Source: a virus. Taken from it: a stretch of DNA of 64,000 nt. Location: positions 43,283-107,282 of IMG/VR virus record IMGVR_UViG_3300036819_000087, one strand, 5' to 3'. Position numbers and translations under genes: made by a program. This document shows positions 1-64,000 of the stretch, piece after piece; positions within the stretch are counted from its first letter, which is position 1; the number at the start of each line of letters is the position of its first letter. A model generated the notes under the pieces. That model saw nothing but the letters and a program-made list of their open reading frames with translations, was not told the origin of the DNA and searched no databases.

Positions 1-101
1 GACTCGGCGATCAGGGCGACATCACCGCGGCGGGCGTTGCCGGGGAACCGTTCGAGCTGGCCGAGGGGCACGTCGCGGGTGTCGAGGTATTTCGCCGGCA
101 C
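1..101 (-). CDS. ParB/Srx N-terminal-like protein, 5' part (runs off left edge)
   Basis: GTG at 101 after GGATAGGGG; VPAKYLDTRDVPLGQLERFPGNARRGDVALIAES resembles ParB-N proteins that precede actinophage terminases. Confidence 0.6.
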   Translation of the reverse strand, partial: MPAKYLDTRDVPLGQLERFPGNARRGDVALIAE

Positions 102-138
102 GGGTCACCCCTATCCGGGCATATCTCGAGTGGTGGTT

Positions 139-384
139 TCAGGCGGCGGCGCGGCGGTCGCGTTGCTCGGCGAGGGCGGCGGCCTTGGCCGCGTCGATCA
201 GCCGGTACTTGGGGCGGCCGCGGCCGTCCCGGATCTCCCGGCCGCCGCCGTCGACCGCGACGGGGAGGAGTCCCCGGTCCCGCCAGTTGCAGACGGCCTG
301 GACGCTGACGTTCCGGTCGGGTCTGGTGGCCCACGCGGCGACCTGGGAGGCGGTCAGCAGTGCCTGGAGGTCGAGGTCGGTCAC
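139..384 (-). CDS. Small MerR/Xis-like HTH DNA-binding protein
   Basis: LLTASQVAAW..VSVQAVCNWRDRGLL..GRPKYRLID. Confidence 0.75.
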   Translation of the reverse strand: MTDLDLQALLTASQVAAWATRPDRNVSVQAVCNWRDRGLLPVAVDGGGREIRDGRGRPKYRLIDAAKAAALAEQRDRRAAA

Positions 385-402
385 AGGATCACCCCCGGGC
401 AT

Positions 403-484
403 AAAAAAGCGGCCCGCGGGGCGCTGGGCTCCTGCGGGCGTAGTGATCCACTCGCGATACTACACAGTGAAGTCCCCGCCGCAA
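403..484 (-). promoter_or_regulatory. Putative late promoter followed by leader terminator
   Basis: TTGCGG(484-479)-N16-TAGTAT(462-457); GCCCGC/GCGGGC hairpin then T6 (408-403). Confidence 0.5.
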
Positions 485-504
485 GTGTGCCGCGTTGATG
501 CTGG

Positions 505-1272
505 TCATCGTGTCGGCGGTGCGGCGGCCAGGCTGTCGACGATCGCCTCGTATTCGCCGTACTTCAGGACGCGGCCGCAATTCGCGCAGGCCACGTTCTC
601 TTCCCCCTCGACCCACACCATGAGGCGGAGCCGGCAGAACGGGCAGCGGAGCGGTTTGGTGATTTTCCGGACGCCGGCTTTGGCTTGCCGGAACCAGGAC
701 TGATGCCAGGCGAGGACCTCCAGGCCGAACGCGGCAGCGAACGGGACCGGGCCAGCCTGCCCCGTCTCGACCGTGCCCGTGTACTGGAGGATGTCTTCGA
801 GGTGGGTGCCGAGCCAGGCGATGACTTCGGTGGCGGCGGACGCGAGATGCCCGGACCGGGCCGGGGGCGGGGCGATCCCGAGCCGGTCGTGACAGAACAG
901 GATCTTCCACCCGGTCAGGGTGCGGAGGAGCGCGTCGAGCTGGTCGCCGTACTCCGACGGGGACAGGGGTTCGGCGCTGCCGGAGACCCGCTCGGCGGCG
1001 TCGCTGGACGCGGTGTGGCCGTCGGCGGCGTAGCCGATCAGGGCGGCCAGCACGTCGAGTTCGGCGAGCGCTTCGCGGATACGGGACTCGTGCGGGGCGC
1101 ACCACACCGGCCAGCCCCGGCGGGGTTTGGTGTCGGGGGGTTCGGGGCGGGACTGGTCCGGGTCGAGGCGGCCGTGGTCCGCGTATTCCTTGAGGGCGGC
1201 CCGGTAGGTGGCCATTTCGGCGCGGTAGTTTTTGTTGCAGGCGCCGGGGCAGATGCCGTCCTCGTAGGTCAT
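505..1272 (-). CDS. Zn-ribbon protein, putative late regulator (OvmZ-like)
   Basis: C-terminal RCPFC..VACANC; paired with downstream small HTH. Confidence 0.6.
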   Translation of the reverse strand: MTYEDGICPGACNKNYRAEMATYRAALKEYADHGRLDPDQSRPEPPDTKPRRGWPVWCAPHESRIREALAELDVLAALIGYAADGHTASSDAAERVSGSAEPLSPSEYGDQLDALLRTLTGWKILFCHDRLGIAPPPARSGHLASAATEVIAWLGTHLEDILQYTGTVETGQAGPVPFAAAFGLEVLAWHQSWFRQAKAGVRKITKPLRCPFCRLRLMVWVEGEENVACANCGRVLKYGEYEAIVDSLAAAPPTR

Positions 1273-1520
1273 GCGGTTAAGCGTGGCCGGCCGCAAGAGG
1301 TGCCGCCAACCTGAACGGCCCCCGGCCCGCCGTGGCGTTCACCACAAGCGGAGCACGGGGGCCGCTACCAGGGCCGCCGGGGCCCTCCCCGGTGGAAACG
1401 GGGAGGGAACACCGGACCGGCCGGTACTACCCGGCACCCGGGGTCTCCAGTCCCAAGCACCGGGCCGGCCTGCCGGGCCCTCCCCCAGGGCAGACGGGGA
1501 GGGATCATAGGCGGGCCGTC

Positions 1521-1667
1521 TTAGCCGCGGCCTCTCGTAACTCGGCGGGTGCGGCGGCGTGCTTCGCGGCGGCTCATACCACGGCCACGCATCGTGCGGT
1601 AGTAGACGCGGCCGTCAGCACGGTCATCGCGGCGTGTCTGCCGATCACGGCGGTTCTTCCCGAACAT
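1521..1667 (-). CDS. Small Arg-rich basic protein (48 aa)
   Basis: GGAGG RBS; MFGKNRRDRQ... Confidence 0.6.
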   Translation of the reverse strand: MFGKNRRDRQTRRDDRADGRVYYRTMRGRGMSRREARRRTRRVTRGRG

Positions 1668-1680
1668 GGGTTTCCTCCGT

Positions 1681-2202
1681 TTATTCTGCTGTGCTGTCGC
1701 CGGGATCGGCGGGCAGTTCGGGCCAGATGTGGCGTTCACCGCGGGGGCCGGGCGGGACCGGGCCATCACCCCACGTGAACGTCTGCCACGGGCCTGGGGT
1801 GGTGTCGGTGCGGAGCCTGTACCTGGTCGTGGTGGGGTCGTCGAACAGGTCACGGGCCGCGTCATCCGCGGCGGCGGTGAACTTCTCGAACCGCATGTCG
1901 TCGGCTGCGGCCAGGTCGAGCGGCGCGGCCCTGCGGGTCCAGACGGCGCGGACCCGGCCCTCGCCGCGGCGGTAGAACAGGACCCAGCGGCGGGGCGCCC
2001 ACTGGACCTGCAACCCATGCTTGCCGCCGTGTCCGGGGATTACCCCCCACTTGATGCGACGGTCGCGGTGGTCAAGGCGGCGCATCCGCCACGCCTCGTA
2101 CAGGCCCGTGAAAGGGCCGGGGTGACGGGGTGCGACGTAACCGCGGTAGGTGACGCGCCACATTCCCATCGCGATCCGCTCGAATGTTATCGGCGATTTC
2201 AT
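1681..2202 (-). CDS. Hypothetical protein
   Basis: Preceded by ACAACCGAGGAG RBS motif. Confidence 0.7.
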   Translation of the reverse strand: MKSPITFERIAMGMWRVTYRGYVAPRHPGPFTGLYEAWRMRRLDHRDRRIKWGVIPGHGGKHGLQVQWAPRRWVLFYRRGEGRVRAVWTRRAAPLDLAAADDMRFEKFTAAADDAARDLFDDPTTTRYRLRTDTTPGPWQTFTWGDGPVPPGPRGERHIWPELPADPGDSTAE

Positions 2203-2220
2203 TGGGTTCTCCTCGGTTGT

Positions 2221-2586
2221 TCAGAATAGCGGGTCCATTATGGCCGCCAATTCGGCGGCGCGGGTGGCTTTCGCGGTTTCGGCGTGGTGCTCTTTGTCGT
2301 AATGCAAATGGCAGCCTTGGCACATTGCGCGGAGAATTGACGCGCCCAGGACGTTTATGTCCCAGCAGGCCGGCTGGTGGTTGAGGTGGGCGGTGGTCAA
2401 GATGACCCGGTTGCCGGTGCCGTAGGCGGCGCCCTCGTGCTCGTTCGGGCAGCGGCCGGGGTGGGTGCCCCGGCCGCACTCCCCCACGCATTCGCAGCGG
2501 CCGGCGGCCCGGACGAACCGCACCCAGTACGTGATTGCCGTCCAGTTCGGCGGGTACAGGTGGCGGTTCTCCGGGCGGATCGGCAC
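2221..2586 (-). CDS. HNH-like Zn-binding endonuclease
   Basis: MPIRPEN..RCEC..LTTAHLNH..LRAMCQGCHLHYD. Confidence 0.8.
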   Translation of the reverse strand: MPIRPENRHLYPPNWTAITYWVRFVRAAGRCECVGECGRGTHPGRCPNEHEGAAYGTGNRVILTTAHLNHQPACWDINVLGASILRAMCQGCHLHYDKEHHAETAKATRAAELAAIMDPLF

Positions 2587-2589
2587 CGG

Positions 2590-2889
2590 TCAGCGGCCGT
2601 TCGTGCAGCGCCGCGGGCCGCTCATGATCTTCTTGCGCATGTCGTACAGGTAGCCGATGTAGCAGGTGGCGCCGAAGTCGATCACCCAGCAGACCCCCGC
2701 GCATTTCGAGCACACGCCGCGGTAGGCGGGCTGCCCTTTCCGTTTGGCCCACTTCATCTTGTGGCCGAGGCGGGTCAGGTCCTGGTGCTCGCGGACCTTC
2801 AGGCGGGTGCTGTTCCCGGTCGCGCCGACATCTTTGACAGCCTGCCGCGCCCATGTCCGCTGGACGCTTTCGTCGTCGCCGCGGGTCAT
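2590..2889 (-). CDS. Small Cys/His protein (GHxMxW..CxxC paralogue 1)
   Basis: GHKMKW..YRGVCSKC; overlap-coupled to upstream gene. Confidence 0.7.
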   Translation of the reverse strand: MTRGDDESVQRTWARQAVKDVGATGNSTRLKVREHQDLTRLGHKMKWAKRKGQPAYRGVCSKCAGVCWVIDFGATCYIGYLYDMRKKIMSGPRRCTNGR

Positions 2890-3356
2890 GGTTTCTCGGA
2901 CCCGTCGAGCCAGCGGGTGTAGTCGCCGTCTTCCAGGGGGTTCTTGTCGATGTCGCGGTGGAGGAGATGCACGTTGTACCCGGTCCGGTCGAGGTCGCCG
3001 GCGGTCAGGATCGCGATCGACGGGGACCGGTGCCGGCCTGCTGTGCAGCCGACCGCGATGGTGACGGGGACACTGCTGCGGCGTTTCCGCCCGTACAGTT
3101 GGGCGGTCATGGTCCGGGCCATGCCGGCGAGGTCGGTGACCAGGTCGCGGACGCCGGGCGTGTACATGACCCGGTCCAGGATCTCCTGGTCGCGGGCCGT
3201 CAGGGCGCGGAGGGCGGGGTCGACGCCGGGGTCGTGGAACCGGTGCTGGACGTTGACGGTGATCTCCGCGTCCGCGGGGGGTGGGCCGTTCCGGTACCCG
3301 AACGAGACCAGGACGACGTGGGTGCTGTCGGGGACGAACCCGGTGGTGGTGATCAC
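2886..3356 (-). CDS. Stand-alone RapZ C-terminal domain protein
   Basis: VSFGY..DP.LRALT..IAVGCTAGRHRS. Confidence 0.85.
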   Translation of the reverse strand: MITTTGFVPDSTHVVLVSFGYRNGPPPADAEITVNVQHRFHDPGVDPALRALTARDQEILDRVMYTPGVRDLVTDLAGMARTMTAQLYGRKRRSSVPVTIAVGCTAGRHRSPSIAILTAGDLDRTGYNVHLLHRDIDKNPLEDGDYTRWLDGSEKP

Positions 3357-3757
3357 ACCGGCTCCTCGTCCTGCTGGCCTTCCAGCCAGCCGTTCTGGTC
3401 GGCGACCCACTCCGGGTAGGCGGGGCCGAGGAGGTCCCGGGCGACCTGGTCGGCGACGTAGTACAGGTGGAGGGGGCCGTGGTTCCCGCCGCCGGCTTCG
3501 GCCAGGTGGCCGAGGGCGCGGCCGACGCGGGCGATCAGCACGTCCGGGCCGGACTCAGCCCACCGGGTCTGCTGAACCAGGCGGACGTAGTCGAGGTACT
3601 GGGCGGTGAGGGCGAGCCGGTCGGCGACCAGCTCGGTGCGGGTCTCGGGCAGGGTGGCGCGGGCGGCCTGGTCCTGGATGTCGCGGGTGAGCCCTTCGAG
3701 GACCTCCCCGATCCGGGTCAGGTGCGGGAGCGCGGTCAGCGCGGGGGCGTCAGTCAT
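3353..3757 (-). CDS. Hypothetical protein
   Basis: RBS motif; coupled to next gene. Confidence 0.7.
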   Translation of the reverse strand: MTDAPALTALPHLTRIGEVLEGLTRDIQDQAARATLPETRTELVADRLALTAQYLDYVRLVQQTRWAESGPDVLIARVGRALGHLAEAGGGNHGPLHLYYVADQVARDLLGPAYPEWVADQNGWLEGQQDEEPV

Positions 3758-3781
3758 GGTGTTTTCCCTCGGTTGTTGTGG

Positions 3782-3961
3782 TCACCGGGTGGTTCCGGTG
3801 TGAGCGTTGCGGCGTGCCTGGCGGATGGCGCGGCGGCCGTTCCGGCCCAGGGCCTTGCGGTGGGCACGCTCGGCTTTCCGGTCCAGCGGGCGGCGGCGGA
3901 AACGTGACTAGGCAAGGCCGGCGGCTAGCAGGGTGACCGCGGCGACGGCAGGCAGTGTCAT
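3782..3961 (-). pseudogene. Small membrane-anchored basic protein interrupted by TAG at codon 18
   Basis: RBS motif + ATG; MTLPAVAAVTLLAAGLA*SRFRRRPLDRKAERAHRK.. continues in frame to TGA at 3784-3782. Confidence 0.55.
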
Positions 3962-3982
3962 GCTGGTGTCGCTCCTCGGTTG

Positions 3983-4651
3983 TTACGGGCGGGTAGGGGC
4001 CGGGTGGATGGTGACGACGGCAGGGGAACCGACCGGCTCAGGTGCTCCGACAGGCGGTACTGCGGGCGGGCTGGCTGAACTGGTCACCCAGGAACCGCCG
4101 TTCTCCGCGCCCAGGACGACGATCGCTTGCCAGGTGATGAGCCGCAGATCAGTCCCGGTGTGGATCTGGCCGCTGGCAGGGAACCACACGTAGTCGCCGG
4201 GGAGCGGGTTCATCCAGTCGTCGGACTGGTCACCGGCTCCGGTGAGCCATGGCTGGCAGGCGACCCTGCGTGTGATGCTGCCACACTCGGCCTGGACGGT
4301 CCGGCCGCTAGTAGTGAGGATTGCCAAGGTCAACGCCCCGCAGAGCGGTTTCTTGCCGCCGCGCTGGCGGCGGGGCATGGCGGTGGGGCAGTGCGCTTGG
4401 GTCGCGGCGGCGAACCCGAACTCGACGGGATCGGAGTCCAGGACCATTCCGGCGGTCATGCCAGGGTGGGGGCGGGTTGTGGGGTGGCTGTCCATGTAGT
4501 GGGTGGCCTCGGTGCGGCTCGACGTACCGGGCGGGCTCGACGTACCGGGCGGGGTGGCTGTCCATGCTTGGCGTGCGCAGGCGGTCAAGGTGCCGCCGAT
4601 GGTGAGCGCAGCGGTGGCGGTAGTCAGCGCGATGACGGTTCGGGAGGTCAT
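3983..4651 (-). CDS. Putative lipoprotein
   Basis: Signal peptide with LTAC lipobox. Confidence 0.7.
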   Translation of the reverse strand: MTSRTVIALTTATAALTIGGTLTACARQAWTATPPGTSSPPGTSSRTEATHYMDSHPTTRPHPGMTAGMVLDSDPVEFGFAAATQAHCPTAMPRRQRGGKKPLCGALTLAILTTSGRTVQAECGSITRRVACQPWLTGAGDQSDDWMNPLPGDYVWFPASGQIHTGTDLRLITWQAIVVLGAENGGSWVTSSASPPAVPPVGAPEPVGSPAVVTIHPAPTRP

Positions 4652-4689
4652 GCTGGTGGTGCTCCTCGGTTGTTTCGGGTGGTGGGGGG

Positions 4690-5925
4690 TCAGGAATTGA
4701 CGGCGCGGAGGCCGCGGGCCCGCTTCACCTCCTCGATGCGGGTCTTGCCCCAGTTGCGGGAGCGGCCGGGGTGCAAGGCGGAGAGGTCCCGGTCGGTGAG
4801 TGTCTTCCGGCCGGGCGCGAGCGACGCGATGTACTCGTCGCGGGCGGCGACCGCGTCGGGGTCCATGGACATGCGGCCACGGCCCGACAGGGCCACATCC
4901 GGGTGGACCTGGTCCGGGCCAGTGGTCCGTTCTGGCTCATCTGGCCCATCATTGGGCCGGGTGTCTGGCCCATCGGCCGGCCCACCCGTGGCCCACGTTT
5001 CTGGCCCATCGGCCGGCCCCGTCTCTGGCCCATTGGGGGCCTCGTCGGGGCCGTGGGCCGGGGCCATGGTCAGGGCCATGAACGGGGCCACCGGGAGGCT
5101 GGCGGACAGGGCCACGCCGGGGGCCACCCCGGCCGGGAGCGGCGCGGCGGCGGTCAGCAGTTCATCGACCCGGCCGAGGGCACCGGTGATGCGGACACCG
5201 GTGTCGAGCTGCCACAGCAGATCCCCCGGGACGTGGTCACGCCAGCCGGTGCCGAACCGGGCGCGGAGCCGCTCGACGGCGGCGCGGCGGTCGATTTCCA
5301 GGCTGACCGCGGTCGTGTAGGAGGTGACTCCCCACATGATCATGCGGCGTTTGATGTACCAGGTGCCGGGCCGGTCGACCAGCCACCTCTGCCAGGGGAT
5401 ACGTTCGGCGCGGCGCCGTGACCGGTCAAGGGCGCGGGCGGCGCGGCGGGCCTCGTTCTGGCGGCGGAGCATCGCATGCCGGGCCGCCTCAACGAAGATC
5501 ACCAGCAGGGCGGGCGCGAACATGCGGATGCCCATCCCCCGGTAGTCGGGCCAGCCGGCGGCGGCGTTCACGGCGACCACCCCGGCGGCGAACGTGAGGA
5601 CCGCCCACCGGAGCCACCACACCGTCCGTTCGGTGTAGACCAGGACCAGGTCCAGGCCCATCACCACGTACAGGCCACCCTGGATGCCGAGGGGGGCCAG
5701 CCACGCCAGCGCCACGTTCAGGTGGGCCGCGAGATGGGCCACCGTCTGGTAGTCGGCGGCGGTGGCGTAGGCCGCGATCGCCAGGCCACCGATGGCCAGC
5801 AGGACCCGCTGCCATGGGCCAAGAGCGGGCCGGCCTTCATGTTCTCCCATAGGGGCCATAGTGGCGTCTGGCCCAACAGGGGGCGGGGAAACACGCGGGG
5901 CGGTCATCAGGTTGGGTCCTTTCAC
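4690..5925 (-). CDS. DUF2637/Spd-like membrane protein with repeat linker and C-terminal HTH-like region
   Basis: About 4 N-terminal TM helices, 'RIPWQRWLVDRPGTW', DGPE/D repeats; lies near TraB. Confidence 0.7.
   Translation of the reverse strand: MKGPNLMTAPRVSPPPVGPDATMAPMGEHEGRPALGPWQRVLLAIGGLAIAAYATAADYQTVAHLAAHLNVALAWLAPLGIQGGLYVVMGLDLVLVYTERTVWWLRWAVLTFAAGVVAVNAAAGWPDYRGMGIRMFAPALLVIFVEAARHAMLRRQNEARRAARALDRSRRRAERIPWQRWLVDRPGTWYIKRRMIMWGVTSYTTAVSLEIDRRAAVERLRARFGTGWRDHVPGDLLWQLDTGVRITGALGRVDELLTAAAPLPAGVAPGVALSASLPVAPFMALTMAPAHGPDEAPNGPETGPADGPETWATGGPADGPDTRPNDGPDEPERTTGPDQVHPDVALSGRGRMSMDPDAVAARDEYIASLAPGRKTLTDRDLSALHPGRSRNWGKTRIEEVKRARGLRAVNS
4931..5033. repeat. TCTGGCCCAT direct repeats (candidate clt/TRS)
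   Basis: Exact copies at 4940, 4964, 5000, 5024; variants at 4931 and 4988. Confidence 0.6.
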
Positions 5926-6605
5926 TGGACCGGTGCGGGTTCATCGGCGAGGGCGAGGGAATCCTCGAACCACCAGCCGAACGTGGGCACGGCACCGCCG
6001 GCGGCCTGGAGCTCGTACACCTCGATGTAGCAGGCGGTGATGTCGTCGGGGAGCCGCAGCGCGCAGGAGTGGGCGTAGGCGACCCGGCGGATCGCGCCTT
6101 CAAGCAGGTTGATCGCCCGTTCGCATTCGGCGGCGACCCGGCGGGCTTTCTCCGCGGCCAGGGCGGCGTCTTGCATCCGCTTCTCCGCGTCGTCGTAGGC
6201 GGGTGATTCGGGGTAGGCGGCGGCCAGGTCGCGGCGGGCCCGTCTCCACGCATCGATCTGGCGGCGGAGTTCAGCGGCGGCTTCCGCCATGTCTTTGCGG
6301 GTTGCTGTTATCAGCTCTGCGCAGTGTTTCCCCTGCTGGTCGAGGAGGGTGGCGAGGTCGGCGGCGAAGTTGTCCAGTTCGGCGCGGGTCCAGTTGGGTT
6401 CTACGTCCCGGTCGTGGAGGAGGGCGGCGGCGTCGCCGGCGGTCAGGGCTAGGGCGGCGCCGGCGAGGGCGCCAAGGCCGAGGACGGCGACGTTGTTGCG
6501 GAGGGCGCGGGCGTACATGGTGGCGGTGGTGTTACCGGCGTCGCGGATGCCTTCGATGAACCGGAAAGCTGCCGCCTCGTGCGGGCCGATCGGGTCGAAC
6601 ATCAC
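5922..6605 (-). CDS. Hypothetical helical protein (transfer region)
   Basis: GGGAGGGG RBS; coupled to DUF2637 gene. Confidence 0.7.
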   Translation of the reverse strand: MMFDPIGPHEAAAFRFIEGIRDAGNTTATMYARALRNNVAVLGLGALAGAALALTAGDAAALLHDRDVEPNWTRAELDNFAADLATLLDQQGKHCAELITATRKDMAEAAAELRRQIDAWRRARRDLAAAYPESPAYDDAEKRMQDAALAAEKARRVAAECERAINLLEGAIRRVAYAHSCALRLPDDITACYIEVYELQAAGGAVPTFGWWFEDSLALADEPAPVQ

Positions 6606-6634
6606 CCCTCCCCTCCCCTACTGTCTGTGATCAC

Positions 6635-6666
6635 GATTGACCGGTCACTTGATTGACCGGTCACTT
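6635..6666. repeat. Tandem 16-bp repeat GATTGACCGGTCACTT x2 downstream of traB
   Basis: Seen directly; each unit contains the TGACCGGTCA palindrome. Confidence 0.8.
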
Positions 6667-6743
6667 CTGGACCCCCGTATATACAGGGCAGGTGTCCGGT
6701 CACGCGGCGTGCGGGCGGGCGCGGGCGCGGTCACGCGGTTTCG

Positions 6744-9083
6744 TCACTGGCTGTGATCCCCGGGCTTGGGGAGGCCGGGCGGGACCGGGGCCTTCCAGAC
6801 CCATTTCTGGGCCGCGCCGCCGGCCCCGTTGGTCCCGACCAGGTCCGCCAGCCTCAGTTTGTGCATGTAGGCGAGGGTGACCGCTTTGTTGATCTTGAGG
6901 ATGGCGGCGAGTTCCCGAGCCGATTTACCCCCGCTGACCAGGGCGTTCACGATGACCACGAAACGATCTTGGGGGATTTCGTGCAGGTCGGCGACCTGCT
7001 GCCACTGGACGGCGCGCGCCTGCCGCATCTGTTCCTCGGTGACCTCGGGCCGGATCGTGGCCGGGTCGGGGGTGCTGTCGAGGACGCGGCGGACCTCGTC
7101 GGCTTTGGTGCCGAGGCCCTGGACCATCTCGTCCAGGCCGGGGACTTCTTCTCGCATCATGCGCTCCAGTTCGTCGAACGAGGTGCCGGCGGCGGGCCGG
7201 TCGAGGGTGGCCACGGCCGCACCGTCCCATTCGGGGGAGGGGCTGGCGTCAGCATTTGCTGACGGGGTGGGGGTGGGCTGGGTGGTGGGGGTGAACCGGT
7301 CCCACTGGCCGCGTGCCCAGCGGGCGAACACGTCCTCGCCGAGGAGCTGGTCGAGTTCGTCGCCGAGGAAGTCCCGCAGTTCCGGTTCGAGCTGCGGCTG
7401 GTGGCGGGCGCGGGCGTTGACCAGTTCGTCGATGTCCTCGGTGTCGCGGAGCTTCCAGGTGCGGCCCATCGTGGTGGCGGCGCCCATCTCGGGGACGAAC
7501 CCCCACACGCCCTTGGCGGTGCCGCCGTAGGTGGTCATGTCGGGCATCCACGAGTTCTGGCCGAGGAGCAGCGCGGACTCGTTCGGGTTGGTGATGCGGC
7601 TCACGGCGAACGTGTCGACCAGGGGCCGGATGTTGGCCCCGGAGGGGCCGCCCATCCAGTCGGCGGTGGCCCGCTGCCCGGCGGTGACCCAGGCGATGCC
7701 CTCGGACCGGTCCTTGCTGTACGCCTGGCCGAGGAGTTTCGCGACGGCGGGGAACTTCGCGGCCGCGTCGATCTCGTCGATGATCACCAGGATGAGGGGG
7801 GCTTTGCGGGTGGGCCGGTGGTCACGGTTCCCGCGTCGGGTGTCGCGGTGCTGGGACCGCCACCAGCGGATCTTCTGGAGCAGGCGGAGGATGCGGACCG
7901 CGCGGGTCCACTGGTCCGGGCCGATCGCGGTCAGGTGGCACGCTGGCGCCCAGTCGAGCAGCTCGGACGCCTTGTCCAGGTTGATGCCGATGGTGAGGAC
8001 ATCCCGGCAGGCGGTGCCCCGCTCGTAGATGCAGTTCATGAGGGTTGATTTGCCCGCGCCGCGGGTGCCGAGGAGGTAGGCGACCCGGGCACCGTCCTCG
8101 GTCCAGACCGGGAGGGTGAGGACCCGGCCGGTTTCGGGAGCCTGGCCGACGGGGAACGGGTCGTGGCAGGTGGCCTCGTTCAGGCCGGGCAGCTCGATCT
8201 CATGGTCGGCGACCAGCGCCGGGTGCTTGATCGGCCGTTTCCACGGGTTGCGGTACTGAATGGTGACCTGGACGCGGCCGGCGCGGGAGTTCGCCGGGAC
8301 CGTAACCTGGACCTGGGCGGGGCGGAGCCCTTCCGCGCCGGCGATCGTTTCGGCGTAGTGGCCGGCGCGGGACCGGAAGTACGACGCTTTCTTGCCGGTG
8401 CCGTTCACGTCGAACAGCCACGCCTCCCCGACCCGGGTGTCCCAGTGGTTCAGCAGGAGCGCCCCGTGCATGTCCCAGCTTGCGGCGCGGTGCTGCCACG
8501 CGGTTTTCTCCGCCTGCCACTGGCGGGCGTACACGGCGGAGGGGAGGTGGTGGACCCACCACCAGGCGACCGCGGTGGTCAGCGCCCACAGCATCGTCAG
8601 GGACGGGACACCGAACGGGCCGCCGAGCACGCCACCCGGCTGGCCTGCGGTCCAGGCGACCCATGCGCCGGTGATCAGGCCGCCGACGGCCAGGCGGCGG
8701 GCCCCGGCCATGTGGTTGCGGCGTTCCCCGGTCCGCTTGTCCTTGCGGCCCGCCGAGCCGGCCAGGAGCGTCACCGACTCGAACACCAGGGTGGCGACCA
8801 CAATGTCATGGCCGGGGAGCCCGGTCACGTGCATGATCTCAGCGGCGGTCCACGCGACCGCGGCGGCCTTCCACACGCGGCGGGCCTCGCGGCCGGTGCT
8901 GGTGGGGGGGCGGCGGGTCAGCGTGTTGTCGTCGCTGCCACCCAGGTCCTCCTCGTCACCCCACTCATCCCCATCATCTGCCTCATCCCGGTCATTCGGC
9001 TGGTCTATCCGGTAGGGGGCGGTGGCATAGGGGTCACGGTCGTCGCTCCACTCGGCGGTGGCGTCCGGGTCGGGGTGGGTCAC
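6744..9083 (-). CDS. traB: TraB-like FtsK/SpoIIIE DNA translocase
   Basis: N-terminal TMs; Walker A GTRGAGKS; Walker B ILVIIDE; RSEGI..GQRAT; C-terminal wHTH (SARELAAILKINK). Confidence 0.85.
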   Translation of the reverse strand: MTHPDPDATAEWSDDRDPYATAPYRIDQPNDRDEADDGDEWGDEEDLGGSDDNTLTRRPPTSTGREARRVWKAAAVAWTAAEIMHVTGLPGHDIVVATLVFESVTLLAGSAGRKDKRTGERRNHMAGARRLAVGGLITGAWVAWTAGQPGGVLGGPFGVPSLTMLWALTTAVAWWWVHHLPSAVYARQWQAEKTAWQHRAASWDMHGALLLNHWDTRVGEAWLFDVNGTGKKASYFRSRAGHYAETIAGAEGLRPAQVQVTVPANSRAGRVQVTIQYRNPWKRPIKHPALVADHEIELPGLNEATCHDPFPVGQAPETGRVLTLPVWTEDGARVAYLLGTRGAGKSTLMNCIYERGTACRDVLTIGINLDKASELLDWAPACHLTAIGPDQWTRAVRILRLLQKIRWWRSQHRDTRRGNRDHRPTRKAPLILVIIDEIDAAAKFPAVAKLLGQAYSKDRSEGIAWVTAGQRATADWMGGPSGANIRPLVDTFAVSRITNPNESALLLGQNSWMPDMTTYGGTAKGVWGFVPEMGAATTMGRTWKLRDTEDIDELVNARARHQPQLEPELRDFLGDELDQLLGEDVFARWARGQWDRFTPTTQPTPTPSANADASPSPEWDGAAVATLDRPAAGTSFDELERMMREEVPGLDEMVQGLGTKADEVRRVLDSTPDPATIRPEVTEEQMRQARAVQWQQVADLHEIPQDRFVVIVNALVSGGKSARELAAILKINKAVTLAYMHKLRLADLVGTNGAGGAAQKWVWKAPVPPGLPKPGDHSQ

Positions 9084-9133
9084 GGTCGTGATCCTCTCGG
9101 GGCAGGCGGGCGGGCAGGAGAAGGGAAGGGGGG

Positions 9134-9931
9134 TTAGGCGGCGGCGCCGTCGCCGAACCACTGGCGGGCGTTGTTCGGCAGCGGGGTGCCGTCCGCGACC
9201 GCGTTGCGGGTCGCGGCGTACTCGGCGACCATCCGCTGGTTATGCGCGGCGACCAGCAGGGAGGCGTCCATCGCGCTGTCGGCGATCTCGATCAGGCCGG
9301 CGATGATGGCCGGGGACAGGTTCCACACGGCGGTCAGGTTGTCGGTGTGGGCCAGGATCGCCTGGGAGAAGTGGAGGAGCCCCGCCGACCAGCCCCGGAC
9401 CGTGGACAGTTCGCCGGCCTCGTTCTCCGGGACGAACCCGGCGATCGCGGTGGAGAGCTGGACCCACAGGGCGGGCACGTCCTGCTGGCCGATCACCGCC
9501 GGGTCCGGGGGGGCGGCGCGCAGGTCGTCGCGGAGGGACGGCACGTCCCGGACCGTGTCTGGGGTCGCGTCCGGGCCTGGGCCACCCGCAGCCGGGACGG
9601 GACGGACACGCTGGACCGGTGCGGTGACCGCCCCGTCCTGGTGGCCACGCCAGGCCGACTCACGGGCCTTCCTGATTCCCAGAGACACACCCCACCGGGC
9701 CCGCATGAGCAGCCAGCCGGACAGCCAGCACAGTTTGTCCCATGCCAGGGTGAGCATCAATCTGGGTGCTCTCCTGACGGCCAGTATCAGCACCTTCCAG
9801 TGGGACAGGTGCCCGATTCTGGAATCAGAACGGGATGCGTCCTCTTCCAGCACTTTGTACAGGTAGGCAACCGACCAGGAAAATCCGATCAGGAAAATCG
9901 GGAGGAACAGGACGAAAAAGAGGCTGAGCAT
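9134..9931 (-). CDS. Hypothetical membrane protein upstream of traB
   Basis: N-terminal TM; GAAAGGA RBS. Confidence 0.65.
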   Translation of the reverse strand: MLSLFFVLFLPIFLIGFSWSVAYLYKVLEEDASRSDSRIGHLSHWKVLILAVRRAPRLMLTLAWDKLCWLSGWLLMRARWGVSLGIRKARESAWRGHQDGAVTAPVQRVRPVPAAGGPGPDATPDTVRDVPSLRDDLRAAPPDPAVIGQQDVPALWVQLSTAIAGFVPENEAGELSTVRGWSAGLLHFSQAILAHTDNLTAVWNLSPAIIAGLIEIADSAMDASLLVAAHNQRMVAEYAATRNAVADGTPLPNNARQWFGDGAAA

Positions 9932-9946
9932 TTCCGGGTGTCCTTT

Positions 9947-10591
9947 CTAATACCAGCCGTGGATGTTTTCGTGGTCGAGCGCTTTGCAGGGGGTGCCGTA
10001 CACGTCGTGGATGTCGGCGAGGCCCCACCGGATTTGGGTCGCGGGGTCGGCCCGGCCCCCGAGGTCGGCGGGCCGGCCAGCGACCGGGTACTTGTAGGCG
10101 GGGCGGGCCTGCGCGATCCCGAACGCGAACACGTAGGAGCCGGGCCCGTCCCCGCCGGCGTGGGTGACGCGGGTGTCGGCGGTGTCCGACCAGCCCGACT
10201 CGCGGGTCCACAGCTCGTTGAGGCAGCCGGCCTGGGTGCCGGTCCAGCCGTCCAGGCAGCCGGCGAGCCTGTCACCGAGGGCCTGGTTGCTGGCCGGGGT
10301 GCCGCCGCCGCCGGGGGCCGAGCACGACGGGGCAGGATGATGGACGGCGTGGATGACAGGCCGGACCACTGGCCGGACCACGGCCTTGGCCGCACCCGGA
10401 TCCGCGCCAGCACCAGCGGCGGCGAACGCAGCGACAGCCAGGCCAGCGACCACCAGCGGGTGGGGGCCTCGTCGCTGGCCGAGACGGAGCGGCTTCTGGA
10501 ACAGGGACGGGCGCGGCCCATGGAACCGGCGGGACCGGCGGGCCTGCCGCCGCGTCGGCGGCCGGTGGAAGTCGTACCCGTCCAGAGGCAT
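9947..10591 (-). CDS. Lytic transglycosylase (SLT/aggregation-promoting-factor type)
   Basis: CLNELWTRESGW..AFGIAQA..TQIRWGL..YGTPC..GWY. Confidence 0.9.
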   Translation of the reverse strand: MPLDGYDFHRPPTRRQARRSRRFHGPRPSLFQKPLRLGQRRGPHPLVVAGLAVAAFAAAGAGADPGAAKAVVRPVVRPVIHAVHHPAPSCSAPGGGGTPASNQALGDRLAGCLDGWTGTQAGCLNELWTRESGWSDTADTRVTHAGGDGPGSYVFAFGIAQARPAYKYPVAGRPADLGGRADPATQIRWGLADIHDVYGTPCKALDHENIHGWY

Positions 10592-10601
10592 GAGCTGGCC
10601 C

Positions 10602-10826
10602 CTACCGGCTCTCGCCGGAGCAGCGTTGGCGGCCGAACCAGCCCAGTTTGTAGGTCTCCGAACGGCCACCGGGATGCACGGTCACCGAGCCGAGGCAGCG
10701 GCCGCACTGGCCGTTGTATGTCTGGATGTTGCGTCTAATCCTCCAGGTCATCTTGTGGCCTTTGCCGCGGAGACGGCGCGTCCATTCCTTTTTGGCCTCG
10801 TTGCGCTGTTCGATCTCGGTAGCCAT
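10602..10826 (-). CDS. Small Cys/His protein (paralogue 2)
   Basis: GHKMTW..YNGQCGRC. Confidence 0.7.
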   Translation of the reverse strand: MATEIEQRNEAKKEWTRRLRGKGHKMTWRIRRNIQTYNGQCGRCLGSVTVHPGGRSETYKLGWFGRQRCSGESR

Positions 10827-10828
10827 GG

Positions 10829-11062
10829 TCAGCGGCCTCCCCGGATTCGGCGGCATCCAGGCCACTTCAGGTCGGTGGTGTCGACGCTGCCGCCGAGGTA
10901 GACGGTGATCTCGCCGGGGCAGTTCTTGCAGCGGCCGTGCCAGCGCCTGCTGCGGCCCCCGCTGTACTTCCACTGCATGACGTGGCCGTGTTTGCGGAGC
11001 TTGTCAGCCCAGTCGCGTTTAGCGGCGGTGCGCGCCTGCGCCGGGGTGATCTGGTTGCGCAT
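10829..11062 (-). CDS. Small Cys/His protein (paralogue 3)
   Basis: GHVMQW..WHGRCKNC. Confidence 0.7.
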   Translation of the reverse strand: MRNQITPAQARTAAKRDWADKLRKHGHVMQWKYSGGRSRRWHGRCKNCPGEITVYLGGSVDTTDLKWPGCRRIRGGR

Positions 11063-11064
11063 GG

Positions 11065-11652
11065 TCAGTACCTCAGTCCGGGGATGCGGCCGTAGCCGAC
11101 GATGGTGGTTTCGGTGGGGGACCAGGCGCGGACCTGGACGTACGCGCCGGTGTGGGGTGCCTCGACCACCCGGCCGCCACCGACATAGGTGACGACGTGG
11201 CCGGGGGACGGGTCGGGGTCGCCGGGCCATTGCTCGAAGATCAGGTCACCCGGTTCGAGCTGGCTGTAGGAGATGCGGGTGGTCCAGGCGTACTGGGCTT
11301 CGCTGGTCCGCGCCCCGGTGTCGATACCGATCTGGTGGAGCGCCCAGAAGTTCAGCCCGGAACAGTCGAACTCGCTGGGTCCGATCGCCCCGTACACGTA
11401 CGGGTCGCCGGTCTTGGATTCCTCCAGGTGGAGGAACTCGGTAGCGGTCGGCCCGCTGCCCCCGCCGGCGGCGGCCGCGGCGTGCGCGGGAGCCGCCGTG
11501 GCGGCGGGGTGCTTGGCCTGGTGGACAGCGGCGTGCGCGCCGGTCGAGGCCAGCGCGCACACCACCACCCCGGCCATCACCCCGGCCGCCCAGCCGGGGA
11601 CACCGCTGGCGCGGCGCCCGTACCGGCGGCGGAGAGCATCGGGAGAGGTCAT
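11065..11652 (-). CDS. NlpC/P60 peptidoglycan endopeptidase, secreted
   Basis: PYVYGAIGP..FDCSGL..PGDLIF..GHVVTYVGGG..VEAPHTG. Confidence 0.95.
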   Translation of the reverse strand: MTSPDALRRRYGRRASGVPGWAAGVMAGVVVCALASTGAHAAVHQAKHPAATAAPAHAAAAAGGGSGPTATEFLHLEESKTGDPYVYGAIGPSEFDCSGLNFWALHQIGIDTGARTSEAQYAWTTRISYSQLEPGDLIFEQWPGDPDPSPGHVVTYVGGGRVVEAPHTGAYVQVRAWSPTETTIVGYGRIPGLRY

Positions 11653-11655
11653 CGG

Positions 11656-11970
11656 TTACCGGCTCACAGACCAGCCGCCAGCGGTCCGCTGGCTGCCCTT
11701 GTCCTTGCCCCGGCCGAACGGGGCCACGAGGATCCCCGTGGCCGCCGCGACCGCGAAGAAGATCACGAATAGGACGACCCACGCGCCGATCATGTTGCTG
11801 GTCACGGAGGTGTGGGTGACGGCGGCGTGGTGGGCGATCGCCGTCTTGTGCTTGTCGTTGATGTAGCCGACAGCGACCGACGCGGCGGCCACCGACGCGA
11901 CGATCGCGCCGAACAGCCAGCGGCCGAACGTCAGCGGCTTGCTCTCGCGATTGCGGTTGTTGCTGCTCAA
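11656..11970 (-). CDS. Small membrane protein
   Basis: Two hydrophobic segments; AAAGGAGA RBS. Confidence 0.7.
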   Translation of the reverse strand: MSSNNRNRESKPLTFGRWLFGAIVASVAAASVAVGYINDKHKTAIAHHAAVTHTSVTSNMIGAWVVLFVIFFAVAAATGILVAPFGRGKDKGSQRTAGGWSVSR

Positions 11971-12023
11971 CGGGGTGTCTCCTTTGGTGTGGCGTTGGCC
12001 CGGCCGGTTGGCCGGGCCACGAT

Positions 12024-12389
12024 CTAGACCGCTTCGGCTTCTATGCCTTCGCGCTTGAGACGGCGGCGTTCCCGTTCGGACATGCCGCCCCAGATCCCGA
12101 ACCGCTCATCGTTGGCGAGGGCGAATTCGAGGCAGTCGGCGCGGACCTCACAGGACCGGCACACCTTCTTGGCCTCCCTCGTCGACCCGCCCTTCTCGGG
12201 GTAGAAGGCTTCGGGGTCGGTTTGGGCGCACAGGGCCCGGTCCTGCCAGCCGAGTTCGTTGCCCTCGTCGGTCACTTCGCCGACGAAGCTCTCGTCGAGG
12301 GGCTCAACCGTGACCAGGGGGCCGGCGATGGGGCCGGCCGCGCCGGGGCTGGCCGCGAGGGTGGAGACGCGGACACGGGCGGCGCTCAT
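12024..12389 (-). CDS. whiB: WhiB-family Fe-S transcription factor (WhiB/WhiB2-like)
   Basis: WQDRALCAQTDPEAFYPEKGGSTREAKKVCRSCEVRADCL..GIWGG. Confidence 0.95.
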   Translation of the reverse strand: MSAARVRVSTLAASPGAAGPIAGPLVTVEPLDESFVGEVTDEGNELGWQDRALCAQTDPEAFYPEKGGSTREAKKVCRSCEVRADCLEFALANDERFGIWGGMSERERRRLKREGIEAEAV

Positions 12390-12931
12390 GACTTGGCCGC
12401 CTTCCGCAGGTCGGCGAAGTTCGTGCACCGGACCTCGACCAGGGCGGTGAACTCGGACACGCTTCGCGCGTGGAGCGGACGGACCGGGCCGGTGTGCTCG
12501 ACCACCAGGTCGGCCTTGTAGCCGTAGAACTGGCGGGCGCGGTACACAGCGTCCTGCTCGATATCGTCGAGGTCGCGGCCCTCGGCCTGGTCGGCGATGA
12601 ACAGGTCCGGGCCGGGGCGGGGGGCGGGTTCCCGGTTGGCGCGCATGACGGCCAGCAGGTCGGGACGAGGCTGATCCGGGGCGGGCGGGGCGGGACAGCC
12701 GAACAGGTCAAGGAACGAGGGCATGAGGGTTCTCCAGGGAAGGAACAGGACGGCCGCGCCGAGGAACACGACCAGGGCGGCGGCGGCGGCCAGCCAGCAC
12801 AGACCGGACTGGCAGGTCCAGCCGCCGGTAACAGCCAGGACGGCGACCACGGCGGCCGCGTCTCCGCACACGGCGGCACGCCGTCGTGTGCGGGCGCGGG
12901 GGGTGATCTCAGTCACGGGGGGCCTCCTCAC
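12386..12931 (-). CDS. Hypothetical membrane protein
   Basis: Coupled to whiB; TM segments. Confidence 0.6.
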   Translation of the reverse strand: MRRPPVTEITPRARTRRRAAVCGDAAAVVAVLAVTGGWTCQSGLCWLAAAAALVVFLGAAVLFLPWRTLMPSFLDLFGCPAPPAPDQPRPDLLAVMRANREPAPRPGPDLFIADQAEGRDLDDIEQDAVYRARQFYGYKADLVVEHTGPVRPLHARSVSEFTALVEVRCTNFADLRKAAKS

Positions 12932-13274
12932 GCCGGCCGCCGAAGTCGGCGGTGGCCGGGTCGGCCTCGTCGAGGAACTCGGCCAGTTCGGTCAGGAGCC
13001 GGACGGTGCCCTGCTCAGCAAGCTGGTCGCGGAACACGTCGAGGGCATCGGTGTAGTTGCCGCAGTGGACCGTCACGCGGGCGGTGACCGGGCCGGGCGC
13101 GCGGGGTGACAGCGACGCGGACAGGGGGCCGATGTAGGCGACCCGGAGGCGGGCGGCTGGCCCGTACACGCGCTGCGCATGGTCGAGGGCGTAGACGATC
13201 AGGCCGGGGATTCCGGAGCCGAAAGCGTCGAGGCTGAACCAGTCGGGGCTGTCGGGGCGGGGTGTCGTGGTCAC
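12909..13274 (-). CDS. Hypothetical protein
   Basis: GGAGG RBS; coupled. Confidence 0.65.
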   Translation of the reverse strand: MTTTPRPDSPDWFSLDAFGSGIPGLIVYALDHAQRVYGPAARLRVAYIGPLSASLSPRAPGPVTARVTVHCGNYTDALDVFRDQLAEQGTVRLLTELAEFLDEADPATADFGGRREEAPRD

Positions 13275-13600
13275 GATGCCTCCTGCGCGAGAGCGCGGGC
13301 GGTGCGGGCGTCGGCCAGCAGGACGGCGGCGAGGCCGTGGTCTGGCTTGGGGCCAGAGATGGCGTCCTCGGCCTGTGCGGTGAACCGCGCGGCGAGCGCC
13401 TCGTACACCTCGGGGCCGGCATCGACGAGGATGCCGCCGGTGAACATGCCGGCGGCGGTGGCACCGGGGCCGATACGGAGGGGGCGCTCGTAGCGGCCGG
13501 CGAGGATCACGGCGCGGAGGCTGGCCCTGATCTCATCGGGGGTCCCGGCGGTGGCCGTCTCCTCGTCCACCCAGACGATGACCGGGGCGGGGGCGGTCAT
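13271..13600 (-). CDS. Hypothetical protein
   Basis: GAGGAG RBS before ATG 13600. Confidence 0.65.
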   Translation of the reverse strand: MTAPAPVIVWVDEETATAGTPDEIRASLRAVILAGRYERPLRIGPGATAAGMFTGGILVDAGPEVYEALAARFTAQAEDAISGPKPDHGLAAVLLADARTARALAQEAS

Positions 13601-13824
13601 CCCGCGCTCCTCAGCGACTGGGGGGGCCGACCGCAGCGTGCGCAGAAGATCCGGCGACGGTGGCGGATCAGGCTGTCCTCCGGGTGGCAGGGCGATGGTG
13701 CAAGTTCCCGGGAACTGGCGGAGGGGTTGCCGCCAGTCATGCCCCAGGCGGCTTGTGCACGGGCGAGGGCGGCTGCCCCCGCGCGCCGATTGGGCTTGAC
13801 GAACCTGGTTGCTACAGTGGCCAT
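13597..13824 (-). CDS. Small Cys-containing hypothetical protein
   Basis: AGGAAGGA RBS; CH..CARC. Confidence 0.55.
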   Translation of the reverse strand: MATVATRFVKPNRRAGAAALARAQAAWGMTGGNPSASSRELAPSPCHPEDSLIRHRRRIFCARCGRPPQSLRSAG

Positions 13825-13917
13825 GTCGTTTCCTTCCTGGGCGGATGGGGCGATGTGGTGAGCAGGGCGACGGCCGCGGAGTGAGGGCTCCGTGGCCGTT
13901 CGCGTTGTAGGAGCAGT

Positions 13918-14160
13918 TCATGCGGGCACCGCCGACAGGCCGGGGCGTGCGGGGCGGAGCCGGGTGCGGGCGATGTAGGCGTCATAGGACGCCACCGTCA
14001 CGCGGAGGGTGCGGCCGAACTGATTCGCGACCAGTTCACCGGAGTGGATCAGGCCACGGACCCAGTCCTCGTCCCGGTCCCACGCGGCCGCGATCGCCTG
14101 AACCGAATAGAACGGGTCAGGTGCGGGGGCCGCTTGCGTCTCGGCGGGGGATTCACTCAC
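13918..14160 (-). CDS. Excisionase-like HTH protein
   Basis: FYSVQAIAAAW..WVRGLIHSGEL..GRTLRV. Confidence 0.8.
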   Translation of the reverse strand: MSESPAETQAAPAPDPFYSVQAIAAAWDRDEDWVRGLIHSGELVANQFGRTLRVTVASYDAYIARTRLRPARPGLSAVPA

Positions 14161-14250
14161 CCGTGGGACCACCTCTCTGGACCTGGCAGGCCCGGAAGGC
14201 ACCTCGGTTCACCGCAAGTGCCCTCACGGACCCGCATAAGCCGGTTTGGT

Positions 14251-14320
14251 AATGACAGTACAGACCGAACGGACCGAACTGTCAATGGGTTCGGGAAAGT
14301 CCGGGTTACGCTTTCCGGTG
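14251..14320. promoter_or_regulatory. Divergent promoter/operator between xis-like gene and GntR
   Basis: Minus strand TTGACA-N19-TACTGT; TGACAGT..ACTGTCA inverted repeat enclosing GACCGAAC x2. Confidence 0.65.
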
Positions 14321-14351
14321 GCAACCGAGGCGACCAGGGAGGACCCGGGCA

Positions 14352-15101
14352 GTGACCGAGTGGGAGAAAATCGCCAGCGACCTGCGGCGGAAGATCGAGG
14401 CGGGGGAGTTCACCGACGGGCGTCTGCCGACGGAACGGGACCTCGCCGAGGAGTACGAGGTGGCGCGGCCCACCGTTCAGCGGGCGCTGGTCAGCCTCAC
14501 CAACGACGGGCTCCTCGAACCGGGGCAGGGCCGGCGGGGCCGGCGGATCCGCCGGAACCGGCCGCTGGTATTCCATGTGCTGCGGTCAGAGTCACCGGCG
14601 GCGATCGCCGAGCACGCGGCGGCCGGGGTTGACTCGTGGACGGCCGCCGCGACCGAACAGGACCGGGCCGGCGGGCAGCAGATCTCGGTGGCGATCGAGG
14701 AGGCCAGCGCCAGCATCGCCGCCCACCTCGGCATCGGCCAGGGCGGCGAGGTCACTGTCCGGCGCCGGGTCCGCACCCTCGATGGTGAACCGCACAACCT
14801 CGCCACCACCTACTACCCGCGGTCGCTGACCGGCGGGTCGGCGATCGAGGGGCCGGGGGATATCCCGCAGGGCACCATCGCGCTCCTGGGGGAGATGGGC
14901 TGGCCCCAGACCAGATCCCGCGACGAGATCGGCACCCGGATGCCGGCCCCGGCCGAACGGGAACAGCTTGAGGTGCCGCCCGGTGTCCCGGTGCTGGTCC
15001 ACGTCCGTGTCGGGTACAGCGGGGACACCCCGGTCAAGGTGACAGTGACGATCTGGCCGGGGGACCGGGCCCGCCTGGTGTATGAGGACGGGGACGTGTG
15101 A
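14352..15101 (+). CDS. GntR/HutC (UTRA) repressor, KorSA-like
   Basis: IASDLRRKIEAGEF..RLPTERDLAEEYEVARPTV + UTRA domain. Confidence 0.93.
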   Translation: MTEWEKIASDLRRKIEAGEFTDGRLPTERDLAEEYEVARPTVQRALVSLTNDGLLEPGQGRRGRRIRRNRPLVFHVLRSESPAAIAEHAAAGVDSWTAAATEQDRAGGQQISVAIEEASASIAAHLGIGQGGEVTVRRRVRTLDGEPHNLATTYYPRSLTGGSAIEGPGDIPQGTIALLGEMGWPQTRSRDEIGTRMPAPAEREQLEVPPGVPVLVHVRVGYSGDTPVKVTVTIWPGDRARLVYEDGDV

Positions 15102-15664
15102 TGCCGTTCATCCACAAAGCCGAACCGGGTCACCTGGCCGAGGTCCACGACGTGCTCCACTCAGCGGCTGAGGACCTTCACCGGCGGGGCATCGATCAGT
15201 GGCCGGACGGGTCACCGAACTTCGAGCCGGCCGCGCTGGCCACCCAGATCCGGCGGGGCGAGTTCTGGATGGTCCGGGACCGGGCACTGCTGCCGGTCGC
15301 GGTGATCGCCGTGTCCTACCGCGGCGACCCCGATTTCTGGACCCCCGCCGAGCTGGCCGCCCACGCCGTGTACCTGTCGAAAGCGGCGATCCTGCCGCGT
15401 CTGCGCGGGTTGGGGCTCGGCGCGTCCCTGTTCCGGTGGGCGGTCGACCTGGGATGGCGGGAAGGCACCGACGTGGTCCGCCTCGACGCCTGGTCAGCGA
15501 ACAAGCAGCTCCACGGCTACTACCAGGCGCGGGGGTGGCGGTTCATCCGCAACGACCCTCCGGAAGGACGCCGGTCCGGGGCCCTGTTCGATCGGCCCGC
15601 GGTCCCGGACCCGGACGCGCGGCGCATGTTCCGGCGGGTGCCGCCGCCGGCGATGGCCCTCTAG
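15098..15664 (+). CDS. GNAT acetyltransferase
   Basis: GIDQW..RGLGLGASL..VRLDAW..N..LHGYY..GW. Confidence 0.9.
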   Translation: MMPFIHKAEPGHLAEVHDVLHSAAEDLHRRGIDQWPDGSPNFEPAALATQIRRGEFWMVRDRALLPVAVIAVSYRGDPDFWTPAELAAHAVYLSKAAILPRLRGLGLGASLFRWAVDLGWREGTDVVRLDAWSANKQLHGYYQARGWRFIRNDPPEGRRSGALFDRPAVPDPDARRMFRRVPPPAMAL

Positions 15665-15685
15665 CTGGACACGCCCACCTGGCCG

Positions 15686-15898
15686 ATGATGGCCGGTATG
15701 GGTGTCTTGCTGCTGATCGGGGCCGTGTTCGGTGTGCTAGCCGGGTGGCGGTTCAAAACCACCCACTATGCGTGGTTCGAGTGGCGGAAAACGGTCAACG
15801 CGGTGCCGATCCTGCGGAAGATCTTCTACGGGTCGGTGCGGGCTGTCGCCGGGTGGGCGGTCGCCGCCCTGATCCTGGTCATCGTCGCCGTGCACTGA
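15686..15898 (+). CDS. Small membrane protein
   Basis: Two TM segments. Confidence 0.65.
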   Translation: MMAGMGVLLLIGAVFGVLAGWRFKTTHYAWFEWRKTVNAVPILRKIFYGSVRAVAGWAVAALILVIVAVH

Positions 15899-15986
15899 CC
15901 CGACACGCCGGCCCGGTCCGGTCTTCTGGCGGGCCGGCGGGCTAGCCGGCCATGATGTGCGGTGACGAAAGGAGGCTGGCCCGGAT

Positions 15987-16134
15987 AAACGAAAACGCGC
16001 CCCCGATAGGGGCGCGCTGACAACTCGATACCTCTGGACCCCAGCCCGTGTGGTTGGCGCCGCGAGCGGCTGGTGGCCCGGTTTCCCATCCGATCTGGCT
16101 TGGCCCGTCGGGGCTTTGCAATGCCTGGAAGGCG
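15987..16134 (-). ncRNA. Candidate sRNA (~145 nt)
   Basis: Extended -10 TGTTATCGT (16148-16140), several hairpins, intrinsic terminator 16016-15987. Confidence 0.4.
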
Positions 16135-16463
16135 CTGCCACGATAACACGCCCGCCGCGCCGGGGTGAAGCATGCCCCGCCGCCTATTACCCGCGCGTGT
16201 CGCGCGGGCCGCCCACCGCGCCCCGACCCATCTCTCGAGAGAGCTTTTGTCCGGTCTGGGTGCGTGGGGAGCTCGAAGGCGCGGCGCGGTGTGCCGTGAC
16301 CTCCTTGCCTCGTGCCCCCGTAGTGGTTGGTCAGTGCCCCAGTTCTGGGGTGTGCCGCGGGGACACCAGCGGCGGGAAACGGCGACGGCACACGTGCCAG
16401 CCCCCGGTGATCTTGGGGGGAGGAGGGGGGGTGTGCCAGAGCCAAGGGCCACCCCACCACCCC

Positions 16464-16500
16464 TTGCGACTGTAATAAACTTGAGCTATGTTTACTACAG
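16464..16500 (+). promoter_or_regulatory. Promoter with overlapping inverted-repeat operator
   Basis: TTGCGA-N17-TATGTT; CTGTAATAAAC-N9-GTTTACTACAG. Confidence 0.75.
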
Positions 16501-16521
16501 CAACCGAGGAGAGGACCCCCG

Positions 16522-16854
16522 ATGATCACAGACGAGACACTCGAACGGCTCCGCGAGGACGCCACGCTGGCGCGGAACACGCCGCTGGCCACCCGCTGCG
16601 GGCAGGCCCTGCGCGGCGACACCGCCGCCCGCCAGTCCATCGAGGAGGCCCTCACCGGGACGCCCCGGCCGGCCACCCTGTTCATCACCACCACCACCGG
16701 CCAGTTCGGCACCCTCGCCGCCTACATGGCGCGGGCCGCGATCTCCACCCAGCCCAGCACCTGCGACGACGAAGTCACGGTCGCTTTCCGCGCCACCCCC
16801 GACCAGGTCGCCGACCTGACCGCGCTCGGTTTCACCGTGGAAGGCGGGGCCTGA
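16522..16854 (+). CDS. Hypothetical protein
   Basis: RBS motif; GC3-rich. Confidence 0.75.
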   Translation: MITDETLERLREDATLARNTPLATRCGQALRGDTAARQSIEEALTGTPRPATLFITTTTGQFGTLAAYMARAAISTQPSTCDDEVTVAFRATPDQVADLTALGFTVEGGA

Positions 16855-16856
16855 CT

Positions 16857-17417
16857 ATGTACGACATCGAGATCCGCACCGTCCGCGCCGACCCGGCCAC
16901 CGCGATCAAGGGCCCCCAGGGCTGCGACCTCGCCACCATGGTCAACCTCGCCGGCGACACCGTGTACGGCGGGACCAGCGTCTATGTGACCGCCGTCTAC
17001 CCCGAAGACTGGAACGACGCCTACCTCGCCGGCGCGCCCGTGCCCTACCTGTGGGCCGGGGTCGGCCTCGTTGAGACCCCCGGTGAAGACAGCCCCAGCG
17101 GCATCCCCGCCCACGCCGCGATCTGGTGGGATGAGGTCGGCGGTGACGGTGTCCTGATCGGCGGCTACCCCGGCATCCACGAGACCATGGCCATGGCCCA
17201 GGTGCTCGGGCTCGCTGCCCGGATCGGCGACGACGCCGAGGAAACCTTCCACCATGAGGGTGGCGACGGCATCCCCTGCGGGGCGATCCCGGGCGGTCTG
17301 CTGCCGTACTACCCGGCCGAGCCGTGTGTGCGGCGGGACAGCCACCTCAGCGACCACGAAGACAAGGAAGGCCGCCACTGGGGCAACGGCCACGAGTGCG
17401 CGGCGGTGTCCCAGTGA
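16857..17417 (+). CDS. Hypothetical protein
   Basis: GC3-rich, operonic. Confidence 0.7.
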   Translation: MYDIEIRTVRADPATAIKGPQGCDLATMVNLAGDTVYGGTSVYVTAVYPEDWNDAYLAGAPVPYLWAGVGLVETPGEDSPSGIPAHAAIWWDEVGGDGVLIGGYPGIHETMAMAQVLGLAARIGDDAEETFHHEGGDGIPCGAIPGGLLPYYPAEPCVRRDSHLSDHEDKEGRHWGNGHECAAVSQ

Positions 17418-18055
17418 CCCGGCGGGTGGTGTCGGTCAGCCTGCCCGAGGACGTGGCGGTCCGCCTGGAAGCCGCGCTGGCCCGCCGCAAGGCCGACGGG
17501 CGGGAAACCGAGCGGAGCGCGTTCGTGGTCGAGGGGCTCCGTGGGCACCTCGACCGGGATGAGCGCGGCGACCGGGCGACCAGGTCGGCCGTTGAGGTTG
17601 TGGCCGGTGCGGACCTGATCGTCCCAGCCGGGGCCGACACGCTCCGCCGTCACGCCTACCGCATCATCGTCCGGGAGGTCGTACAGCGATCCGAGGCCGG
17701 GCACGTGCATGTGTTCGGACGCAGGTACCGGCTCGACGGTTCCCCGTCCCGGCGGGACCGGTCACCGAACCTGTACGCCATCCTTGACCCAACCCGTCTC
17801 CTGCCCGCCCCCCACCGAGACCGAGGCAACGTCATGACCGCCAGCATCGGGCCGTTCCCGCTCGACCTGGACGACGACGGCCGCTACGACCCCCGCCGCC
17901 CGTTCCGGGCGCTCAGCGCCGACCAGACCAGTACCGGTTGGGGGACCGCTCGCGCCGCCGCTCGCGCCCTCGGGAAGGATGGCGGCGCGGTGTACGTGTG
18001 GCGGCCCGTCGAAGGCCGATGGAACCGGTACGAGACGGTACCCGCCGATGACTGA
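17414..18055 (+). CDS. Ribbon-helix-helix (CopG-like) protein, possibly fused to a second gene starting at 17834
   Basis: VVSVSLPEDVAVRL..RSAFVVEGLR. Confidence 0.6.
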   Translation: MTRRVVSVSLPEDVAVRLEAALARRKADGRETERSAFVVEGLRGHLDRDERGDRATRSAVEVVAGADLIVPAGADTLRRHAYRIIVREVVQRSEAGHVHVFGRRYRLDGSPSRRDRSPNLYAILDPTRLLPAPHRDRGNVMTASIGPFPLDLDDDGRYDPRRPFRALSADQTSTGWGTARAAARALGKDGGAVYVWRPVEGRWNRYETVPADD

Positions 18056-18500
18056 AGCCCTGGTGCGTCCCCGGAGGCGGCCCTGCCGGACCTGCCCCTA
18101 CCGGCGGGACGTGCCGCCGGGGATCTGGTCAGCCGAGGAATACGCGAAGCTGCCCCGCCACGACGGGGACGTGCCTGACCAGGCGATGGCCGGCGCGGAT
18201 GGCCTGTTCTTCTGCCACACCGGGGACGGGTTCCTGTGCGCCGGGTGGGTCGGCTGCCACGACATGATCAGCCAGTTCGCGGTCCGCATCCATGCCCGGT
18301 TCCTCGACCTGCCCGCCATCTACGACTACGTGTCCCCGGTGCCCCTGTTCAAGTCGGGGGCTGAGGCGGCGCTCCACGGCATCTCGAAGATCACCGACCC
18401 GGCGGCGGTGCGGGCCGCGCAGCGGTACGTGCTGCGGTTCGCGGCCCGCCGCGTCGCTCTCAAGGAAGACAACCGGAACAACCGAGGAGACCAGCAGTGA
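18048..18500 (+). CDS. DUF6283-like protein
   Basis: PCRTCPYRRDVPPGIW..EYAKL..FFCH..CAGW..PVPLF.SG. Confidence 0.75.
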   Translation: MTEALVRPRRRPCRTCPYRRDVPPGIWSAEEYAKLPRHDGDVPDQAMAGADGLFFCHTGDGFLCAGWVGCHDMISQFAVRIHARFLDLPAIYDYVSPVPLFKSGAEAALHGISKITDPAAVRAAQRYVLRFAARRVALKEDNRNNRGDQQ

Positions 18501-18895
18501 AGTACGCCATCGAGCGGTGGCGGTCGCCACGTCGCCGCACCGACAAGCCCCTGTCCCACACCGAAGCGGTCGACGTGCTCCGCAAGGGCAGCGACATCCA
18601 GGTCCTCGCCGTGTACGGGCAGGGGGAGGAGAAGCCAGCCGGGCGGCCGATCCCCGGCCTGGAAGCCGCCGTCGGCCACGCCCCCGCCGAAGGCCGGATC
18701 GACCCGCGCCTGTACCCGGTGATGGTCCAGTTCCCCGCCGGTGTGCAGTACGGGACCGGGCTGAACCACACCGCCCGCGAGGCCATGGCCCAGGCCGATG
18801 TGCTCCGCAAGGCGGCCCGGGCCGCCCTGGACGCCTACCCCGACGAGAACGAGGTGATCGCCGGCGAGATGGACGAGGCCAGCGACGGCGCCTGA
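18497..18895 (+). CDS. Hypothetical protein
   Basis: RBS motif ACAACCGAGGAG. Confidence 0.75.
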   Translation: MKYAIERWRSPRRRTDKPLSHTEAVDVLRKGSDIQVLAVYGQGEEKPAGRPIPGLEAAVGHAPAEGRIDPRLYPVMVQFPAGVQYGTGLNHTAREAMAQADVLRKAARAALDAYPDENEVIAGEMDEASDGA

Positions 18896-18920
18896 CCTCT
18901 CCCCGGGGGGTGGTTTCGCG

Positions 18921-18963
18921 GCCCCGGCCAGCCCTGTACAGGGCTGGCCGGGGCTGTTTCGTT
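18921..18963 (+). terminator. Terminator formed by perfect 34-bp palindrome
   Basis: GCCCCGGCCAGCCCTGT|ACAGGGCTGGCCGGGGC followed by TGTTTCGTT. Confidence 0.7.
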
Positions 18964-19066
18964 ACCTGTCTTGCGGCCAGATGCACCCCGAACGGGGGGA
19001 CAGCGCAAGGTCCCCGCCCTATGCTGTGCTTTGCCTTGGTTCACAGCAATGGGGGGGACCTGTCCC

Positions 19067-20128
19067 ATGAATGCTACCGAGCCCAGTCCCGGTATGCGTA
19101 CGAACGGCCACGGTGATCCGCGCCGGGCCCGGTGGCTGGCGTTCCGCGCTGACCATCCCGGCTGGCAGATCAGCCGGCACCCGGCCCGCGGCGGCTGGTC
19201 TTATACGGCGGTCGCCCGCCACCACGGCATGCAGCCGCCGGTGGCCCGGGCCCGCACGCTCGGCCAGCTCGGCGGGATGCTCGAACCGGACGGCATGATG
19301 CCGCTCGACGCTTCGGTGCCGAACGCGGCCCGCATCTACGACTACTGGCTCGGCGGGAAAGACAACTTCGCCGCCGACCGGGAAGTCGCCCGGCAGGTCC
19401 TGACCGCCCAGCCGGACGTGGCCCGCCTGGCCCGCGCGAACCGGGCGTTCACCACCCGCGCTGTCGAATGGGCGTGCCGGGGCGGTGTCGGCCAGGTCCT
19501 CGACCTCGGCGCCGGGATGCCCACCGAAGCCCGCCACCTCGACGGCCGGCCCTCCCACGAATGGGAACCCACCCACGTCGCCGCCCAGTCCGGGTGGCCG
19601 GGGGCCCGCTGCCTGTACATCGACTATGACCCGGTCGTGGTCCGCCACATCTGGGCGATGTACCCCAACCCGGGTGACGGGCCGGTCCTGGTCGACGCGG
19701 CCGGGGGGGACCTGCGCGACCCGGACGTGATCTGGTCGCTGGGCGCGGTCCGCACCATGCTCGACCTGGACCGGCCGCTGGTCCTGGTCCTGACCGCCGT
19801 CCTGCATTTCATGCCCCCCGACGTGGCCCGTGAGATCGTCGCCGCCTACGTTGACCAGCTCGCGGCCGGCTCTTACGTGGTCCTGTCCTCGTGCTGCGAC
19901 GCCGCCGGGGGGGATGCGGTCACTGAGGCGTACAACACGAGCGACGCCCCCACCCTCCACAATTTCACCCGCGGCCAGATCGGTGATCTGCTGGACGGGC
20001 TCGTACCTGTAGTGCCGGGACTGGTCGCGGTTGACCGGTGGCTGCCGGGCTGGGACGAGCCGCGTCTGGCCACCGGTGGGCAGGCGGGTGTTCTCGCCGC
20101 GGTCGGCTGGAAAAAGCCACCGCCGTAG
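19067..20128 (+). CDS. SAM-dependent methyltransferase (actinobacterial Methyltransf_19 type)
   Basis: PNAARIYDYWLGGKDNFAADR..LDLGAGMP..YIDYDP..DLRDP..AVLHF. Confidence 0.9.
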   Translation: MNATEPSPGMRTNGHGDPRRARWLAFRADHPGWQISRHPARGGWSYTAVARHHGMQPPVARARTLGQLGGMLEPDGMMPLDASVPNAARIYDYWLGGKDNFAADREVARQVLTAQPDVARLARANRAFTTRAVEWACRGGVGQVLDLGAGMPTEARHLDGRPSHEWEPTHVAAQSGWPGARCLYIDYDPVVVRHIWAMYPNPGDGPVLVDAAGGDLRDPDVIWSLGAVRTMLDLDRPLVLVLTAVLHFMPPDVAREIVAAYVDQLAAGSYVVLSSCCDAAGGDAVTEAYNTSDAPTLHNFTRGQIGDLLDGLVPVVPGLVAVDRWLPGWDEPRLATGGQAGVLAAVGWKKPPP

Positions 20129-20320
20129 AGGCGCCCACGCGCGGGCTCTGCCGCCGGGAGCGTGCTGACCCGCGCGTGGGTCTCGGGCCTGGCCAGCCAG
20201 CGGAACGGCATTCCGCCGACTCCACCCACCCACGGGAGCCTCTGACACAGGCCCGCGGGCTGGCCGGGCCCCACGGGTGAACCGCTTGTGCCCGGACAGG
20301 GCGCCGCGTATCGTCCGGGT

Positions 20321-20459
20321 TACGAGGCATCGACGGTGACCCCTTTACCCCAAGGGGGGGTTGTCCGCACGCCGCGCCGCTGAGGAAACGCGGGCCTCAC
20401 ACCTCAGCCGAGAAGGCCGCCAGTTACCCCCGTACTGGCGGCCTTCCGCCGTCGTTGTC
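20321..20459 (+). ncRNA. Candidate multi-stem sRNA with two UACCCC loops
   Basis: TTGTGC-N17-TATCGT promoter; closing stem 20331-38/20447-54 plus three internal hairpins. Confidence 0.45.
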
Positions 20460-20484
20460 ACCCCCCGCCAGTACCGTCCGGGCC

Positions 20485-20661
20485 ATGGATGCTCCCGCGC
20501 CGGTTCCCGTGGCCGACCTGGCCGACTTGGACACTGATGTCCTGTGCGGTGAGTGCGGGGCGCTGAAACGGTGGCGGCTCCGCGCCGTGCTGACCGGCTG
20601 CCCTGAATGCGACGTGGTGGTCGCGCGTCTACTGGCCGCCGCTGCCCGCCTGGTCCGGTGA
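20485..20661 (+). CDS. Small Zn-finger protein, leaderless
   Basis: CGEC..CPEC; TACCGT 7 nt upstream of ATG. Confidence 0.55.
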   Translation: MDAPAPVPVADLADLDTDVLCGECGALKRWRLRAVLTGCPECDVVVARLLAAAARLVR

Positions 20662-21465
20662 CGGGACCGGGGTGGGCTGGCCGTCCTGGCCACGGCCGCC
20701 ACGGTGATGGCGGCCGTGCGGCTGGCCGAGGATGCCTCCGGCCCGGCCCCCGCCGTGGCGGCGGGTCCGGGACGGTGACGGCACCACGGCCGGGGTGGTG
20801 ACCGAGACCGGCGGGGGCGGGGTGACCACCACCGGCGGCGGCGGGGCCGAGCTGGCTGGAGCCGCAGGGGTGACGACGGTGGCCGGCGGCGGCGCGGCGA
20901 CCTGAACCGGCACCGGCACCGGCACCGGTACGGGTACGGGCGGGACGGGGGTGGCCACGGCCGCGTTCACCCCCGCCGCCGAGGCCCGCCCCGTGCCTCT
21001 GGATGGGGCGGGGATCCGGGTCGCGGGGACGGGCGGGTCCAGCCAGCCGCCCACCTGCCCAGCCGAGGGCATCGCGGCGACCACTGGCCGGGAGATCACG
21101 TCCGGGGTGAGTGCGTACACGCCGCCGACCGTGGTCGCGACGGTGATACTGGCGGCGGCCACGGTCGCGCCAGTGTGCCGGGCGACCAGGCCACTGACCG
21201 CGAACGGGGCGGCGGCCAGGCCCGCCAGCGCGGACGGTACCGGGAACAGGTGCCGGTGGCCGGGCCGGCGATGCTGCCCGCCACGCTGCGGCGGGCCGGA
21301 GGCCTCGTCGTCGTCGAGGCCGTGGTGGGCTTCGCATTCCGCCCAGCCACGGTTGAACGCGGCCTGCAACTGGCCCGCGATGTCTTTCGCCGCCGCGCGT
21401 GCGCCAGCAAGGTCGGCCTGGAGCTGCCGCACCGTCGCGGCATTCTCGTCGGCGCCTGGTCCCAT
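20629..21465 (-). CDS. Membrane protein with Pro/Val-rich tail
   Basis: TM segments, PVPVPV repeats. Confidence 0.55.
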   Translation of the reverse strand: MGPGADENAATVRQLQADLAGARAAAKDIAGQLQAAFNRGWAECEAHHGLDDDEASGPPQRGGQHRRPGHRHLFPVPSALAGLAAAPFAVSGLVARHTGATVAAASITVATTVGGVYALTPDVISRPVVAAMPSAGQVGGWLDPPVPATRIPAPSRGTGRASAAGVNAAVATPVPPVPVPVPVPVPVQVAAPPPATVVTPAAPASSAPPPPVVVTPPPPVSVTTPAVVPSPSRTRRHGGGRAGGILGQPHGRHHRGGRGQDGQPTPVPSPDQAGSGGQ

Positions 21466-21578
21466 TCGGTCCCCCCAGGCAGGAAGGTGTCATCCACGTA
21501 AGCCCCCCGGCTTAGAGCAGAGCGTACACAGCTACCCGCGTGGCCGGCGGGGCGGGGGAGGTAACAGTAAAAGATCGT

Positions 21579-22400
21579 TTACGCGGATCGGAGGAGGCCA
21601 GGCCCGGGGGTCAGGGCTGGTGGGGCGCTCGCGGCGGCGTCCCGCATCCGCCACCAGGCCAGCCAGCCGACGAGTTCCTCATCGGGCATGCCGCCCTGCT
21701 TGTACAGCCACCAGCGGCGTTCCTCCTCGTTGTCCCGGAACCGGGGGAGGTCACCGTGCTGGGTCATTTCGTCGCGGACCAGTGCCTCGAACAGGGCGAG
21801 GGACTGGACACCGTTCATCGCGACCACGGTCATCGGCCCGGCCGCGTCGCTGTCACCGGGCCGGGCCGGGGCGGGCGGGAACACCAAGGTAGTGATGTCG
21901 CCGTTGATGAACCGGCGGGCGGTGCCGGGGGCGAGCCCGTACGCCGAGTCGATGGCCAGGCCCTCCGCGGCGGGCAGCGCCCGGGTCTGCCGGTCCGGGT
22001 CGGCGATGACTTCCCGTTTGCCTTGCTCGGCCTCGGTGATCAGGGCCGGGTCGAGGGCGAACGTCGCGCACCACACGTCCCGTTCCCCGTAGCCGAGGTC
22101 GTTGCGGTGACACACCAGATCGGTGCCGAACCGTTTCGCGGTGACCAGGTACGGGTGCCCGCCGGCGGCCACCCGGTCCGCTGAGCCGGGAACCCAGCCC
22201 AGGCCCGCTTCGAGTTGGCCGAGCGTTCCCGATGTGGGGGCAACCCGGTGCCCGTTCTGGAGTGCGCGGAGCGTCGCCGACGTGAGGCCGGTCAGTTCCG
22301 CGAGGTCCTCTTGCCGCAGCCCGAGAGCGCGGCGGTGCGTTCCGACGACACGCCCGAGAAGGCGGTAGTCGCGTGCCCCGTGTCTGTTCATCCGTCCCAT
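21579..22400 (-). CDS. XRE immunity repressor with apparently duplicated HTH domain
   Basis: RRALGLRQEDLAELTGLTSATLRALQNG..LGWVPGS; second unit ..YGLAPGTARR. Confidence 0.8.
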   Translation of the reverse strand: MGRMNRHGARDYRLLGRVVGTHRRALGLRQEDLAELTGLTSATLRALQNGHRVAPTSGTLGQLEAGLGWVPGSADRVAAGGHPYLVTAKRFGTDLVCHRNDLGYGERDVWCATFALDPALITEAEQGKREVIADPDRQTRALPAAEGLAIDSAYGLAPGTARRFINGDITTLVFPPAPARPGDSDAAGPMTVVAMNGVQSLALFEALVRDEMTQHGDLPRFRDNEEERRWWLYKQGGMPDEELVGWLAWWRMRDAAASAPPALTPGPGLLRSA

Positions 22401-22509
22401 CCGTCCAGGTCACCGGCACCCGTCCGGGTGCCTTCCGACCCCCCTCGGATACGCCCACGGTAAGTTTCCGCAGGTCATAACGTCAAGAGCGAAACCTTTG
22501 CGGCGAGGC

Positions 22510-22546
22510 TTGCGGTTGAACACGCCCCGACGCTAACCTTGCCGTC
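22510..22546 (+). promoter_or_regulatory. Leaderless early promoter
   Basis: TTGCGG-N18-TAACCT, ATG 7 nt downstream. Confidence 0.6.
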
Positions 22547-22888
22547 ATGACAGCTCCGACCAGCACCAACGGCCCGGCCGTCACCTTGACGCTCCGCGTC
22601 TTCCGCGAAAGATACAGCAAATTGCGCACCTGGGAGTTGCTGGCGGAACTGAAAAGGCGCGGCGTGGTCCGGTCGAAATCAACCCCGGCGTACGTGCGGA
22701 ACGTTGAGGGCGGCTGGAAAAAGCCCGCCGCGGAAGTCCTCGACGCATGGCTCGACATCCTCGACCTGCCCGCCGCGTGGCTGGCCGTCCCCGGCGACTG
22801 GGGTGACCTGCTCGGCCAGGTGGCCGAGCTGCGGGCGGCCCGGCAGGAAGAGGAACAGGACCGGCAGGAAAAGGCCCTCGCGGCCTGA
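22547..22888 (+). CDS. Cro-like HTH protein
   Basis: LRVFRE..PAYVRNVEGGWKKP..VLDAW; divergent from repressor. Confidence 0.75.
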   Translation: MTAPTSTNGPAVTLTLRVFRERYSKLRTWELLAELKRRGVVRSKSTPAYVRNVEGGWKKPAAEVLDAWLDILDLPAAWLAVPGDWGDLLGQVAELRAARQEEEQDRQEKALAA

Positions 22889-23016
22889 CCCTGCCCAGAT
22901 ACGGCGGTGCCCCCGCCGGGCAATGGCGGGGGCGACCGGGCGGCCAGCAGGCCGCACTAGAAGGGGCCACCAAACAGGTGACCCCCCGAGTGTAACGAAG
23001 GGGCACCAAGATCACC

Positions 23017-23604
23017 ATGACTCACCCGTCTTGCCCGAGGGGGGCACCCATGTTCCGCACGCGCCCGCAGCACTCCGCTGGATTCCGCCGCCGTGGGCGC
23101 CGCGCCGCACCAGCCCCGGCCCCAGCCCCGGCTCCTATGGTCGTCGTCCGGCCGGCTGAGGCGACCGCCGTGGACCTGTTCCAGATCCGCCCGTACATGC
23201 CGGCCGCGCCGAAGCCGGACCCGCTCACCGACCCTGAACTCCCGATCACCGAATCGGCGGTCACGGCCCACGACTGTTCCCGGCAGCAGGTGCTCCGGTT
23301 GCGGTGCGGTGGCCCCGGCCCCACCGGGGACGGCTGCCTGGTGTCATCCGGCCGCGGATCAACCCGCAGCTTCGCCGCCGTGTACGGGTGGGCGTCAGCG
23401 GCCCGCTGGGCGCGGGACGTGCTCGGCACCTGGACATGCCCCGAATGCCAGATGCTGCCGACGTGGCGGACCCCGTTCGGCCTGTCCCCCCTCGGCCGCA
23501 ACGCCGCAGAGGCCGGCGCGGACGAGGCGTGCATCATCGAAGACGCCCACGCCGCCGCCGGCACCCCCGACCAGTTCGTCGCCGCGCTGAAGGCGGCGGC
23601 CTGA
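23017..23604 (+). CDS. Hypothetical Zn-binding protein
   Basis: RC..GC..WTCPEC. Confidence 0.6.
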   Translation: MTHPSCPRGAPMFRTRPQHSAGFRRRGRRAAPAPAPAPAPMVVVRPAEATAVDLFQIRPYMPAAPKPDPLTDPELPITESAVTAHDCSRQQVLRLRCGGPGPTGDGCLVSSGRGSTRSFAAVYGWASAARWARDVLGTWTCPECQMLPTWRTPFGLSPLGRNAAEAGADEACIIEDAHAAAGTPDQFVAALKAAA

Positions 23605-23605
23605 C

Positions 23606-24925
23606 ATGACCACCACCACCGAAGACCGCCCCACCGAGACCAGAGACGATGCCGCCGAGGCCACGGTCGCCGACGCGCTGGCCGGGACGGCCGCGCCGGA
23701 TCCGCAGGCCGCTGTGGCGACCAGCGGCACCGGCAACGCCGCCATGGTCCTCCGCGACGACCAGACCGCCTGGACCGGCGCCCAGATCGCCATGCTCCAG
23801 GCGATGGGCGTCGGCGAGGACGTTCTCGACGCCGAACTCCAGTTGTTCCTCTACGAGTGCCAGCGGCGCCGCCTCGACCCGTTCGCGAAGCAGATCTACC
23901 TGATCGGCCGCAACGACCGGCAGGCCAACCGGAAGGTGTACCGGTCCCAGGTCAGCATCGACGGGTTCCGGCTGATCGCCCGCCGCGCCGCCGACAAGGC
24001 CGGCATCGAGTACGGGTACGCCGACCACGGCACCATCTGGTACGACCGGGCCGGCCGGGAACACAAGATCTGGCTCAGCCCCGAACCCCCCGCCGGGGCC
24101 AAGGTCGTGGTCGTCCGCAACGGCATGACCTACGACGCCGAGGCCCGGTTCGAGGCCTACGCGGCCACGTTCCCCAGCGGCGACCTGATGTCCCAGTGGC
24201 GGTCCATGCCGGACGTGATGATCGCCAAATGCGCTGAGGCGCTCGCGTTGCGCAAAGCGTTCCCCGAGGACCTCGGTGGCCTGTACACGGTCGAGGAGAT
24301 GGAACAGGCCGACAACACGGTCAGCTACTCCTTCGCAAGCGGCAGCACCGGCCGGCAGAACGCCGAACAGGGCCGGCAACAGGCCACCCGCACCAGCGGC
24401 GGCCAGCGCGGCCGGGGACAGCAGGGCCAGCAGGGGCAGCGGTCCAAGTACAACCCGGACCCGGCCGCGCAGGTCAACCAGAAATGGCTGAACGACGCAC
24501 GCGGGAACGCGCCCACCATGGACGAGACCGCCCTCACCGCCCTGACCGAGGAAGGCAAAAGGCGGTACCAGGCTGGGGCGCTGACCGCCGACGACTCCAC
24601 CGGGCTGCGCGACCTGATCGCGGCGACCCGCGCCGACCTCCGCGCCGCCGCGCTGAAAGCCACCCAGCTCGACCCGTCCGACCCGTGGGCTGAGGCGATC
24701 GACGACATGACCACCCAGGAGGAAGCGGTCAGCCTCCGCACCCAGCTCACCGCGCAGCGCCGCCGCCGCGACAACCCCGACGGCATCGACAACGACCGCT
24801 ACCAGCGGGTCATGCGGGCGATCAACGGCAAAGCGCAGATGCTCCTCAACGCCGAGCAGGCCACGGTCAAGACCGACGAGGCCGGGGTCGTCCAGGGCAA
24901 GGTCGAAGGCGAGGCGGCCGCGTGA
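23606..24925 (+). CDS. bet: Phage recombination protein Bet/RecT
   Basis: LDPFAKQIY..SIDGFR..MPDVMIAKCAEALALRKAFP..GLYTVEEM. Confidence 0.95.
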   Translation: MTTTTEDRPTETRDDAAEATVADALAGTAAPDPQAAVATSGTGNAAMVLRDDQTAWTGAQIAMLQAMGVGEDVLDAELQLFLYECQRRRLDPFAKQIYLIGRNDRQANRKVYRSQVSIDGFRLIARRAADKAGIEYGYADHGTIWYDRAGREHKIWLSPEPPAGAKVVVVRNGMTYDAEARFEAYAATFPSGDLMSQWRSMPDVMIAKCAEALALRKAFPEDLGGLYTVEEMEQADNTVSYSFASGSTGRQNAEQGRQQATRTSGGQRGRGQQGQQGQRSKYNPDPAAQVNQKWLNDARGNAPTMDETALTALTEEGKRRYQAGALTADDSTGLRDLIAATRADLRAAALKATQLDPSDPWAEAIDDMTTQEEAVSLRTQLTAQRRRRDNPDGIDNDRYQRVMRAINGKAQMLLNAEQATVKTDEAGVVQGKVEGEAAA

Positions 24926-25353
24926 CCGTCCTCACCGGGCATATCCCGCTCGGGGCCGCGTTCACCGGCGACGACGGGCACGCCTACTCGATCGAGCGGA
25001 TCCTCGACGACATCGGCGGCGCGGGCCTGGTCATGATCCGGCACACCACCGGGATGGTGTGCCGGATCGACCAGCGGGTCGACCACGCGGGCCACGGCGG
25101 GTGCGGGGCCTGGTACGTGGCCCCCGACAACACGGTCACCTGCGCGGGACTCCTCGCCCACCCCAAGGGCCCGTTCGAATGCAGCACCCGCCTGTTCCCG
25201 CTGTCGGCGGTGACCGGCCAGCCCGGCCACCAGCCGCCGGCGGGGACGGTGGTCCCGTTGTGGCCACCCGCCCCCCCGGCGTTCCCGCCGTTCACCGCCG
25301 ACCCCGGCGACGGCCAGGCCGACGCGGACGACGACGCCCCGGCGGCGGCGTGA
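24922..25353 (+). CDS. Hypothetical protein
   Basis: Coupled to bet. Confidence 0.65.
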   Translation: MTVLTGHIPLGAAFTGDDGHAYSIERILDDIGGAGLVMIRHTTGMVCRIDQRVDHAGHGGCGAWYVAPDNTVTCAGLLAHPKGPFECSTRLFPLSAVTGQPGHQPPAGTVVPLWPPAPPAFPPFTADPGDGQADADDDAPAAA

Positions 25354-25356
25354 CGC

Positions 25357-25872
25357 ATGGCCCTCTCTGTCGTTCCGGTCAGCCCCCGCGAGGCGGTCGC
25401 GTTCATCGCACTGTGGCACCGCCACAACAAGCCGCCCCGCGGGTGCAAGTTCTCGCTCGGGGTCGCCGACGACCTCGGGGTGCTGCGCGGTGTCGCCATG
25501 GTCGGCCGCCCGGTCGCCCGCTTGTACGACGACGGCCTGACCCTGGAGGTCAACCGCACCAGCACCGACGGGGCGCGGAACGCCAACTCGATGATGTACG
25601 GGGCGGCGTGGCGGGCAGCTCGGGCGCTCGGTTACTGCCGGCTGGTCACCTACACCCACGCCGACTACTCCGGCCCCGTGTGCCCGGCCCCGTGCGCCCA
25701 CTGGTCGTGCCTAGCCGTCCGGGTGGGTGAATCCGGGGCCAGTCTCCGGGCGGCCGGGTGGCGGATCGTCGCCCAGCGCACCCCCCATCACGGCTGGGAC
25801 CGGCCAGCACGGCCCCGTGTCGACAGCGGCGGCGAGCTGATCCCGCGCACCTTGTGGGAGGCCACGGCGTGA
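25357..25872 (+). CDS. XF1762-family (Mom-like GNAT fold) protein
   Basis: HRHNKPP..GVAMVGRPVAR..LEVNR..RNANSMMYGAA..TYT..ESGASLRAAGW. Confidence 0.85.
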   Translation: MALSVVPVSPREAVAFIALWHRHNKPPRGCKFSLGVADDLGVLRGVAMVGRPVARLYDDGLTLEVNRTSTDGARNANSMMYGAAWRAARALGYCRLVTYTHADYSGPVCPAPCAHWSCLAVRVGESGASLRAAGWRIVAQRTPHHGWDRPARPRVDSGGELIPRTLWEATA

Positions 25873-26096
25873 CGCTCACCGTGCAAGAGCAGGCCGCGCG
25901 GCGGCGGGCACGACTCACCGAGCTGGTCGCCGCCGGCCTGTACGCCGAAACGATCCGGGACATCCCCCGGACCTGCCTGTGCCCGTGGGACGGGCCCCGC
26001 GTCAACGACCCCGCCCACTACATCCGGATCGGCTGGACCCCAGCGTGCCCGATCGCCATGCATCACACCGGCCCGCCCAAGGCGGCGGCGGCCTGA
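25869..26096 (+). CDS. Small Cys/His hypothetical protein
   Basis: Coupled; CLC..CPIAMH. Confidence 0.6.
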   Translation: MTLTVQEQAARRRARLTELVAAGLYAETIRDIPRTCLCPWDGPRVNDPAHYIRIGWTPACPIAMHHTGPPKAAAA

Positions 26097-26443
26097 TGGA
26101 TGAGAAGACACGCCGCGAAATCTTCGCCTGTGCCCGCCCCGGATGCGGCCTGCCCGAGGACGCACACAAAAACCCGGTCGGCACCGACGCGGAGCTTCTC
26201 GGCGCGCTCACCGCGCTCGGCGGGGCCTGCGACCACTACGTCCTGTCTGACCGTGCTCTCCAGTACCAGGCCCATCTGAACATCGCCGGCCGCGACCCCG
26301 CCCCGCGGTACGGCGGCCCCCGTCCCAAACGGGGCCGTCTGTGCGGGCGGTGCGGCCAGCGGGGCCACAAGCCCGAGAACTGCGTGATCTCCCCCGGCAC
26401 ACCCGGCCGGCCACCCGAGTCGATAAGGAACCGGAACCAATGA
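26096..26443 (+). CDS. Protein with CCHC zinc knuckle
   Basis: LCGRCGQRGHKPENC. Confidence 0.65.
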   Translation: MDEKTRREIFACARPGCGLPEDAHKNPVGTDAELLGALTALGGACDHYVLSDRALQYQAHLNIAGRDPAPRYGGPRPKRGRLCGRCGQRGHKPENCVISPGTPGRPPESIRNRNQ

Positions 26444-26742
26444 CCACCACCAGCGGCGCCACCCACCGTGCCGAGCTCCGCGCCGCCGCCCGCGCCCGGG
26501 TCGGCTGGTGCTCCGCCGACCTGGCGCTGCTCCCCGATCAGGAACGCGGCAGCGCCGCCCTGGCCGCCCGGGCGGTCGTCGCCGACGGCTACACCCGCGG
26601 CCAGGACGCCGACGACCCGGTGATCCTCGGTGTCCTCGAAGCGATCGGCCTGCGCGCCTACCCCCCCGGTACCCCACCCAGCCCGAAAGCTGACCCGGGC
26701 AAGGCCCCGCCGATCCTGTACAACCGGCCCGGTCAGCGGTGA
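26440..26742 (+). CDS. Hypothetical protein
   Basis: Coupled. Confidence 0.6.
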   Translation: MTTTSGATHRAELRAAARARVGWCSADLALLPDQERGSAALAARAVVADGYTRGQDADDPVILGVLEAIGLRAYPPGTPPSPKADPGKAPPILYNRPGQR

Positions 26743-27317
26743 CCGGCCACAGGCGACTCCTCGCCGCGGGCGCGTTCCTCATCTACGCCGCCGCAATCGC
26801 CGGCTCGAACTGGCTAATCAGCCACGCCGGGAACCTCACTCCGTTCGGCACTCACACGCTGCCCACTTGGCCGGGACTGGTGGCCCCGTCGGGGGTGTAC
26901 GCGGCAGCCCTGTCGTTCCCCGCCCGGGACGTGACCCAGCGGCTTACCGGCCGATGGGTGGGCCTGGCTGCGATCCTGGTGGGAGCGCTCGTATCGCTGG
27001 CCACCAGTTCCCCCGTCATCGCGGTCGCCTCGTTCCTCACCTATCTGGTATCGGAGGGGTGCGACTGGCTGGTGTACACGCCGTTGCAGCGCCGCTGGTT
27101 CGCACCCGCCGTGGTTGCCTCGGGCATGGTCGCCGCTGTGGTCGACTCGGTGCTGTTCCTCCACCTGGCCCACCTGCCCGCCGACCATCGGGCCGTCGCG
27201 GGCCTGGTCGCGGGGAAAGTGTGGGTGGTACTGGCCGCGTGGCCGGTCACCTGGTTGCTGCGGAACTGTGGCCCATTCGCGGTCCCGCAAGGAGAACTCG
27301 ATGTTGTGGCTGGGTAA
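26739..27317 (+). CDS. VUT/YhhQ-family preQ0/preQ1 transporter-like membrane protein
   Basis: SNWL..PSGVY..RDVTQ..IAVAS..SE..DWLVYTPL..VDSVLFL..GK. Confidence 0.85.
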   Translation: MTGHRRLLAAGAFLIYAAAIAGSNWLISHAGNLTPFGTHTLPTWPGLVAPSGVYAAALSFPARDVTQRLTGRWVGLAAILVGALVSLATSSPVIAVASFLTYLVSEGCDWLVYTPLQRRWFAPAVVASGMVAAVVDSVLFLHLAHLPADHRAVAGLVAGKVWVVLAAWPVTWLLRNCGPFAVPQGELDVVAG

Positions 27318-28056
27318 CCCGTCCGGGCCGAAGGTCCGGGACGCGATGCGTGCCGGGCACCTTGGCATGATGACGCAACCACGGCAGGGCAACCAGATGA
27401 TCCCTAGGGTGCCGTGGGCCGCCGACAACGGCCGCTTCTCGGACGCCACCTATGTCGGCGACGACGCCCTGCGCGCCTGGTGGGCCACGTTGCAGCCGTA
27501 CGCTGCGGACTGCCTGTTCGTGACCGCCCCCGATGTCGTGGCCGCCGCCCGCGCCACCCTCGATTACTCCACCCCGTTCCTCGCCGAGATCCGCGCGCTC
27601 GGGTTCCCCGCGGCGTTCGTCGCACAGAACGGCCTGGACCGGGTCCTGTCCAACATGTTCGGCCAGGACGACCGGACCACCTGGTGGGGGTCGTTCGACG
27701 TGCTGTTCCTCGGCGGTGTCAAGGAATGCCGCCACTGCCGTTACACCCGGTCGCCTCTGTTGAGAGACACCCCGGAACAGCCCTCGAACTCCCGGTGCCC
27801 GTGGTGTTTCCGGGCGCTGACCGAGTGGAAACTCGGCCCGGCGGCGCGGGCTCTCACTAGGGAGGCCCGGTGGCATGGACTGCGCGTGCACATGGGTCGG
27901 GTGAACTCACTGCGACGGTGCCAGATCGCCGACGCGATGGGCTGCGCGACCACGGACGGCACCCACCTCACCCGCGAACCGGACTTTGCCCTCACTGAAG
28001 TGATCGGCTGGCACCGGGCGGTCAACGACCAGGTTCCCCTCTGGGAGGCGTCATGA
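27301..28056 (+). CDS. DpdA/TGT-like transglycosylase-fold protein
   Basis: WAADNGRFS..APDVV..VAQNG..FLGG..EWK..VHMGRVNS..DGT; overlaps VUT gene. Confidence 0.7.
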   Translation: MLWLGNPSGPKVRDAMRAGHLGMMTQPRQGNQMIPRVPWAADNGRFSDATYVGDDALRAWWATLQPYAADCLFVTAPDVVAAARATLDYSTPFLAEIRALGFPAAFVAQNGLDRVLSNMFGQDDRTTWWGSFDVLFLGGVKECRHCRYTRSPLLRDTPEQPSNSRCPWCFRALTEWKLGPAARALTREARWHGLRVHMGRVNSLRRCQIADAMGCATTDGTHLTREPDFALTEVIGWHRAVNDQVPLWEAS

Positions 28057-28880
28057 GCCTCGCCGGCCCCGGCCGCATGATCACCGGCACCGCCGAGGAC
28101 CTCGTCACCGACTGGGCAGACGCCGACGTGATCACCGGCCAGCCGACGGGATGGGCCGTGTTCAACCAGGCCCGCACCCACCGGTACCTCCTGGCCCGCT
28201 ACTGGGACACCACCCCGGCCGTGCAGACGCTGACGTTTGTGATGCTGAACCCCTCCGACGCGGACGCTTTCCGCAACGATCCGACCGTCGGCCGGTGCAT
28301 GCGGTTCGCGCACCGGGAAGGCTACGGCGGTATCCGTGTCCTGAACGCCTACGGATACCGGTCCCCGCGGCCCGCCGACCTCCGGGCCGCCGCCGACCCG
28401 GTCGGGCCGTCCAACGATGCGGCCCTGGACCAGTGGGCTCGGGGCACGGTCGTGGTCGCGTGGGGCGCGCACCCGTTCGCCGCCGGCCGGGTCGCCGAGG
28501 TCGCCGCCCATCTCACTGCTGGCGGCGCGCGTCTGCTGTGTCTCGGCACCACCATGGACGGTTCCCCGATCCACCCGCTGGCCCGCGGCCGGTCCCGCGT
28601 CCCCGACGACGCGCCACTAGTCCCGTGGGCGCCTCCAGATGTGGGGGCGGCCCCCACCCGGGCCGCTTCCGCTCCACTCCCGCCGCCGGCCGGCACGTCA
28701 GGGGAAGGGCCACCGGCCGGCGGCGGGGATTTCCGTACCGCATGGGGCCGTGCCCTCGCCCGGCAGCACGCCGACACCCGCCGCCGCGTCACCCAGCCCC
28801 GCCGCCGCCCGGCTCGGGGCATCCCCGGTGACGCGGGGCCGGGCATGATCCGCCGCCCACCCCCCGGGAGCGCCGCATGA
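28053..28880 (+). CDS. DUF1643 protein
   Basis: RYLL.R.W..FVMLNPSDAD..DPTV.RC..VAWG..LGTT.DGSPIHPL. Confidence 0.9.
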   Translation: MSLAGPGRMITGTAEDLVTDWADADVITGQPTGWAVFNQARTHRYLLARYWDTTPAVQTLTFVMLNPSDADAFRNDPTVGRCMRFAHREGYGGIRVLNAYGYRSPRPADLRAAADPVGPSNDAALDQWARGTVVVAWGAHPFAAGRVAEVAAHLTAGGARLLCLGTTMDGSPIHPLARGRSRVPDDAPLVPWAPPDVGAAPTRAASAPLPPPAGTSGEGPPAGGGDFRTAWGRALARQHADTRRRVTQPRRRPARGIPGDAGPGMIRRPPPGSAA

Positions 28881-31045
28881 GACCACTGCGGGCCGGGTCA
28901 CTATGCACCGGGTACGGCGGCCTCGACCAAGCCGTGCTCGGCATGTTCGGTGGCGAACTGGTGTGGGTCGCCGACAACGAACCCGGCGCCGCCCAGATCA
29001 TCAACCACCACCATCCCGGGGTGAAAAACCTCGGCGACATCACCACCGTCGACTGGACCACGGTCGAACCGGTCGACATCCTCATCGCGGGTTTTCCTTG
29101 CCAGGACATCTCATCGGCCGGGCTCCGGGCGGGACTCCAAACCGGGAACCGGTCGGGGTTGTGGCATGTGATCACGGAAGCGATCCGGGTCTTGCGCCCG
29201 CGACTGGTGCTCCTGGAGAACGTGCGGGCCATCCTGACGGCCCGCGGAGACCGGCCCACCGACGAACACTTGCGCGCCGAAGCAACCCTGCGGGCCGCGA
29301 ACCAGATGCTCAACCACCTCGCCCAGGCCGGGAACATCGCACACAGCAGAGGAGATCGCCGTCGTGTCCAGGCAATTCAGTGGCGTACCGATCGCGTCGC
29401 TCGACTCCGCAAACGGGCGGTGGCTCGATGCGACCACCACGAACGGAGACTTGTTCGGGCAGTTGGAACCGTTTGCCGGTCGCTGGCCGACCTCGGGTTC
29501 AATGCGGAGTGGGATTGTGTACGAGCGGCCGATGTCGGCGCACCGCATATCCGCGACCGCTGGTTCGCTCTCGCATGGCCTGATGAAAACCCCGACCGCC
29601 CAGTTGGGGATCAACGGGGGGAGTCAGCCCGAGGAGAAACGGCGGGCGGGCGGGCATGGGCCGACGCTGGCCGACCAGATCGAGCACTCACTGATGGCGA
29701 ACTTGCCGACCCCGACAGCGCGGCCGGGGGACTCGTCCAGCCGCGGACCGGACCCGGCACGATACCGGGGGCCGAAGTCGCTGGGCGGGCGCCGGTCGAA
29801 CCTGGACGACGCGGTCGCGGCGATCGAGGACCGGTCTCCGTGGCTGGGCGATCTGCTGCCGGTCCCGGGGGTGCAGGCGGACGGCCCGGAGGTCCCGGAG
29901 GTGACATCGATGCTGCCGACCCCACTGTCGGGGGAGGCGCGGCACGGGTCACCGAACCAGCACCGGAGCGCCGGCGACACGATGCTGACGGGGGAGATCC
30001 TCGCGCTGGCGAACCCGGACCGGGGACTGAGCCCGGTCCGGGCCGGGCGGCTCGGCCAGGCGGAACCACCGACATTGCCGACCCCGAACGCGCGGGATGG
30101 CAAGGGCCGGGACCTGCCGACCCGGGGCGGGGGACAGGGCCTGCCGTCGGCGGTGCTGCCAACGCCGGTGTCGCATCCGACGGGCCGCACCCCGGAACAG
30201 CACATGGATGCCCGGTCGCGGGACGGCCGGACCGTCCCGTGCGACCTGGGGGTGGCGGTGTCATCCCTGGAAGCCTCACCGGCGGCGACGGGTACCGGCT
30301 CGGCCGGGCCGCCTGGGAACGGTCCCTTGATCCCGACCCCGACGGCGGCGGACGGGGACCGGGCCAGCCTGGTGTACCCGAGGGGGAACCCGACACTGGC
30401 CGGGACCGCGGTCCAGTTTCTGCCAACCCCGGCGGCCGGGGCGTTCAACGACGGGGAGAGCCCCGAGTCGTGGGCGGCCCGGAACGAGCGACTGCGGGCG
30501 AAAGGCTACAACGGGAACGGGATGGGCAAACCGCTGACGGTGGTCGCGCAGGAACTGCTGCCGACCCCGCGGGTGACCGAACGGGCCGGGATGCAGCCGA
30601 GCCCGGCCACGGTCCGGGGGACACACGGCCGGGACCTCGGCCCGACGGTCGGGGGACTGCTCCCGACACCGAGCGCGGCCGACGGGCTCGGTGGCCACAT
30701 CAACCGGAGCGGCCCCCGGGCGGGGGAACTTCTGCTGGGTGGCCAAGCGCGGCAGATAGCGGAGTCCAGTGGGGCAAATTCGCCCCCGCCATCGCCCGGT
30801 GGGAGTTCCTCACCGGACGGTCCGCCCCAGCTCCCACTGACATGGGACGGACCGGCCCCCGACTGAGCCCCCGGTTCGTCGAATGGATGATGGGCCTCCC
30901 GCCCGGCTGGGTCACCGACGTACCCGGCCTGTCCCGGTCCGCCATGCTGAAAGCACTCGGGAACGGCGTGGTGCCGCAACAGGCGGTCGCCGCGATCTAC
31001 CTGCTGGCCACCCGGATCCGCGAGACCTGGGACATGGCCGCATGA
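28877..31045 (+). CDS. DNA (cytosine-5) methyltransferase with very long variable region
   Basis: Motif I SLCTGYGGLD, IV GFPCQD, VI LENV, VIII GAPHIRDRWF, X LGNGVVP. Confidence 0.92.
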   Translation: MRPLRAGSLCTGYGGLDQAVLGMFGGELVWVADNEPGAAQIINHHHPGVKNLGDITTVDWTTVEPVDILIAGFPCQDISSAGLRAGLQTGNRSGLWHVITEAIRVLRPRLVLLENVRAILTARGDRPTDEHLRAEATLRAANQMLNHLAQAGNIAHSRGDRRRVQAIQWRTDRVARLRKRAVARCDHHERRLVRAVGTVCRSLADLGFNAEWDCVRAADVGAPHIRDRWFALAWPDENPDRPVGDQRGESARGETAGGRAWADAGRPDRALTDGELADPDSAAGGLVQPRTGPGTIPGAEVAGRAPVEPGRRGRGDRGPVSVAGRSAAGPGGAGGRPGGPGGDIDAADPTVGGGAARVTEPAPERRRHDADGGDPRAGEPGPGTEPGPGRAARPGGTTDIADPERAGWQGPGPADPGRGTGPAVGGAANAGVASDGPHPGTAHGCPVAGRPDRPVRPGGGGVIPGSLTGGDGYRLGRAAWERSLDPDPDGGGRGPGQPGVPEGEPDTGRDRGPVSANPGGRGVQRRGEPRVVGGPERATAGERLQRERDGQTADGGRAGTAADPAGDRTGRDAAEPGHGPGDTRPGPRPDGRGTAPDTERGRRARWPHQPERPPGGGTSAGWPSAADSGVQWGKFAPAIARWEFLTGRSAPAPTDMGRTGPRLSPRFVEWMMGLPPGWVTDVPGLSRSAMLKALGNGVVPQQAVAAIYLLATRIRETWDMAA
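29364..30866 (+). CDS. Nested +1-frame protein with ~10 LPTP repeats (putative MTase second subunit)
   Basis: 500-aa open frame with its own AGAGGAG RBS; WPTSGSMRSG motif; repeated (L)LPTP. Confidence 0.7.
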   Translation: MSRQFSGVPIASLDSANGRWLDATTTNGDLFGQLEPFAGRWPTSGSMRSGIVYERPMSAHRISATAGSLSHGLMKTPTAQLGINGGSQPEEKRRAGGHGPTLADQIEHSLMANLPTPTARPGDSSSRGPDPARYRGPKSLGGRRSNLDDAVAAIEDRSPWLGDLLPVPGVQADGPEVPEVTSMLPTPLSGEARHGSPNQHRSAGDTMLTGEILALANPDRGLSPVRAGRLGQAEPPTLPTPNARDGKGRDLPTRGGGQGLPSAVLPTPVSHPTGRTPEQHMDARSRDGRTVPCDLGVAVSSLEASPAATGTGSAGPPGNGPLIPTPTAADGDRASLVYPRGNPTLAGTAVQFLPTPAAGAFNDGESPESWAARNERLRAKGYNGNGMGKPLTVVAQELLPTPRVTERAGMQPSPATVRGTHGRDLGPTVGGLLPTPSAADGLGGHINRSGPRAGELLLGGQARQIAESSGANSPPPSPGGSSSPDGPPQLPLTWDGPAPD

Positions 31046-31066
31046 GACCGAGAGGAGGTGACCCCG

Positions 31067-31951
31067 TTGTCCGTCAAGGTGACCTCGTGGGTCTGGGACC
31101 ATTCCCGGACCAAGAAAAACGACAAGCTCCTCATGCTGGCGATCGCTGACAACGCGAACGAGGACGGCACCCACGCCTGGCCGTCCAACACCGAGCTGCA
31201 ACGCAAAACCGGGCTGAGCCAGCGCGGTGTCCGCATGGCGATCGCCGAGTGTGTGCGGGTGGGGGAACTGCATGTCGAATATAACGCCGGACCAGGCGGA
31301 ACCAACCGCTACACGGTGATCATGACCGGCGGCACCCCGGCAAAACCTGCCCGGGGCAAAACCTGCCCCCCGGCAAAATATGCCCCAGGCAATCCGTGCC
31401 CCCCCGAACCTGTGGATAGCGAGTTTCCGCAGGTCAACGAGGACTCTGACGGCCCCCCGGCAAAATCTGCCTCCCCTCAAATTGTGCCGGGGGAGGGGGC
31501 AAACTCTGCCCACGGAATCATCCATGAACCGTCCGATAAAGATCTTCATCCGCGTGAGGCCGTTGCCGCGGTCGCTGCCCGGTTGCCCCGCCTCGATGAG
31601 GACGATTCATCTTCGAAGGACCCCGACCGGATACCCCGCCTGGTGGTTGAACTGATCATCCAGCGGACCAAAGTCCACATCGACCTCGACGAGGCACGCC
31701 GCGTCGCTGCGGATCTTCTCGACGGCCGGGAGGTCGCCAACCCCGTCGCCTACGTGCGGCAGGCGCTCCGCCAGGAACCGGATCCGCTGACCCGGTTCGC
31801 TCTGCGACGACCCGCCGAGGGCACCCTCCAAGGCCAGGCCGGCGACTCCGCCTGCCGGTGCCTTGGCTCCCGGTGGGCCGACAACCCCGATGGGCCCGGT
31901 GTTGTGCCGTGCCCCGACTGCTCACCCTCGACCGCCCGGAGGACCGCATGA
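31067..31951 (+). CDS. Phage replication initiator (N-terminal HTH)
   Basis: KLLMLAIADNAN..AWPSNTEL.RKTGLSQRGV; internal iterons. Confidence 0.85.
   Translation: MSVKVTSWVWDHSRTKKNDKLLMLAIADNANEDGTHAWPSNTELQRKTGLSQRGVRMAIAECVRVGELHVEYNAGPGGTNRYTVIMTGGTPAKPARGKTCPPAKYAPGNPCPPEPVDSEFPQVNEDSDGPPAKSASPQIVPGEGANSAHGIIHEPSDKDLHPREAVAAVAARLPRLDEDDSSSKDPDRIPRLVVELIIQRTKVHIDLDEARRVAADLLDGREVANPVAYVRQALRQEPDPLTRFALRRPAEGTLQGQAGDSACRCLGSRWADNPDGPGVVPCPDCSPSTARRTA
31339..31510. repeat. Iteron array, putative replication origin (GGCA-N5-TGCC)
   Basis: Copies at 31339, 31355, 31372, 31388, 31459, 31498; DnaA-box-like TGTGGATAG at 31411. Confidence 0.8.
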
Positions 31952-33543
31952 CCGGCCACGCGATCATCGCCCAAGCCGACGCCCGCCACCTGCCCCTGCC
32001 CGACGCCAGCGTTGACCTGGTGCTGTTCTCGCCGCCGTACTTCGGGCAGCGGTCGTACACCGACGGCGGCGCCGCCTACGCCGGGCAGCTCGGATCGGAA
32101 CCCGACCCGTGGGCCTATCTCGAGAACCTGTTTACGGTCACCGCTGAGGCGGTCCGGGTCCTGAAGCCGGGCGGGAACCTGTTCGTGAACATTGGCGACA
32201 AGCATTCGACGTACACGGGGGCGAACTGGGGCAACGCCCGGTCGTTCGATGGGAACCGGGGCCAGGTGCCGCGTGGTGGCCCGGTCAACGCCCCCGAGGT
32301 GTACGGCATCCCGTACAAGTCGAAGATGGGCCTGCCGTGGCGGTATGCGCTGGGGTGTGTCGGCGGGACCGGGTCGATGCTCGACGACGCCGGCCTGGTG
32401 AAGCTTCTCCTGCGGGATGTGGCGCTCGGGGTCCTCGACCTCGCCGACGCTGAGGTCCTGGTCGACCAGCTCGCCGCGACGCGGGCGGGTGGGCTGGGCC
32501 TGTCGCTGCGTCAGGAGATCATCTGGGCGAAGCTGAACCCGATGCCCGAATCGGCCCGCGACCGGGCCCGGACCGCCCACGAGCCGATCTTCCATTTCAT
32601 CAAGGCCGGGCAGCGGCGCACCTACCACGCGACCGACCTGATCCGGGAACCGATCCAGTGGCCCGGCAAGTCCCGCACCTCGAACAAGGCCAACGACGTG
32701 TGGGGGCAGATCCACCCGTCCAAGCAGGGCAACCTGGGCAAGGGTGACGAGAACCCGCTGGGGAAGATCCCCGGGTCGGTGTGGTGGGCGGACCCGGACG
32801 ACCTGACCGAGCCGGTCCGCACGGTGTGGGAGATGGCGACGACCCCGCTGAAACTGCCGAAGGCGCTGGGGGTCGAGCATTACGCGGCGTTCCCGTTCGA
32901 GCTCGCCCGCCGTATCGTGCTCGGCTGGTCCCCCGAACGGGTGTGCGGCGTGTGCGGGGAAGGGCGCCGCCCGATCACAGAGTCGGTCCGCACGTTCGAC
33001 GGCCAGCCCCGCGGGGATCTCCCGACCTGGGCGGCCCCTGACGCGCCGCGGCGGGCTCCCAACGGAGCCGGTCACTGGCGGTTCGGCACTGACCGGCGGA
33101 TCCTCGGCCAGGCGTGCGCATGCACCCCGTACACCGACCACCCCGAACGGCGCGGGACCTCATTCCTCGACCACGACCGGGCGGCCGTGTCCGGCCAGTC
33201 AACCGACGCGGCCGGACGCTGGGCACGCTACACCGGATCGGCCACCGGGCCTCGTGGCCCGGTCCGCGAATACCACCTGGACGGCTGGACGCCGCCGCCC
33301 AGCACGCCGGGTGTGGTCCTCGACCTGTTCGGCGGCGCCGGGACCACGGCCGCTGTCGCGGTCGCCTACGGCCGGACCGGGATCTCACTGGACCTGTCCC
33401 ACGACTACGGGCGGGCTGCCCGGTGGCGGGTCACCGACGAGGGGGAGCGGGCCCGCATCCTCGGGGTGAAGAAACCCGACCCGGTCCGCCCGGACCAGGG
33501 CAGCCTGTTCGACGACCTTGAGGTGAACGGAGCCAGCGCGTGA
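31948..33543 (+). CDS. Beta-class N4C/N6A DNA methyltransferase
   Basis: FSPPY, NIGD, IIWAK.NPMPES, HYAAFP, VLDLFGGAGTT. Confidence 0.92.
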   Translation: MTGHAIIAQADARHLPLPDASVDLVLFSPPYFGQRSYTDGGAAYAGQLGSEPDPWAYLENLFTVTAEAVRVLKPGGNLFVNIGDKHSTYTGANWGNARSFDGNRGQVPRGGPVNAPEVYGIPYKSKMGLPWRYALGCVGGTGSMLDDAGLVKLLLRDVALGVLDLADAEVLVDQLAATRAGGLGLSLRQEIIWAKLNPMPESARDRARTAHEPIFHFIKAGQRRTYHATDLIREPIQWPGKSRTSNKANDVWGQIHPSKQGNLGKGDENPLGKIPGSVWWADPDDLTEPVRTVWEMATTPLKLPKALGVEHYAAFPFELARRIVLGWSPERVCGVCGEGRRPITESVRTFDGQPRGDLPTWAAPDAPRRAPNGAGHWRFGTDRRILGQACACTPYTDHPERRGTSFLDHDRAAVSGQSTDAAGRWARYTGSATGPRGPVREYHLDGWTPPPSTPGVVLDLFGGAGTTAAVAVAYGRTGISLDLSHDYGRAARWRVTDEGERARILGVKKPDPVRPDQGSLFDDLEVNGASA

Positions 33544-33848
33544 GCGGCAGGAAACCGAGCCCGGCCCAGAGCGAGAAAGAGACCGCGGTCGAGGCCCTCG
33601 TCTACCGGATGGCCCAGGCCGGGTACGGCGGCAGCGTTGAGGAGCGGGACACGTTCGCCCGCGAATACGTCGACATGATGTGGGCGCGGGGTCTGCGGGT
33701 GGTGCCCGTGGGCCGGCCCGAGGCGTGGAAGGAAACCACCGGCGACCCGGCCAAGCCCGAGGCACGCACCCGCGCGGCCGAGGCGGCCCGGGCTGCGCTG
33801 ACCCGGGCGAAGCCGGCCGCCCGTCCGGCCCCGCCGGGCGCGGCCTGA
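33540..33848 (+). CDS. Hypothetical protein
   Basis: Coupled. Confidence 0.65.
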   Translation: MSGRKPSPAQSEKETAVEALVYRMAQAGYGGSVEERDTFAREYVDMMWARGLRVVPVGRPEAWKETTGDPAKPEARTRAAEAARAALTRAKPAARPAPPGAA

Positions 33849-33884
33849 ACGAGCACCACCCGTACAACCGAGGAGAACCACGTC

Positions 33885-34334
33885 ATGCCCATCGCCACCC
33901 TGCCCAGCATCTGCTGGACCACCACCTCCCGATTCGAGGACGGCCACGACCACTGGGACACCGAAGCCCAGGCGCTGCGGATCGTCATCCAGCAGTTCAC
34001 CGAGGACACCACCGCGCCGGGGGAGCTGCCCGGCCGGTACACCGCCTGCTGCCTGACCGTGGAATGCGACGGCCGTGAATGCGGCGAAACGCTGGTCGAC
34101 CACGAGTGGGAGTTCCCCATCCATTTCGACACGTACCGCGAGGCGACCGAGTACCTCGCCGAGGACGCCCGGGCTGAGGATCGGAGCAAACGGTCAGATT
34201 TCCCCTACCGGGGCTGGATCATGACTCCAGGCGGCGGCGCGTGGTGCCCGGCATGCCGGGAGGAAGGCCAGGTCCCGCCGCCGCCGCTGACCCGCGCGGA
34301 GCAGGCCGACGCCGGTCAGCAGGTCCTGCTGTGA
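33885..34334 (+). CDS. Hypothetical Zn-binding protein
   Basis: RBS motif; ECDGREC..GW..WCPAC. Confidence 0.7.
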   Translation: MPIATLPSICWTTTSRFEDGHDHWDTEAQALRIVIQQFTEDTTAPGELPGRYTACCLTVECDGRECGETLVDHEWEFPIHFDTYREATEYLAEDARAEDRSKRSDFPYRGWIMTPGGGAWCPACREEGQVPPPPLTRAEQADAGQQVLL

Positions 34335-34609
34335 CCGCACCAGCCGGGCACGGACTGGAGGGCCAGCCGCGTGGCTGCGGCTGGCCCCTCGACGGGGAAT
34401 GCAAACTGAACGACCGGTCGCATCTGCCGCCGGCCGGTACCCGCCGCGCCTGGACCAACCACGACCAGCGCTGCCCCAAACCGAACCCCCGGCCGAGCAC
34501 GAAACGCCGGGACGGCTACCCCTCATGCAGCCTGATCGCCGACCACGACGGCGACTGCGACTATGACCGTGAAGCCATGCCCGGCCCGGACCAGGACCGG
34601 GCCGCATGA
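34331..34609 (+). CDS. Hypothetical protein
   Basis: Coupled; C..H repeats. Confidence 0.55.
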   Translation: MTAPAGHGLEGQPRGCGWPLDGECKLNDRSHLPPAGTRRAWTNHDQRCPKPNPRPSTKRRDGYPSCSLIADHDGDCDYDREAMPGPDQDRAA

Positions 34610-35094
34610 CCGCCGGGGACGGCAAAGACAGCGACCTCGCCCGCGTGGTCGCGTACCGGCTCCGCCTCCGCCGCCGCCTCGTCGACTACTCGTTTCTCCG
34701 CGACACCGGCTCGACCCCCGAGGACGCCGGTACCCGGCTCGGCTGGGGAGAGAGAACGGTCGAGCAGAACGAGCTCCGGTACCGGGCCCGTGAGGTTCCC
34801 GAATGGCCACCGCCGGCCGGCGCGGACGCCCCGAAGACCGCGTGGGGCGACGCCTGCGGCACCGAACTGGGCTGGGAAGTGCACCGGTACCTGAACCGTG
34901 ACCGGGCGTGCCCAGCGTGCCTGCTGGCCCACTACCCGGGCCTGCTGGCCGAGGACACGCCTGCGGGGATATCTCCGCCGCCGCCGCCTCCTCCGGTCAC
35001 TGACGAGGAAGCCGCCCGGCACCTCGCCGACCTGGCCACCGCGATCGGCGCGCCGATTCCCTGGGATGAGACCAGCGGCCAGGCGGCGGCGTGA
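34606..35094 (+). CDS. HTH + Zn-binding hypothetical protein
   Basis: EDAGTRLGWGERTV; CGT..H..CPAC. Confidence 0.6.
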   Translation: MTAGDGKDSDLARVVAYRLRLRRRLVDYSFLRDTGSTPEDAGTRLGWGERTVEQNELRYRAREVPEWPPPAGADAPKTAWGDACGTELGWEVHRYLNRDRACPACLLAHYPGLLAEDTPAGISPPPPPPPVTDEEAARHLADLATAIGAPIPWDETSGQAAA

Positions 35095-35130
35095 GACGTA
35101 ACCGCGACAGCAACCGAGGAGAATCAGCAC

Positions 35131-35778
35131 ATGCGTTACCAGATCCGGCCGCTGGGCCTCTGGACCGACCCGGAAACCACCCAGCGCCGCCCTACCGGCG
35201 TGTTTCGTGCCACCTGGCCGGAAACTCTCGAACTACTCGAAACCGAGATAGACAAGATCGGCGGGGAAGACCCCGTCGTTGTTCAGGTCGATGTCGCTGA
35301 AGCCGATATCCGCCTGGACGGGATGCTGCGGGCCAGCGCCCAGGTCGGCCACCCGGGGGTGATCGTGTCGTTCGGCTCCGACTATGGGCCGCTGCGGTAC
35401 GCCACCGACGCCTACGAGAAACAGTGGGGCGGGTCGAAGGTGCTGGCGTCGTGGCAGGGGAATGTCCGCGCAATCGCGCTCACCCTCGGCTCGTTGCGCG
35501 ACATCGACCGGTGGGGGGTGCCGAAACGTGGCCAGCAGTACACCGGGTGGAAGGCGCTCCCGGCCGCGGCCGGGGTGACGTTCCCGTCCGTGGATGAGGC
35601 GGTGCGGTGGATGCGGGACTGGGCTGGCCGCCACCAGATCGACGAGGACCTCGCCGCGCCGCGGACCTTGTACCGGGCGATGGCCCGGCGTCTGCATCCC
35701 GACGCGGGCGGCGACCCCGACGACTGGGAACGCCTCGCCGCGGCCCGGCTCCTGCTCACCACGGCGGGCATGCTGTGA
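35131..35778 (+). CDS. Phage J-domain (DnaJ-like) protein
   Basis: C-terminal YRAMARRLHPDAGG; NVRAIALTL..LR.IDRWG. Confidence 0.8.
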   Translation: MRYQIRPLGLWTDPETTQRRPTGVFRATWPETLELLETEIDKIGGEDPVVVQVDVAEADIRLDGMLRASAQVGHPGVIVSFGSDYGPLRYATDAYEKQWGGSKVLASWQGNVRAIALTLGSLRDIDRWGVPKRGQQYTGWKALPAAAGVTFPSVDEAVRWMRDWAGRHQIDEDLAAPRTLYRAMARRLHPDAGGDPDDWERLAAARLLLTTAGML

Positions 35779-35984
35779 GCACAGTCAAGATCCGCGTGTG
35801 GGGCAAAAAAGACGACTGCCGGGCCACTGTGGAGCAACTCAGCGCGGTGATGGCGATCCTGTCGGTCAGCGGATGGGTGCGGGACCAGCCCCGCCGCCGC
35901 CGCGGTGCAGTCCCGGACGATGACCCCTCCGAAAGCATCCTCGGCCGCGTCTACGTCGAGGCTGACCTGCCGGCGGGGGAATAG
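35775..35984 (+). CDS. Hypothetical protein
   Basis: Coupled; KIRVWG..RVYVE. Confidence 0.6.
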   Translation: MSTVKIRVWGKKDDCRATVEQLSAVMAILSVSGWVRDQPRRRRGAVPDDDPSESILGRVYVEADLPAGE

Positions 35985-36047
35985 CCCGCCACGCCGAGCC
36001 GGCCCGGAAACCGTTGCGCTGACGGCGTAACCGCCGACAATGACTGT

Positions 36048-36323
36048 ATGACCGCAGGACCAGCCGCCGATGAGGCCGCCGCCCAGTGGTGGCCCGGCCC
36101 GGCCGACGGTGACCAGCCGCTCGGCCTGGCCGAGGTCGTCCAGCTCGGCCGCGCCCAGTTCCGCCGTGCTCTCATCCGCCGTCTGCGCCGTGAACACACC
36201 GGCGGCCTCGGGTCTCCGCTGGTCACCGAGCACCCCGAACTGGTCGCCGATGTGGTCATGGGGCTTGCCAACCTCCTGGTCCCCGCGAAAGATGGGGAAC
36301 AGAGACGCAACTGCGAGGGGTAG
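36048..36323 (+). CDS. Hypothetical protein
   Basis: ORF, GC3-rich. Confidence 0.5.
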   Translation: MTAGPAADEAAAQWWPGPADGDQPLGLAEVVQLGRAQFRRALIRRLRREHTGGLGSPLVTEHPELVADVVMGLANLLVPAKDGEQRRNCEG

Positions 36324-36346
36324 TTGCGCGGGGAGGGATTGCAGCC

Positions 36347-36682
36347 ATGGGGCTGGGTCAAGGCGACGTGACGTTCTGGACATGCCCGAACACCGCTCAC
36401 ACCGCGGTCCGTGCTGAGGGCGCGGTCAAAATCTGCGAGGTGTGCGGTCTCACCTCGAAACACACCGGGACCTTGATCGACCGGGGGCAGGCTGACCAGC
36501 GGCAACGCGACCTGCTGTTCCTCCGGGACCTGGCCCGCCGGATCCGCACCGCACGGGAACTTGTCCTCGAGGGCGACGCCGACGACGGTCTGCTGCGGGT
36601 GCCGGCGATTCCGGCGCTGTGTGTCGACGCGGTCGCCGATCTCCTCGGGGACGCCCCGGTCGGTGCCCCCTCGGGTGAATAA
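36347..36682 (+). CDS. Hypothetical Zn-binding protein
   Basis: GGGAGGG RBS; WTCP..H..CEVC. Confidence 0.55.
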   Translation: MGLGQGDVTFWTCPNTAHTAVRAEGAVKICEVCGLTSKHTGTLIDRGQADQRQRDLLFLRDLARRIRTARELVLEGDADDGLLRVPAIPALCVDAVADLLGDAPVGAPSGE

Positions 36683-36954
36683 CGGTCACAGGTCCGTAAC
36701 ACACGTCAACCCGGCGGCCACGTTGGGCGACTCTTTAGCGGTACCGCCGTTTGAGACGCAAAACCGCCCCCACCAAGCACGTCTGCTGGTGGGGGCGGTG
36801 CCAGCGGCCCGAAACAACCGAGGAAGGAAGAACCGGCGCGTGGCTATGACCACCATAGTGCGTGACCGTAACCCGGTCACGCAACCCCCGCTCCGGGCGG
36901 GGGAGTAACACCAGCCGCCCACCGGGCGGTGAAGGGGGAGAGGGGGGCCAGCAG

Positions 36955-37326
36955 ATGCTGGGGGGGAACCTGACCGTGGCCGGGGTCCTGGTCGCGGTCG
37001 CTGCGGTGGTGGCGTTCGCGGTCGCCGCGGCCACCACCGTGCTCGTGCTGGCCAGGAACCGGCGGCGGGCCCGCCGCGCCGTCCACGGCATCAGCCGGGC
37101 GGCAGCGGACGGCGTGTGGCGGCCCGGTGACCCGGGTTACGGCGACACGCTCCGCGCAAACACAATTCACCCAGATGAATGGCCGGAAGCGTGGCAAGAT
37201 GATCGCCGCGCAGGAGGGGGAAACGATGGACTGGGGAAACGACCAGATAGGCCTGCCGGGGGTGCCGGGGGATGCCCGCCCGGACCCGGCGGGGAAACCG
37301 GCTGGACGGCACGCGAAACAGCGTGA
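36955..37326 (+). CDS. Membrane-anchored hypothetical protein
   Basis: N-terminal TM. Confidence 0.5.
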   Translation: MLGGNLTVAGVLVAVAAVVAFAVAAATTVLVLARNRRRARRAVHGISRAAADGVWRPGDPGYGDTLRANTIHPDEWPEAWQDDRRAGGGNDGLGKRPDRPAGGAGGCPPGPGGETGWTARETA

Positions 37327-37503
37327 ACCCCGCCGTCGCCCGTTCTGGGGGCGCCGCGGTCAGCACGCACCACAGGCAGATCCCCGGCCGCGCCCGGCGC
37401 TCACCTGACCCGCCGGCCGCGACCGGGGGCCTGCCCCTAGCATCACCCAGCAGATAGCCACCGGGCTGAAGCTGGCACGTCAACCAAAAAGAGGAGCAAC
37501 ACC

Positions 37504-38229
37504 GTGTTCGGAAAATTCCGTAAGAGAATCGCGGTGGCCGCTGCCAGCGCGGCCTTGATCGCTGGCGGGGCTACCGCCGCGCTGGCCCCGGCCGCGTCGG
37601 CGTCGACCGCCAAGCCCGCGTTCACCCCCACGTGCGTCGCCTGTATCCACGTCCAGAACGTGTACGCCTTCCGCGGCGCCCTCGACGCCCTCCACCAGGC
37701 CACTGCGGTCAACTCGCCGATCGGCCTGTGGTACGAGACGCCGACCACCACCGACGCGGGCGCCGACATGCTCCAGGTCACGGTGACCGGCGCGACCGGC
37801 ATCCATGGCGGCAGCGTCAACCAGTCGAACCTCGACTGGTCCAAGTACAACGGCGACTCGGTGGTCCGGTTCAAGTACGACCCGTTCGGCAACGGCGGCG
37901 CCAACACCTACATCGGTCTCCAGGGCCCCAACCCGGCCACGGCGACCAAGCTGGCGCTGCGGAACGACAACCCGAACTCGATCTGGCAGGAGTTCATCCG
38001 GGTCCCTGTCTCCAAGGAGGGCCTGGGATACGCCCTGTCGAAGGACACCACCCCGGACCACTACGTGCTGATCGACGTGGGTCAGACCGTGAACCCGGAC
38101 GACCCGATGGTCGTCACCGACCCCGGTGACGCCTTCACCGGCAGCCTGGTCCAGCAGGACGTGGAGCCGCTGTCCATCGGCCAGTTCAGCAACGTGGCCA
38201 CCAACCAGATCTGGGACACCCAGAACTAG
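37504..38229 (+). CDS. Secreted protein (possible lectin/beta-trefoil-like moron)
   Basis: GAGGAG RBS; signal peptide ending AASA; NQIW-type C-terminus. Confidence 0.8.
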   Translation: MFGKFRKRIAVAAASAALIAGGATAALAPAASASTAKPAFTPTCVACIHVQNVYAFRGALDALHQATAVNSPIGLWYETPTTTDAGADMLQVTVTGATGIHGGSVNQSNLDWSKYNGDSVVRFKYDPFGNGGANTYIGLQGPNPATATKLALRNDNPNSIWQEFIRVPVSKEGLGYALSKDTTPDHYVLIDVGQTVNPDDPMVVTDPGDAFTGSLVQQDVEPLSIGQFSNVATNQIWDTQN

Positions 38230-38348
38230 CCGCCCGGCCGTAGCGCCGTGCATGATCTCCGCCCCCCGGCCCGGGTTCCCTCCCGTCTGGCCGGGGGGCG
38301 GACCCAATTCCTGCCACCACTCACCAACCCAGCAAGGGAGACAGAATC

Positions 38349-39071
38349 ATGATCCGCCGCAGAATCGCCACCCTCACCGCCGCGGCCGCCGCCGCGGGTG
38401 TACTGCTCACCACCCCCGCGCTCGCCGCCACCCCGGCCGGTGCGCAGCCCGCCGGGCAGCCGATCAACGCCTGCGTGAAACCGTCCGGGGTCCTCGACTA
38501 CCTGCAATTCGCGGTGACCAACTTCGGGAACTGCGCGAAGGGCGACAACCACTGGACATGGGCCGAGCAAGGCCCGGCCGGCCCGGCCGGGCCTGCCGGG
38601 CCGCAGGGCCCGTCGGGTGTCGTCTCCACCGGCCAGCACAACATCGTCTCGGGGCCGGTCTCGGAAAACTCAGGTGGCCACTTCACCGACCCGGCCACGG
38701 GCGCCAAGGACGTGGGCCAGGTCAAACTGGCTGCGGGCACGTACTGGATCAGCGTGAACGCCCAAACCGAACCCAACGCGACCGCATCCGGTCAGATCTT
38801 CCCCCAGTTTTTCGTCTACGACGGGCCGCAGACCGGCTCCGACTTCTCGAACGACCTGTTCAACATCGGGGCCGGTGCGCAGGAACCGTTCATCGCCGGG
38901 AACGCGACACAGCACGACAGCTACTACTCCGGGTCCACGCAGATCACGGTCCCGGCCGGTGGCGCGACGCTGCACTTCTACGCCTTCGGGTACGACAGTG
39001 ACTCCGGGGCGAGCACGTACAACCTGATGACCTTGAAGTTCGCCGCCACCCAACTCAACCCGGCCAGCTAA
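38349..39071 (+). CDS. Secreted protein with short collagen-like segment
   Basis: Signal peptide; GPAGPAGPAGPQGPSG. Confidence 0.8.
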   Translation: MIRRRIATLTAAAAAAGVLLTTPALAATPAGAQPAGQPINACVKPSGVLDYLQFAVTNFGNCAKGDNHWTWAEQGPAGPAGPAGPQGPSGVVSTGQHNIVSGPVSENSGGHFTDPATGAKDVGQVKLAAGTYWISVNAQTEPNATASGQIFPQFFVYDGPQTGSDFSNDLFNIGAGAQEPFIAGNATQHDSYYSGSTQITVPAGGATLHFYAFGYDSDSGASTYNLMTLKFAATQLNPAS

Positions 39072-39092
39072 ACCCGGCCCCGGGCAAGCACA

Positions 39093-39131
39093 AGCCCCGG
39101 CCACCCTGAAGGGGTAGGGGTGGCCGGGGCT
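39093..39131 (+). terminator. GCCCCGGCCACCC-arm hairpin
   Basis: 14-bp stem. Confidence 0.6.
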
Positions 39132-39171
39132 GCCGTGCAACGTCTGCTGGACGTATGAAGGAGCATACCGA

Positions 39172-39669
39172 GTGGCCGCCACTCAACCGGCCGGGAAACC
39201 CGGCCATGTTACCGACCCGTTTCAGCCCGCCGCCCGCGGGCGGCGCCTCGGCGGCGGACCGTCCGCACCGCGGATGGTGTCCGACCTGGCCGTCAACCGG
39301 GCCCGGTCCGTCTCCGAACTGCCCGAGGATCAGCGGCTGTGCCGCATCCACGGCCACGACTGGCCCAAGCTGGTGTTCAACCGGCCGGTGCCGTGGAACA
39401 TCGACTACGTCCCCGACCCGTCCGGCTCGTTCCAGCGGGTCGAGATCTGCGCCCGGTGCGAGAAACGCCGCTGGCGGTGGACCAAGAGGGGCGGGGCGAT
39501 GGACCGGGAAGAACACTGGCGGTACAACCCGCCGCCCGGCGGGTGGATGACGTTGCCCGCGGAGCTCGAAGTGACCCGCCTCGACCTGGTCGAGGCCAAC
39601 GACGAGGTGTGCCTGCCGATGGTGCTGGCGGCGATGGCTGGCCGGGGACGGGAACTGGCCGATGCGTGA
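39172..39669 (+). CDS. Hypothetical Zn-binding protein
   Basis: CRIHGHDW..CARC. Confidence 0.65.
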   Translation: MAATQPAGKPGHVTDPFQPAARGRRLGGGPSAPRMVSDLAVNRARSVSELPEDQRLCRIHGHDWPKLVFNRPVPWNIDYVPDPSGSFQRVEICARCEKRRWRWTKRGGAMDREEHWRYNPPPGGWMTLPAELEVTRLDLVEANDEVCLPMVLAAMAGRGRELADA

Positions 39670-40192
39670 AACGATTGTGGTGCTCTGGTGTGACCAGCAC
39701 CACGCCGACGACGGCAGCAAGGTCACGGCCACCGTGCGGGTCGTCCCCAGCCTCGACGGCCAGGCCGTCAACCTCGACCTGTGCCAGGAGTGCGCGGACA
39801 AGGTCCGCGCCGTGCACCAGGCGTGGATGAAGATCGGCGAACCGGGCCGGGGACGGAAGCGACCCGCCGGGCGGCCCCCCGCCTCATCGGACCGGGCTGA
39901 GTTCCTGGCCCGGCTCCGCGACTGGTGCGACACCCGCAGCATGCAGAACCCGGCCGGGACCGGCCCCTCGTACGAGACAGCCAGCGGAAAACGCAACTAC
40001 GACCAGGCCGAACCCCCAGTTCACTTCCTGGGAGGCCAAGCACGGCACATGGGACCGGGACCGGTGGCTCACCGGGCAACGCGACGCGGCCGCGTCGGCC
40101 GCGGCCGTCAACGGGACCGCACCCGCCCGGGTGTGAAACCCGCAACACCCGCCCCCGAATTACACGATTGTCGTTCCGACCCGAAAGGATAG
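39662..40192 (+). CDS. Lsr2-like protein (probable +1 frameshift near 40015; corrected stop 40136)
   Basis: SLDGQAVNLDLCQECADKV dimerisation-like region; ARLRDWC. Confidence 0.65.
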   Translation: MRETIVVLWCDQHHADDGSKVTATVRVVPSLDGQAVNLDLCQECADKVRAVHQAWMKIGEPGRGRKRPAGRPPASSDRAEFLARLRDWCDTRSMQNPAGTGPSYETASGKRNYDQAEPPVHFLGGQARHMGPGPVAHRATRRGRVGRGRQRDRTRPGVKPATPAPELHDCRSDPKG

Positions 40193-40228
40193 GGGAGACA
40201 AATCACCAGCGTGCCAGGAGGTACCCGC

Positions 40229-40621
40229 ATGACGTGTGAGCATTGCGCCGCGACAATCTTGCATGCGGTCGAGCGGCTCTCCGTCGACATCGACGAGCGG
40301 GTACTCCCGTTGCTGCGCACCCTCAACCGGAAGGTGGACCGCATGTCCGAACAGCAGGCAGAACTCGACCAGGACGTTCAGGCTCTCGGCGGCATGGTGT
40401 CCGACGTGGCCACCCAGACCAGCCAGCTCGGCACCGACCTGTCGGCGATCGAGCAGTGGATCGCCGACCAGCCCACCGACACCCCCGTCGACCTGTCCGG
40501 CCTGACCAGCCTGGTCCAGACCGCGCAGCAGACCCAGCAGGGCCTGGACAGCCAGGTCCAGGCGGTCACCGACGCCGTGCCCTCGGCGCCGGCCCCGGAC
40601 CAGCCGCCGTCGGGCAACTAG
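40229..40621 (+). CDS. Hypothetical coiled-coil protein
   Basis: AGGAGG RBS. Confidence 0.7.
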   Translation: MTCEHCAATILHAVERLSVDIDERVLPLLRTLNRKVDRMSEQQAELDQDVQALGGMVSDVATQTSQLGTDLSAIEQWIADQPTDTPVDLSGLTSLVQTAQQTQQGLDSQVQAVTDAVPSAPAPDQPPSGN

Positions 40622-40636
40622 CCCCGTACAGCACGA

Positions 40637-40674
40637 CCGGCCCCGGCCACCCGACGAGGGGTGGCCGGGGCCGG
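40637..40674. terminator. GCCCCGGCCACCC-arm hairpin
   Basis: 16-bp stem. Confidence 0.6.
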
Positions 40675-40714
40675 CTACTTCCCCAGCACGTCAACTCACC
40701 GAGGAGCCTACCCC

Positions 40715-40915
40715 GTGCCCGCCTGTTTCACCTGCCCATGCTGCGGAGCGGTCAGCCACCACCCCGTCGATGTCGCCCAGGGCTACTGCGGCTGGTGCCA
40801 CGCCTGGACCGGCGATCCGGAACTCGGGCCGTTGCATCTCGCCGGCCCGTGCCCGCACCGCACCACCTGGCCCGGGGTTCACGCCGCGAACCGTTTCCTG
40901 AACACCAGCCGGTAG
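40715..40915 (+). CDS. Small Cys-rich protein
   Basis: ACCGAGGAG RBS; FTCPCC..YCGWCH. Confidence 0.6.
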   Translation: MPACFTCPCCGAVSHHPVDVAQGYCGWCHAWTGDPELGPLHLAGPCPHRTTWPGVHAANRFLNTSR

Positions 40916-41067
40916 AGCGGGCCGACCCGGCGCCACCCGGCGTAGACCGGGTTGCCTGGATACACAGAGCGCCACAGCCGCCCGCAGCCACATCTGATGA
41001 TGATGCCGGCCCGGTCGGGCCGGTAAAGGGCGTCGCGGCAGCTATGCGGACGGTAAATCTCGGTCAC
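40879..41067 (-). CDS. Small hypothetical protein
   Basis: Coupled; RCGCGRLW. Confidence 0.5.
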   Translation of the reverse strand: MTEIYRPHSCRDALYRPDRAGIIIRCGCGRLWRSVYPGNPVYAGWRRVGPLYRLVFRKRFAA

Positions 41068-41591
41068 CGCTGACCGGCGTCGAGGTAGTCCCACGGGCAG
41101 TCCGTGTCGGCCGAGACGCACACGCCGGCGTGGTTCCGCCACACCGGCACGTGCCCATCCCGGGCGGTGACATGACCGCCGTAGCAGGTCCACAACCGGC
41201 CGTCGCTGGTCATTTCCCCGGCCTGGCCGCACTGCCAGCGGCCGTCGCCGAGGTCCCGTGCGTCCGGATGCTCGGCGGCGGCGAGGGTTTTCGGGCAGCG
41301 GTGCTGGTCACCCGGGCACGGTGCCTGCGCGTTGACCTCGACCGCCGGGACCCGGCACCGGCGGCACATCGGCGGCCCCGCCCGTTTCAGCAGGACCGAC
41401 GGGGTCAAGTCCGGCATCGGAGTGAACAGGTGGCCCTGTCCCTGGGTGAGGAGCCCATCCAGGTAGGAGATCCGGGTCGCCTGCGTTTCGGCGACCAGCC
41501 GGGCGCGGCCCTCAGCGACCAGCGCCGTGTTCAGCCGCTTCTCCGCGTCGAGCCGGGCCCGCTGCAACTGGTCCCGCTGGACGGCGGTCAC
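41064..41591 (-). CDS. Cys-rich hypothetical protein
   Basis: Coupled. Confidence 0.6.
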   Translation of the reverse strand: MTAVQRDQLQRARLDAEKRLNTALVAEGRARLVAETQATRISYLDGLLTQGQGHLFTPMPDLTPSVLLKRAGPPMCRRCRVPAVEVNAQAPCPGDQHRCPKTLAAAEHPDARDLGDGRWQCGQAGEMTSDGRLWTCYGGHVTARDGHVPVWRNHAGVCVSADTDCPWDYLDAGQR

Positions 41592-41869
41592 AGTATGTCT
41601 CCCGGATCCACGGTGTCGACAGCCACGCCGCCGCGGCGGATCTGGGCGCGCCGTTCCGGGGGATCCGGTTCCCTGACGCGGGCGGCCGCCTGGCCGGTGG
41701 ATTCCCGGAAGTTCGCCCACGAATGGTAGGCGGCGGCGGTACTGGTCACGGTCCAGCCGCGGGCCAGCACCGTGGCGCGGATCTGGTCGAGGGTTGTTTC
41801 GCTGGCGGCGGGGCCGATCACGTGGGCGTGCCCGTCGGGGTCGACCGCGACAACCGCGCGGCGGGTCAC
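41588..41869 (-). CDS. Hypothetical protein
   Basis: Coupled. Confidence 0.55.
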   Translation of the reverse strand: MTRRAVVAVDPDGHAHVIGPAASETTLDQIRATVLARGWTVTSTAAAYHSWANFRESTGQAAARVREPDPPERRAQIRRGGVAVDTVDPGDIL

Positions 41870-42048
41870 CGCAGCACCCCGGCCAGGGCGAGGACCAGAG
41901 CGATCAAGCAGGCGAACCCGGCGGCGGTGATCGCGAGCGTGTGGGGGCTGTCGTCGAGCCATTCGAGGAGCCCGCGGGCGAGGTCCCTGATCATTGGCGG
42001 CCGTCCTCTCGGTCGTCGTACCACGGGCCGATCGCCTCGCGGAGGTCA

Positions 42049-42582
42049 TCAATGGCCCGTTCCAGGGCCGGGGTGCAGTCGCGGCCCGTTCAGCGTCATG
42101 CCGATCAGGGCCAGCCGCTGATACACAGCCGCAGCCACGGCGTCACCTATCAGCATGTCAACCTCACGCTGGCCGGGTTCGAGGTGGTCCCACGGGACCA
42201 GCCAGGACCGTTTCGGCTCCGGGTGGGTCAGCGCCCACTGGACCCAGGTGTCGCGGACGATACGGCCAAGCTCCTCCCGCTGAAGGGGACCCGCCGGGGC
42301 CGGGCGGGCACATCCGATGTCGTGGTAGGCGCCGGTCATCTCGGCGACCACCTGGCTGCGGGTCGGTTCCCCGTCGGCCTTGACCGTGATCTCGGCCAGA
42401 AGCCGACCAAGGTCCTCCGGGGTGGCCGGTTGACCGTTGAGCGGCACCTCGACCGTGAGCGCCCCGTTGTAGGGGGTGGCCCACATGGTGAAAGTGGTGG
42501 TTGCCCCGATGGGGTACCAGCAGTGGCGTTCCAGCCACGCCTCGATTTCGTGGATTGTTGGCATTCGGGTGGGGTCCGGCAT
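42049..42582 (-). CDS. Hypothetical protein
   Basis: RBS motif; LGRIVRDTWV.WA..PK.SWLVPW. Confidence 0.7.
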   Translation of the reverse strand: MPDPTRMPTIHEIEAWLERHCWYPIGATTTFTMWATPYNGALTVEVPLNGQPATPEDLGRLLAEITVKADGEPTRSQVVAEMTGAYHDIGCARPAPAGPLQREELGRIVRDTWVQWALTHPEPKRSWLVPWDHLEPGQREVDMLIGDAVAAAVYQRLALIGMTLNGPRLHPGPGTGH

Positions 42583-42586
42583 TTGT

Positions 42587-43039
42587 CTCCTCGGTTGTTT
42601 CGGGTGATGCGGGTTATTCGTTCCCGGCGGGGCTGGTGCCGTCCCCCTGACCCTCGGCCACCCACTCGGCGTAGCCGTACCCAGGCGGGGGGATCTTGCC
42701 ACCCCACGCCTCGGTGTCAGATTCGAGGCGGGCCAGTTCCTCGCGGGCGGCGCCCACGTACGCGGTCCAGCCCGGCAGATCCTGGTCGGGGTTCGGGACT
42801 TCCCCGATGATGATTCCGCCCTGGATGCCGGTAAAGGCCATGAAGTCAACGTCGATAGCCTCGTCGATCGCTGCTTTCACCGCAGCCGCGTCGCCGCGGG
42901 TGTGTGCCTCGAAGGATTGGGTCATCAGTTCCAGGACGCGGACGGTGCGGCGACGCTGTTCTAGCTCGGACACGGTTAGGTGCTCCTCGGTTGTTTCGGT
43001 GGTGCGGGGTTAGTCGTTCCCGGCGGGGCCGGTGCCGTA
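42587..43039. repeat. ~57-bp imperfect direct repeats flanking gene 42614-42973
   Basis: 42587-42643 vs 42983-43039. Confidence 0.85.
42614..42973 (-). CDS. Hypothetical protein
   Basis: RBS motif. Confidence 0.75.
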   Translation of the reverse strand: MSELEQRRRTVRVLELMTQSFEAHTRGDAAAVKAAIDEAIDVDFMAFTGIQGGIIIGEVPNPDQDLPGWTAYVGAAREELARLESDTEAWGGKIPPPGYGYAEWVAEGQGDGTSPAGNE

Positions 43040-43684
43040 CCGGCCCGCGAGGATGTAGGCGGCGTGGCCGTCGAACTGGCCCCGGTTGGGGTCGGCTGGC
43101 TCAGCCCAGCCGGTGAACGGCGAGTAGTAGACGATGGTCACACCGAGCATGGTGGCCGGGTTGCGTTCGCGGTACATCGCGAACGTAGTGCCGGGGGTGT
43201 TCGGGGCGAATCCTTCCTGGGTGTTGCAGCTAGGGCACAACCATCCGCGGATCAGGCCGGTCAGGTGGTCGTGGTCAAGGAACTGCGACCGGCCCCCGCA
43301 GATGGCGCACCGGCCGGCTTGCCACTCGACGAGCATCCCCCACCCGTCGTCATCCGCCGTCCGTGTGCGGTGCGAGTCCTCGACCGGCCAGTCCCAGCAC
43401 GCGGGCGGCCGTTGCCGCTCGGCCAGGGCGGCCCGCTTGGCCGGCTCATCCAGCGCGGCGGCCTGCCGGGTCAGCACGTCCAGCAATGCGTGCTCAGAGT
43501 CGGTCAGGTGTTTCCGGCATGATGGCGGTGTCTCGACCGGGGGCACCGGCAGGCCGAGCATTTCGGGGACGCGCCAGTAATCACCCGGCCGGGCGACACG
43601 ATCGTTCCGGCACGGTGTGCCCCTTTTCGCCGGGCGCCCGCATTTAGTCACAGGCCGGCCGATGTCATCGGGTTCTTCTTCCAC
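43010..43684 (-). CDS. Endonuclease VII-like protein
   Basis: WQAGRCAICG..DHDHLTGLIRGWLCPSCN. Confidence 0.88.
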   Translation of the reverse strand: MEEEPDDIGRPVTKCGRPAKRGTPCRNDRVARPGDYWRVPEMLGLPVPPVETPPSCRKHLTDSEHALLDVLTRQAAALDEPAKRAALAERQRPPACWDWPVEDSHRTRTADDDGWGMLVEWQAGRCAICGGRSQFLDHDHLTGLIRGWLCPSCNTQEGFAPNTPGTTFAMYRERNPATMLGVTIVYYSPFTGWAEPADPNRGQFDGHAAYILAGRYGTGPAGND

Positions 43685-44688
43685 CTGTCCACGTCGCGGA
43701 CGTACTTCATCAGGATGGGGGAGCCGTCGCGCCAGCCGCCGTGGCGGCCGATCGAGAGCAGGTCGGCTCCTCCCAGGTAGGCGCCGGTCGCGCCGCCCGC
43801 CCGGAGACTGTGTGCCCTGATGGCGTCACCGGAGATCCCCGCGGTCAGCGCGGCCCGGTGCATGATGCTTCCGATCGCTTTTCCGGTCAGGCGGCCGTCG
43901 GCCGCTGCGCGGCCGGCGAGGTCGACACCGGGTTCGCCGTAGATGTGCCCATGGCGGTCCACGTACCGCAATAGCGGACCCGAGGTGATGCCGCGGGCGG
44001 CCAGGACCGCGAGCCACGCGCGGGTGAGACGGACCGGGCAGGTGAGCGGGTCGGAACCGTAGGGGACGGCAACCTTCCGCCCGGCCGCCATCTGGTCCCG
44101 CTTAGCCTTCCGGATGGTCACGTCCATCCCTTGCTCGACCTCGGCGAGATCACCGATGGACAAGCGGACCAGTTCGCTGCGCCGCGCCATCATCGCCCAG
44201 CCGAGCACCAGCACGAGCCGGTCCCGCAGGAACAGGACAGAGTCACCGTCCAGGGCCTCGGTGATGGCTTTGAGCTGGCGGACGGTCAGGGCGGCGGCCG
44301 GCCGCTCGTTCGGCTGCCCCCGGTCGGCTCGCTCGTTGCGGTATGTCTTCACGACGGACCGGGCGGGGAGTGTGTCGGGTGGCTGGTGGCCCCCGAGTTT
44401 GTGAATGACCCGGACCGAGGAGACGGCCCGCATGATCGTCGCCGGTGCCTTGTTCTCGTCGGCCAGGTGGGAGGCGTACTCGGCGAGGGTCTCCGCCGTG
44501 CACGGCAGCGCGGCCCGGCCAGCTCCCGCGCACCATTCGGCGAAGATCTTCCAGTCGCTGGCGTACGCCTGCCGGGTTGATTCGGGGACACTCGCAGCGA
44601 TCCGGTCGAGGACCCGGGCGGACACTGTCGTATCGGGGCCGGCTCCAGGCGCACGGTAGGCAACCACATCGGCTGTGTTCACACACAC
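43648..44688 (-). CDS. Cre-like tyrosine recombinase
   Basis: STRQAYASDW..RDRLVLVLGW..RRSEL..K.KRDQ..HSLRAG..HGGW..MKY. Confidence 0.93.
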   Translation of the reverse strand: MCVNTADVVAYRAPGAGPDTTVSARVLDRIAASVPESTRQAYASDWKIFAEWCAGAGRAALPCTAETLAEYASHLADENKAPATIMRAVSSVRVIHKLGGHQPPDTLPARSVVKTYRNERADRGQPNERPAAALTVRQLKAITEALDGDSVLFLRDRLVLVLGWAMMARRSELVRLSIGDLAEVEQGMDVTIRKAKRDQMAAGRKVAVPYGSDPLTCPVRLTRAWLAVLAARGITSGPLLRYVDRHGHIYGEPGVDLAGRAAADGRLTGKAIGSIMHRAALTAGISGDAIRAHSLRAGGATGAYLGGADLLSIGRHGGWRDGSPILMKYVRDVDRWKKNPMTSAGL

Positions 44689-44739
44689 TCCCGTCTGGGA
44701 TACCAGATCCCCCGCTTATAAGACTCCAGAATACCGTGG

Positions 44740-44854
44740 GTTGCGGCCCTGTCGCGGGACGGTTGACGGCGTGTTGCGTAACCTGCCCGGCCTGCTTGTT
44801 GCGGTCCTGTTGGCGGTGGGTTGCGGGTTGCCGCCACCTTGCCGGGCCGTTGCC
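44740..44854. repeat. Ten GTTGC-like repeats in three 11-bp phased blocks
   Basis: 44740/51/62/73; 44798/809/820; 44827/38/49. Confidence 0.7.
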
Positions 44855-44860
44855 TGGTAC

Positions 44861-44895
44861 TGGATTCCCGGCGCGGACGGGGTTACCGTGCAAGC
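44861..44895 (+). promoter_or_regulatory. Leaderless promoter of the peptide gene
   Basis: TGGATT-N17-TACCGT, ATG 6 nt downstream. Confidence 0.6.
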
Positions 44896-45117
44896 ATGGA
44901 CAAGAACCCGCGCATAGGAAAGCGCATCGCAGCCACCATCCTCGCCGCCGTGATGGGAGGCGGGGCCCTGGCCATCGCGGGCCCGGCCTACCTCTACCAC
45001 GGGAAGGCCCCCCAGCACAGTTCGGCCTACCTCTACCACGGGAAGGCCCCCGCCACGGACTGGGGAGTCGCTGTCGCCGACGGTGCCGCTAGCCCGGACT
45101 ACCTCTACCACGGCTGA
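44896..45117 (+). CDS. Secreted peptide precursor (73 aa) with three YLYHG cores
   Basis: Sec signal MDKNPRIGKR-IAATILAAVMGGGALAIAGPA; AYLYHGKAP x2; C-terminal DYLYHG. Confidence 0.85.
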   Translation: MDKNPRIGKRIAATILAAVMGGGALAIAGPAYLYHGKAPQHSSAYLYHGKAPATDWGVAVADGAASPDYLYHG

Positions 45118-45256
45118 CCGCCCATCCCCCTCTGATCCCCGGCCCGGCACCTCACACACTCACCCGCGCCGCGTCCCACCGACCGGTCCCGGCCTGTTAT
45201 CCCAAGGCCAATGGTGGAGGTGACCGGGCCGGTCTATGCCTACTAGGCTTGGCCGT

Positions 45257-45493
45257 GTGAGCATGACAGCCCGTGACCTGGCCCTGGTGGCCCGGACACG
45301 GGCCGATCTGGTCTCGGGCCGGGCCGCGGCGGCGCGGAAAGCGGCCGATGTGGGGCTCGGGGAGATCGCCGGGGCGCTCGGTGTGTCTCATCAGGCGGTG
45401 TCGATGTGGGAGCGGGGTCTTCGGCGGCCGCGGGCTGGGCACGCCCTGGCCTATGGGCGGGTCCTCGCGCAGCTCACCCGCGCCGCCGCCTAA
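45257..45493 (+). CDS. XRE HTH regulator, leaderless
   Basis: GLGEIAGALGVSHQAVSMWERG.RRP; TAGGCT 7 nt upstream of GTG. Confidence 0.85.
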   Translation: MSMTARDLALVARTRADLVSGRAAAARKAADVGLGEIAGALGVSHQAVSMWERGLRRPRAGHALAYGRVLAQLTRAAA

Positions 45494-46332
45494 TCTCCCC
45501 AGGCGTCGAACGCGGCGGCCAGCAGTTCCCGCGATTCGGTTTCGCTGGCCGCGGCCGACCACATCTCCTCGAACGCCATCTCGTGCCGCCACACCGTGTC
45601 TTCCTCGTCGAGGCGGTCCAGGTCGCCGCCGAACTGGGGCACGAGCACCTCGTCGGGGACCGGTACCCCGGCCAGGGCGGTGAACGAGGCGTGGATGAAC
45701 GGGGGCAGGTCTCCCGGTACCTCGTCGGAGTCGAGGGGCAGCACCCGCACCGACACCGGGGCGGGGACCTTCAGTATCCGCTCGACCTGCTGCCGCATGA
45801 CCACTTGGTCGCCGAACTGCCGGCGCAAGGCGGGCTCGCCGATGAGCGCCCGGACGGCCAGGCCGCCGCGCTCGAACCGGGCCTGCGGGGCGGTGATCTC
45901 CTCAACCAGCGCCCGGACTGCTCCCGGGGGCCGGGGGAAGATCCGCGCCTGGGAGGTCAGGACGGCGGCCGCGTAGCCGCTGGTCCGCAGGAGGCGGGGC
46001 AGCGTCAGGGGGGCCCACTCCAGGATCGTGTTCGCGGCCGTGAACGTTTCCGGTGGCCTGCCGGGCCCGCGCCACGGCTTGCCGCCCGCCGCGAGGATCT
46101 GGTCGGCGAGGTCGAGGATGGCGGCGCGGCGGCGGGCCGGCACGTTGTACAGGTCGAGGAGCTTGGCGAGGTCGCTGACTCGGACCGGGTGCGCGCAGTT
46201 CTCGATCCGGGACACTTTCGAGATGGACCAGCCTGTGTGGCGGGCCACCCACTCGCTGTTCTCGCCGAGGGCGTGCCGGGCCTGGAGGAGTGCGGTGGCT
46301 ATCCGCCGGTCGAGCACTGATGCGACCGTCAT
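45490..46332 (-). CDS. XRE-DUF5753 (WhiJ/Scr1-like) regulator
   Basis: GWSISKVSRIEN..LLDLY; PRLLRT.GYA..IGEPALRR.FG..VMRQQ. Confidence 0.9.
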   Translation of the reverse strand: MTVASVLDRRIATALLQARHALGENSEWVARHTGWSISKVSRIENCAHPVRVSDLAKLLDLYNVPARRRAAILDLADQILAAGGKPWRGPGRPPETFTAANTILEWAPLTLPRLLRTSGYAAAVLTSQARIFPRPPGAVRALVEEITAPQARFERGGLAVRALIGEPALRRQFGDQVVMRQQVERILKVPAPVSVRVLPLDSDEVPGDLPPFIHASFTALAGVPVPDEVLVPQFGGDLDRLDEEDTVWRHEMAFEEMWSAAASETESRELLAAAFDAWGD

Positions 46333-46369
46333 GCGCTGATAATAGGCACGCAACTAGCCGTGCAAAAAG

Positions 46370-46761
46370 CATGAAAACGGCCCCCGAACCGTCGTCACCC
46401 GGTTCGGGGGCCGTTTTCGCTGGTCACGCTCCCACATCTGCCGGGCCGCCATTTACGCGGCGCGCCGGCCGCGCATTGCGCTCGACCTCCCGGTGTCTTT
46501 CTTCCCTGTCCCCCAGCCCGGCCGTGGTTCAGCGCGTGATCAGACGAACCGGCCCGGCCGGTTGGGTGGCCGGCCGGGCCTGGTCTTTCGCGGCCGGCCC
46601 GTACCCGGTCCCACCCGGTACGACCCCGGCCCTTCGGGAACCCCGCAGAGCTTTCCCAGGGAGATCTCACCCCCCTGTCACCGCAGGCTGGTGACCTGCG
46701 GCCGACCCCAGCCCCCCTCTGCTTGCGGTACCACCCGTCGGCGTTCAGGGGGCCGGGCACG
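46370..46761 (-). ncRNA. Candidate large structured RNA (~390 nt)
   Basis: TTGACG-N17-TAGTGT promoter, many hairpins, terminator; overlapping ORF is unconvincing. Confidence 0.5.
46373..46418. terminator. Intrinsic terminator, 19-bp perfect stem
   Basis: GAAAACGGCCCCCGAACCG-N8-CGGTTCGGGGGCCGTTTTC. Confidence 0.85.
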
Positions 46762-46770
46762 CCTGCGACA

Positions 46771-47256
46771 CTACTCCCCATCACCCGCCGCGTCAACGGG
46801 AACATTGACGGGAGGTGAGGGGGTGGGCTCCTTGACGGCGGCGGGCCGGTCCCGGGCCGGGGCCCACGTCTTGCGGCCGCCGAGCCGCCGGTACCGCTGC
46901 TGCATCGCCTGTTTCGATGGGTAGCCGAGCTGGTCGGCGAGCTGATCCCAGGTCAGGCCCCGGTTCATCGCCGCCTCGATCAGGTCCTGCTCGAAATAGT
47001 CGAGCCGGAACCGCTCCCCCGGTATCAGGCGGAGCGCGTCGACCACATCGTCGGCGAGGATCTCATCACCGGCCAGGCGGGGCACGGTGGCCTCCTTGCC
47101 GAAGCTGAGGGCAAGATGCACGTCGCTGAGCGCGTCTGCGGGAAGGATGCGCGGCTGGCCCGGTGTGTTGTAGCTCGCGTTGTAGCGGTCCAGGCGGGCG
47201 AGCACCTCGGTCTCGGCCTTGCGGGCGAGGTACCGGTGCGGGCTGGGGTTCGTCAT
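46771..47256 (-). CDS. HTH regulator
   Basis: LIEAAMNRGLTWDQLADQLGYPSKQAMQQRYRRL. Confidence 0.8.
   Translation of the reverse strand: MTNPSPHRYLARKAETEVLARLDRYNASYNTPGQPRILPADALSDVHLALSFGKEATVPRLAGDEILADDVVDALRLIPGERFRLDYFEQDLIEAAMNRGLTWDQLADQLGYPSKQAMQQRYRRLGGRKTWAPARDRPAAVKEPTPSPPVNVPVDAAGDGE
46791..46810. promoter_or_regulatory. Operator copy 1, CGTCAA-N8-TTGACG
   Basis: 19/20 match to inverted copy 2; contains a -35. Confidence 0.75.
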
Positions 47257-47288
47257 GCTCCCCCGACGATAACCCCCCCACCCCGCTG

Positions 47289-47308
47289 CGTCAATGTTCA
47301 CGTTGACG
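47289..47308. promoter_or_regulatory. Operator copy 2 providing -35 hexamers of two divergent promoters
   Basis: Minus: TTGACG-N17-TATCGT; plus: TTGACG-N18-TAATGT. Confidence 0.8.
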
Positions 47309-47364
47309 AGGCAAGGAGGTGTGAGGTAATGTCACAGGGCGCAACCGAGGAAAAGGAGCACAGA

Positions 47365-47721
47365 ATGCCCACTGGAACCGGCCCGGTCGCCAACCCTGCA
47401 CTCCCCCGCAGCGCTGGTGGTTTCCCCGTCCGCCGTACCCTCAGCATCGCTGCGGTCGCCCGCCAGTTTGGCCTGACCGGTCACGCTGGGGACGTGTGGG
47501 GTGCCCGGTACGGGATCGGTGTCTCCTCCCCGCCGACCACCGACGACGGGCCAGCGAACCCGACCCCGTGTCCCGAGCCTGACACCTGGTTCGATAACCG
47601 GCCGGCGTGGACGTGGCCGGACCGGGCCGAGGAGTGGGCGCTGTGGATGGCCACCCGGAGCGGGCAGGGCGGCCCCGGCCAGCCCCGGCCCGCTGAACGA
47701 GTCCCCGGCGGCCGCCGTTAG
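47365..47721 (+). CDS. Hypothetical protein (possible DNA-binding)
   Basis: AAGGAG RBS; promoter upstream. Confidence 0.65.
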   Translation: MPTGTGPVANPALPRSAGGFPVRRTLSIAAVARQFGLTGHAGDVWGARYGIGVSSPPTTDDGPANPTPCPEPDTWFDNRPAWTWPDRAEEWALWMATRSGQGGPGQPRPAERVPGGRR

Positions 47722-47729
47722 GGCATGCG

Positions 47730-47768
47730 AAAACGCCCCCACCCCGATCACGGGGCGGGGGCGTTTTT
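47730..47768. terminator. Bidirectional terminator between convergent early and late genes
   Basis: AAAACGCCCC..GGGGCGTTTT. Confidence 0.8.
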
Positions 47769-47795
47769 CGTGCTGCCGACGGGGCTGTTAGCGGC

Positions 47796-48320
47796 TCACC
47801 CGATCGGCCAGTTCCACACGCGCGGCGGCGACTGCCTCGCCGACGGCGGGTCGTCGACCGGGATCGGCCGGATCGGCGCGTGCGGGCCGAACGGGTCGTA
47901 CCCGGCGGCGGGAGGACCGAACCCGACCCCGCCCGGGGGCGGGCCGAGGACCTGACGCCGGTAGGTGACGGCCGGGGTGAGGTTGACTCGCAGCACCAGC
48001 GGCAGGATCACCGACGCGGCCGCCGTGCCCAGCGCGATCCAATGGGCGGGCGGGTGGAACCCGAACGCGGCCGCCGCGGTCACGATCGTGGTCAGGCCGC
48101 CGATGATCGACGGCACGTCCGCAGGCCGGGTCTGGACCGCCGTGTAGATGGTCGCGGCGGCGGTCACGGCCGTGGCCACGGCCGCTTCCTCGGCCGAGGT
48201 GAGCCCGAACACCCACGCGGCCAGGACCGCGAGGCCGCCGCTGCCCGCCCACGCGGCGACCGCCGGCTCATAGGTGAACAGGCGCCGCAGCCACGCCCAC
48301 CAGACCCGGGCCCGGTTCAC
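47796..48320 (-). CDS. Holin-like membrane protein
   Basis: EPAV.. start, 4 TM segments, R..TP end; in lysis cassette. Confidence 0.7.
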   Translation of the reverse strand: MNRARVWWAWLRRLFTYEPAVAAWAGSGGLAVLAAWVFGLTSAEEAAVATAVTAAATIYTAVQTRPADVPSIIGGLTTIVTAAAAFGFHPPAHWIALGTAAASVILPLVLRVNLTPAVTYRRQVLGPPPGGVGFGPPAAGYDPFGPHAPIRPIPVDDPPSARQSPPRVWNWPIG

Positions 48321-49201
48321 AGCCGGAACCGGGCGGTCAGGTCGGTCAGCACCGACGCGGGCTGGTGCCCGCCGGCGACCTGGTGGGCCAGGTGCACGAC
48401 CTGGCCGAGGATGTGGGAGCGGCGCCGCTCGGCCCGGCCGACATGCCCGTCGAGGGCGTCGAGGTCGCCCTGGAGCTCGGCGAGCGCGTCGGGTTCCATC
48501 TCGTCCTCGTGCATGATGACGACCCAGCCTTCGACCACGGCCGCAGCCGACCATGCCCCGTCGGAGTCCTGCCGGTGCCCCCAGGTCACCCACCCGTCGC
48601 AGCCGTGCCCGTCGGCGGTGACCTTCAGGATGCAGTGCCCAAGGTCCGGGTCCGGCTCGACTCCCCCGGCCAGCGTCCACGGCTTCCCCTCGGAGAAGTC
48701 CTGGTCGGCGTTGGGGGTGAGCTGAACCCCGCAGTACAGGCCCCGGAACTCTTGCATCGCCGAATCCATCGCCCCGGTGGAGGTGATGTCGACGGGGGCG
48801 AACCCGGCGATCAGGCCGTGCCGGTACCAGTACATGAGCACGCGGGCCAGGACCGCGCCCTCATCCTTGCCGTGGTCGTACTTCAGGTACTCGGCGACCA
48901 GTTCGTTGCTGGTTTCGCGGGGCAGGCCGGTCAGCCCGTAGCAGGCGGCCTTGGCGTAGTGGTAGTGTTCGCGGCCCGCGAACGGGCAGTCCCCGACCCC
49001 GCCCGGGTGGGTGGTGCATGCCTGGTCGGGGCCGTTCCCGAGCATCCCCCACCCGTCGTCGGGGATCCCGCCGGTCACGTCCACCGGGTACGTCGGGCCG
49101 GCCAGTCCCCCGGTGTATTCGTGCACGTATTTGATCGGGAGCCGCTCCCCCGCGGGCAGCGGGGGCAGGGCACCGAGCAAGCCCGGGACACGGTCGGTCA
49201 T
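48317..49201 (-). CDS. Putative papain-like cysteine peptidase
   Basis: MLGN..GDC..GHCI..VTWG. Confidence 0.55.
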   Translation of the reverse strand: MTDRVPGLLGALPPLPAGERLPIKYVHEYTGGLAGPTYPVDVTGGIPDDGWGMLGNGPDQACTTHPGGVGDCPFAGREHYHYAKAACYGLTGLPRETSNELVAEYLKYDHGKDEGAVLARVLMYWYRHGLIAGFAPVDITSTGAMDSAMQEFRGLYCGVQLTPNADQDFSEGKPWTLAGGVEPDPDLGHCILKVTADGHGCDGWVTWGHRQDSDGAWSAAAVVEGWVVIMHEDEMEPDALAELQGDLDALDGHVGRAERRRSHILGQVVHLAHQVAGGHQPASVLTDLTARFRL

Positions 49202-49279
49202 GGTGTCTCCTTCGAAGTTGGGGTAGAAAAAGAACCGGGCCGGGTGTAAGAAACCGGCCCGGCCGCGACAGATAGGAAG

Positions 49280-49534
49280 ATGAGGGGCATGCTGAAAGTG
49301 CTGATGACCACGCCCGGTCCCCGCTGGACGCTGCTCCTCGGCCTGTCCGGGGACGACGTGACCGAACTGGCCGGCGGCGGCGAGCTGGCGATCGATTCCA
49401 GCGTGTTCCCCGTCGGCGCGGACGCATCGAAGATCACCGTGGTGCTGCGTTACGGCCGCACCGAACAGGCACTCCTCGAAACGATGGCGGCCGATGCGAC
49501 CCCCGAGGCGATCGCCGCCCTCATGCCCGACTAG
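49280..49534 (+). CDS. Hypothetical protein
   Basis: GC3-rich ORF antisense to lysis cassette. Confidence 0.5.
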   Translation: MRGMLKVLMTTPGPRWTLLLGLSGDDVTELAGGGELAIDSSVFPVGADASKITVVLRYGRTEQALLETMAADATPEAIAALMPD

Positions 49535-49753
49535 CTAGTGGACGGGGATGAGGCCGAGGGTGGCTGCGCGGCGACCTTGATCGGCCAGGACTCGGTGGTC
49601 CGCTGCCAGGTGGAAGACGAGCACACCGAGCACCGCGCCCAGTTTGAGGCGGAGTACGAGGGTCGCCCAGGGCTGGTCGAGGCGGTGTGGACCGGGCCGC
49701 CGGCCGTCCTGGACCTGCGGCCCGACCAGGACCGGTGGATGTGGTGGAACGGG

Positions 49754-49924
49754 CTACAGGAACGACAGGAGCCAGGCCAGGCACCAGGCGGCCAGGCCAC
49801 CGGGCAGGAACCAGTCCCCCCCGGTCATGGTGAACATGCCGCCCGAGATGGCGGCGGCGATCACGAAGAACGCGATCCCCAGCAGGGTCAGCAGGATGAC
49901 GAGTAGACGGCGGTCGGCGACCAT
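49754..49924 (-). CDS. Small 2-TM membrane protein (56 aa, absent from ORF track)
   Basis: AGGAGG RBS; MVADRRLLVILLTLLGIAFF..WLLSFL. Confidence 0.7.
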   Translation of the reverse strand: MVADRRLLVILLTLLGIAFFVIAAAISGGMFTMTGGDWFLPGGLAAWCLAWLLSFL

Positions 49925-49933
49925 TGGTTCCTC

Positions 49934-50554
49934 CTAGCGGGTGGCGGGCATGCGGCAGAACTGGCGGAGCTGCGCTTCGGTGCCGTTGAACCGGTCCCGG
50001 TCCAGAGACGTGCCGCTGTACTGCCAAAACGTCCAGTTCGACCACGGCTTCGGCACCTTCGGCTTGGCCACGCCGTAGGAGGCGAGCCACAGGTACCAGG
50101 CGTTCAGCCCCGCACAGGCGCCGGTCGCTGCGAACCCCGGGTTGGTGTAGAGGAGCACCCGGTGGCCGGGGGCGAGCCCGTTGACCGTGTTCAGGAACGC
50201 CCGCGCCCTGGCAGCCACCGTCGCGGGGGCTACATGATCGTTGGACCCGTCCGACTCGGTGGCTTCCAGGTCACACACGAAGTTGTCGCCGGGCAGCAGG
50301 CCGTGCGGTTTGACCGCGGCGACCAGCCGGCCGGCCTGGATGGTGGGGTCCTCGCTGGCGTGGAAAAAGTGATACGCGAACCGGGGCAGGGTCCTGCTCT
50401 CAGCCCACATGCCGTTCCAGTTCTGCGCGAAGTCCGGGTCCGTGGTGTTGAGGCCCTCGGTGGCCTTGCACATGCCGAACGAGATCTTGCCGCGCTCATT
50501 AGCCCAGGGGAAGTGGGCGCCCTGGGGCCAGGCGACGTCGATGCCCTCTTGCAT
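49934..50554 (-). CDS. GH25 muramidase endolysin
   Basis: GIDV..KATEG..AYHFF..DLE..WLASY..FWQYS..DRD. Confidence 0.93.
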   Translation of the reverse strand: MQEGIDVAWPQGAHFPWANERGKISFGMCKATEGLNTTDPDFAQNWNGMWAESRTLPRFAYHFFHASEDPTIQAGRLVAAVKPHGLLPGDNFVCDLEATESDGSNDHVAPATVAARARAFLNTVNGLAPGHRVLLYTNPGFAATGACAGLNAWYLWLASYGVAKPKVPKPWSNWTFWQYSGTSLDRDRFNGTEAQLRQFCRMPATR

Positions 50555-50662
50555 GGTGGTCTGTCCTTTCGGGGGGTTGGTTTCCAGGCGGCCCGGCATG
50601 GCGGGCACCAGCGGGTCGCGGGCTCGAGCTGGTCCCAGTGGCCGCAGCGTGCGCAGTAGCCG

Positions 50663-50953
50663 TCACCGGCGGCGGGCACGGTGATGCTCCTCGACGACCT
50701 GCCCGGCGGTGAGCCCGTCGTCCGGGTGGTGTTTCCGGCACACCTTGCGACCCGCGTTGGTTTTGTGGCGACCGAGCCGCCAGCACCGGTCGACCTCACA
50801 GTTCGCGTGCCGCCACCAGGTCCCCGCGGCGGCCAGGAGCGTGACCTCGCCCAAGTCGGAGCCGACCCCGGACCAGGCGTTGTAGGCGACGGCATGCCCG
50901 TAGGGGGCGCCGTAGTCGAGGCCGAGGAAATGCACGACCGCTGGCCACCACAC
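50663..50953 (-). CDS. Small membrane protein with Cys/His tail
   Basis: WSGVGSD..NCEV.RCWRLG..CRKHHP. Confidence 0.6.
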   Translation of the reverse strand: MWWPAVVHFLGLDYGAPYGHAVAYNAWSGVGSDLGEVTLLAAAGTWWRHANCEVDRCWRLGRHKTNAGRKVCRKHHPDDGLTAGQVVEEHHRARRR

Positions 50954-50976
50954 ACCAGATCACCCGCCCCGCTGTT

Positions 50977-51345
50977 TCACCCGCGGCTGCCGCGATGCTG
51001 GACCTCGACCCGGGTCACCCGTTCCGACAGGCCCGTGAGCTTGCCGTTCACCTTGCTGAACTCTTCATGGGTGGCCTCCGCGAAGGCGTCAAGTTTCATC
51101 CCCATCTCCCGGATCGCGGCGGTGTTGCTGTTGGCGGCCAGCGTGTTCGCTTCCAGCGCCTGGGTTTGCTGCGCCCGGGATTCCCCCTCGACCAGCCATT
51201 TGGATCGCTGCCGTGCGAAAAACCGCAACGCCGCGACCGGGCCGCCGATGATCGCACCCAGCCCGCCGATGATCGCGATCACGTAGTAGGTGGTGACCAG
51301 GCCCTGCCCGTTCGAGGCGGCGTCGGCGAGGGTCGCGGTCAGCAC
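50977..51345 (-). CDS. Membrane/coiled-coil lysis-region protein
   Basis: TM + coiled coil ending RVTRVE. Confidence 0.65.
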   Translation of the reverse strand: MLTATLADAASNGQGLVTTYYVIAIIGGLGAIIGGPVAALRFFARQRSKWLVEGESRAQQTQALEANTLAANSNTAAIREMGMKLDAFAEATHEEFSKVNGKLTGLSERVTRVEVQHRGSRG

Positions 51346-51676
51346 CCGAGCCGCCCGTGGAGGGTCTGGAAGTCGCTGCCGAGCTCCCGTTCGTAGGTGG
51401 CGAGCTTTTTCACGTACCGGCGGGTGGCTGTGTCGCTGGGAACCTGGGTCGAGGCGGGGGGTACGGGGGCCTGATTCAGGAGGTGGATGGTGTCGCACCA
51501 CACGTGCTGGGACTGGTGAACCTGCCAGATGGTGTAGGCGGTGTTGGCGCCGAACGCGATGACCACACCAGCGATGAACGCCGCCACGGCGGCGAGGACC
51601 AGCCGGGTGATCGGGTATTCGCTGCGGTCGGCCGGTTCGCCTGGTTCTGGTCCCTGTTTGCTGGTGTGGGTGACAC
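51339..51676 (-). CDS. Membrane protein, possibly frameshifted near its 5' end
   Basis: GAGGAGG + GTG at 51676 is out of frame with the TM-coding body (ORF 51339-51587). Confidence 0.5.
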
Positions 51677-51716
51677 AGCCTCCTCGGGTCAGCGGATAGT
51701 ACGGTGGGCATCCAGG

Positions 51717-52400
51717 TCAGCCGAGTAGCTGACGCAGCGTGATCGCGTCGCGGATCCGGGCCTCCCGGCCGGTGGGGCTGTCGTGGCCGGGATGGTTGAT
51801 GTAGTTCCCCATGACGGCGCGGCCCTCGGCGTACGTGGTGTCCTGGTGGCCGCCGGTCAGGTCAGCGCGGTCGTGGTGCACCTGGACCGGTATCAGCCGC
51901 TCCATGCCGACGCGGCGGCCGACCTCGGAGATCCACACGTCCACGTTGGGGGATTCGGATACGTGGCCGAGGTGGGCGGTCCAGGCGGCCGGCCAGGCGG
52001 GGAAAAAGTTCCCGCCCGGCAGGTTGGAGGACAAGGCCAGCACCGCCGGGTCCTGGGACATGATGGCCACGTCCCAGCCGTCGGTGAGCATGGTGGCGTC
52101 ATCGTTCCACAGCAGGCACCAGCGGCCCCGCGCCATCCCCGCGAGAGCGTTGTAATACCGGTGGAGCTGCGCGTACCCGAACCGTTCCGGCGCCACCCAC
52201 AAGCGGACCAGGTCGTGCCCATAGTCGGTGTGGGCCTCGTCGCCGAGCGTCTCGGCTACTTCCCTGGTCATGGTGTCATCGGGGTCGGCGGCGACCAGGA
52301 CCTCGACCTGGGCGGGGCTGGTGGCCTTGCCGAGGAGGCTGCCGATCGACGCGGCCAGGCTGGCCGGGCGGCCGCGGGAGGGGAGCAGGACCGAGATCAC
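51717..52400 (-). CDS. Glycosyltransferase, GT-A/GT2-like
   Basis: ISVLLPSRGRP..DPDD..LWNDD. Confidence 0.85.
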   Translation of the reverse strand: MISVLLPSRGRPASLAASIGSLLGKATSPAQVEVLVAADPDDTMTREVAETLGDEAHTDYGHDLVRLWVAPERFGYAQLHRYYNALAGMARGRWCLLWNDDATMLTDGWDVAIMSQDPAVLALSSNLPGGNFFPAWPAAWTAHLGHVSESPNVDVWISEVGRRVGMERLIPVQVHHDRADLTGGHQDTTYAEGRAVMGNYINHPGHDSPTGREARIRDAITLRQLLG

Positions 52401-52524
52401 CGGCGTCTCCTCCCCCGCGCCCGGCCGGCCACCTTGCTGTCCCGGTAGGCGATCACCGCGACCACGGCCACGGCCGCCAGCACGGCGGCCCCCACGGCCA
52501 GCGGGACCGCCCACAGAAGCCACC

Positions 52525-53727
52525 TCACTGGACCGTCCCCGCGTCGGCGACCTCGAAGTGCGGGAGGGGGAACACCATCCGCCCGCCCGTGTTGAGGTAG
52601 TCGCGTTCCCGGTCGAGGAACACCGGCCGGAAAAACCACGGCGAGACCAGCAACGCGTCGGGCGGGTCGGCGCGCATCTCCTCTTCGGAGATGATGGGGA
52701 TGCCGGTCGCGGCCATGATCTTCCCGACCTTGGCCGGGTTCCGTTCGACCGCGGCGGGGAGCAGTTCGGGGCCGGCGCCGATCATCTGGAGGATGGTGCC
52801 GCCCCGCGTGCTGGCCCCGTACACCAGCACCCGGCGGCCGTCGGTCTGGGCGTCCTGGAGGAACTGGCGGGTCCGGTCCAGTTCGGCGGCCACCTGCTCA
52901 CCCCACGCCAGCCAGGTCGCCGGCTGGCCGAGCCGCTGGACCCGCTCGGCGCCGAGCGCCGCCTCGACCGACGGCCGGACCGGCCGCACACCCTGATGGG
53001 AGACGAGGACCCGGAAACAGCCACCGTTGACCTCGGAGTAGCCGACCCCGTTGATTTCCAGCCCGTACCGGGCCAGCAGCGGCTGAAGGCTGCCGACGCT
53101 GAAGTAGGTGCAGTGCTCGTGGCAGATGTTGTCGACCGCGTTGGAGCCAAGCATGGCGGCGGCGTAGTTCTGCTGGATCAGCCACACCCCGTCCGGGGCC
53201 AGCACCGACGCGACGCCCTCGACGAATTCGCCGGGGTCGTCGAGGTCGTAAAACATGCTGACCGAGGTGATCACGTCGAACGGTTCGGGGCAGTACTCGG
53301 GCCGGAAGAAATCCGGGATGACCGCGTCGGCGTGGGTGAGTGCCTCGTCGCGGAACTGGCCGAGCGGGTCGATCCCGCAGCGGAACACCTCATCCGGCAC
53401 GTTGGAGAGCAGGGTGCCGTCGTTGCAGGCGATGTCCAGCCAGGTGGCCGGGTCCGGGCGGGCGGTCAGAGCATGCCGGGCCACGTCGGCCAGATCCGCG
53501 CGGATGGCCTCGTTCACCCCGGATTTGAACCCGTACCGGTCGTGGTAGAGCAGGTGCCGGGGTGTGGTCACCTCGAGCTGAAGGAGCCCGCAGCCGGTGC
53601 AGATGACCAGGGTCAGCGGCCACCGGTCCCCCCGTGGCTCGCCGGGGTCGATGAAGTCGGGGAGGTAGTGGCCGCCGAGGTCGAGGACCTGTTCCGTAGC
53701 GGACTGGCAGGAGCGGCAGGTGTTCAC
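52525..53727 (-). CDS. NDP-sugar C-methyltransferase-like SAM enzyme
   Basis: CRSC..CTGCGLLQL..LDIACNDG..ICHEH..YGASTRG..PWFF..FPLP. Confidence 0.9.
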   Translation of the reverse strand: MNTCRSCQSATEQVLDLGGHYLPDFIDPGEPRGDRWPLTLVICTGCGLLQLEVTTPRHLLYHDRYGFKSGVNEAIRADLADVARHALTARPDPATWLDIACNDGTLLSNVPDEVFRCGIDPLGQFRDEALTHADAVIPDFFRPEYCPEPFDVITSVSMFYDLDDPGEFVEGVASVLAPDGVWLIQQNYAAAMLGSNAVDNICHEHCTYFSVGSLQPLLARYGLEINGVGYSEVNGGCFRVLVSHQGVRPVRPSVEAALGAERVQRLGQPATWLAWGEQVAAELDRTRQFLQDAQTDGRRVLVYGASTRGGTILQMIGAGPELLPAAVERNPAKVGKIMAATGIPIISEEEMRADPPDALLVSPWFFRPVFLDRERDYLNTGGRMVFPLPHFEVADAGTVQ

Positions 53728-54623
53728 CGGCTCCTCCAGTAGGCGAGCACGTCGGCGAGGGCCTCGTCCAGGCCCCGGCGTGGTGCCCACCCGGCCGCGG
53801 TCAGCTTGTCCACACTGATCACCGGGAACTCGTGTGGCCGGTCCGCGCGGCCGAACCGCGGGTCCGCCTTGGTGGGGATGCCGTCGGCCATCGTCGACAT
53901 GGACAGGAGCAGGTCGAGGACCTGGCCGATGGTCACCGTGGCCGGGCTGGCCACGTTGTAAATCCCCGCCGGCTGCTCGATCGCCACCTGGTAGGCGGCG
54001 ATCACGTCGTCGACGTGGGAGAAGTTCCGCCGGGCGCCGAGGTCGCCGTGGGTGACGTGGTCGGTTTCGCCCCGCTCGACCGCGACGATACGCCGGGCGA
54101 ACGCTGACTCGGCGTTGACGGATTGCCGGCCGTGCCCGCAATGGTTGAACGCCCTCGTCGTCACCACCGGGAGACCCCAGCGCCGCGCGTACACCATGCC
54201 GAGGGTGGTCGCGGCCAGCTTCGACACCCCGTACGGGGTGGTGGGCTGGCAGACGCTGTCCTCGGTGAGCACGTCACCACGGTGCCAGTGCTCGTACCCG
54301 TACTCCTCGCTGGTGCCGGCCAGCAGGACGCGGGCTTCGGAGCCGACCGCGCGGACGGCTTCGAGGAGGTTCAGCGCCCCGGTCGTGTTCACGTCCAGCA
54401 CCCGGCGCGGGTCCACCATGGACTCCCCCGGCCACGCCGCGGCGGCCAGGTGATAGATCCGGTCCGGCTCGAACGACTCGACGATCCGGCGGATCTGTTC
54501 GTAGTCGCGAATGTCATGCCCGAACCGGGCGTCGAACTCCCACACCTGATGGCCCTGGTCGATCAGGGCCGTGGCCAGGTGACGGCCAGCGAACCCGGCC
54601 GCGCCAGTGATCAGAATCCTCAC
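53724..54623 (-). CDS. NDP-sugar dehydratase/reductase (Gmd/Rmd-like SDR)
   Basis: ITGAAGFAG..SEEYG..PYGVSK..RAFNH.G. Confidence 0.92.
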   Translation of the reverse strand: MRILITGAAGFAGRHLATALIDQGHQVWEFDARFGHDIRDYEQIRRIVESFEPDRIYHLAAAAWPGESMVDPRRVLDVNTTGALNLLEAVRAVGSEARVLLAGTSEEYGYEHWHRGDVLTEDSVCQPTTPYGVSKLAATTLGMVYARRWGLPVVTTRAFNHCGHGRQSVNAESAFARRIVAVERGETDHVTHGDLGARRNFSHVDDVIAAYQVAIEQPAGIYNVASPATVTIGQVLDLLLSMSTMADGIPTKADPRFGRADRPHEFPVISVDKLTAAGWAPRRGLDEALADVLAYWRSR

Positions 54624-55780
54624 GCCTGTGCTCCGTCCTTCGGGCCGGCGGCTTTGCCGGCGTAATGCTCGGCCAAAAACTCGAGAGAGGGTTTCCAGTG
54701 GTCCAGGAGGACCCGGTCCGCGTCGTAGCCCATCGCGAACTCCCGCGCCGCGGCCCGCTTCGATGCGGCGTACCGGTGGGCCTTCTCATAGGCGCGGTGG
54801 ATGCCCTCGATCGACGGGGCCTGCCACCATGCCTGGTGGACCGGGTTCCAGAACGGCTGCCCGTCCACGCACCAGCCGGGCCCGGCCAGCTCGGTCATCG
54901 CCGAACCGCGGGTCACGATCACCGGCGTCCCGCACGCCTGCGCCTCGATGATCGGGATCCCGAACCCCTCCCCGTAGCTGGCGGAGGAGAGCACGTCGAG
55001 GCACCCGTACCATTCGGCCAGGCTGGACGGTTTGATAGACCCGGTGACGTAGGCGTACTGGTCGGAGAACTTCACGTGCTCGAAGATCCCCAGCCGCTGC
55101 GCGAGCGTGACCAGGTTGAGCTGGTTGTTCGGCATCTGCGGCAGCGCATGCACGAGGAGGAGCGCTTCCGGGTGATCCTTGTGGAACCGGGCGAACGCGG
55201 CGAACTGCTCCGCGTAGGCTTTCCGGACCCCGTCCTTGTTGGCGGCGTTCATGCCGACCACGAACCGGCCCTCCACCCCCCACCTTGTGCGCAGCTCGGC
55301 CCGGTCCGCGGGCGGGCGGAACACGGACGGGTCGACGCCGTGGGGGATGTACAGCGGGGTGAAGCCGGCGGCGGTGAGCTGGTCGCGGCCGTGCGCGCTC
55401 ATCGCGACCGGGATGGTCCCGGAGTCGCGGAGCATCTTCTCGTCGGCGACGCCGAGCCGGTCACAGTCGACCGGCATCCACATCGCTGCGGGCAGGGTCT
55501 TGATCACGTCGGGGTTCATCGGCCAGGCGTCCGCGAGGACGATGACCAGTTCGGCGCGGGTGGTGTGGGCGTGCGCGGCGATGATGTCGTTGCCGTAGCC
55601 GTCCATCCCGCCGGGCAGGACCGTGATGCCGCCCCACTGGGAGCCCTGGCCCTGGAGGCCGTAGAACGCGGAGATGGTGACCTCGTGGCCGAGGTCCCGC
55701 AACCTGGACGCGAAGATGGCGGTCTGCTGACCGTAGCCAGTACCAGCCCAGGGGGCGTTGCTGTGCCAGAGAATGCGCAA
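54620..55780 (-). CDS. Glycosyltransferase GT-B/GT4
   Basis: TGYGQQT..PHGVD..GEGFGIPIIEAQACGTPVI. Confidence 0.92.
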   Translation of the reverse strand: MRILWHSNAPWAGTGYGQQTAIFASRLRDLGHEVTISAFYGLQGQGSQWGGITVLPGGMDGYGNDIIAAHAHTTRAELVIVLADAWPMNPDVIKTLPAAMWMPVDCDRLGVADEKMLRDSGTIPVAMSAHGRDQLTAAGFTPLYIPHGVDPSVFRPPADRAELRTRWGVEGRFVVGMNAANKDGVRKAYAEQFAAFARFHKDHPEALLLVHALPQMPNNQLNLVTLAQRLGIFEHVKFSDQYAYVTGSIKPSSLAEWYGCLDVLSSASYGEGFGIPIIEAQACGTPVIVTRGSAMTELAGPGWCVDGQPFWNPVHQAWWQAPSIEGIHRAYEKAHRYAASKRAAAREFAMGYDADRVLLDHWKPSLEFLAEHYAGKAAGPKDGAQA

Positions 55781-55814
55781 GACGCGACTCCAATTCATGG
55801 GAGGGTTGAGGATT

Positions 55815-56240
55815 GTGACCGGGGCCGATGACCTGCCGATCGAGACGCGGCGGAAGATGTGGGGCTGGTTCGGGCCGACGTGGCCGTCGGAGGTCTGCTA
55901 CGACGGGGACCGGCTCCGCGAAGAGATGCGTAAGCCGTTCCCGGCCGGGGAGTCCTGCCTGTGGTGTAAGGAGCCGCTGGACGAGGCGGCGGGGGACGCC
56001 GGGCAGGCGCTGCCCGTTTACCCCACCGGGATTGGGCACGTGCACAAGGAGTGCATGCTCCGCCAGGTCCTCGGCCCGGTCGCGCACCTCGAACGCCAGT
56101 GCACCTGCTACATCACCGACCCGGACACCCCAGTGCCGGGCCCGGCCGCCGCGCGCCCCGGCGAGGCTGAGATGACCGAGCGGCAGGAAGCGCTGGCCGT
56201 CTGGGCGTGGGTCCAGGCCCACGGCGTCGGCGGCTGGTGA
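55815..56240 (+). CDS. Hypothetical Cys-rich protein antisense to late operon
   Basis: CLWC..HKEC. Confidence 0.6.
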   Translation: MTGADDLPIETRRKMWGWFGPTWPSEVCYDGDRLREEMRKPFPAGESCLWCKEPLDEAAGDAGQALPVYPTGIGHVHKECMLRQVLGPVAHLERQCTCYITDPDTPVPGPAAARPGEAEMTERQEALAVWAWVQAHGVGGW

Positions 56241-56376
56241 TGGACGGGCCGCACTGCCCCGTCGACATCGGGGCCGCGCTGGCGTGGCGGTGCCTGGCGT
56301 GCGGCCGTTGGCCGTGCCCGCGGCGAGCCGCCGATCTGGCCCGTGGCCAGCGAAGAAAACTCGGCGGGAAACTCGG

Positions 56377-58173
56377 CTAGTTGCTGACCCAGACGGCTTC
56401 GAAGTGGGATTCGGTCCCGGTCCCTACGCTGGTGGTCATGGTGCCGGTGCCGTCCTGGACCGCATAGACGGGCTGGACCGTGTCCCCCTCACGCAGGTAG
56501 TACAGGCCGAGGGCCTCGGCGCCGGGGATGAGGGAGGTGGATACGGACCGGACGTGCTGGTACCAGTCCGGGGAGTTGTAGCCGGCGGGGGTCTGGGCGA
56601 TCGCGGCGACCGGATGGAACGTGCCGCCGATCGCGGTGGAGAAGTAGCCGGCGCAGACCAGGTACCAGCCGGCGGCCTGCGCGGTGTACAAGTTCGACCC
56701 GCCGGAGGTCCAGCCGCCGTAGTTGTCGCCGGGGGTGGCGTGGACCCGGCCGGTCAGGTTGTTCATGGTGATCGTGTCGAACGAGTTGTAGGCCAGCCCC
56801 GACTGGGCGCTCGACTGGTAGGACAGCAGGTAGGGCCGGTTGATCAGGAAGTTCAGGTCCCCGGCCATGTGGGCCTGCCACAGGGCGGGGAGGTCAGCGC
56901 CGGGGGTGCCGGCCTGCCACCGGAACCCGGTCGCGGGCGGTGTCCACGCCAGGGCGGTCCCGCCCGCCCACAGTGCTCCGAGCCACACGACGACCAGGCG
57001 GCACGGCTGCCCGCCGATCAGCGCCAGCGACCCGCCCGAGTTTTGCTGGGTGATCAGCTTGACCGTGTCCCCGGCATGCAAATCGAGGATGCGGGTCACC
57101 TGGGGTGACGTGCCGCCGGTGCCGGCGGCGGAGTAGGACGGCCCCCACAGGTTCGTTGAGTTGACCTGAAGGCCGGCTTGCCGCTGCCCGCCAGTGTTGG
57201 CGGACCAGTTGACGAACCCGTGGACCAGGTACAGGCCAGCCAGCGGCACCGTATACGTGCTGGTGCCGGTGTTGAGGCCCGAATAGGAGTCGACCTGGGT
57301 GCCGGACGTGTTCCCGGCCAAAGGGACGGTGGCGACGGTGCCGGTCGAGATCGTGCCGCCGTTGAGGTTGGCGGCCCGCAGCATCGGCGGGTTGTTCAGC
57401 ACGTTCAGGGCCCCGCCGAGCCCCGACAGGCCGTTCAGCAGGGTGGAGGTGACCGCCGTGGTGCCAGCGAACGCGGTCTGCGGGGTGGGGACAGTGGAGA
57501 CGGTGCCGCCGCCGGTGACCACCCCCGCCCACAGCCCATACCAGCGGCACAGCTCCCCCGAATAGTCACCGGTCTGGTTGACGAACGAGTACGAGCTCCC
57601 GGAGGCGTCGTTGCACACCCCGACCGGGCTGGAATAGGCGGTCGTGGAGGCGGGGACCAGGTCGAGGGCGAACGCGGCGTTGTCGCGGCTGGTCGACGAC
57701 AACTGGTGGCCGCCGGTGACGGTCCCCCCGCCAGCCTCGTTCAGCGCGGCACCGAACCCGCCTGCGTTGGTGGTCGCCCCAATCACAGGCAGGCCCCACA
57801 TGAGGAAATAGCCGCCCGCGGACCCGGCCGCGCCGGCGGAGCCGGGGACGGTGGCCAGGAGCCGCCCGGTCGCGACCGAGTTGGGCAGGTCCTCCCCGAA
57901 CCCGAACAGGACCGCGTTGTCGGCGTAGTTTTTCCAGGCGTTGGCGGTGACCGTGTTGGCCATGTCGGTGAACGACCCGGCCGACGACGAGGCTTGTTTC
58001 ATCGTCGGGGTGGTGAGCCCCTCGACCAGCAGGGGCCGGTTCGCGTGGAACAGAATCCCGTTCGGGGTGTGGAAGTTCCCGGGGGTGTACGTGTACAGGT
58101 CCGTGTCGAGCTGGCCCGCGGTGATCGGCGCCGACCCGGCATAGGTGCTCGGCGGAATCGGCACCAGGATCAC
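56377..58173 (-). CDS. Minor tail/receptor-binding protein with C1q-like modules
   Basis: DSYSG..YTVPLAGLYLV and DNYGGW..YTAQAAGWYLV. Confidence 0.75.
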   Translation of the reverse strand: MILVPIPPSTYAGSAPITAGQLDTDLYTYTPGNFHTPNGILFHANRPLLVEGLTTPTMKQASSSAGSFTDMANTVTANAWKNYADNAVLFGFGEDLPNSVATGRLLATVPGSAGAAGSAGGYFLMWGLPVIGATTNAGGFGAALNEAGGGTVTGGHQLSSTSRDNAAFALDLVPASTTAYSSPVGVCNDASGSSYSFVNQTGDYSGELCRWYGLWAGVVTGGGTVSTVPTPQTAFAGTTAVTSTLLNGLSGLGGALNVLNNPPMLRAANLNGGTISTGTVATVPLAGNTSGTQVDSYSGLNTGTSTYTVPLAGLYLVHGFVNWSANTGGQRQAGLQVNSTNLWGPSYSAAGTGGTSPQVTRILDLHAGDTVKLITQQNSGGSLALIGGQPCRLVVVWLGALWAGGTALAWTPPATGFRWQAGTPGADLPALWQAHMAGDLNFLINRPYLLSYQSSAQSGLAYNSFDTITMNNLTGRVHATPGDNYGGWTSGGSNLYTAQAAGWYLVCAGYFSTAIGGTFHPVAAIAQTPAGYNSPDWYQHVRSVSTSLIPGAEALGLYYLREGDTVQPVYAVQDGTGTMTTSVGTGTESHFEAVWVSN

Positions 58174-58293
58174 CTCCGGGGGTATCGTGGCCGGGTGACC
58201 GGCGGTGCGGGTGGCGCCACAGGCCTGGCCGCCGCGGCGGGGTACTGGCGCGTCAAGGAGCGGCTGAGGCGCCCGAAGGCCACCGGCCGCCGG

Positions 58294-61200
58294 TCACCAG
58301 GCGAGGGTGTTGGCCCCGAGCACGTCGTTGCCGGTGTCGGCGGTCAGGACGGCCGCCTCCTGGTCGTATGGGCTCATCTGGTAGGTGGTGTCCCACACGC
58401 CGGGCCCGATGTCGTGGGTGACTTTCTGGATCATCACCGGCAGGTTGTAGGCGGGGCCGGCGACGGGGCGCCGGTTGACGGCGGCCACGTCAGCCAGGTC
58501 GGTTTGCAGGATCGGGGTGAACGCGGTCGGGTACCGGGCGGCCCGGACGGTCAGGGACCGGACCCGCATGCTCGGCTGCTTGTATTTCGCCAGCGACCAG
58601 TAGGCCCGGTCGAAGGCGTCCTGCGGGCTTGACCCCGACACGGTCTGCTGTAGGGGGCCGCGGGCCAGGTAGGTGTTGATGCTGGCCTGGTCTTTCTCGA
58701 CCGGGGCGATCAGCGTGTTCGGGCCCTGGTTGAGGGTGGCCTGGACGATGTTCTGAAGGTAGGTGTTGTCGTAGTCGAACCCGGCGGCCGGCTCGTACGG
58801 CACCTCCCCCAGCAGGGTGTCATCCCCGAACGTCACCGACGTGGGCAGGTTGTAGATCGCGGGCCTGGGAAGCATGACCAGGTTCCCGTTCGCGTTGGCG
58901 AACCACATCGCCCCCGAGGAGAGGGCGTCGCCGTTGAGGGAATCGGCGAGGGCGGTCCCGTCGGTGGAGTACGCCGGCCCGAGCCCCATGTTGTCCGTCA
59001 CGGCACCGGGCCCGGCCGGCTGAAGCCCGGCGAACGACCACGCCAGGTAGCGGGCGAACCGGGACATGATCCGGTCCCCGGCGAACCCGGTCGCCCCCGA
59101 CTGGTAATGCTGGACGACCCGGTTCGCGTCGAGCAGGTACGGGTAGACGGTCCCGTACGCCATCCCGTAATTCCAGTTGGAGTTGAAGAATCCCGCCAAC
59201 TGGTACGGCCACGACGCCTCCCCCCACACCAGGCCCACGATCGGGCCCGCCGCAGCGGTACCCGAGATCGTGTTCTGGAACACCCCGTTGACGTAGAACG
59301 AGACCTGCCCGCTGGTGATGACGATGACCATGTGCACCAGGTCGCCGAGGGTCGCCGGGGTCGTCCCAACCGTGATGACCCCGTTCTGGGTGGCCTCGAT
59401 GAAGGTCACCGGGTTCCCGGAGGTGGCAGGGAAGTACATGCCCGCGGCGAGGATGAACCCCGGCGAGATCGTGTTGGGCTGGGTGGAGGCGATGTTGGGC
59501 TGGCCGAGGAGCTGGAACAACTGCATGATCGAGATGGTGCCGGCCTCGTCGGCGATCGGCTGGACCGTGAACCACATCTCAAACGTGCACCCGGTGCCGG
59601 GGCCGATCTGCGGAAGCCCATAGTCGGGGCCGTACTGGGCGCCGGGCCCCCGCTGCCCCGACATGTCGAACGTGGAGTAGCCGGTGCATCCCATCCCGGT
59701 CCCGGAATCGCCGAGGAACCCCAGCGACTGGCCGGTCTCGACCGGTTCGGCGCCGCCGTCGTGGTAGGCGGCGGTCTGCTGATTGGTCCGGCTGGTGTTG
59801 ACCGCGATCAGCCCGTCACATTCGCTGGCGGTTTTCTCGACCCCGTTGATCGTGTTGGTGGCGACACTGTATTGCTCGCTGAACGGGAAGCAGGCGTAGG
59901 GGGCGTCGCAGAGGATTTCACCTTGGACCGCGCTGGGCATGTTGGTGGACGACGCGGCCCCGACCTGGTCGGTGGCGGTCAGCACCGACATGCCCCATTG
60001 GGGCATGTCCGGCCAGTCCTGCGGCCACCTTTCGACGTACCCGGAGCCGACCGGGTACCGGCGGCCCTGCCAGTAGGCGGTGACCCGGACCGGGATTTCC
60101 AGCCGCAGCAGACCGGTCCCCATCGGGCCGGTCCCCTGGTTCGGGCCGGCCTCAGCTACCCAGAATGTGGCCGCGGTGCCGGGCGTGCCGGCCGCGTTGA
60201 CCTGGCCGGTGGCCAGCCGCGCCGTCGCCGGCGGGGTCACATCGGTCAGAGTGACCTGGGTCCAGGTCGCGGCGGGGATCGCCGCAGCCGAACTGGTGGA
60301 CGTGGAGATCGCCGACCCCGCCGCGGTTTGCCAGTTGATCGCGACCGTGACCCCGCTCGACCAGCCCGCCGCGTTGTACACCCACGCCGACATCGAATAC
60401 GGCGCGTTCGGGGTGACCGTCTCCGCCTCACACCGGGCACCGGGCGCCGCGGTCGTGCCGTTGCCGGTGAACTGAAGCGACCCGGCCGATACTGCGCCCT
60501 GGCCGCTGGCGAACGTCTGCGCGGCCGACGCGGCCAGGCGGGCGCTGTTCACCGCGGACCAGCCGGCGATGCCCTGCTGGAAACACGGGTTGGAGTTGAT
60601 CGCGTCGCAGTAAAACGGGGAGCCGGGCCATTGGGGGTCGAAGTCACCGGCGACGTTGTTCATCTGGACCGTCATGGTGCCCGACTCGGGTTGCGCCAGC
60701 TCGTACTGGCGGCCCCGCTCCACATGGATCCCGGCGGTTTCCCCCTGGGTGAGCGTGTACGGGGTGAGGTCCACCCACCCGGCCTCGAAGATCGGCGCGG
60801 TCGGGTCTCCCGGCTCGGCCCCGAACGAGGCTTCCACGTACACCAGCGGATAGTTCGGGTTGGTGATCGTGGGCGGGGCGCTGGCCTGGGTGAGACCGCC
60901 CATGCACGCCGACAGGCCGGTCGAGGCGGTCCCGTACCCCCATGCGGCGGTGACGGTGCCCGCGTTGAACGCCCCCCACGCGGAATGCATGACGATCTGG
61001 TTCTGGCTGAACGTCAGCGGGGTGAGGGTGGTGCCGCCCGCCGCCGCGGTCCACCCGGTGCCGGGCCCGGTGACCGTGGGAGCGGTCGCCCCGTTGTACC
61101 CGGACGCGGCGACCGAGAACACGTAATCGGCCTGTCCGGTGACCGCGGTCATGGTCGCGGCGGTGCCGGGGCCTTGCACAGCCTGCCACGGCCCGAAGTC

Positions 61201-61584
61201 GTACACCGGGTAGAAGTTCGCCCCACTGGAGACGGTGTATTCCTCGACGGTGAACCCGGAGGTGCTGGTGCGGCCCTGGACCGCGAACGACAGCCACCCG
61301 GTCACCGGGGGGATGGCGAGCGCGTCGGGGCAAACCCACACCGCGCAACGGGACCCGGTGTAGCCGGCGCCGGAATCGGTCAGGAGCCGCCACAGGTTCC
61401 CCACCGAATCAGCGACCGACCCCGCACCCATCCCGGCCGTGTCCTGCGAGCCGAGGTTGAGACACCACGCGGCTTTGACGACCAGCAGGTTCCCGGCCGT
61501 GTTCGCTGGTGACACCGACAACGGGGCCGGGTCCCCCTCCGCGCTGGGGGTCCACGGGGTGGTTTTGACCAGGGTGAGGGTCAT
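58294..61584 (-). CDS. Large minor tail protein (CBM-like + LamG-like domains)
   Basis: Directly follows TMP; RGRQYEL..G.M; NPCF..YSMSAWVY; TFEMWF..YVNG. Confidence 0.8.
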   Translation of the reverse strand: MTLTLVKTTPWTPSAEGDPAPLSVSPANTAGNLLVVKAAWCLNLGSQDTAGMGAGSVADSVGNLWRLLTDSGAGYTGSRCAVWVCPDALAIPPVTGWLSFAVQGRTSTSGFTVEEYTVSSGANFYPVYDFGPWQAVQGPGTAATMTAVTGQADYVFSVAASGYNGATAPTVTGPGTGWTAAAGGTTLTPLTFSQNQIVMHSAWGAFNAGTVTAAWGYGTASTGLSACMGGLTQASAPPTITNPNYPLVYVEASFGAEPGDPTAPIFEAGWVDLTPYTLTQGETAGIHVERGRQYELAQPESGTMTVQMNNVAGDFDPQWPGSPFYCDAINSNPCFQQGIAGWSAVNSARLAASAAQTFASGQGAVSAGSLQFTGNGTTAAPGARCEAETVTPNAPYSMSAWVYNAAGWSSGVTVAINWQTAAGSAISTSTSSAAAIPAATWTQVTLTDVTPPATARLATGQVNAAGTPGTAATFWVAEAGPNQGTGPMGTGLLRLEIPVRVTAYWQGRRYPVGSGYVERWPQDWPDMPQWGMSVLTATDQVGAASSTNMPSAVQGEILCDAPYACFPFSEQYSVATNTINGVEKTASECDGLIAVNTSRTNQQTAAYHDGGAEPVETGQSLGFLGDSGTGMGCTGYSTFDMSGQRGPGAQYGPDYGLPQIGPGTGCTFEMWFTVQPIADEAGTISIMQLFQLLGQPNIASTQPNTISPGFILAAGMYFPATSGNPVTFIEATQNGVITVGTTPATLGDLVHMVIVITSGQVSFYVNGVFQNTISGTAAAGPIVGLVWGEASWPYQLAGFFNSNWNYGMAYGTVYPYLLDANRVVQHYQSGATGFAGDRIMSRFARYLAWSFAGLQPAGPGAVTDNMGLGPAYSTDGTALADSLNGDALSSGAMWFANANGNLVMLPRPAIYNLPTSVTFGDDTLLGEVPYEPAAGFDYDNTYLQNIVQATLNQGPNTLIAPVEKDQASINTYLARGPLQQTVSGSSPQDAFDRAYWSLAKYKQPSMRVRSLTVRAARYPTAFTPILQTDLADVAAVNRRPVAGPAYNLPVMIQKVTHDIGPGVWDTTYQMSPYDQEAAVLTADTGNDVLGANTLAW

Positions 61585-64000
61585 ACCGGCTTCACCACCC
61601 CCGTCACCGTGCCCGAGTTGCGGACGTTGTACCGGTAAAGCTGCGATTGGAAGATGGAGAAGAGTTTCTGGCCGTCCACGTTGACCGTGATCGTGCCACC
61701 CCCGGCGGCGGCGGCCTGGCCGCCGATGGCCTGGACGGCGGGGGTCCGCAGCGCCGCCTGCCGGACATTGAGGCTGGTGGCCAGGTTCACCCCGGCCGCC
61801 ATCTCCCGGGACGCGGCCTGGACGAGGCTGTGGCCCTGCCGGATGCCCTGCGCGAGCTGCCGGGCGATACTCAACCCCGAATACATGGGGTTCCCCGCCC
61901 CGGCCAATGGTCCTTTTTTCGCTGGTGAGAACGGCAAAAACGATTTGATTTCGGAGACGACCCCGGACACGGCCGACCCGGCCGCACCGACCATCGATTT
62001 GATGCCGTTGATCAGGCCCTGAACGATCGACTTGCCAGCGGAAAACAGGAGCCCGCCGAGGTTGCCGAGCGCGGAGCGGATCCGGCCTGGGATGGAGCGG
62101 ACGTACCCGAGCATCCGGGACGCGACCGACACGACCGCGTTGTATCCGCGATCCCACCAGCCGCGGAACAGGGAGCCGAGCTGACCGAACCAGGAGAGGA
62201 TCTGGCGGACCGCAGCGACCGCGTTCCGTACCTGGCCTTCGATGAGGCGCATCACGGCGGCGACCACGGCCGCCGCCGCATTAAACCCGGCCTTTATCAC
62301 ATTTTCGCAGAATTTAACAGCGGCCGATATTCCGGATTTGATTTGCGCCCAGTATTTGATGATAAGGACGACGGCCATTCCTATGGGGCCGGTCATAATT
62401 CCGAGGATCAATGGCCAGTGGGCTTTGACGAATCCGACGACGGCGGAGACGGCGGCGGTGACGGCGTGGAGCGCGGCCAGAAACCCCGCCTTCAAGGCGT
62501 TACCTACCGCGTTCACTACGTCACGGAACGTTTTGAAGTGGATGTAGCAGTACACCACCGCAGCCACGAGCGCGATCACAGCGGCGATGATCAGGAAAAT
62601 TGGATTGGCGTCCATGACCGCGTCGAGGACGGCCTGAGCCATCGCCCACGCCCGGGTGGCCACGGCTACGGCCATCTGGGCGACCTTCAGCGCGACGGCT
62701 TTGACCGTGGCGGCGGCCCACTGGACACCGGCCAGGGTGGCGGCGGCGGCCGACCGGGCCATCCCGGCCGCGAACTCCGCCCCGGCCGACGCGGCCGAGG
62801 CCAGCGCCGACCCGAACGACTTCAGCTTCGTCCAGGCCCCGGCCCCCATGGCGACCGCGAACCGGCCCGCCCACTGGGCGTCCTCAGCCAGCGCCGACCC
62901 GAACCCCTTCAGCCACGTCCAGCTCGACCCCCCGGCCCCGCCGATCGCCGACATCGCCGACTTGATCTTCCCGCCGAGGCTGCCCCACTTGCCGGTGCTC
63001 GCACTGGCCGCCTGGGTGGCGTCCCCGAACCCCTGCACAAAATGCTTGATGTTGGACACCCCGTGCGCGAACGGGGTGACGAACTCGGTGACGGCCTGCT
63101 TCCCCGCCTTCGCCCAGCTCAGCAGCTTGCTGCCGGTGCTGGTGACCAGCAGGATGTTCATCCCCCACTTGACCAGGGCCGGGTTGGCCTTCATGAACGC
63201 GGCGGCCAGCCCCGTGATCTGGGGAAGCGCTTTCAGCCACAGCATGTTCGACGCCGACCCGCTCATATCCTTGATGAACTGGGCGGCGACAGTCGCGAGA
63301 TTACTCAGCGTGGTGACGATGGTCGGCCCCTGGGTCCGGACCATGGTCATGAACTCCTGGAACCCTTTGGTCCCGTGGAGCCCGGCCGCCCACTTCGCGA
63401 ACCCGGCGGTCATTTTGTCCAGCCCGCCCAGCACCGTCCCCGAAAACGGCTGGAAGGTCATGAGCAGGGACCCGATACCGCGGACCACGTTGCCGATCGC
63501 GGTGGCCAGCTTCTCGATATCGGGCCCGGTGGTCTTGGCGATCGAGGAGAGGAATTTCTGGAACCCCGACGAGTTCAGGCCGTGCCCGAGCTGGCCGATG
63601 ATGTGGGTCAGCGCCTTCTCGACCGGGGGCAGCAGGACACCCATGGCCCGGAAGATCGGCGGCAGGAGCGCCAGCGCCTTGGCGATCACCCCGGCGACCC
63701 CAGGCGACGCCTTTTGCAGGAACTTGGTCCACTCGCCGGTGACCCCGTTGAGCTGTTTCTGCATTTTGCCGAGGTTGCCGGTCAGTTTCTTACCGGCCGC
63801 GTTGGCATTCTCGACCTGGGTGACGACACCCTTGACGACCAGGCCGAACACGCCGAGGCCGAGCCCGGCCGAGGCGACCCCGGACACCAGCCCGCCGGTG
63901 ACCGCGATCAGCCCAGCCGCGAGTGGCTCCAGGCTGCCGGTCGCGAACCCGGCGACCAGCCACAGCTTCTGGAGCATCCCCAGTTCCCCGAAGCCTTTCT
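61581..64000 (-). CDS. Tape measure protein (3' part)
   Basis: Ala/Gly-rich helical; ANPI..II; AGKSIVQGLINGI..PFSPAKKGP. Confidence 0.92.
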   Translation of the reverse strand, partial: KGFGELGMLQKLWLVAGFATGSLEPLAAGLIAVTGGLVSGVASAGLGLGVFGLVVKGVVTQVENANAAGKKLTGNLGKMQKQLNGVTGEWTKFLQKASPGVAGVIAKALALLPPIFRAMGVLLPPVEKALTHIIGQLGHGLNSSGFQKFLSSIAKTTGPDIEKLATAIGNVVRGIGSLLMTFQPFSGTVLGGLDKMTAGFAKWAAGLHGTKGFQEFMTMVRTQGPTIVTTLSNLATVAAQFIKDMSGSASNMLWLKALPQITGLAAAFMKANPALVKWGMNILLVTSTGSKLLSWAKAGKQAVTEFVTPFAHGVSNIKHFVQGFGDATQAASASTGKWGSLGGKIKSAMSAIGGAGGSSWTWLKGFGSALAEDAQWAGRFAVAMGAGAWTKLKSFGSALASAASAGAEFAAGMARSAAAATLAGVQWAAATVKAVALKVAQMAVAVATRAWAMAQAVLDAVMDANPIFLIIAAVIALVAAVVYCYIHFKTFRDVVNAVGNALKAGFLAALHAVTAAVSAVVGFVKAHWPLILGIMTGPIGMAVVLIIKYWAQIKSGISAAVKFCENVIKAGFNAAAAVVAAVMRLIEGQVRNAVAAVRQILSWFGQLGSLFRGWWDRGYNAVVSVASRMLGYVRSIPGRIRSALGNLGGLLFSAGKSIVQGLINGIKSMVGAAGSAVSGVVSEIKSFLPFSPAKKGPLAGAGNPMYSGLSIARQLAQGIRQGHSLVQAASREMAAGVNLATSLNVRQAALRTPAVQAIGGQAAAAGGGTITVNVDGQKLFSIFQSQLYRYNVRNSGTVTGVVKPV

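Follow-up and report, generated by a model that had tools for sequence, protein, structure and literature searches.

The window analysed here is the whole stretch of 64,000 nt that spans positions 43,283 to 107,282 of the IMG/VR record IMGVR_UViG_3300036819_000087. The record is a tailed phage of 107 kb whose host is a high-GC actinomycete, and it contains genes for TerL, a portal protein, MuF, a tape-measure-like protein (TMP) and a GH25 lysin. Its termini overlap by 126 nt, and a TMP-like ORF runs uninterrupted through the join; the record is thus probably circular. At window positions 2886-15664 lies a block that comprises a leftward operon and a divergent regulatory gene pair. The operon continues into the genes for terminase, portal and tape measure. 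The features of the block, and one gene pair outside it, are as follows.

2886-3410 (-): RapZ C-terminal-domain protein (Pfam PapZ_C, E 2e-24)
3353-4651 (-): two ORFs, 3983-4651 (putative, with a signal-like N-terminus) and 3353-3757, each preceded by the motif AACAACCGAGGAG
4690-5925 (-): DUF2637 polytopic membrane protein, candidate Spd-like spread protein (Pfam E 1e-8; PHROG 29003 E 5e-22)
5922-6605 (-): g56, conserved protein with one TM helix (tblastn matches in related loci L007-L010 and L020)
6606-6743 (no strand): intergenic region of 138 bp with four direct GTGACCG(G) copies, candidate clt, alternatively an operator
6744-9161 (-): FtsK-fold DNA translocase of 805 aa, candidate Tra protein (profile comparison and fold)
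9134-9931 (-): g58, conserved membrane protein (tblastn matches in seven related loci, at the same position)
9947-10669 (-): transglycosylase-like, membrane-anchored protein with one TM helix (PHROG transglycosylase E 4e-15; NCBIfam AggPromo_Cterm E 5e-15)
11065-11652 (-): secreted NlpC/P60 peptidoglycan endopeptidase (Pfam E 5e-16; N-terminal hydrophobic segment)
11656-11970 (-): small membrane protein with two TM helices (hydropathy; weak matches to membrane families)
12024-12428 (-): WhiB-family Fe-S transcription factor (Pfam Whib E 1.5e-26)
12386-13921 (-): three ORFs without family, 13271-13921, 12909-13274 and 12386-12931 (GC3 gene calls)
13918-14202 (-): small HTH protein, first gene of the leftward operon (HTH_17, E 0.003)
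14203-14351 (no strand): divergent control region, candidate operator (inverted repeat TGACAGT...ACTGTCA enclosing two GACCGAAC copies)
14352-15101 (+): GntR/UTRA (HutC-type) regulator, candidate Kor-like repressor (Pfam UTRA E 2e-23, GntR E 5e-13)
15098-15664 (+): GNAT acetyltransferase, translationally coupled to the GntR gene (Pfam Acetyltransf_1 E 4e-6)
43010-44625 (-): tyrosine recombinase (43648-44625) and endonuclease VII (43010-43561) (Pfam), outside the block

An earlier note had read this block as a conjugation-type module inside a tailed phage, and its gene content, fold and synteny support that reading. The RapZ-CTD, DUF2637 and NlpC/P60 proteins that it named were all recovered by family searches, as was the divergent GntR, which has both GntR and UTRA domains and lies on the strand opposite to the operon; what it had called SLT corresponds to a transglycosylase-like C-terminus. 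The block is contiguous with phage late genes, as proposed, and has no integrase of its own, since the only tyrosine recombinase of the record is the one listed above. The gene described as a 'Xis-like HTH' does match HTH_17, but below the Pfam threshold. For the suggested phage-plasmid, TerL, portal and TMP bear out the phage half, whereas no ParA or replication initiator (Rep) was recognised in the record, so that the plasmid half is unsupported.

We observed that the module recurs. The genes for WhiB, NlpC/P60, transglycosylase, g58, the ATPase, g56 and the divergent GntR were found together in 10 IMG/VR contigs, three of which have terminal repeats, and in six MAG contigs. The synteny extends to a circular plasmid of 99 kb in Streptomyces atratus. 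Among the related viral records, at least seven carry TerL, portal or TMP genes. The whiB gene has the same relative position in nine related loci, and NlpC/P60 is kept in eight. The g58 gene is invariably found directly upstream of the ATPase gene and g56 directly downstream; no family or Atlas annotation was found for g58, and family searches returned none for g56. The ATPase has a RapZ-C homologue beside it in genome G009 and homologues of both the RapZ-C and the DUF2637 protein beside it in the S. atratus plasmid. The DUF2637 protein has 4-5 TM helices and a linker with DGPE/DGPD repeats (a coding repeat), and it shows no similarity to SpdB of pIJ101. Family searches gave no match for the three ORFs between 12386 and 13921, of which 12386-12931 has two TM helices predicted from hydropathy. 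The low GC3 score of 3983-4651 leaves it uncertain whether this ORF is coding.

On the regulatory side, the GntR regulator shares 28% identity with the GntR protein pZL12.80, and its HTH is 38% identical to that of KorA, which controls tra in pIJ101. The GntR and GNAT pair is kept in locus L009 with 55-56% identity. Judging from its repeats, the region between the two divergent transcription units may serve as an operator.

The ATPase of 805 aa has the Walker A motif GTRGAGKST, the Walker B motif LILVIIDEID and hydrophobic N-terminal helices. The profile of its family matches the FtsK motor (E 1.8e-4) and, C-terminally, winged helices of the ArsR/MarR type. In its AF2 model (pLDDT 72), the top Foldseek match is the FtsK motor (E 9e-14; TM-score up to 0.68 when normalised by target length), with TcpA, EccC and HerA next. 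The protein has the three-part architecture of TraB, that is, a hydrophobic N-terminus, an FtsK motor fold and a C-terminal winged helix. There was no match to Pfam FtsK_SpoIIIE even at E<=10, nor any by tblastn at 1e-5 among 50,697 phage and 72,556 plasmid records; the evidence for its homology to proven Tra proteins is therefore limited to profile comparison and fold.

To compare the family profile (A1) to single proteins, we used hhalign. The closest match was the homologue on the S. atratus plasmid (Prob 99, E 2e-16), and matches were also obtained for a plasmid protein annotated by PGAP as FtsK/SpoIIIE (E 6e-12) and for pZL12.71c (Prob 97, E 2e-10), besides which pZL12 has no FtsK-like gene. 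These three matches span 210-271 columns. The similarity to pIJ101 Tra is marginal (Prob 84, E 8e-6, 269 columns), and E. coli FtsK aligns over only 75 columns (E 2e-5). We thus rejected a grouping with non-transfer FtsK/HerA, as A1 is nearer to Tra-type ATPases of actinomycete plasmids and plasmid-phages than to E. coli FtsK. The TraB-like ATPase with a winged HTH that had been claimed for this locus is in line with these comparisons.

Directly 3' of the ATPase gene and just upstream of the next gene, the four GTGACCG(G) copies surround a TATA-like core. A perfect 16-nt tandem, AAGTGACCGGTCAATC, contains two of them, and two form palindromes, TGACCGGTCA. Repeat arrays occur at the same place in nine of the eleven related loci, with a motif that is lineage-specific. 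Arrays were found in 8% of all sequence windows and in 3.4% of intergenic ones, which gives binomial P values of 6e-9 and 3e-12, respectively. We looked for such an array 3' of pZL12.71c, of the S. atratus gene and of the ATPase gene in locus L026, and found none. Known clt loci, built from short repeats in direct and inverted orientation, occupy the same place, 3' of tra (PMC3583192, PMC4170104). By this analogy the GTGACCG(G) array is a candidate clt, which is a point that the present analysis adds.

Among the nearest known systems are the Streptomyces plasmid-phage pZL12 or phage ZL12 (GQ919031.1; Zhong et al. 2010) and its relatives pFP4 and pSLE1. Both pZL12 and the phage presented here have large genomes of about 90-107 kb, circular in pZL12 and probably so here. 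The two share a GntR gene opposite an operon with membrane proteins and an FtsK-like ATPase of ~725-805 aa; after the operon come TerL, portal, TMP and lysis genes, as well as an adjacent pair of tyrosine recombinase (integrase) and EndoVII, which in pZL12 are genes 36c and 35c. Homologous proteins include TerL (38%), the integrase (31% over the full length), EndoVII (43%) and GntR, and also TMP, WhiB and NUDIX. However, homology is detectable for only 7-9 of ~120 genes. NlpC/P60, transglycosylase, WhiB and RapZ-C are extra in the module of the window, whereas ParA/ParB and an identified rep locus are features of pZL12 for which no counterpart was found here. The cycle of pZL12 has been shown experimentally, whereas the present phage is known from its sequence. 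As it carries a native Streptomyces-style DNA-transfer block, we regard it as a distant relative of pZL12, which spreads by mating as well as in virus particles. The gene pZL12.71c is presumably the 'major tra gene' of pZL12. Transfer of pZL12 requires the major tra gene and two adjoining genes (PMC3583192).

The layout also resembles that of pIJ101, where GntR lies on one strand and tra-spdA-spdB on the other. More generally, the Streptomyces TraB/Tra systems (pSVH1 TraB, pIJ101 Tra, pWTY27 TraA, pSAM2 TraSA) have one FtsK-like ATPase, which is membrane-associated and carries a winged helix at its C-terminus, as well as a GntR (Kor) regulator in divergent orientation, membrane 'spd' genes downstream and arrays of short repeats at the tra 3' end (PMC3583192, PMC4170104). 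Apart from the marginal sequence similarity, the present system differs in that the replicon is a tailed phage instead of a small plasmid or AICE, and in that it has dedicated wall hydrolases. The closest named relative of the ATPase is on S. atratus plasmid unnamed3 (NZ_CP108279.1), a sequence annotated as a plasmid and typed as 'non-mobilizable'. Its gene order is DUF2637, x, a 656-aa protein, a 797-aa FtsK-like ATPase, x, RapZ-like, x, TerL and ParB. Its DUF2637 and RapZ-C proteins have homologues in the window, but the order within the module is different and the ATPase retains a recognisable Pfam FtsK_gamma domain. With FtsK/SpoIIIE and TcpA (the coupling protein of pCW3), the ATPase shares the motor fold, Walker A/B and the QR motif, whereas its context is neither that of chromosomal division genes nor that of a type IV secretion system.

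Several other explanations have to be considered. The block might be foreign, either as a recent insertion of an AICE or plasmid fragment or as a product of chimeric metagenome assembly. GntR, FtsK-like ATPase, DUF2637 and NUDIX (elsewhere in the record) are indeed typical AICE gene types, and IMG/VR labels the record as 'linear'. However, the GC content is even across the block and its surroundings (0.70-0.72), no att-like repeats were found flanking the block, and the RBS motif AACAACCGAGGAG occurs 11 times (0.87 expected) in the block and in early genes, as the earlier note had seen; this argues against an independent att-flanked AICE. A chimera is at odds with the overlap of the record ends and with the recurrence of the module next to TerL, portal or TMP in many independent contigs, the S. 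atratus plasmid and pZL12. A foreign origin thus retains hardly any probability and is already largely refuted; the transfer-type block is native to the phage genome. The repeat array, in turn, could be an operator or promoter of the g56 and DUF2637 genes, bound by a repressor or autoregulator, with the ATPase acting elsewhere or non-specifically. At every locus, the repeats lie on either side of a TATA-like core and are followed by a conserved GTCACTC and the RBS of the next gene, and palindromes are typical of sites for dimeric repressors. We nevertheless consider it quite unlikely that the array is an operator instead of a transfer origin, as three to four direct, lineage-specific copies at the 3' end of a tra-type gene resemble the clt of pWTY27, pJV1 and pSVH1 (PMC3583192). 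Furthermore, loci with similar ATPase recognition helices have similar array motifs, which shared ancestry could equally explain, and the roles of clt and operator are compatible.

Even for a native block, the function could be another one. The module may serve the phage or prophage within one mycelium, by moving the genome across hyphal cross-walls and into spores in the manner of SffA/FtsK or Spd proteins and with no mating. The best structural match is a chromosome-segregation motor, the S. atratus homologue has an FtsK_gamma domain, and the module is kept just upstream of the late genes across many phage genomes; as no ParA was found, another segregation device would be useful. On the other hand, secreted wall hydrolases and a GntR-tra layout like that of pIJ101 and pZL12 are hallmarks of intercellular transfer, and the plasmid-phages pZL12 and pFP4 of Streptomyces are reported to conjugate (PMC3583192, PMC4170104). 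A purely intramycelial role is thus unlikely, and it overlaps with a role in transfer because Streptomyces plasmids use one Tra for both mating and intramycelial spread. A function in defence or superinfection exclusion, where the membrane ATPase and its partners stop incoming DNA, would agree with the many membrane proteins and with the position between regulatory and late genes in a prophage-type genome. It is highly improbable, as gene content, gene order and cis repeats fit transfer modules and wall hydrolases are unexpected in an exclusion system.

We thus favour, with a probability of roughly 0.6, that the block is a built-in module for Streptomyces-type (TraB/FtsK-like, dsDNA) transfer and spread in a pZL12-like temperate actinophage. 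The GntR/UTRA regulator would repress the leftward operon, from which wall cutters (NlpC/P60 and transglycosylase), small membrane proteins and the membrane-anchored ATPase would be made. Through its C-terminal winged helix, the ATPase may bind the GTGACCG(G) array 3' of its own gene as clt, and the motor, presumably a hexamer, would pump the circular phage genome as dsDNA into a neighbouring hypha. There, g56, the DUF2637 protein and other membrane proteins could distribute the DNA within the recipient mycelium, in the manner of Spd proteins. The same genome would also exit as tailed virions. A conjugating actinophage is not new in kind, as pZL12 and pFP4 were published earlier.

The block, a candidate Streptomyces-type DNA-transfer module, contains every element that the earlier note had listed, and membrane and secreted proteins are abundant in it. 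At 71% GC, unfiltered ORF lists contain much noise, and genes were therefore called by third-position GC. The following genes were recognised:

2886-3410 (-), RapZ_C
4690-5925 (-), DUF2637
6744-9161 (-), FtsK-like ATPase of 805 aa (the 'TraB-like' ORF)
9947-10669 (-), transglycosylase-like protein
11065-11652 (-), NlpC/P60
12024-12428 (-), WhiB
13918-14202 (-), HTH_17 protein (weak match)
14352-15101 (+), GntR+UTRA, followed by a GNAT gene

The ATPase gene is always flanked by two conserved genes, here called g58 (directly upstream) and g56 (directly downstream), that have no annotation and for which ESM Atlas searches were uninformative. The DUF2637 protein shows no similarity to the spread protein SpdB of the conjugative plasmid pIJ101. 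In the divergent region between GntR and the operon (14203-14351), an inverted repeat TGACAGT...ACTGTCA surrounds two GACCGAAC direct repeats, and we regard this arrangement as a candidate operator. Gene calling by third-position GC also picked up a 73-aa ORF outside the block (44896-45117).

The source record comprises 107,282 bp, of which the window covers 43283-107282; it has a CheckV completeness of 96% and is labelled 'linear' in IMG/VR. Its final 126 nt (window 63875-64000) are identical to record nt 10-135. When the ends are merged, a 107,147-bp circle results, and a 940-codon tape-measure-like ORF runs uninterrupted through the join. The record is probably a circular molecule that closes through this 126-nt overlap, and nine odd bases at its start are probably the source of the 'linear' label. 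Host flanks are absent, with phage genes at both record ends. We identified TerL, a portal, MuF, a TMP-like ORF and a GH25 lysin, that is, a tailed-phage structural and lysis set, and the last ORF of the record resembles both a protein annotated as tape measure on a Streptomyces plasmid and pZL12.51c, from the Streptomyces plasmid-phage pZL12. Our searches did not identify the major capsid protein, and no tRNA genes were found. Outside the block, the main features are:

upstream of the window, same strand as the block: ParB-N/methylase fusion, TerL, 1169-aa portal, MuF-ADP-ribosyltransferase fusion, ParB-like protein
within the window: RecT, DNA methylases, EndoVII, tyrosine recombinase, GH25 lysin, sugar-modification genes, large tail-fibre-like ORFs

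Several of these genes have unusual architectures. The MuF-like head protein is fused to an ADP-ribosyltransferase (record 25315-27108; positions 9315-11108 of stretch L005 of the record), the 1169-aa portal (record 29423-32932; L005:13423-16932) has a long C-terminal extension, and a 472-aa NUDIX protein also belongs to the head module. Between the transfer block and the terminase lies a 558-aa N6/N4 DNA methylase (record 41707-43383, reaching into window 1-101; positions 9707-11383 of stretch L006), whose N-terminus is like ParB of a Streptomyces phage-plasmid. A sugar-modification cluster of a C-methyltransferase, an NAD-dependent epimerase/dehydratase and a GT1 glycosyltransferase (52525-55780) sits between the tail-fibre-like and the lysis genes; epimerase/dehydratase, glycosyltransferase and methyltransferase genes for sugar modification are also present on the Streptomyces plasmid pS1D4-14.2. 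No ParA was found among the record's proteins, where a ParB-like protein is the only partition protein found, and no replication initiator was recognised among the proteins scanned. The repA/parAB genes of pZL12-like plasmid-phages were not found here as a set, but may be among the many early genes without assignment. The tyrosine recombinase could act in integration or in dimer resolution.

We next consider whether the block belongs to this genome. GC content ranges from 0.67 to 0.75 across the window with no step at the block, and no att-like repeats flanking the block were found. There are 11 copies of an extended ribosome-binding motif, AACAACCGAGGAG, where 0.87 would be expected, at these window positions:

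2209, 3765, 3972 and 4662 (-)
16499, 18477, 33863, 35109 and 36813 (+)
42587 and 42983 (-)

The motif precedes genes of the block, early genes and genes near the recombinase, which bears out the earlier note's statement that the block shares its ribosome-binding motif with the phage early genes. The genes behind it may also form a set that is co-regulated or highly translated. Ten IMG/VR contigs carry relatives of the ATPase, and three of these contigs, of 125, 124 and 71 kb, have direct terminal repeats; further relatives are on six contigs from actinomycete MAGs, including one of 837 kb (locus L018). Across the related loci, the order WhiB, NlpC/P60, transglycosylase, g58, ATPase, g56 is kept together with the divergent GntR. 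As the record's own TerL matched nothing in the ten related viral records, we searched these with family models and a protein panel, and found that they have terminase, portal or tape-measure genes of their own. When the block was compared to plasmids and phages by megablast, a 48-nt match in WhiB was the only hit.

Two explanations would make the block foreign to this phage. If it were an independent AICE, it should bring integrase/xis and RepSA or prim-pol genes; as the earlier note had claimed, no integrase or Rep was found within it. The uniform GC, the lack of flanking repeats, the recurrence of the module in relatives and the sharing of AACAACCGAGGAG with the rest of the genome led us to reject this explanation. 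A chimeric assembly is rejected on the uniform GC, the conserved synteny in relatives, the genome-wide occurrence of AACAACCGAGGAG and the 126-nt end overlap. The block is thus a native and conserved part of the genome, neither an insertion nor a chimera.

The earlier note described the ATPase as a TraB-like FtsK ATPase with a winged helix-turn-helix. Walker A and Walker B motifs are visible in its sequence. For its AlphaFold model (pLDDT 72), Foldseek ranks the FtsK motor first (E 9e-14; TM-score, normalised by target length, up to 0.68), ahead of TcpA, EccC/EssC and HerA. A profile built from the ATPase homologues, A1, aligns with the FtsK motor in the region of Walker B and the QR motif (E 1.8e-4). 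Positions 610-690 of the profile match many ArsR/MarR/ZitR winged helices (E 5e-3 to 1e-2). Consistent with a C-terminal winged helix, residues 705-763 of the AF2 model form three helices and a beta hairpin. An N-terminal membrane association is predicted from this model, which has long helices at residues 62-202, and one segment of the protein passes a Kyte-Doolittle threshold of 1.5. The profile matches and the predicted FtsK fold therefore confirm the description as to FtsK-like fold and winged helix. A match to Pfam FtsK_SpoIIIE (PF01580) was found neither at E<=0.01 nor at E<=10 in the ATPase or the record. Because pZL12.71c, the FtsK/SpoIIIE-like protein of pZL12, is likewise without a Pfam match, the lack of one does not decide the matter for Tra proteins from plasmid-phages.

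In sequence, the protein is very divergent. Searches with Pfam, NCBIfam and PHROGs gave only P-loop noise, tblastn at 1e-5 against phage and plasmid collections gave nothing, and a collection of 5.8 billion clustered proteins contained only ~30 homologues, nearly all metagenomic. A close relative, P0003, is 88% identical. With relaxed settings, tblastn of the ATPase core returned weak matches only, mostly to FtsK/SpoIIIE-type proteins on plasmids of Streptomyces, Rhodococcus and Frankia; one match is on the circular S. atratus plasmid described below. Comparing A1 by hhalign to individual proteins, we obtained the following matches: the ATPase of this Streptomyces atratus plasmid (Prob 98.7, E 1.7e-16, 271 columns), an annotated plasmid FtsK/SpoIIIE protein (Prob 97.5, E 6e-12), pZL12.71c (Prob 96.9, E 1.9e-10), pIJ101 Tra (Prob 84, E 8e-6, 269 columns) and the Escherichia coli FtsK motor (Prob 75, E 2.4e-5, only 75 columns). 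The ATPase is FtsK-like by fold and architecture.

The arrangement of the genes can be compared to known elements. Streptomyces phage ZL12 (pZL12, GQ919031.1; circular, 90,435 bp) is laid out in the same way overall: the GntR gene pZL12.80 lies opposite an operon of a NUDIX protein, the membrane protein 73c, 72c and the FtsK/SpoIIIE-like 71c, after which follow TerL, structural genes, lysis genes and an integrase and EndoVII pair. We infer that 71c is the major tra gene of pZL12. In pZL12-like plasmid-phages, an FtsK-like tra locus under a divergent GntR lies upstream of the terminase, and the same arrangement is present here. Genes of the record with detectable pZL12 homologues are TerL, GntR, the integrase, EndoVII, TMP, WhiB and a NUDIX domain. 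The circular 99-kb S. atratus plasmid carries, in order, DUF2637, an unassigned gene, a 656-aa protein, a 797-aa ATPase with a Pfam FtsK_gamma domain, an unassigned gene, a RapZ-like protein, an unassigned gene, TerL and ParB. In pIJ101, GntR (+) faces tra-spdA-spdB-kilB (-). Streptomyces 'plasmids' of ~99 kb with phage genes include NZ_CP041606.1 (loci L023 and L024), with portal, capsid, tape-measure and terminase genes, and the S. atratus plasmid, NZ_CP108279.1 (L025), with a terminase in the stretch examined. Both are typed as non-mobilizable in PLSDB; NZ_CP108279.1 nonetheless has an FtsK-gamma ATPase module adjoining TerL. A related terminase is common to 35 Streptomyces plasmids.

Besides a hexameric pore that passes double-stranded DNA between hyphae, a TraB-type system should have a cis-acting transfer locus (clt), usually at the 3' end of the tra gene, whose short repeats (TRS) the winged helix binds. 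Published clt loci are made up of short repeats, both direct and inverted, at or beside the tra gene (PMC3583192). Directly after the ATPase stop codon, a 138-bp spacer (6606-6743) contains the GTGACCGG copies: four direct copies of GTGACCG(G) stand around a TATA-like core, two of them inside a perfect 16-nt tandem, AAGTGACCGGTCAATC. We counted as an array any 7-mer that recurs three or more times within 120 bp, and examined the 200 bp that follow the ATPase stop codon; nine of 11 related loci have an array at this position. The motifs are lineage-specific (e.g. AATGCGTGCA, TTTGAGCG, AACGTGCGG, CCGGCCAA, ATCGGCTCAT and AACGTCCC), and copies in inverted orientation are often found beyond the core. 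Such arrays occur in 8% of all windows in these loci and in 3.4% of windows centred on intergenic gaps, which gives binomial P values for 9/11 of 6e-9 and 3e-12, respectively. Similar recognition helices go with similar motifs: WVART pairs with CGTGC and W(T/Q)AR with TTGAGCG, a pairing that common ancestry could also explain. Within 180 bp after the 3' end of the gene, no array was found in pZL12, the S. atratus plasmid and locus L026. The strongest short-repeat cluster in a k-mer scan of the whole record is a different one, four copies of TCTGGCCCAT inside the DUF2637 gene (4940-5035). It was not retained as a clt, since these copies are coding sequence for a DGPE/DGPD peptide repeat within a linker.

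Judged from its sequence and its position, where the clt of a TraB-type system is expected, the array is a candidate clt. An equally possible role of the arrays is that of operators controlling the operon that follows. For the block as a whole, we consider a Streptomyces-type transfer module with a conjugative or spread function to be the best reading, at a probability of about 60%. It draws on the FtsK fold with a winged helix, the gene order shared with pZL12 and the position of the array. Most of the remaining probability falls to an intramycelial or segregation role of the module and to the reading of the repeats as operators. The proposal of a Streptomyces-type conjugation module inside a tailed phage thus stands as regards a native, conserved module, with transfer as its candidate role.

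Since pZL12 and pFP4 already exemplify this kind, we regard the element as a very divergent member and not as a new kind. Two aspects are modestly new: uncultivated actinomycete phages seem, from our data, to carry the module widely, and the 3' end of the ATPase gene is accompanied by a repeat array specific to the lineage. This array makes the transfer hypothesis directly testable. We propose tentatively, at somewhat less than an even chance, that a broad group, hitherto unrecognised, of large temperate actinomycete phages (70-125 kb, some with terminal repeats) carries a dedicated self-transfer core module, in which translocases of a divergent FtsK-like clade are each paired with a lineage-specific clt array. 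If this is true, spread by virions and by hyphal conjugation of double-stranded DNA would be a general strategy of such phages and not a curiosity of pZL12, and the pairs of repeats and winged helices would naturally provide DNA-recognition specificities that are orthogonal to one another.

With the GTGACCG(G) repeats and the arrays of other lineages, there is a specific cis site that can be tested. Related Streptomyces replicons are typed as non-mobilizable by PLSDB. In practice, mobility typing of actinomycete replicons may be improved, and a candidate tool for delivering DNA into Streptomyces may be gained. To our knowledge, only pZL12 and pFP4 have been studied among phages that also mate. 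TraB mobilises chromosomal DNA. A phage capable of mating would spare the donor, reach hosts that lack its receptor and possibly mobilise chromosomal DNA; such phages blur the distinction between a virus and a conjugative element.

Follow-up and report, generated by a model that had tools for sequence, protein, structure and literature searches.

Organization of the Locus

The gene considered here encodes a 73-residue protein with three copies of the pentapeptide YLYHG and is located in the regulatory block of a tailed phage, with the lysis genes on one side and a group of uncharacterized genes on the other. The window, which is the whole 64-kb stretch of DNA that was analyzed, is the right-hand part of a 107,282-bp IMG/VR virus record with a completeness of 96% (CheckV); coordinates refer to the window unless positions of the record are specified. 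Scans with PHROG and Pfam profiles identify a tailed-phage gene set in the record, comprising a large terminase, a portal protein with an extension and head proteins, together with genes for the tape measure, minor tail proteins, glycosyltransferases, an endolysin, and a holin; many open reading frames of the record have no annotation. The tape-measure gene (61581–63977) is truncated by the right end of the record and head and tail genes resume at its left end (record positions 1–1000), indicating that the nominally linear record is a circularly permuted or circular genome that was opened inside the tail module. The GC content of the window (70.6%) and the presence of actinomycete-specific families (DUF5753), and these two features only, point to a high-GC actinomycete as the host. 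No close relative suitable for a comparison of synteny was found among IMG/VR and GenBank phages; the closest match to the large terminase is at most 55% in IMG/VR and at most 48% in GenBank phages, and a DNA search of phages with the peptide locus gave zero matches. The features of the locus are as follows.

43010–43684, minus strand: endonuclease VII, in the regulatory block
43648–44688, minus strand: tyrosine recombinase (Xer/integrase-like), transcribed away from the peptide gene
44738–44859, plus strand: array of about ten GTTG(C)-like boxes, grouped into three blocks with a phasing of 11 bp and lying in the interval that separates the recombinase gene from the peptide gene
44884–44889, plus strand: −10-like hexamer TACCGT (TANNNT), 6 nt before the ATG, read by eye
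44896–45117, plus strand: gene for the 73-residue precursor (P0001), ATG at 44896 and TGA at 45115–45117, with coding-type GC3 and five homologs of the same layout
44896–44988, plus strand: predicted Sec-type signal peptide (residues 1–31, manual criteria), n-region MDKNPRIGKR with a net charge of +3
44989–45003, plus strand: unit 1, YLYHG, directly after the predicted signal peptide and followed by KAP
45028–45042, plus strand: unit 2, YLYHG, inside an exact 29-nt duplication, preceded by a conserved H-S-S-A and followed by KAP
45100–45114, plus strand: unit 3, YLYHG, immediately before the stop codon (45115–45117)
45236–45493, plus strand: small XRE-family helix-turn-helix (HTH) protein, 85 residues (or 76 from the ATG at 45263), 118 nt downstream of the peptide gene and in the same direction
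45490–46353, minus strand: XRE-DUF5753 regulator (WhiJ/Scr1/Sco1979-type), convergent with the small XRE gene, with a 4-bp overlap
46771–47301, minus strand: protein of 176 residues, with a weak HTH at its C terminus, that belongs to the regulatory block

The preliminary description of this DNA had placed the peptide gene divergent from a recombinase, which agrees with the location of the tyrosine recombinase gene on the minus strand, and had listed an XRE and then an XRE-DUF5753 regulator downstream; both regulators are present in that order, but the XRE-DUF5753 gene is on the minus strand and converges on the other two. The recombinase and peptide genes are separated by a spacer of 207 bp, which contains the array of GTTG(C)-like boxes. 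The array includes 8 exact GTTG sequences, ten times the mean density of the window and the highest density for any 160 bp in the 64 kb. Its sequence makes the array a candidate for an operator, an iteron, or an arm-site region; probably it is a region of regulator-binding sites or of recombinase arm sites that controls the divergent promoters.

A leaderless promoter had also been proposed for the peptide gene. The elements on which this depends are present, with the TACCGT hexamer 6 nt before the ATG at 44896 and no Shine-Dalgarno sequence preceding it, but a scan with the σ70 consensus does not find a promoter at TACCGT; a leaderless transcript starting at 44896, with TACCGT as a candidate promoter, is nevertheless plausible. 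No terminator was found between the peptide gene and the small XRE gene, so that the two may be cotranscribed. The sequence CCGTG[CT][AG]AGCATG overlaps the initial ATG of the peptide gene (44886–44898) and is found again at 45253–45265, where it includes the internal ATG (45263) of the small XRE open reading frame. The small XRE gene may start at this second ATG, to give a product of 76 residues with a start context similar to that of the peptide gene.

The Probable 73-Residue Precursor

The GC contents of the three codon positions in the peptide gene are 0.68, 0.54, and 0.86, respectively, and the third-position value is 0.90–0.93 in sliding windows; in DNA with a GC content of 70.6%, third-position values of 0.86–0.93 indicate that the open reading frame at 44896–45117 is a real gene. 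The 25 codons upstream, back to a TTG at 44821, have a GC pattern resembling that of noncoding DNA, and the homologs described below begin at the equivalent of the ATG at 44896. The sequence of the product is MDKNPRIGKRIAATILAAVMGGGALAIAGPA-YLYHG-KAPQHSSA-YLYHG-KAPATDWGVAVADGAASPD-YLYHG-stop, in which the units occupy residues 32–36, 45–49, and 69–73 (starting at nucleotides 44989, 45028, and 45100). A 14-nt core sequence, TACCTCTACCACGG, has 3 matches in the window as compared with 0 in 100 shuffled sequences. The first two copies are contained in an exact 29-nt duplication (44984–45012 and 45023–45051, with a period of 39 nt), whereas the third is 76% identical to the 29-nt repeat and has different flanks. 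The three copies of YLYHG, the duplication starting at 44984 and 45023, and the location of the last copy at the stop codon are as originally reported.

Among 1,710 open frames of at least 30 residues in the record, P0001 alone contains a complex 5-mer in three copies, one of them at the C terminus. A separate region of the window, around 30506–31655 (record positions 73788–74937), has open frames on both strands with 5-mers repeated three times (APRQN on the plus strand and FCRGA on the minus strand); the presence of the repeats on both strands suggests a tandem repeat in the DNA. In the head module, to the left of the window, four proteins (record positions 12853–16485, 27105–28490, 28519–29433, and 29423–32932) have in common a tag of the form K-[VE]-G-P-[EH]-G-Y-x-H-G-[WY]. 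A relationship between the GP-x-G-Y-x-H-G-W part of this tag and the peptide units was considered and dropped, the likeness to G-P-A-Y-L-Y-H-G being a loose one (GP, four residues, HG) with the Tyr out of register.

The N-terminal region has the characteristics of a Sec-type signal peptide. The basic n-region is followed by 21 uncharged residues that end with AGPA and conform to the −3/−1 rule, with ALA|I as an alternative cleavage site, and the site after AGPA would expose the first YLYHG, in agreement with the initial assignment. It should be noted that the signal peptides were identified by manual criteria in P0001 to P0005 and that P0010 was judged by eye from its sequence. By the same manual criteria, P0001 has the size (about 10–120 residues) and Sec-type signal peptide that characterize pro-peptides of RRNPPA systems. 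Several other possibilities for the protein were rejected: export by the Tat pathway, as the twin-arginine motif is absent across the family; a lipoprotein, as there is no Cys; and a copper site of the ATCUN type, as the His is at position 4 of the unit and not at position 3. The bld signal of Streptomyces coelicolor has a mass of 655 Da and is itself unidentified; identity with this signal was also dropped, as the mass of YLYHG is 651.30 Da and the homologs have different units.

Homologous Proteins

Five homologs were found among about 15 billion proteins, all from metagenomes or Logan assemblies, by a combination of a word-index search, a profile search, and an exhaustive phmmer search that covered 1.84 billion cluster representatives; these searches gave no further members. 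The six members are as follows.

P0001 (window): 73 residues, YLYHG three times
P0002: 74 residues, YLLHG three times
P0003: 64 residues, YLLHG three times
P0004: 75 residues, YLLHG three times
P0005: 63 residues, YVLHG three times
P0010: 88 residues, YLLHG four times

All six have an n-region with a net charge of +2 to +4 followed by 18–22 uncharged residues rich in Ala, Gly, Leu, and Val. A small-x-small (−3/−1) site directly precedes the Tyr of the first unit in five of the six, and the sixth has Ala-x-Ala a few residues upstream. The pattern Y[LV][LY]HG fits every one of the 19 units; Tyr1 and His4 are the invariant side chains. Within each protein the units are identical (19 of 19), whereas between proteins they differ at position 2 or 3 and the spacers diverge. 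Spacer 1 retains H-x-x-A and spacer 2 retains [DE]-[WL]-G; Ala precedes the unit in 15 of 19 cases, and internal units are followed by Lys, except in P0004, which has Ser at this position. Every member ends with a unit. The mature parts contain 4–5 His and 3–6 Tyr residues each.

Copies 1 and 2 are also identical in part of their flanking sequence, as seen in the 29-nt repeat of the present gene and in a sequence, HGSPT, that is present twice in P0004, which indicates that recombination contributes to the concerted pattern. However, in every member copy 3 retains the same five residues although its flanks are different, a pattern that favors selection acting on the unit.

Searches for a known family or fold gave little. 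No Pfam family, FG-GAP and VCBS included, matches P0001 to P0005 at E values up to 10, no PHROG or NCBIfam model matches the family, and a profile search of PDB sequences gives nothing below an E value of 0.3. The ESM Atlas model has a pLDDT of 0.44 and a pTM of 0.17, and its neighbors in that resource are generic small secreted proteins of actinobacteria with scores of 0.86 or less; AlphaFold2, with a five-sequence alignment, gives a pLDDT of 53 and predicts a helix at residues 5–21 only, with coil after it. Thus neither model predicts a fold beyond the signal helix. These results bear on the suggestion that the family is a remnant or mimic of a blade of an FG-GAP β-propeller that folds or oligomerizes into a sheet. 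The AYLLHGK strands and an E-W-G-x-x-V-A-G segment resemble one FG-GAP repeat, and phmmer matches the family to an 801-residue repeat protein of the FG-GAP type, P0006 (E 1.2e-4, 47% identity over about 40 residues, in four stretches), the match including AYLLHGKADNHTSA against AYLLHGKAPSHSSA. Nevertheless, AlphaFold2 predicts no strands, the calcium-binding DxNGDG part is missing, and blade strands have no need to be identical and are not so in real propellers, so that we give this origin a probability close to negligible.

An alignment-based search of IMG/VR, GTDB genomes, and JGI metagenomes gave no confirmed relative, and tblastn with P0003 gave no match in GenBank phages or PLSDB plasmids. 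A degenerate DNA pattern for three copies matches itself in the window and, elsewhere, only unrelated repeats of low GC content and one off-frame locus in Embleya. The latter (Embleya sp. AB8, NZ_JBMHHY010000023.1, 5193–5753) is a 187-codon open frame rich in repeats of the G-Y-V-H-H-G-W/R type and is probably unrelated to the YLYHG family. No family member was found when 185,579 species, each represented by one genome, were scanned for the pattern, or when 401 genomes of Streptomycetaceae and 401 of Actinomycetes were searched with a profile; the profile matched only signal-peptide look-alikes on DUF4331-type proteins. The earlier suggestion that the peptide might mimic a pheromone of the host is therefore left without support, there being no member in these 802 actinobacterial genomes or in the wider scan.

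Taken together, the sequences give good support to the view that the gene encodes a multicopy exported pro-peptide, which was part of the preliminary description and which now extends to six members with 3–4 identical units, concerted change, a C-terminal last unit, and no predicted fold. Identical units that change in concert, a copy number of either 3 or 4, and the constant presence of a unit at the C terminus are expected if each unit yields the same product and are difficult to explain by a fold; the conserved borders of the units, with Ala before and Lys, Ser, or the end of the protein after, also favor a pro-peptide. On these grounds we consider it somewhat probable that short peptides are released from the precursor, whatever their purpose.

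The main alternative is that the protein acts as a whole, either anchored in the membrane by its N-terminal helix or as a released, flexible tail of 42 residues, in which the three YxxHG motifs would form a multivalent ligand for an envelope protein of the host, a cell-wall component, or a metal ion; superinfection exclusion and the masking of a receptor by the prophage are examples of such roles. An uncharged stretch of 18–22 residues is among the longer ones for a signal peptide and could also be a membrane anchor, which counts against a signaling function as well. The abundance of His and Tyr in the mature parts fits a ligand of this type, the gene has no linked protease, receptor, or importer, and the lysogeny regions of prophages commonly express small membrane or secreted proteins. 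However, the strict identity of the units, their variable number (3 or 4), and the constant terminal unit are no easier to account for by a single binding surface than by a fold; no structure is predicted, and a small-x-small site precedes the first unit in five of the six members. Given the length of the hydrophobic stretch, action of the whole protein is a serious competitor that we nevertheless consider rather unlikely.

Regulators and the Search for a Receptor

The preliminary description had noted that no RRNPP/TPR receptor was visible in the window, and this result can be extended to the whole record, as profiles for TPR_12, BTAD (SARP), and GerE match nothing in six frames of the 107 kb; in control searches, TPR_12 and GerE each matched 14 of 14 genomes and BTAD matched 13 of 14. 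RRNPPA pro-peptides have an adjacent TPR receptor of 250–500 residues, whereas the only nearby protein of that size in the present phage is the XRE-DUF5753 regulator, which is modeled as an HTH and a PLD-like domain. Both the absence of a receptor from the record and the PLD-like, rather than TPR, character of the C-terminal domain of the neighboring regulator count against a signaling function, as does the great rarity of the family, with 6 proteins in about 15 billion.

The assignment of the regulator is based on matches to PF13560 (HTH_31, E 1.5e-9), PF19054 (DUF5753, E 1.2e-29), phrog_9908 (E 2.9e-41), and the NCBIfam Sco1979 family (E 7.6e-21). The regulator has no match among phages, and a plasmid collection gave a single match, from Nonomuraea, at 32%. 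A model from a 16-sequence alignment (pLDDT 87, pTM 0.80) has an XRE HTH followed by an α/β domain, and structure searches with this C-terminal domain identify the PLD superfamily (the N-domain of SauUSI, PLD, Zucchini, vaccinia F13, the C-domain of TrmBL2, FAM83, and Nuc), with Z scores of 8–10 over about 115–135 residues; the Foldseek E values are weak, at 3e-3 and above. There is no invariant His or Lys in the alignment of the regulator, which suggests that the PLD-like domain is probably noncatalytic. The model raises the prospect that the PLD-like fold may apply to the whole of the large DUF5753 family of Streptomyces. A six-frame search of the record for the DUF397 partner (PF04149), with E values up to 1, gave nothing, so that in this phage the regulator is an orphan with a possible sensor domain. 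It is the only candidate receptor that was seen. Co-folding of the regulator with residues 31–73 of the precursor gave a score of 0.00, a result that counts neither for nor against binding.

The lack of modifying enzymes in the window, also recorded previously, likewise holds for the entire 107 kb in regard to radical SAM and P450 enzymes. This concerns the proposal that the protein is a multicore precursor similar to those of RiPPs, in which Tyr and His would be cross-linked or otherwise modified by enzymes of the host or unrecognized enzymes of the phage to give an antibiotic, a metallophore, or some other natural product. The precursor does have repeated cores, with 3–4 identical units in each protein, in which the side chains of Tyr1 and His4 are invariant; short multicore precursors containing Tyr are known, including those of the fungal ustiloxins (YAIG/YVIG) and the bacterial biarylitides and cittilins, which have Tyr/His or Tyr/Tyr cross-links. 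However, neither Radical_SAM nor P450 profiles match the record, in which, it should be recognized, many open reading frames lack annotation; the immediate neighbors of the gene are a recombinase and regulators, and it is unusual for a Sec signal peptide to be present in RiPP precursors of bacteria, the modification of which takes place in the cytoplasm. We regard a product of this kind as very unlikely.

Proposed Mechanism

We infer export, proteolytic release, the exact ends of the peptides, the signaling role, and the receptor from the features described above. In the proposed sequence of events, signal peptidase would cut just before the first Tyr, and extracellular proteases of the host would then cut the exported part into three identical short peptides with the invariant core Tyr-Leu-Tyr-His-Gly. 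The peptides would build up in the surroundings of cells that carry the phage or have become infected by it and could act as a diffusible cue for the choice between lysogeny and lysis, for induction, or for transfer of the plasmid-like phage, the cue being read after re-import or at the cell surface. The location of the gene in a block of recombinase and XRE regulators, behind a dense and phased array, was counted in favor of a signal. An arbitrium-like role in communication is possible, by a reasonable analogy. Overall, the reading in which a Sec-exported pro-peptide releases identical short peptides as a diffusible cue for a decision of the phage is our tentative preference, to which we assign somewhat less than an even chance.

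The same architecture would be expected if the released peptides were effectors and not a density signal, inhibiting an extracellular protease or a peptide transporter of the host or disturbing a sensor of the host or of a competitor, and the fact that no cognate receptor is seen in the phage is in keeping with this. Nevertheless, the lack of a homolog in the host-type genomes that were searched leaves mimicry of a host peptide without support, and no result suggests a target; we consider effectors of this type unlikely.

For peptides that act as a signal, a more specific possibility is that the PLD-like DUF5753 domain senses peptides of the form -Y-x-x-H-G and that the XRE-DUF5753 regulator acts on the GTTG array to set lysogeny, induction, or conjugative transfer, which would constitute signaling by a phage-plasmid through a receptor other than a TPR protein. 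Although this combination is improbable in our estimation, it would, if correct, provide the first class of ligand for the large WhiJ/Scr1 family of Streptomyces and extend phage peptide signaling beyond Bacillota.

To our knowledge, peptide signaling by phages, as in arbitrium and the phage Rap-Phr systems, is limited to Bacillota and always involves TPR receptors, and actinomycetes are held to signal by small molecules such as butyrolactones. A literature search found no description of a peptide system in an actinophage. As a member of a conserved group of exported precursors with 3–4 identical units, and encoded among the regulatory genes of a plasmid-like actinophage, P0001 is a concrete and inexpensive test case. 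If the peptides are a signal, they point to a type of receptor that is not yet known; if they are not, these exported, phage-encoded repeat proteins nonetheless form a family that has not been described.

Relation to Described Peptide Systems

Precursors with an organization similar to that of P0001 are found in eukaryotes, as yeast prepro-α-factor and the ustiloxin precursor UstA, which contains repeated YAIG sequences. These have a signal peptide, identical short units, and spacers with a basic residue at the border of the unit, as in the present family, but differ in being eukaryotic and in being cut by Kex2 at Lys-Arg, with dedicated enzymes in the case of ustiloxin; no such enzymes were found here.

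The regulator in the neighborhood of the peptide gene is related to a different type of system. We know of no description of a link between the XRE-DUF5753 family and secreted peptides. The regulator has the HTH_31 and DUF5753 domains found in the XRE-DUF5753/DUF397 pairs of Streptomyces, but DUF397 is absent from the phage, and the peptide gene and the regulator gene are convergent with one gene between them. Members of this family (WhiJ, Scr1/Scr2, and SCO1979) normally pair with a small cytoplasmic DUF397 protein and not with a secreted peptide (PMC10364602).

In the arbitrium system (AimP-AimR-AimX) of SPbeta-like Bacillus phages, as here, the phage encodes a pro-peptide with a C-terminal unit, and the last 6 residues of AimP set the decision between lysis and lysogeny; the notion of a phage that gauges the abundance of its own kin would apply to both. 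Unlike P0001, AimP has one copy of the peptide and an adjacent TPR/HTH receptor, AimR; no element resembling AimR or AimX is seen in the present phage, and there is no similarity in sequence.

The nearest published analog is the tandemly duplicated Phr of phages phi3T and phi105, which belongs to the Rap-Phr systems of the RRNPPA family. The Phr pro-peptides of these Bacillus phages are tandemly duplicated, with 1–4 copies of a unit of 5–6 residues (Felipe-Ruiz et al. 2024, PMC11343458). The copies are cut by signal peptidase and extracellular proteases of the host, and the active peptide is typically C-terminal, as it is in AimP (PMC11343458). The predicted pro-peptide P0001 and these proteins are similar in being small, phage-encoded, and of the Sec type, with a repeated short unit, one copy of which is C-terminal, and in having genes in a regulatory region, that of a temperate phage in the case of Phr. 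They differ in host and receptor, the phi3T and phi105 systems being from Bacillota with the TPR receptor Rap adjoining, whereas the present phage has a probable high-GC actinomycete host and no TPR protein. The sequences of the units are unrelated; furthermore, the copies are strictly identical in the present family but only pseudo-repeats in the phi3T type, and in the present family processing and activity are putative. By analogy with these systems, it is reasonable to view the product of the present gene as a phage pro-peptide of the pheromone type that occurs without the canonical receptor and in a new phylum.
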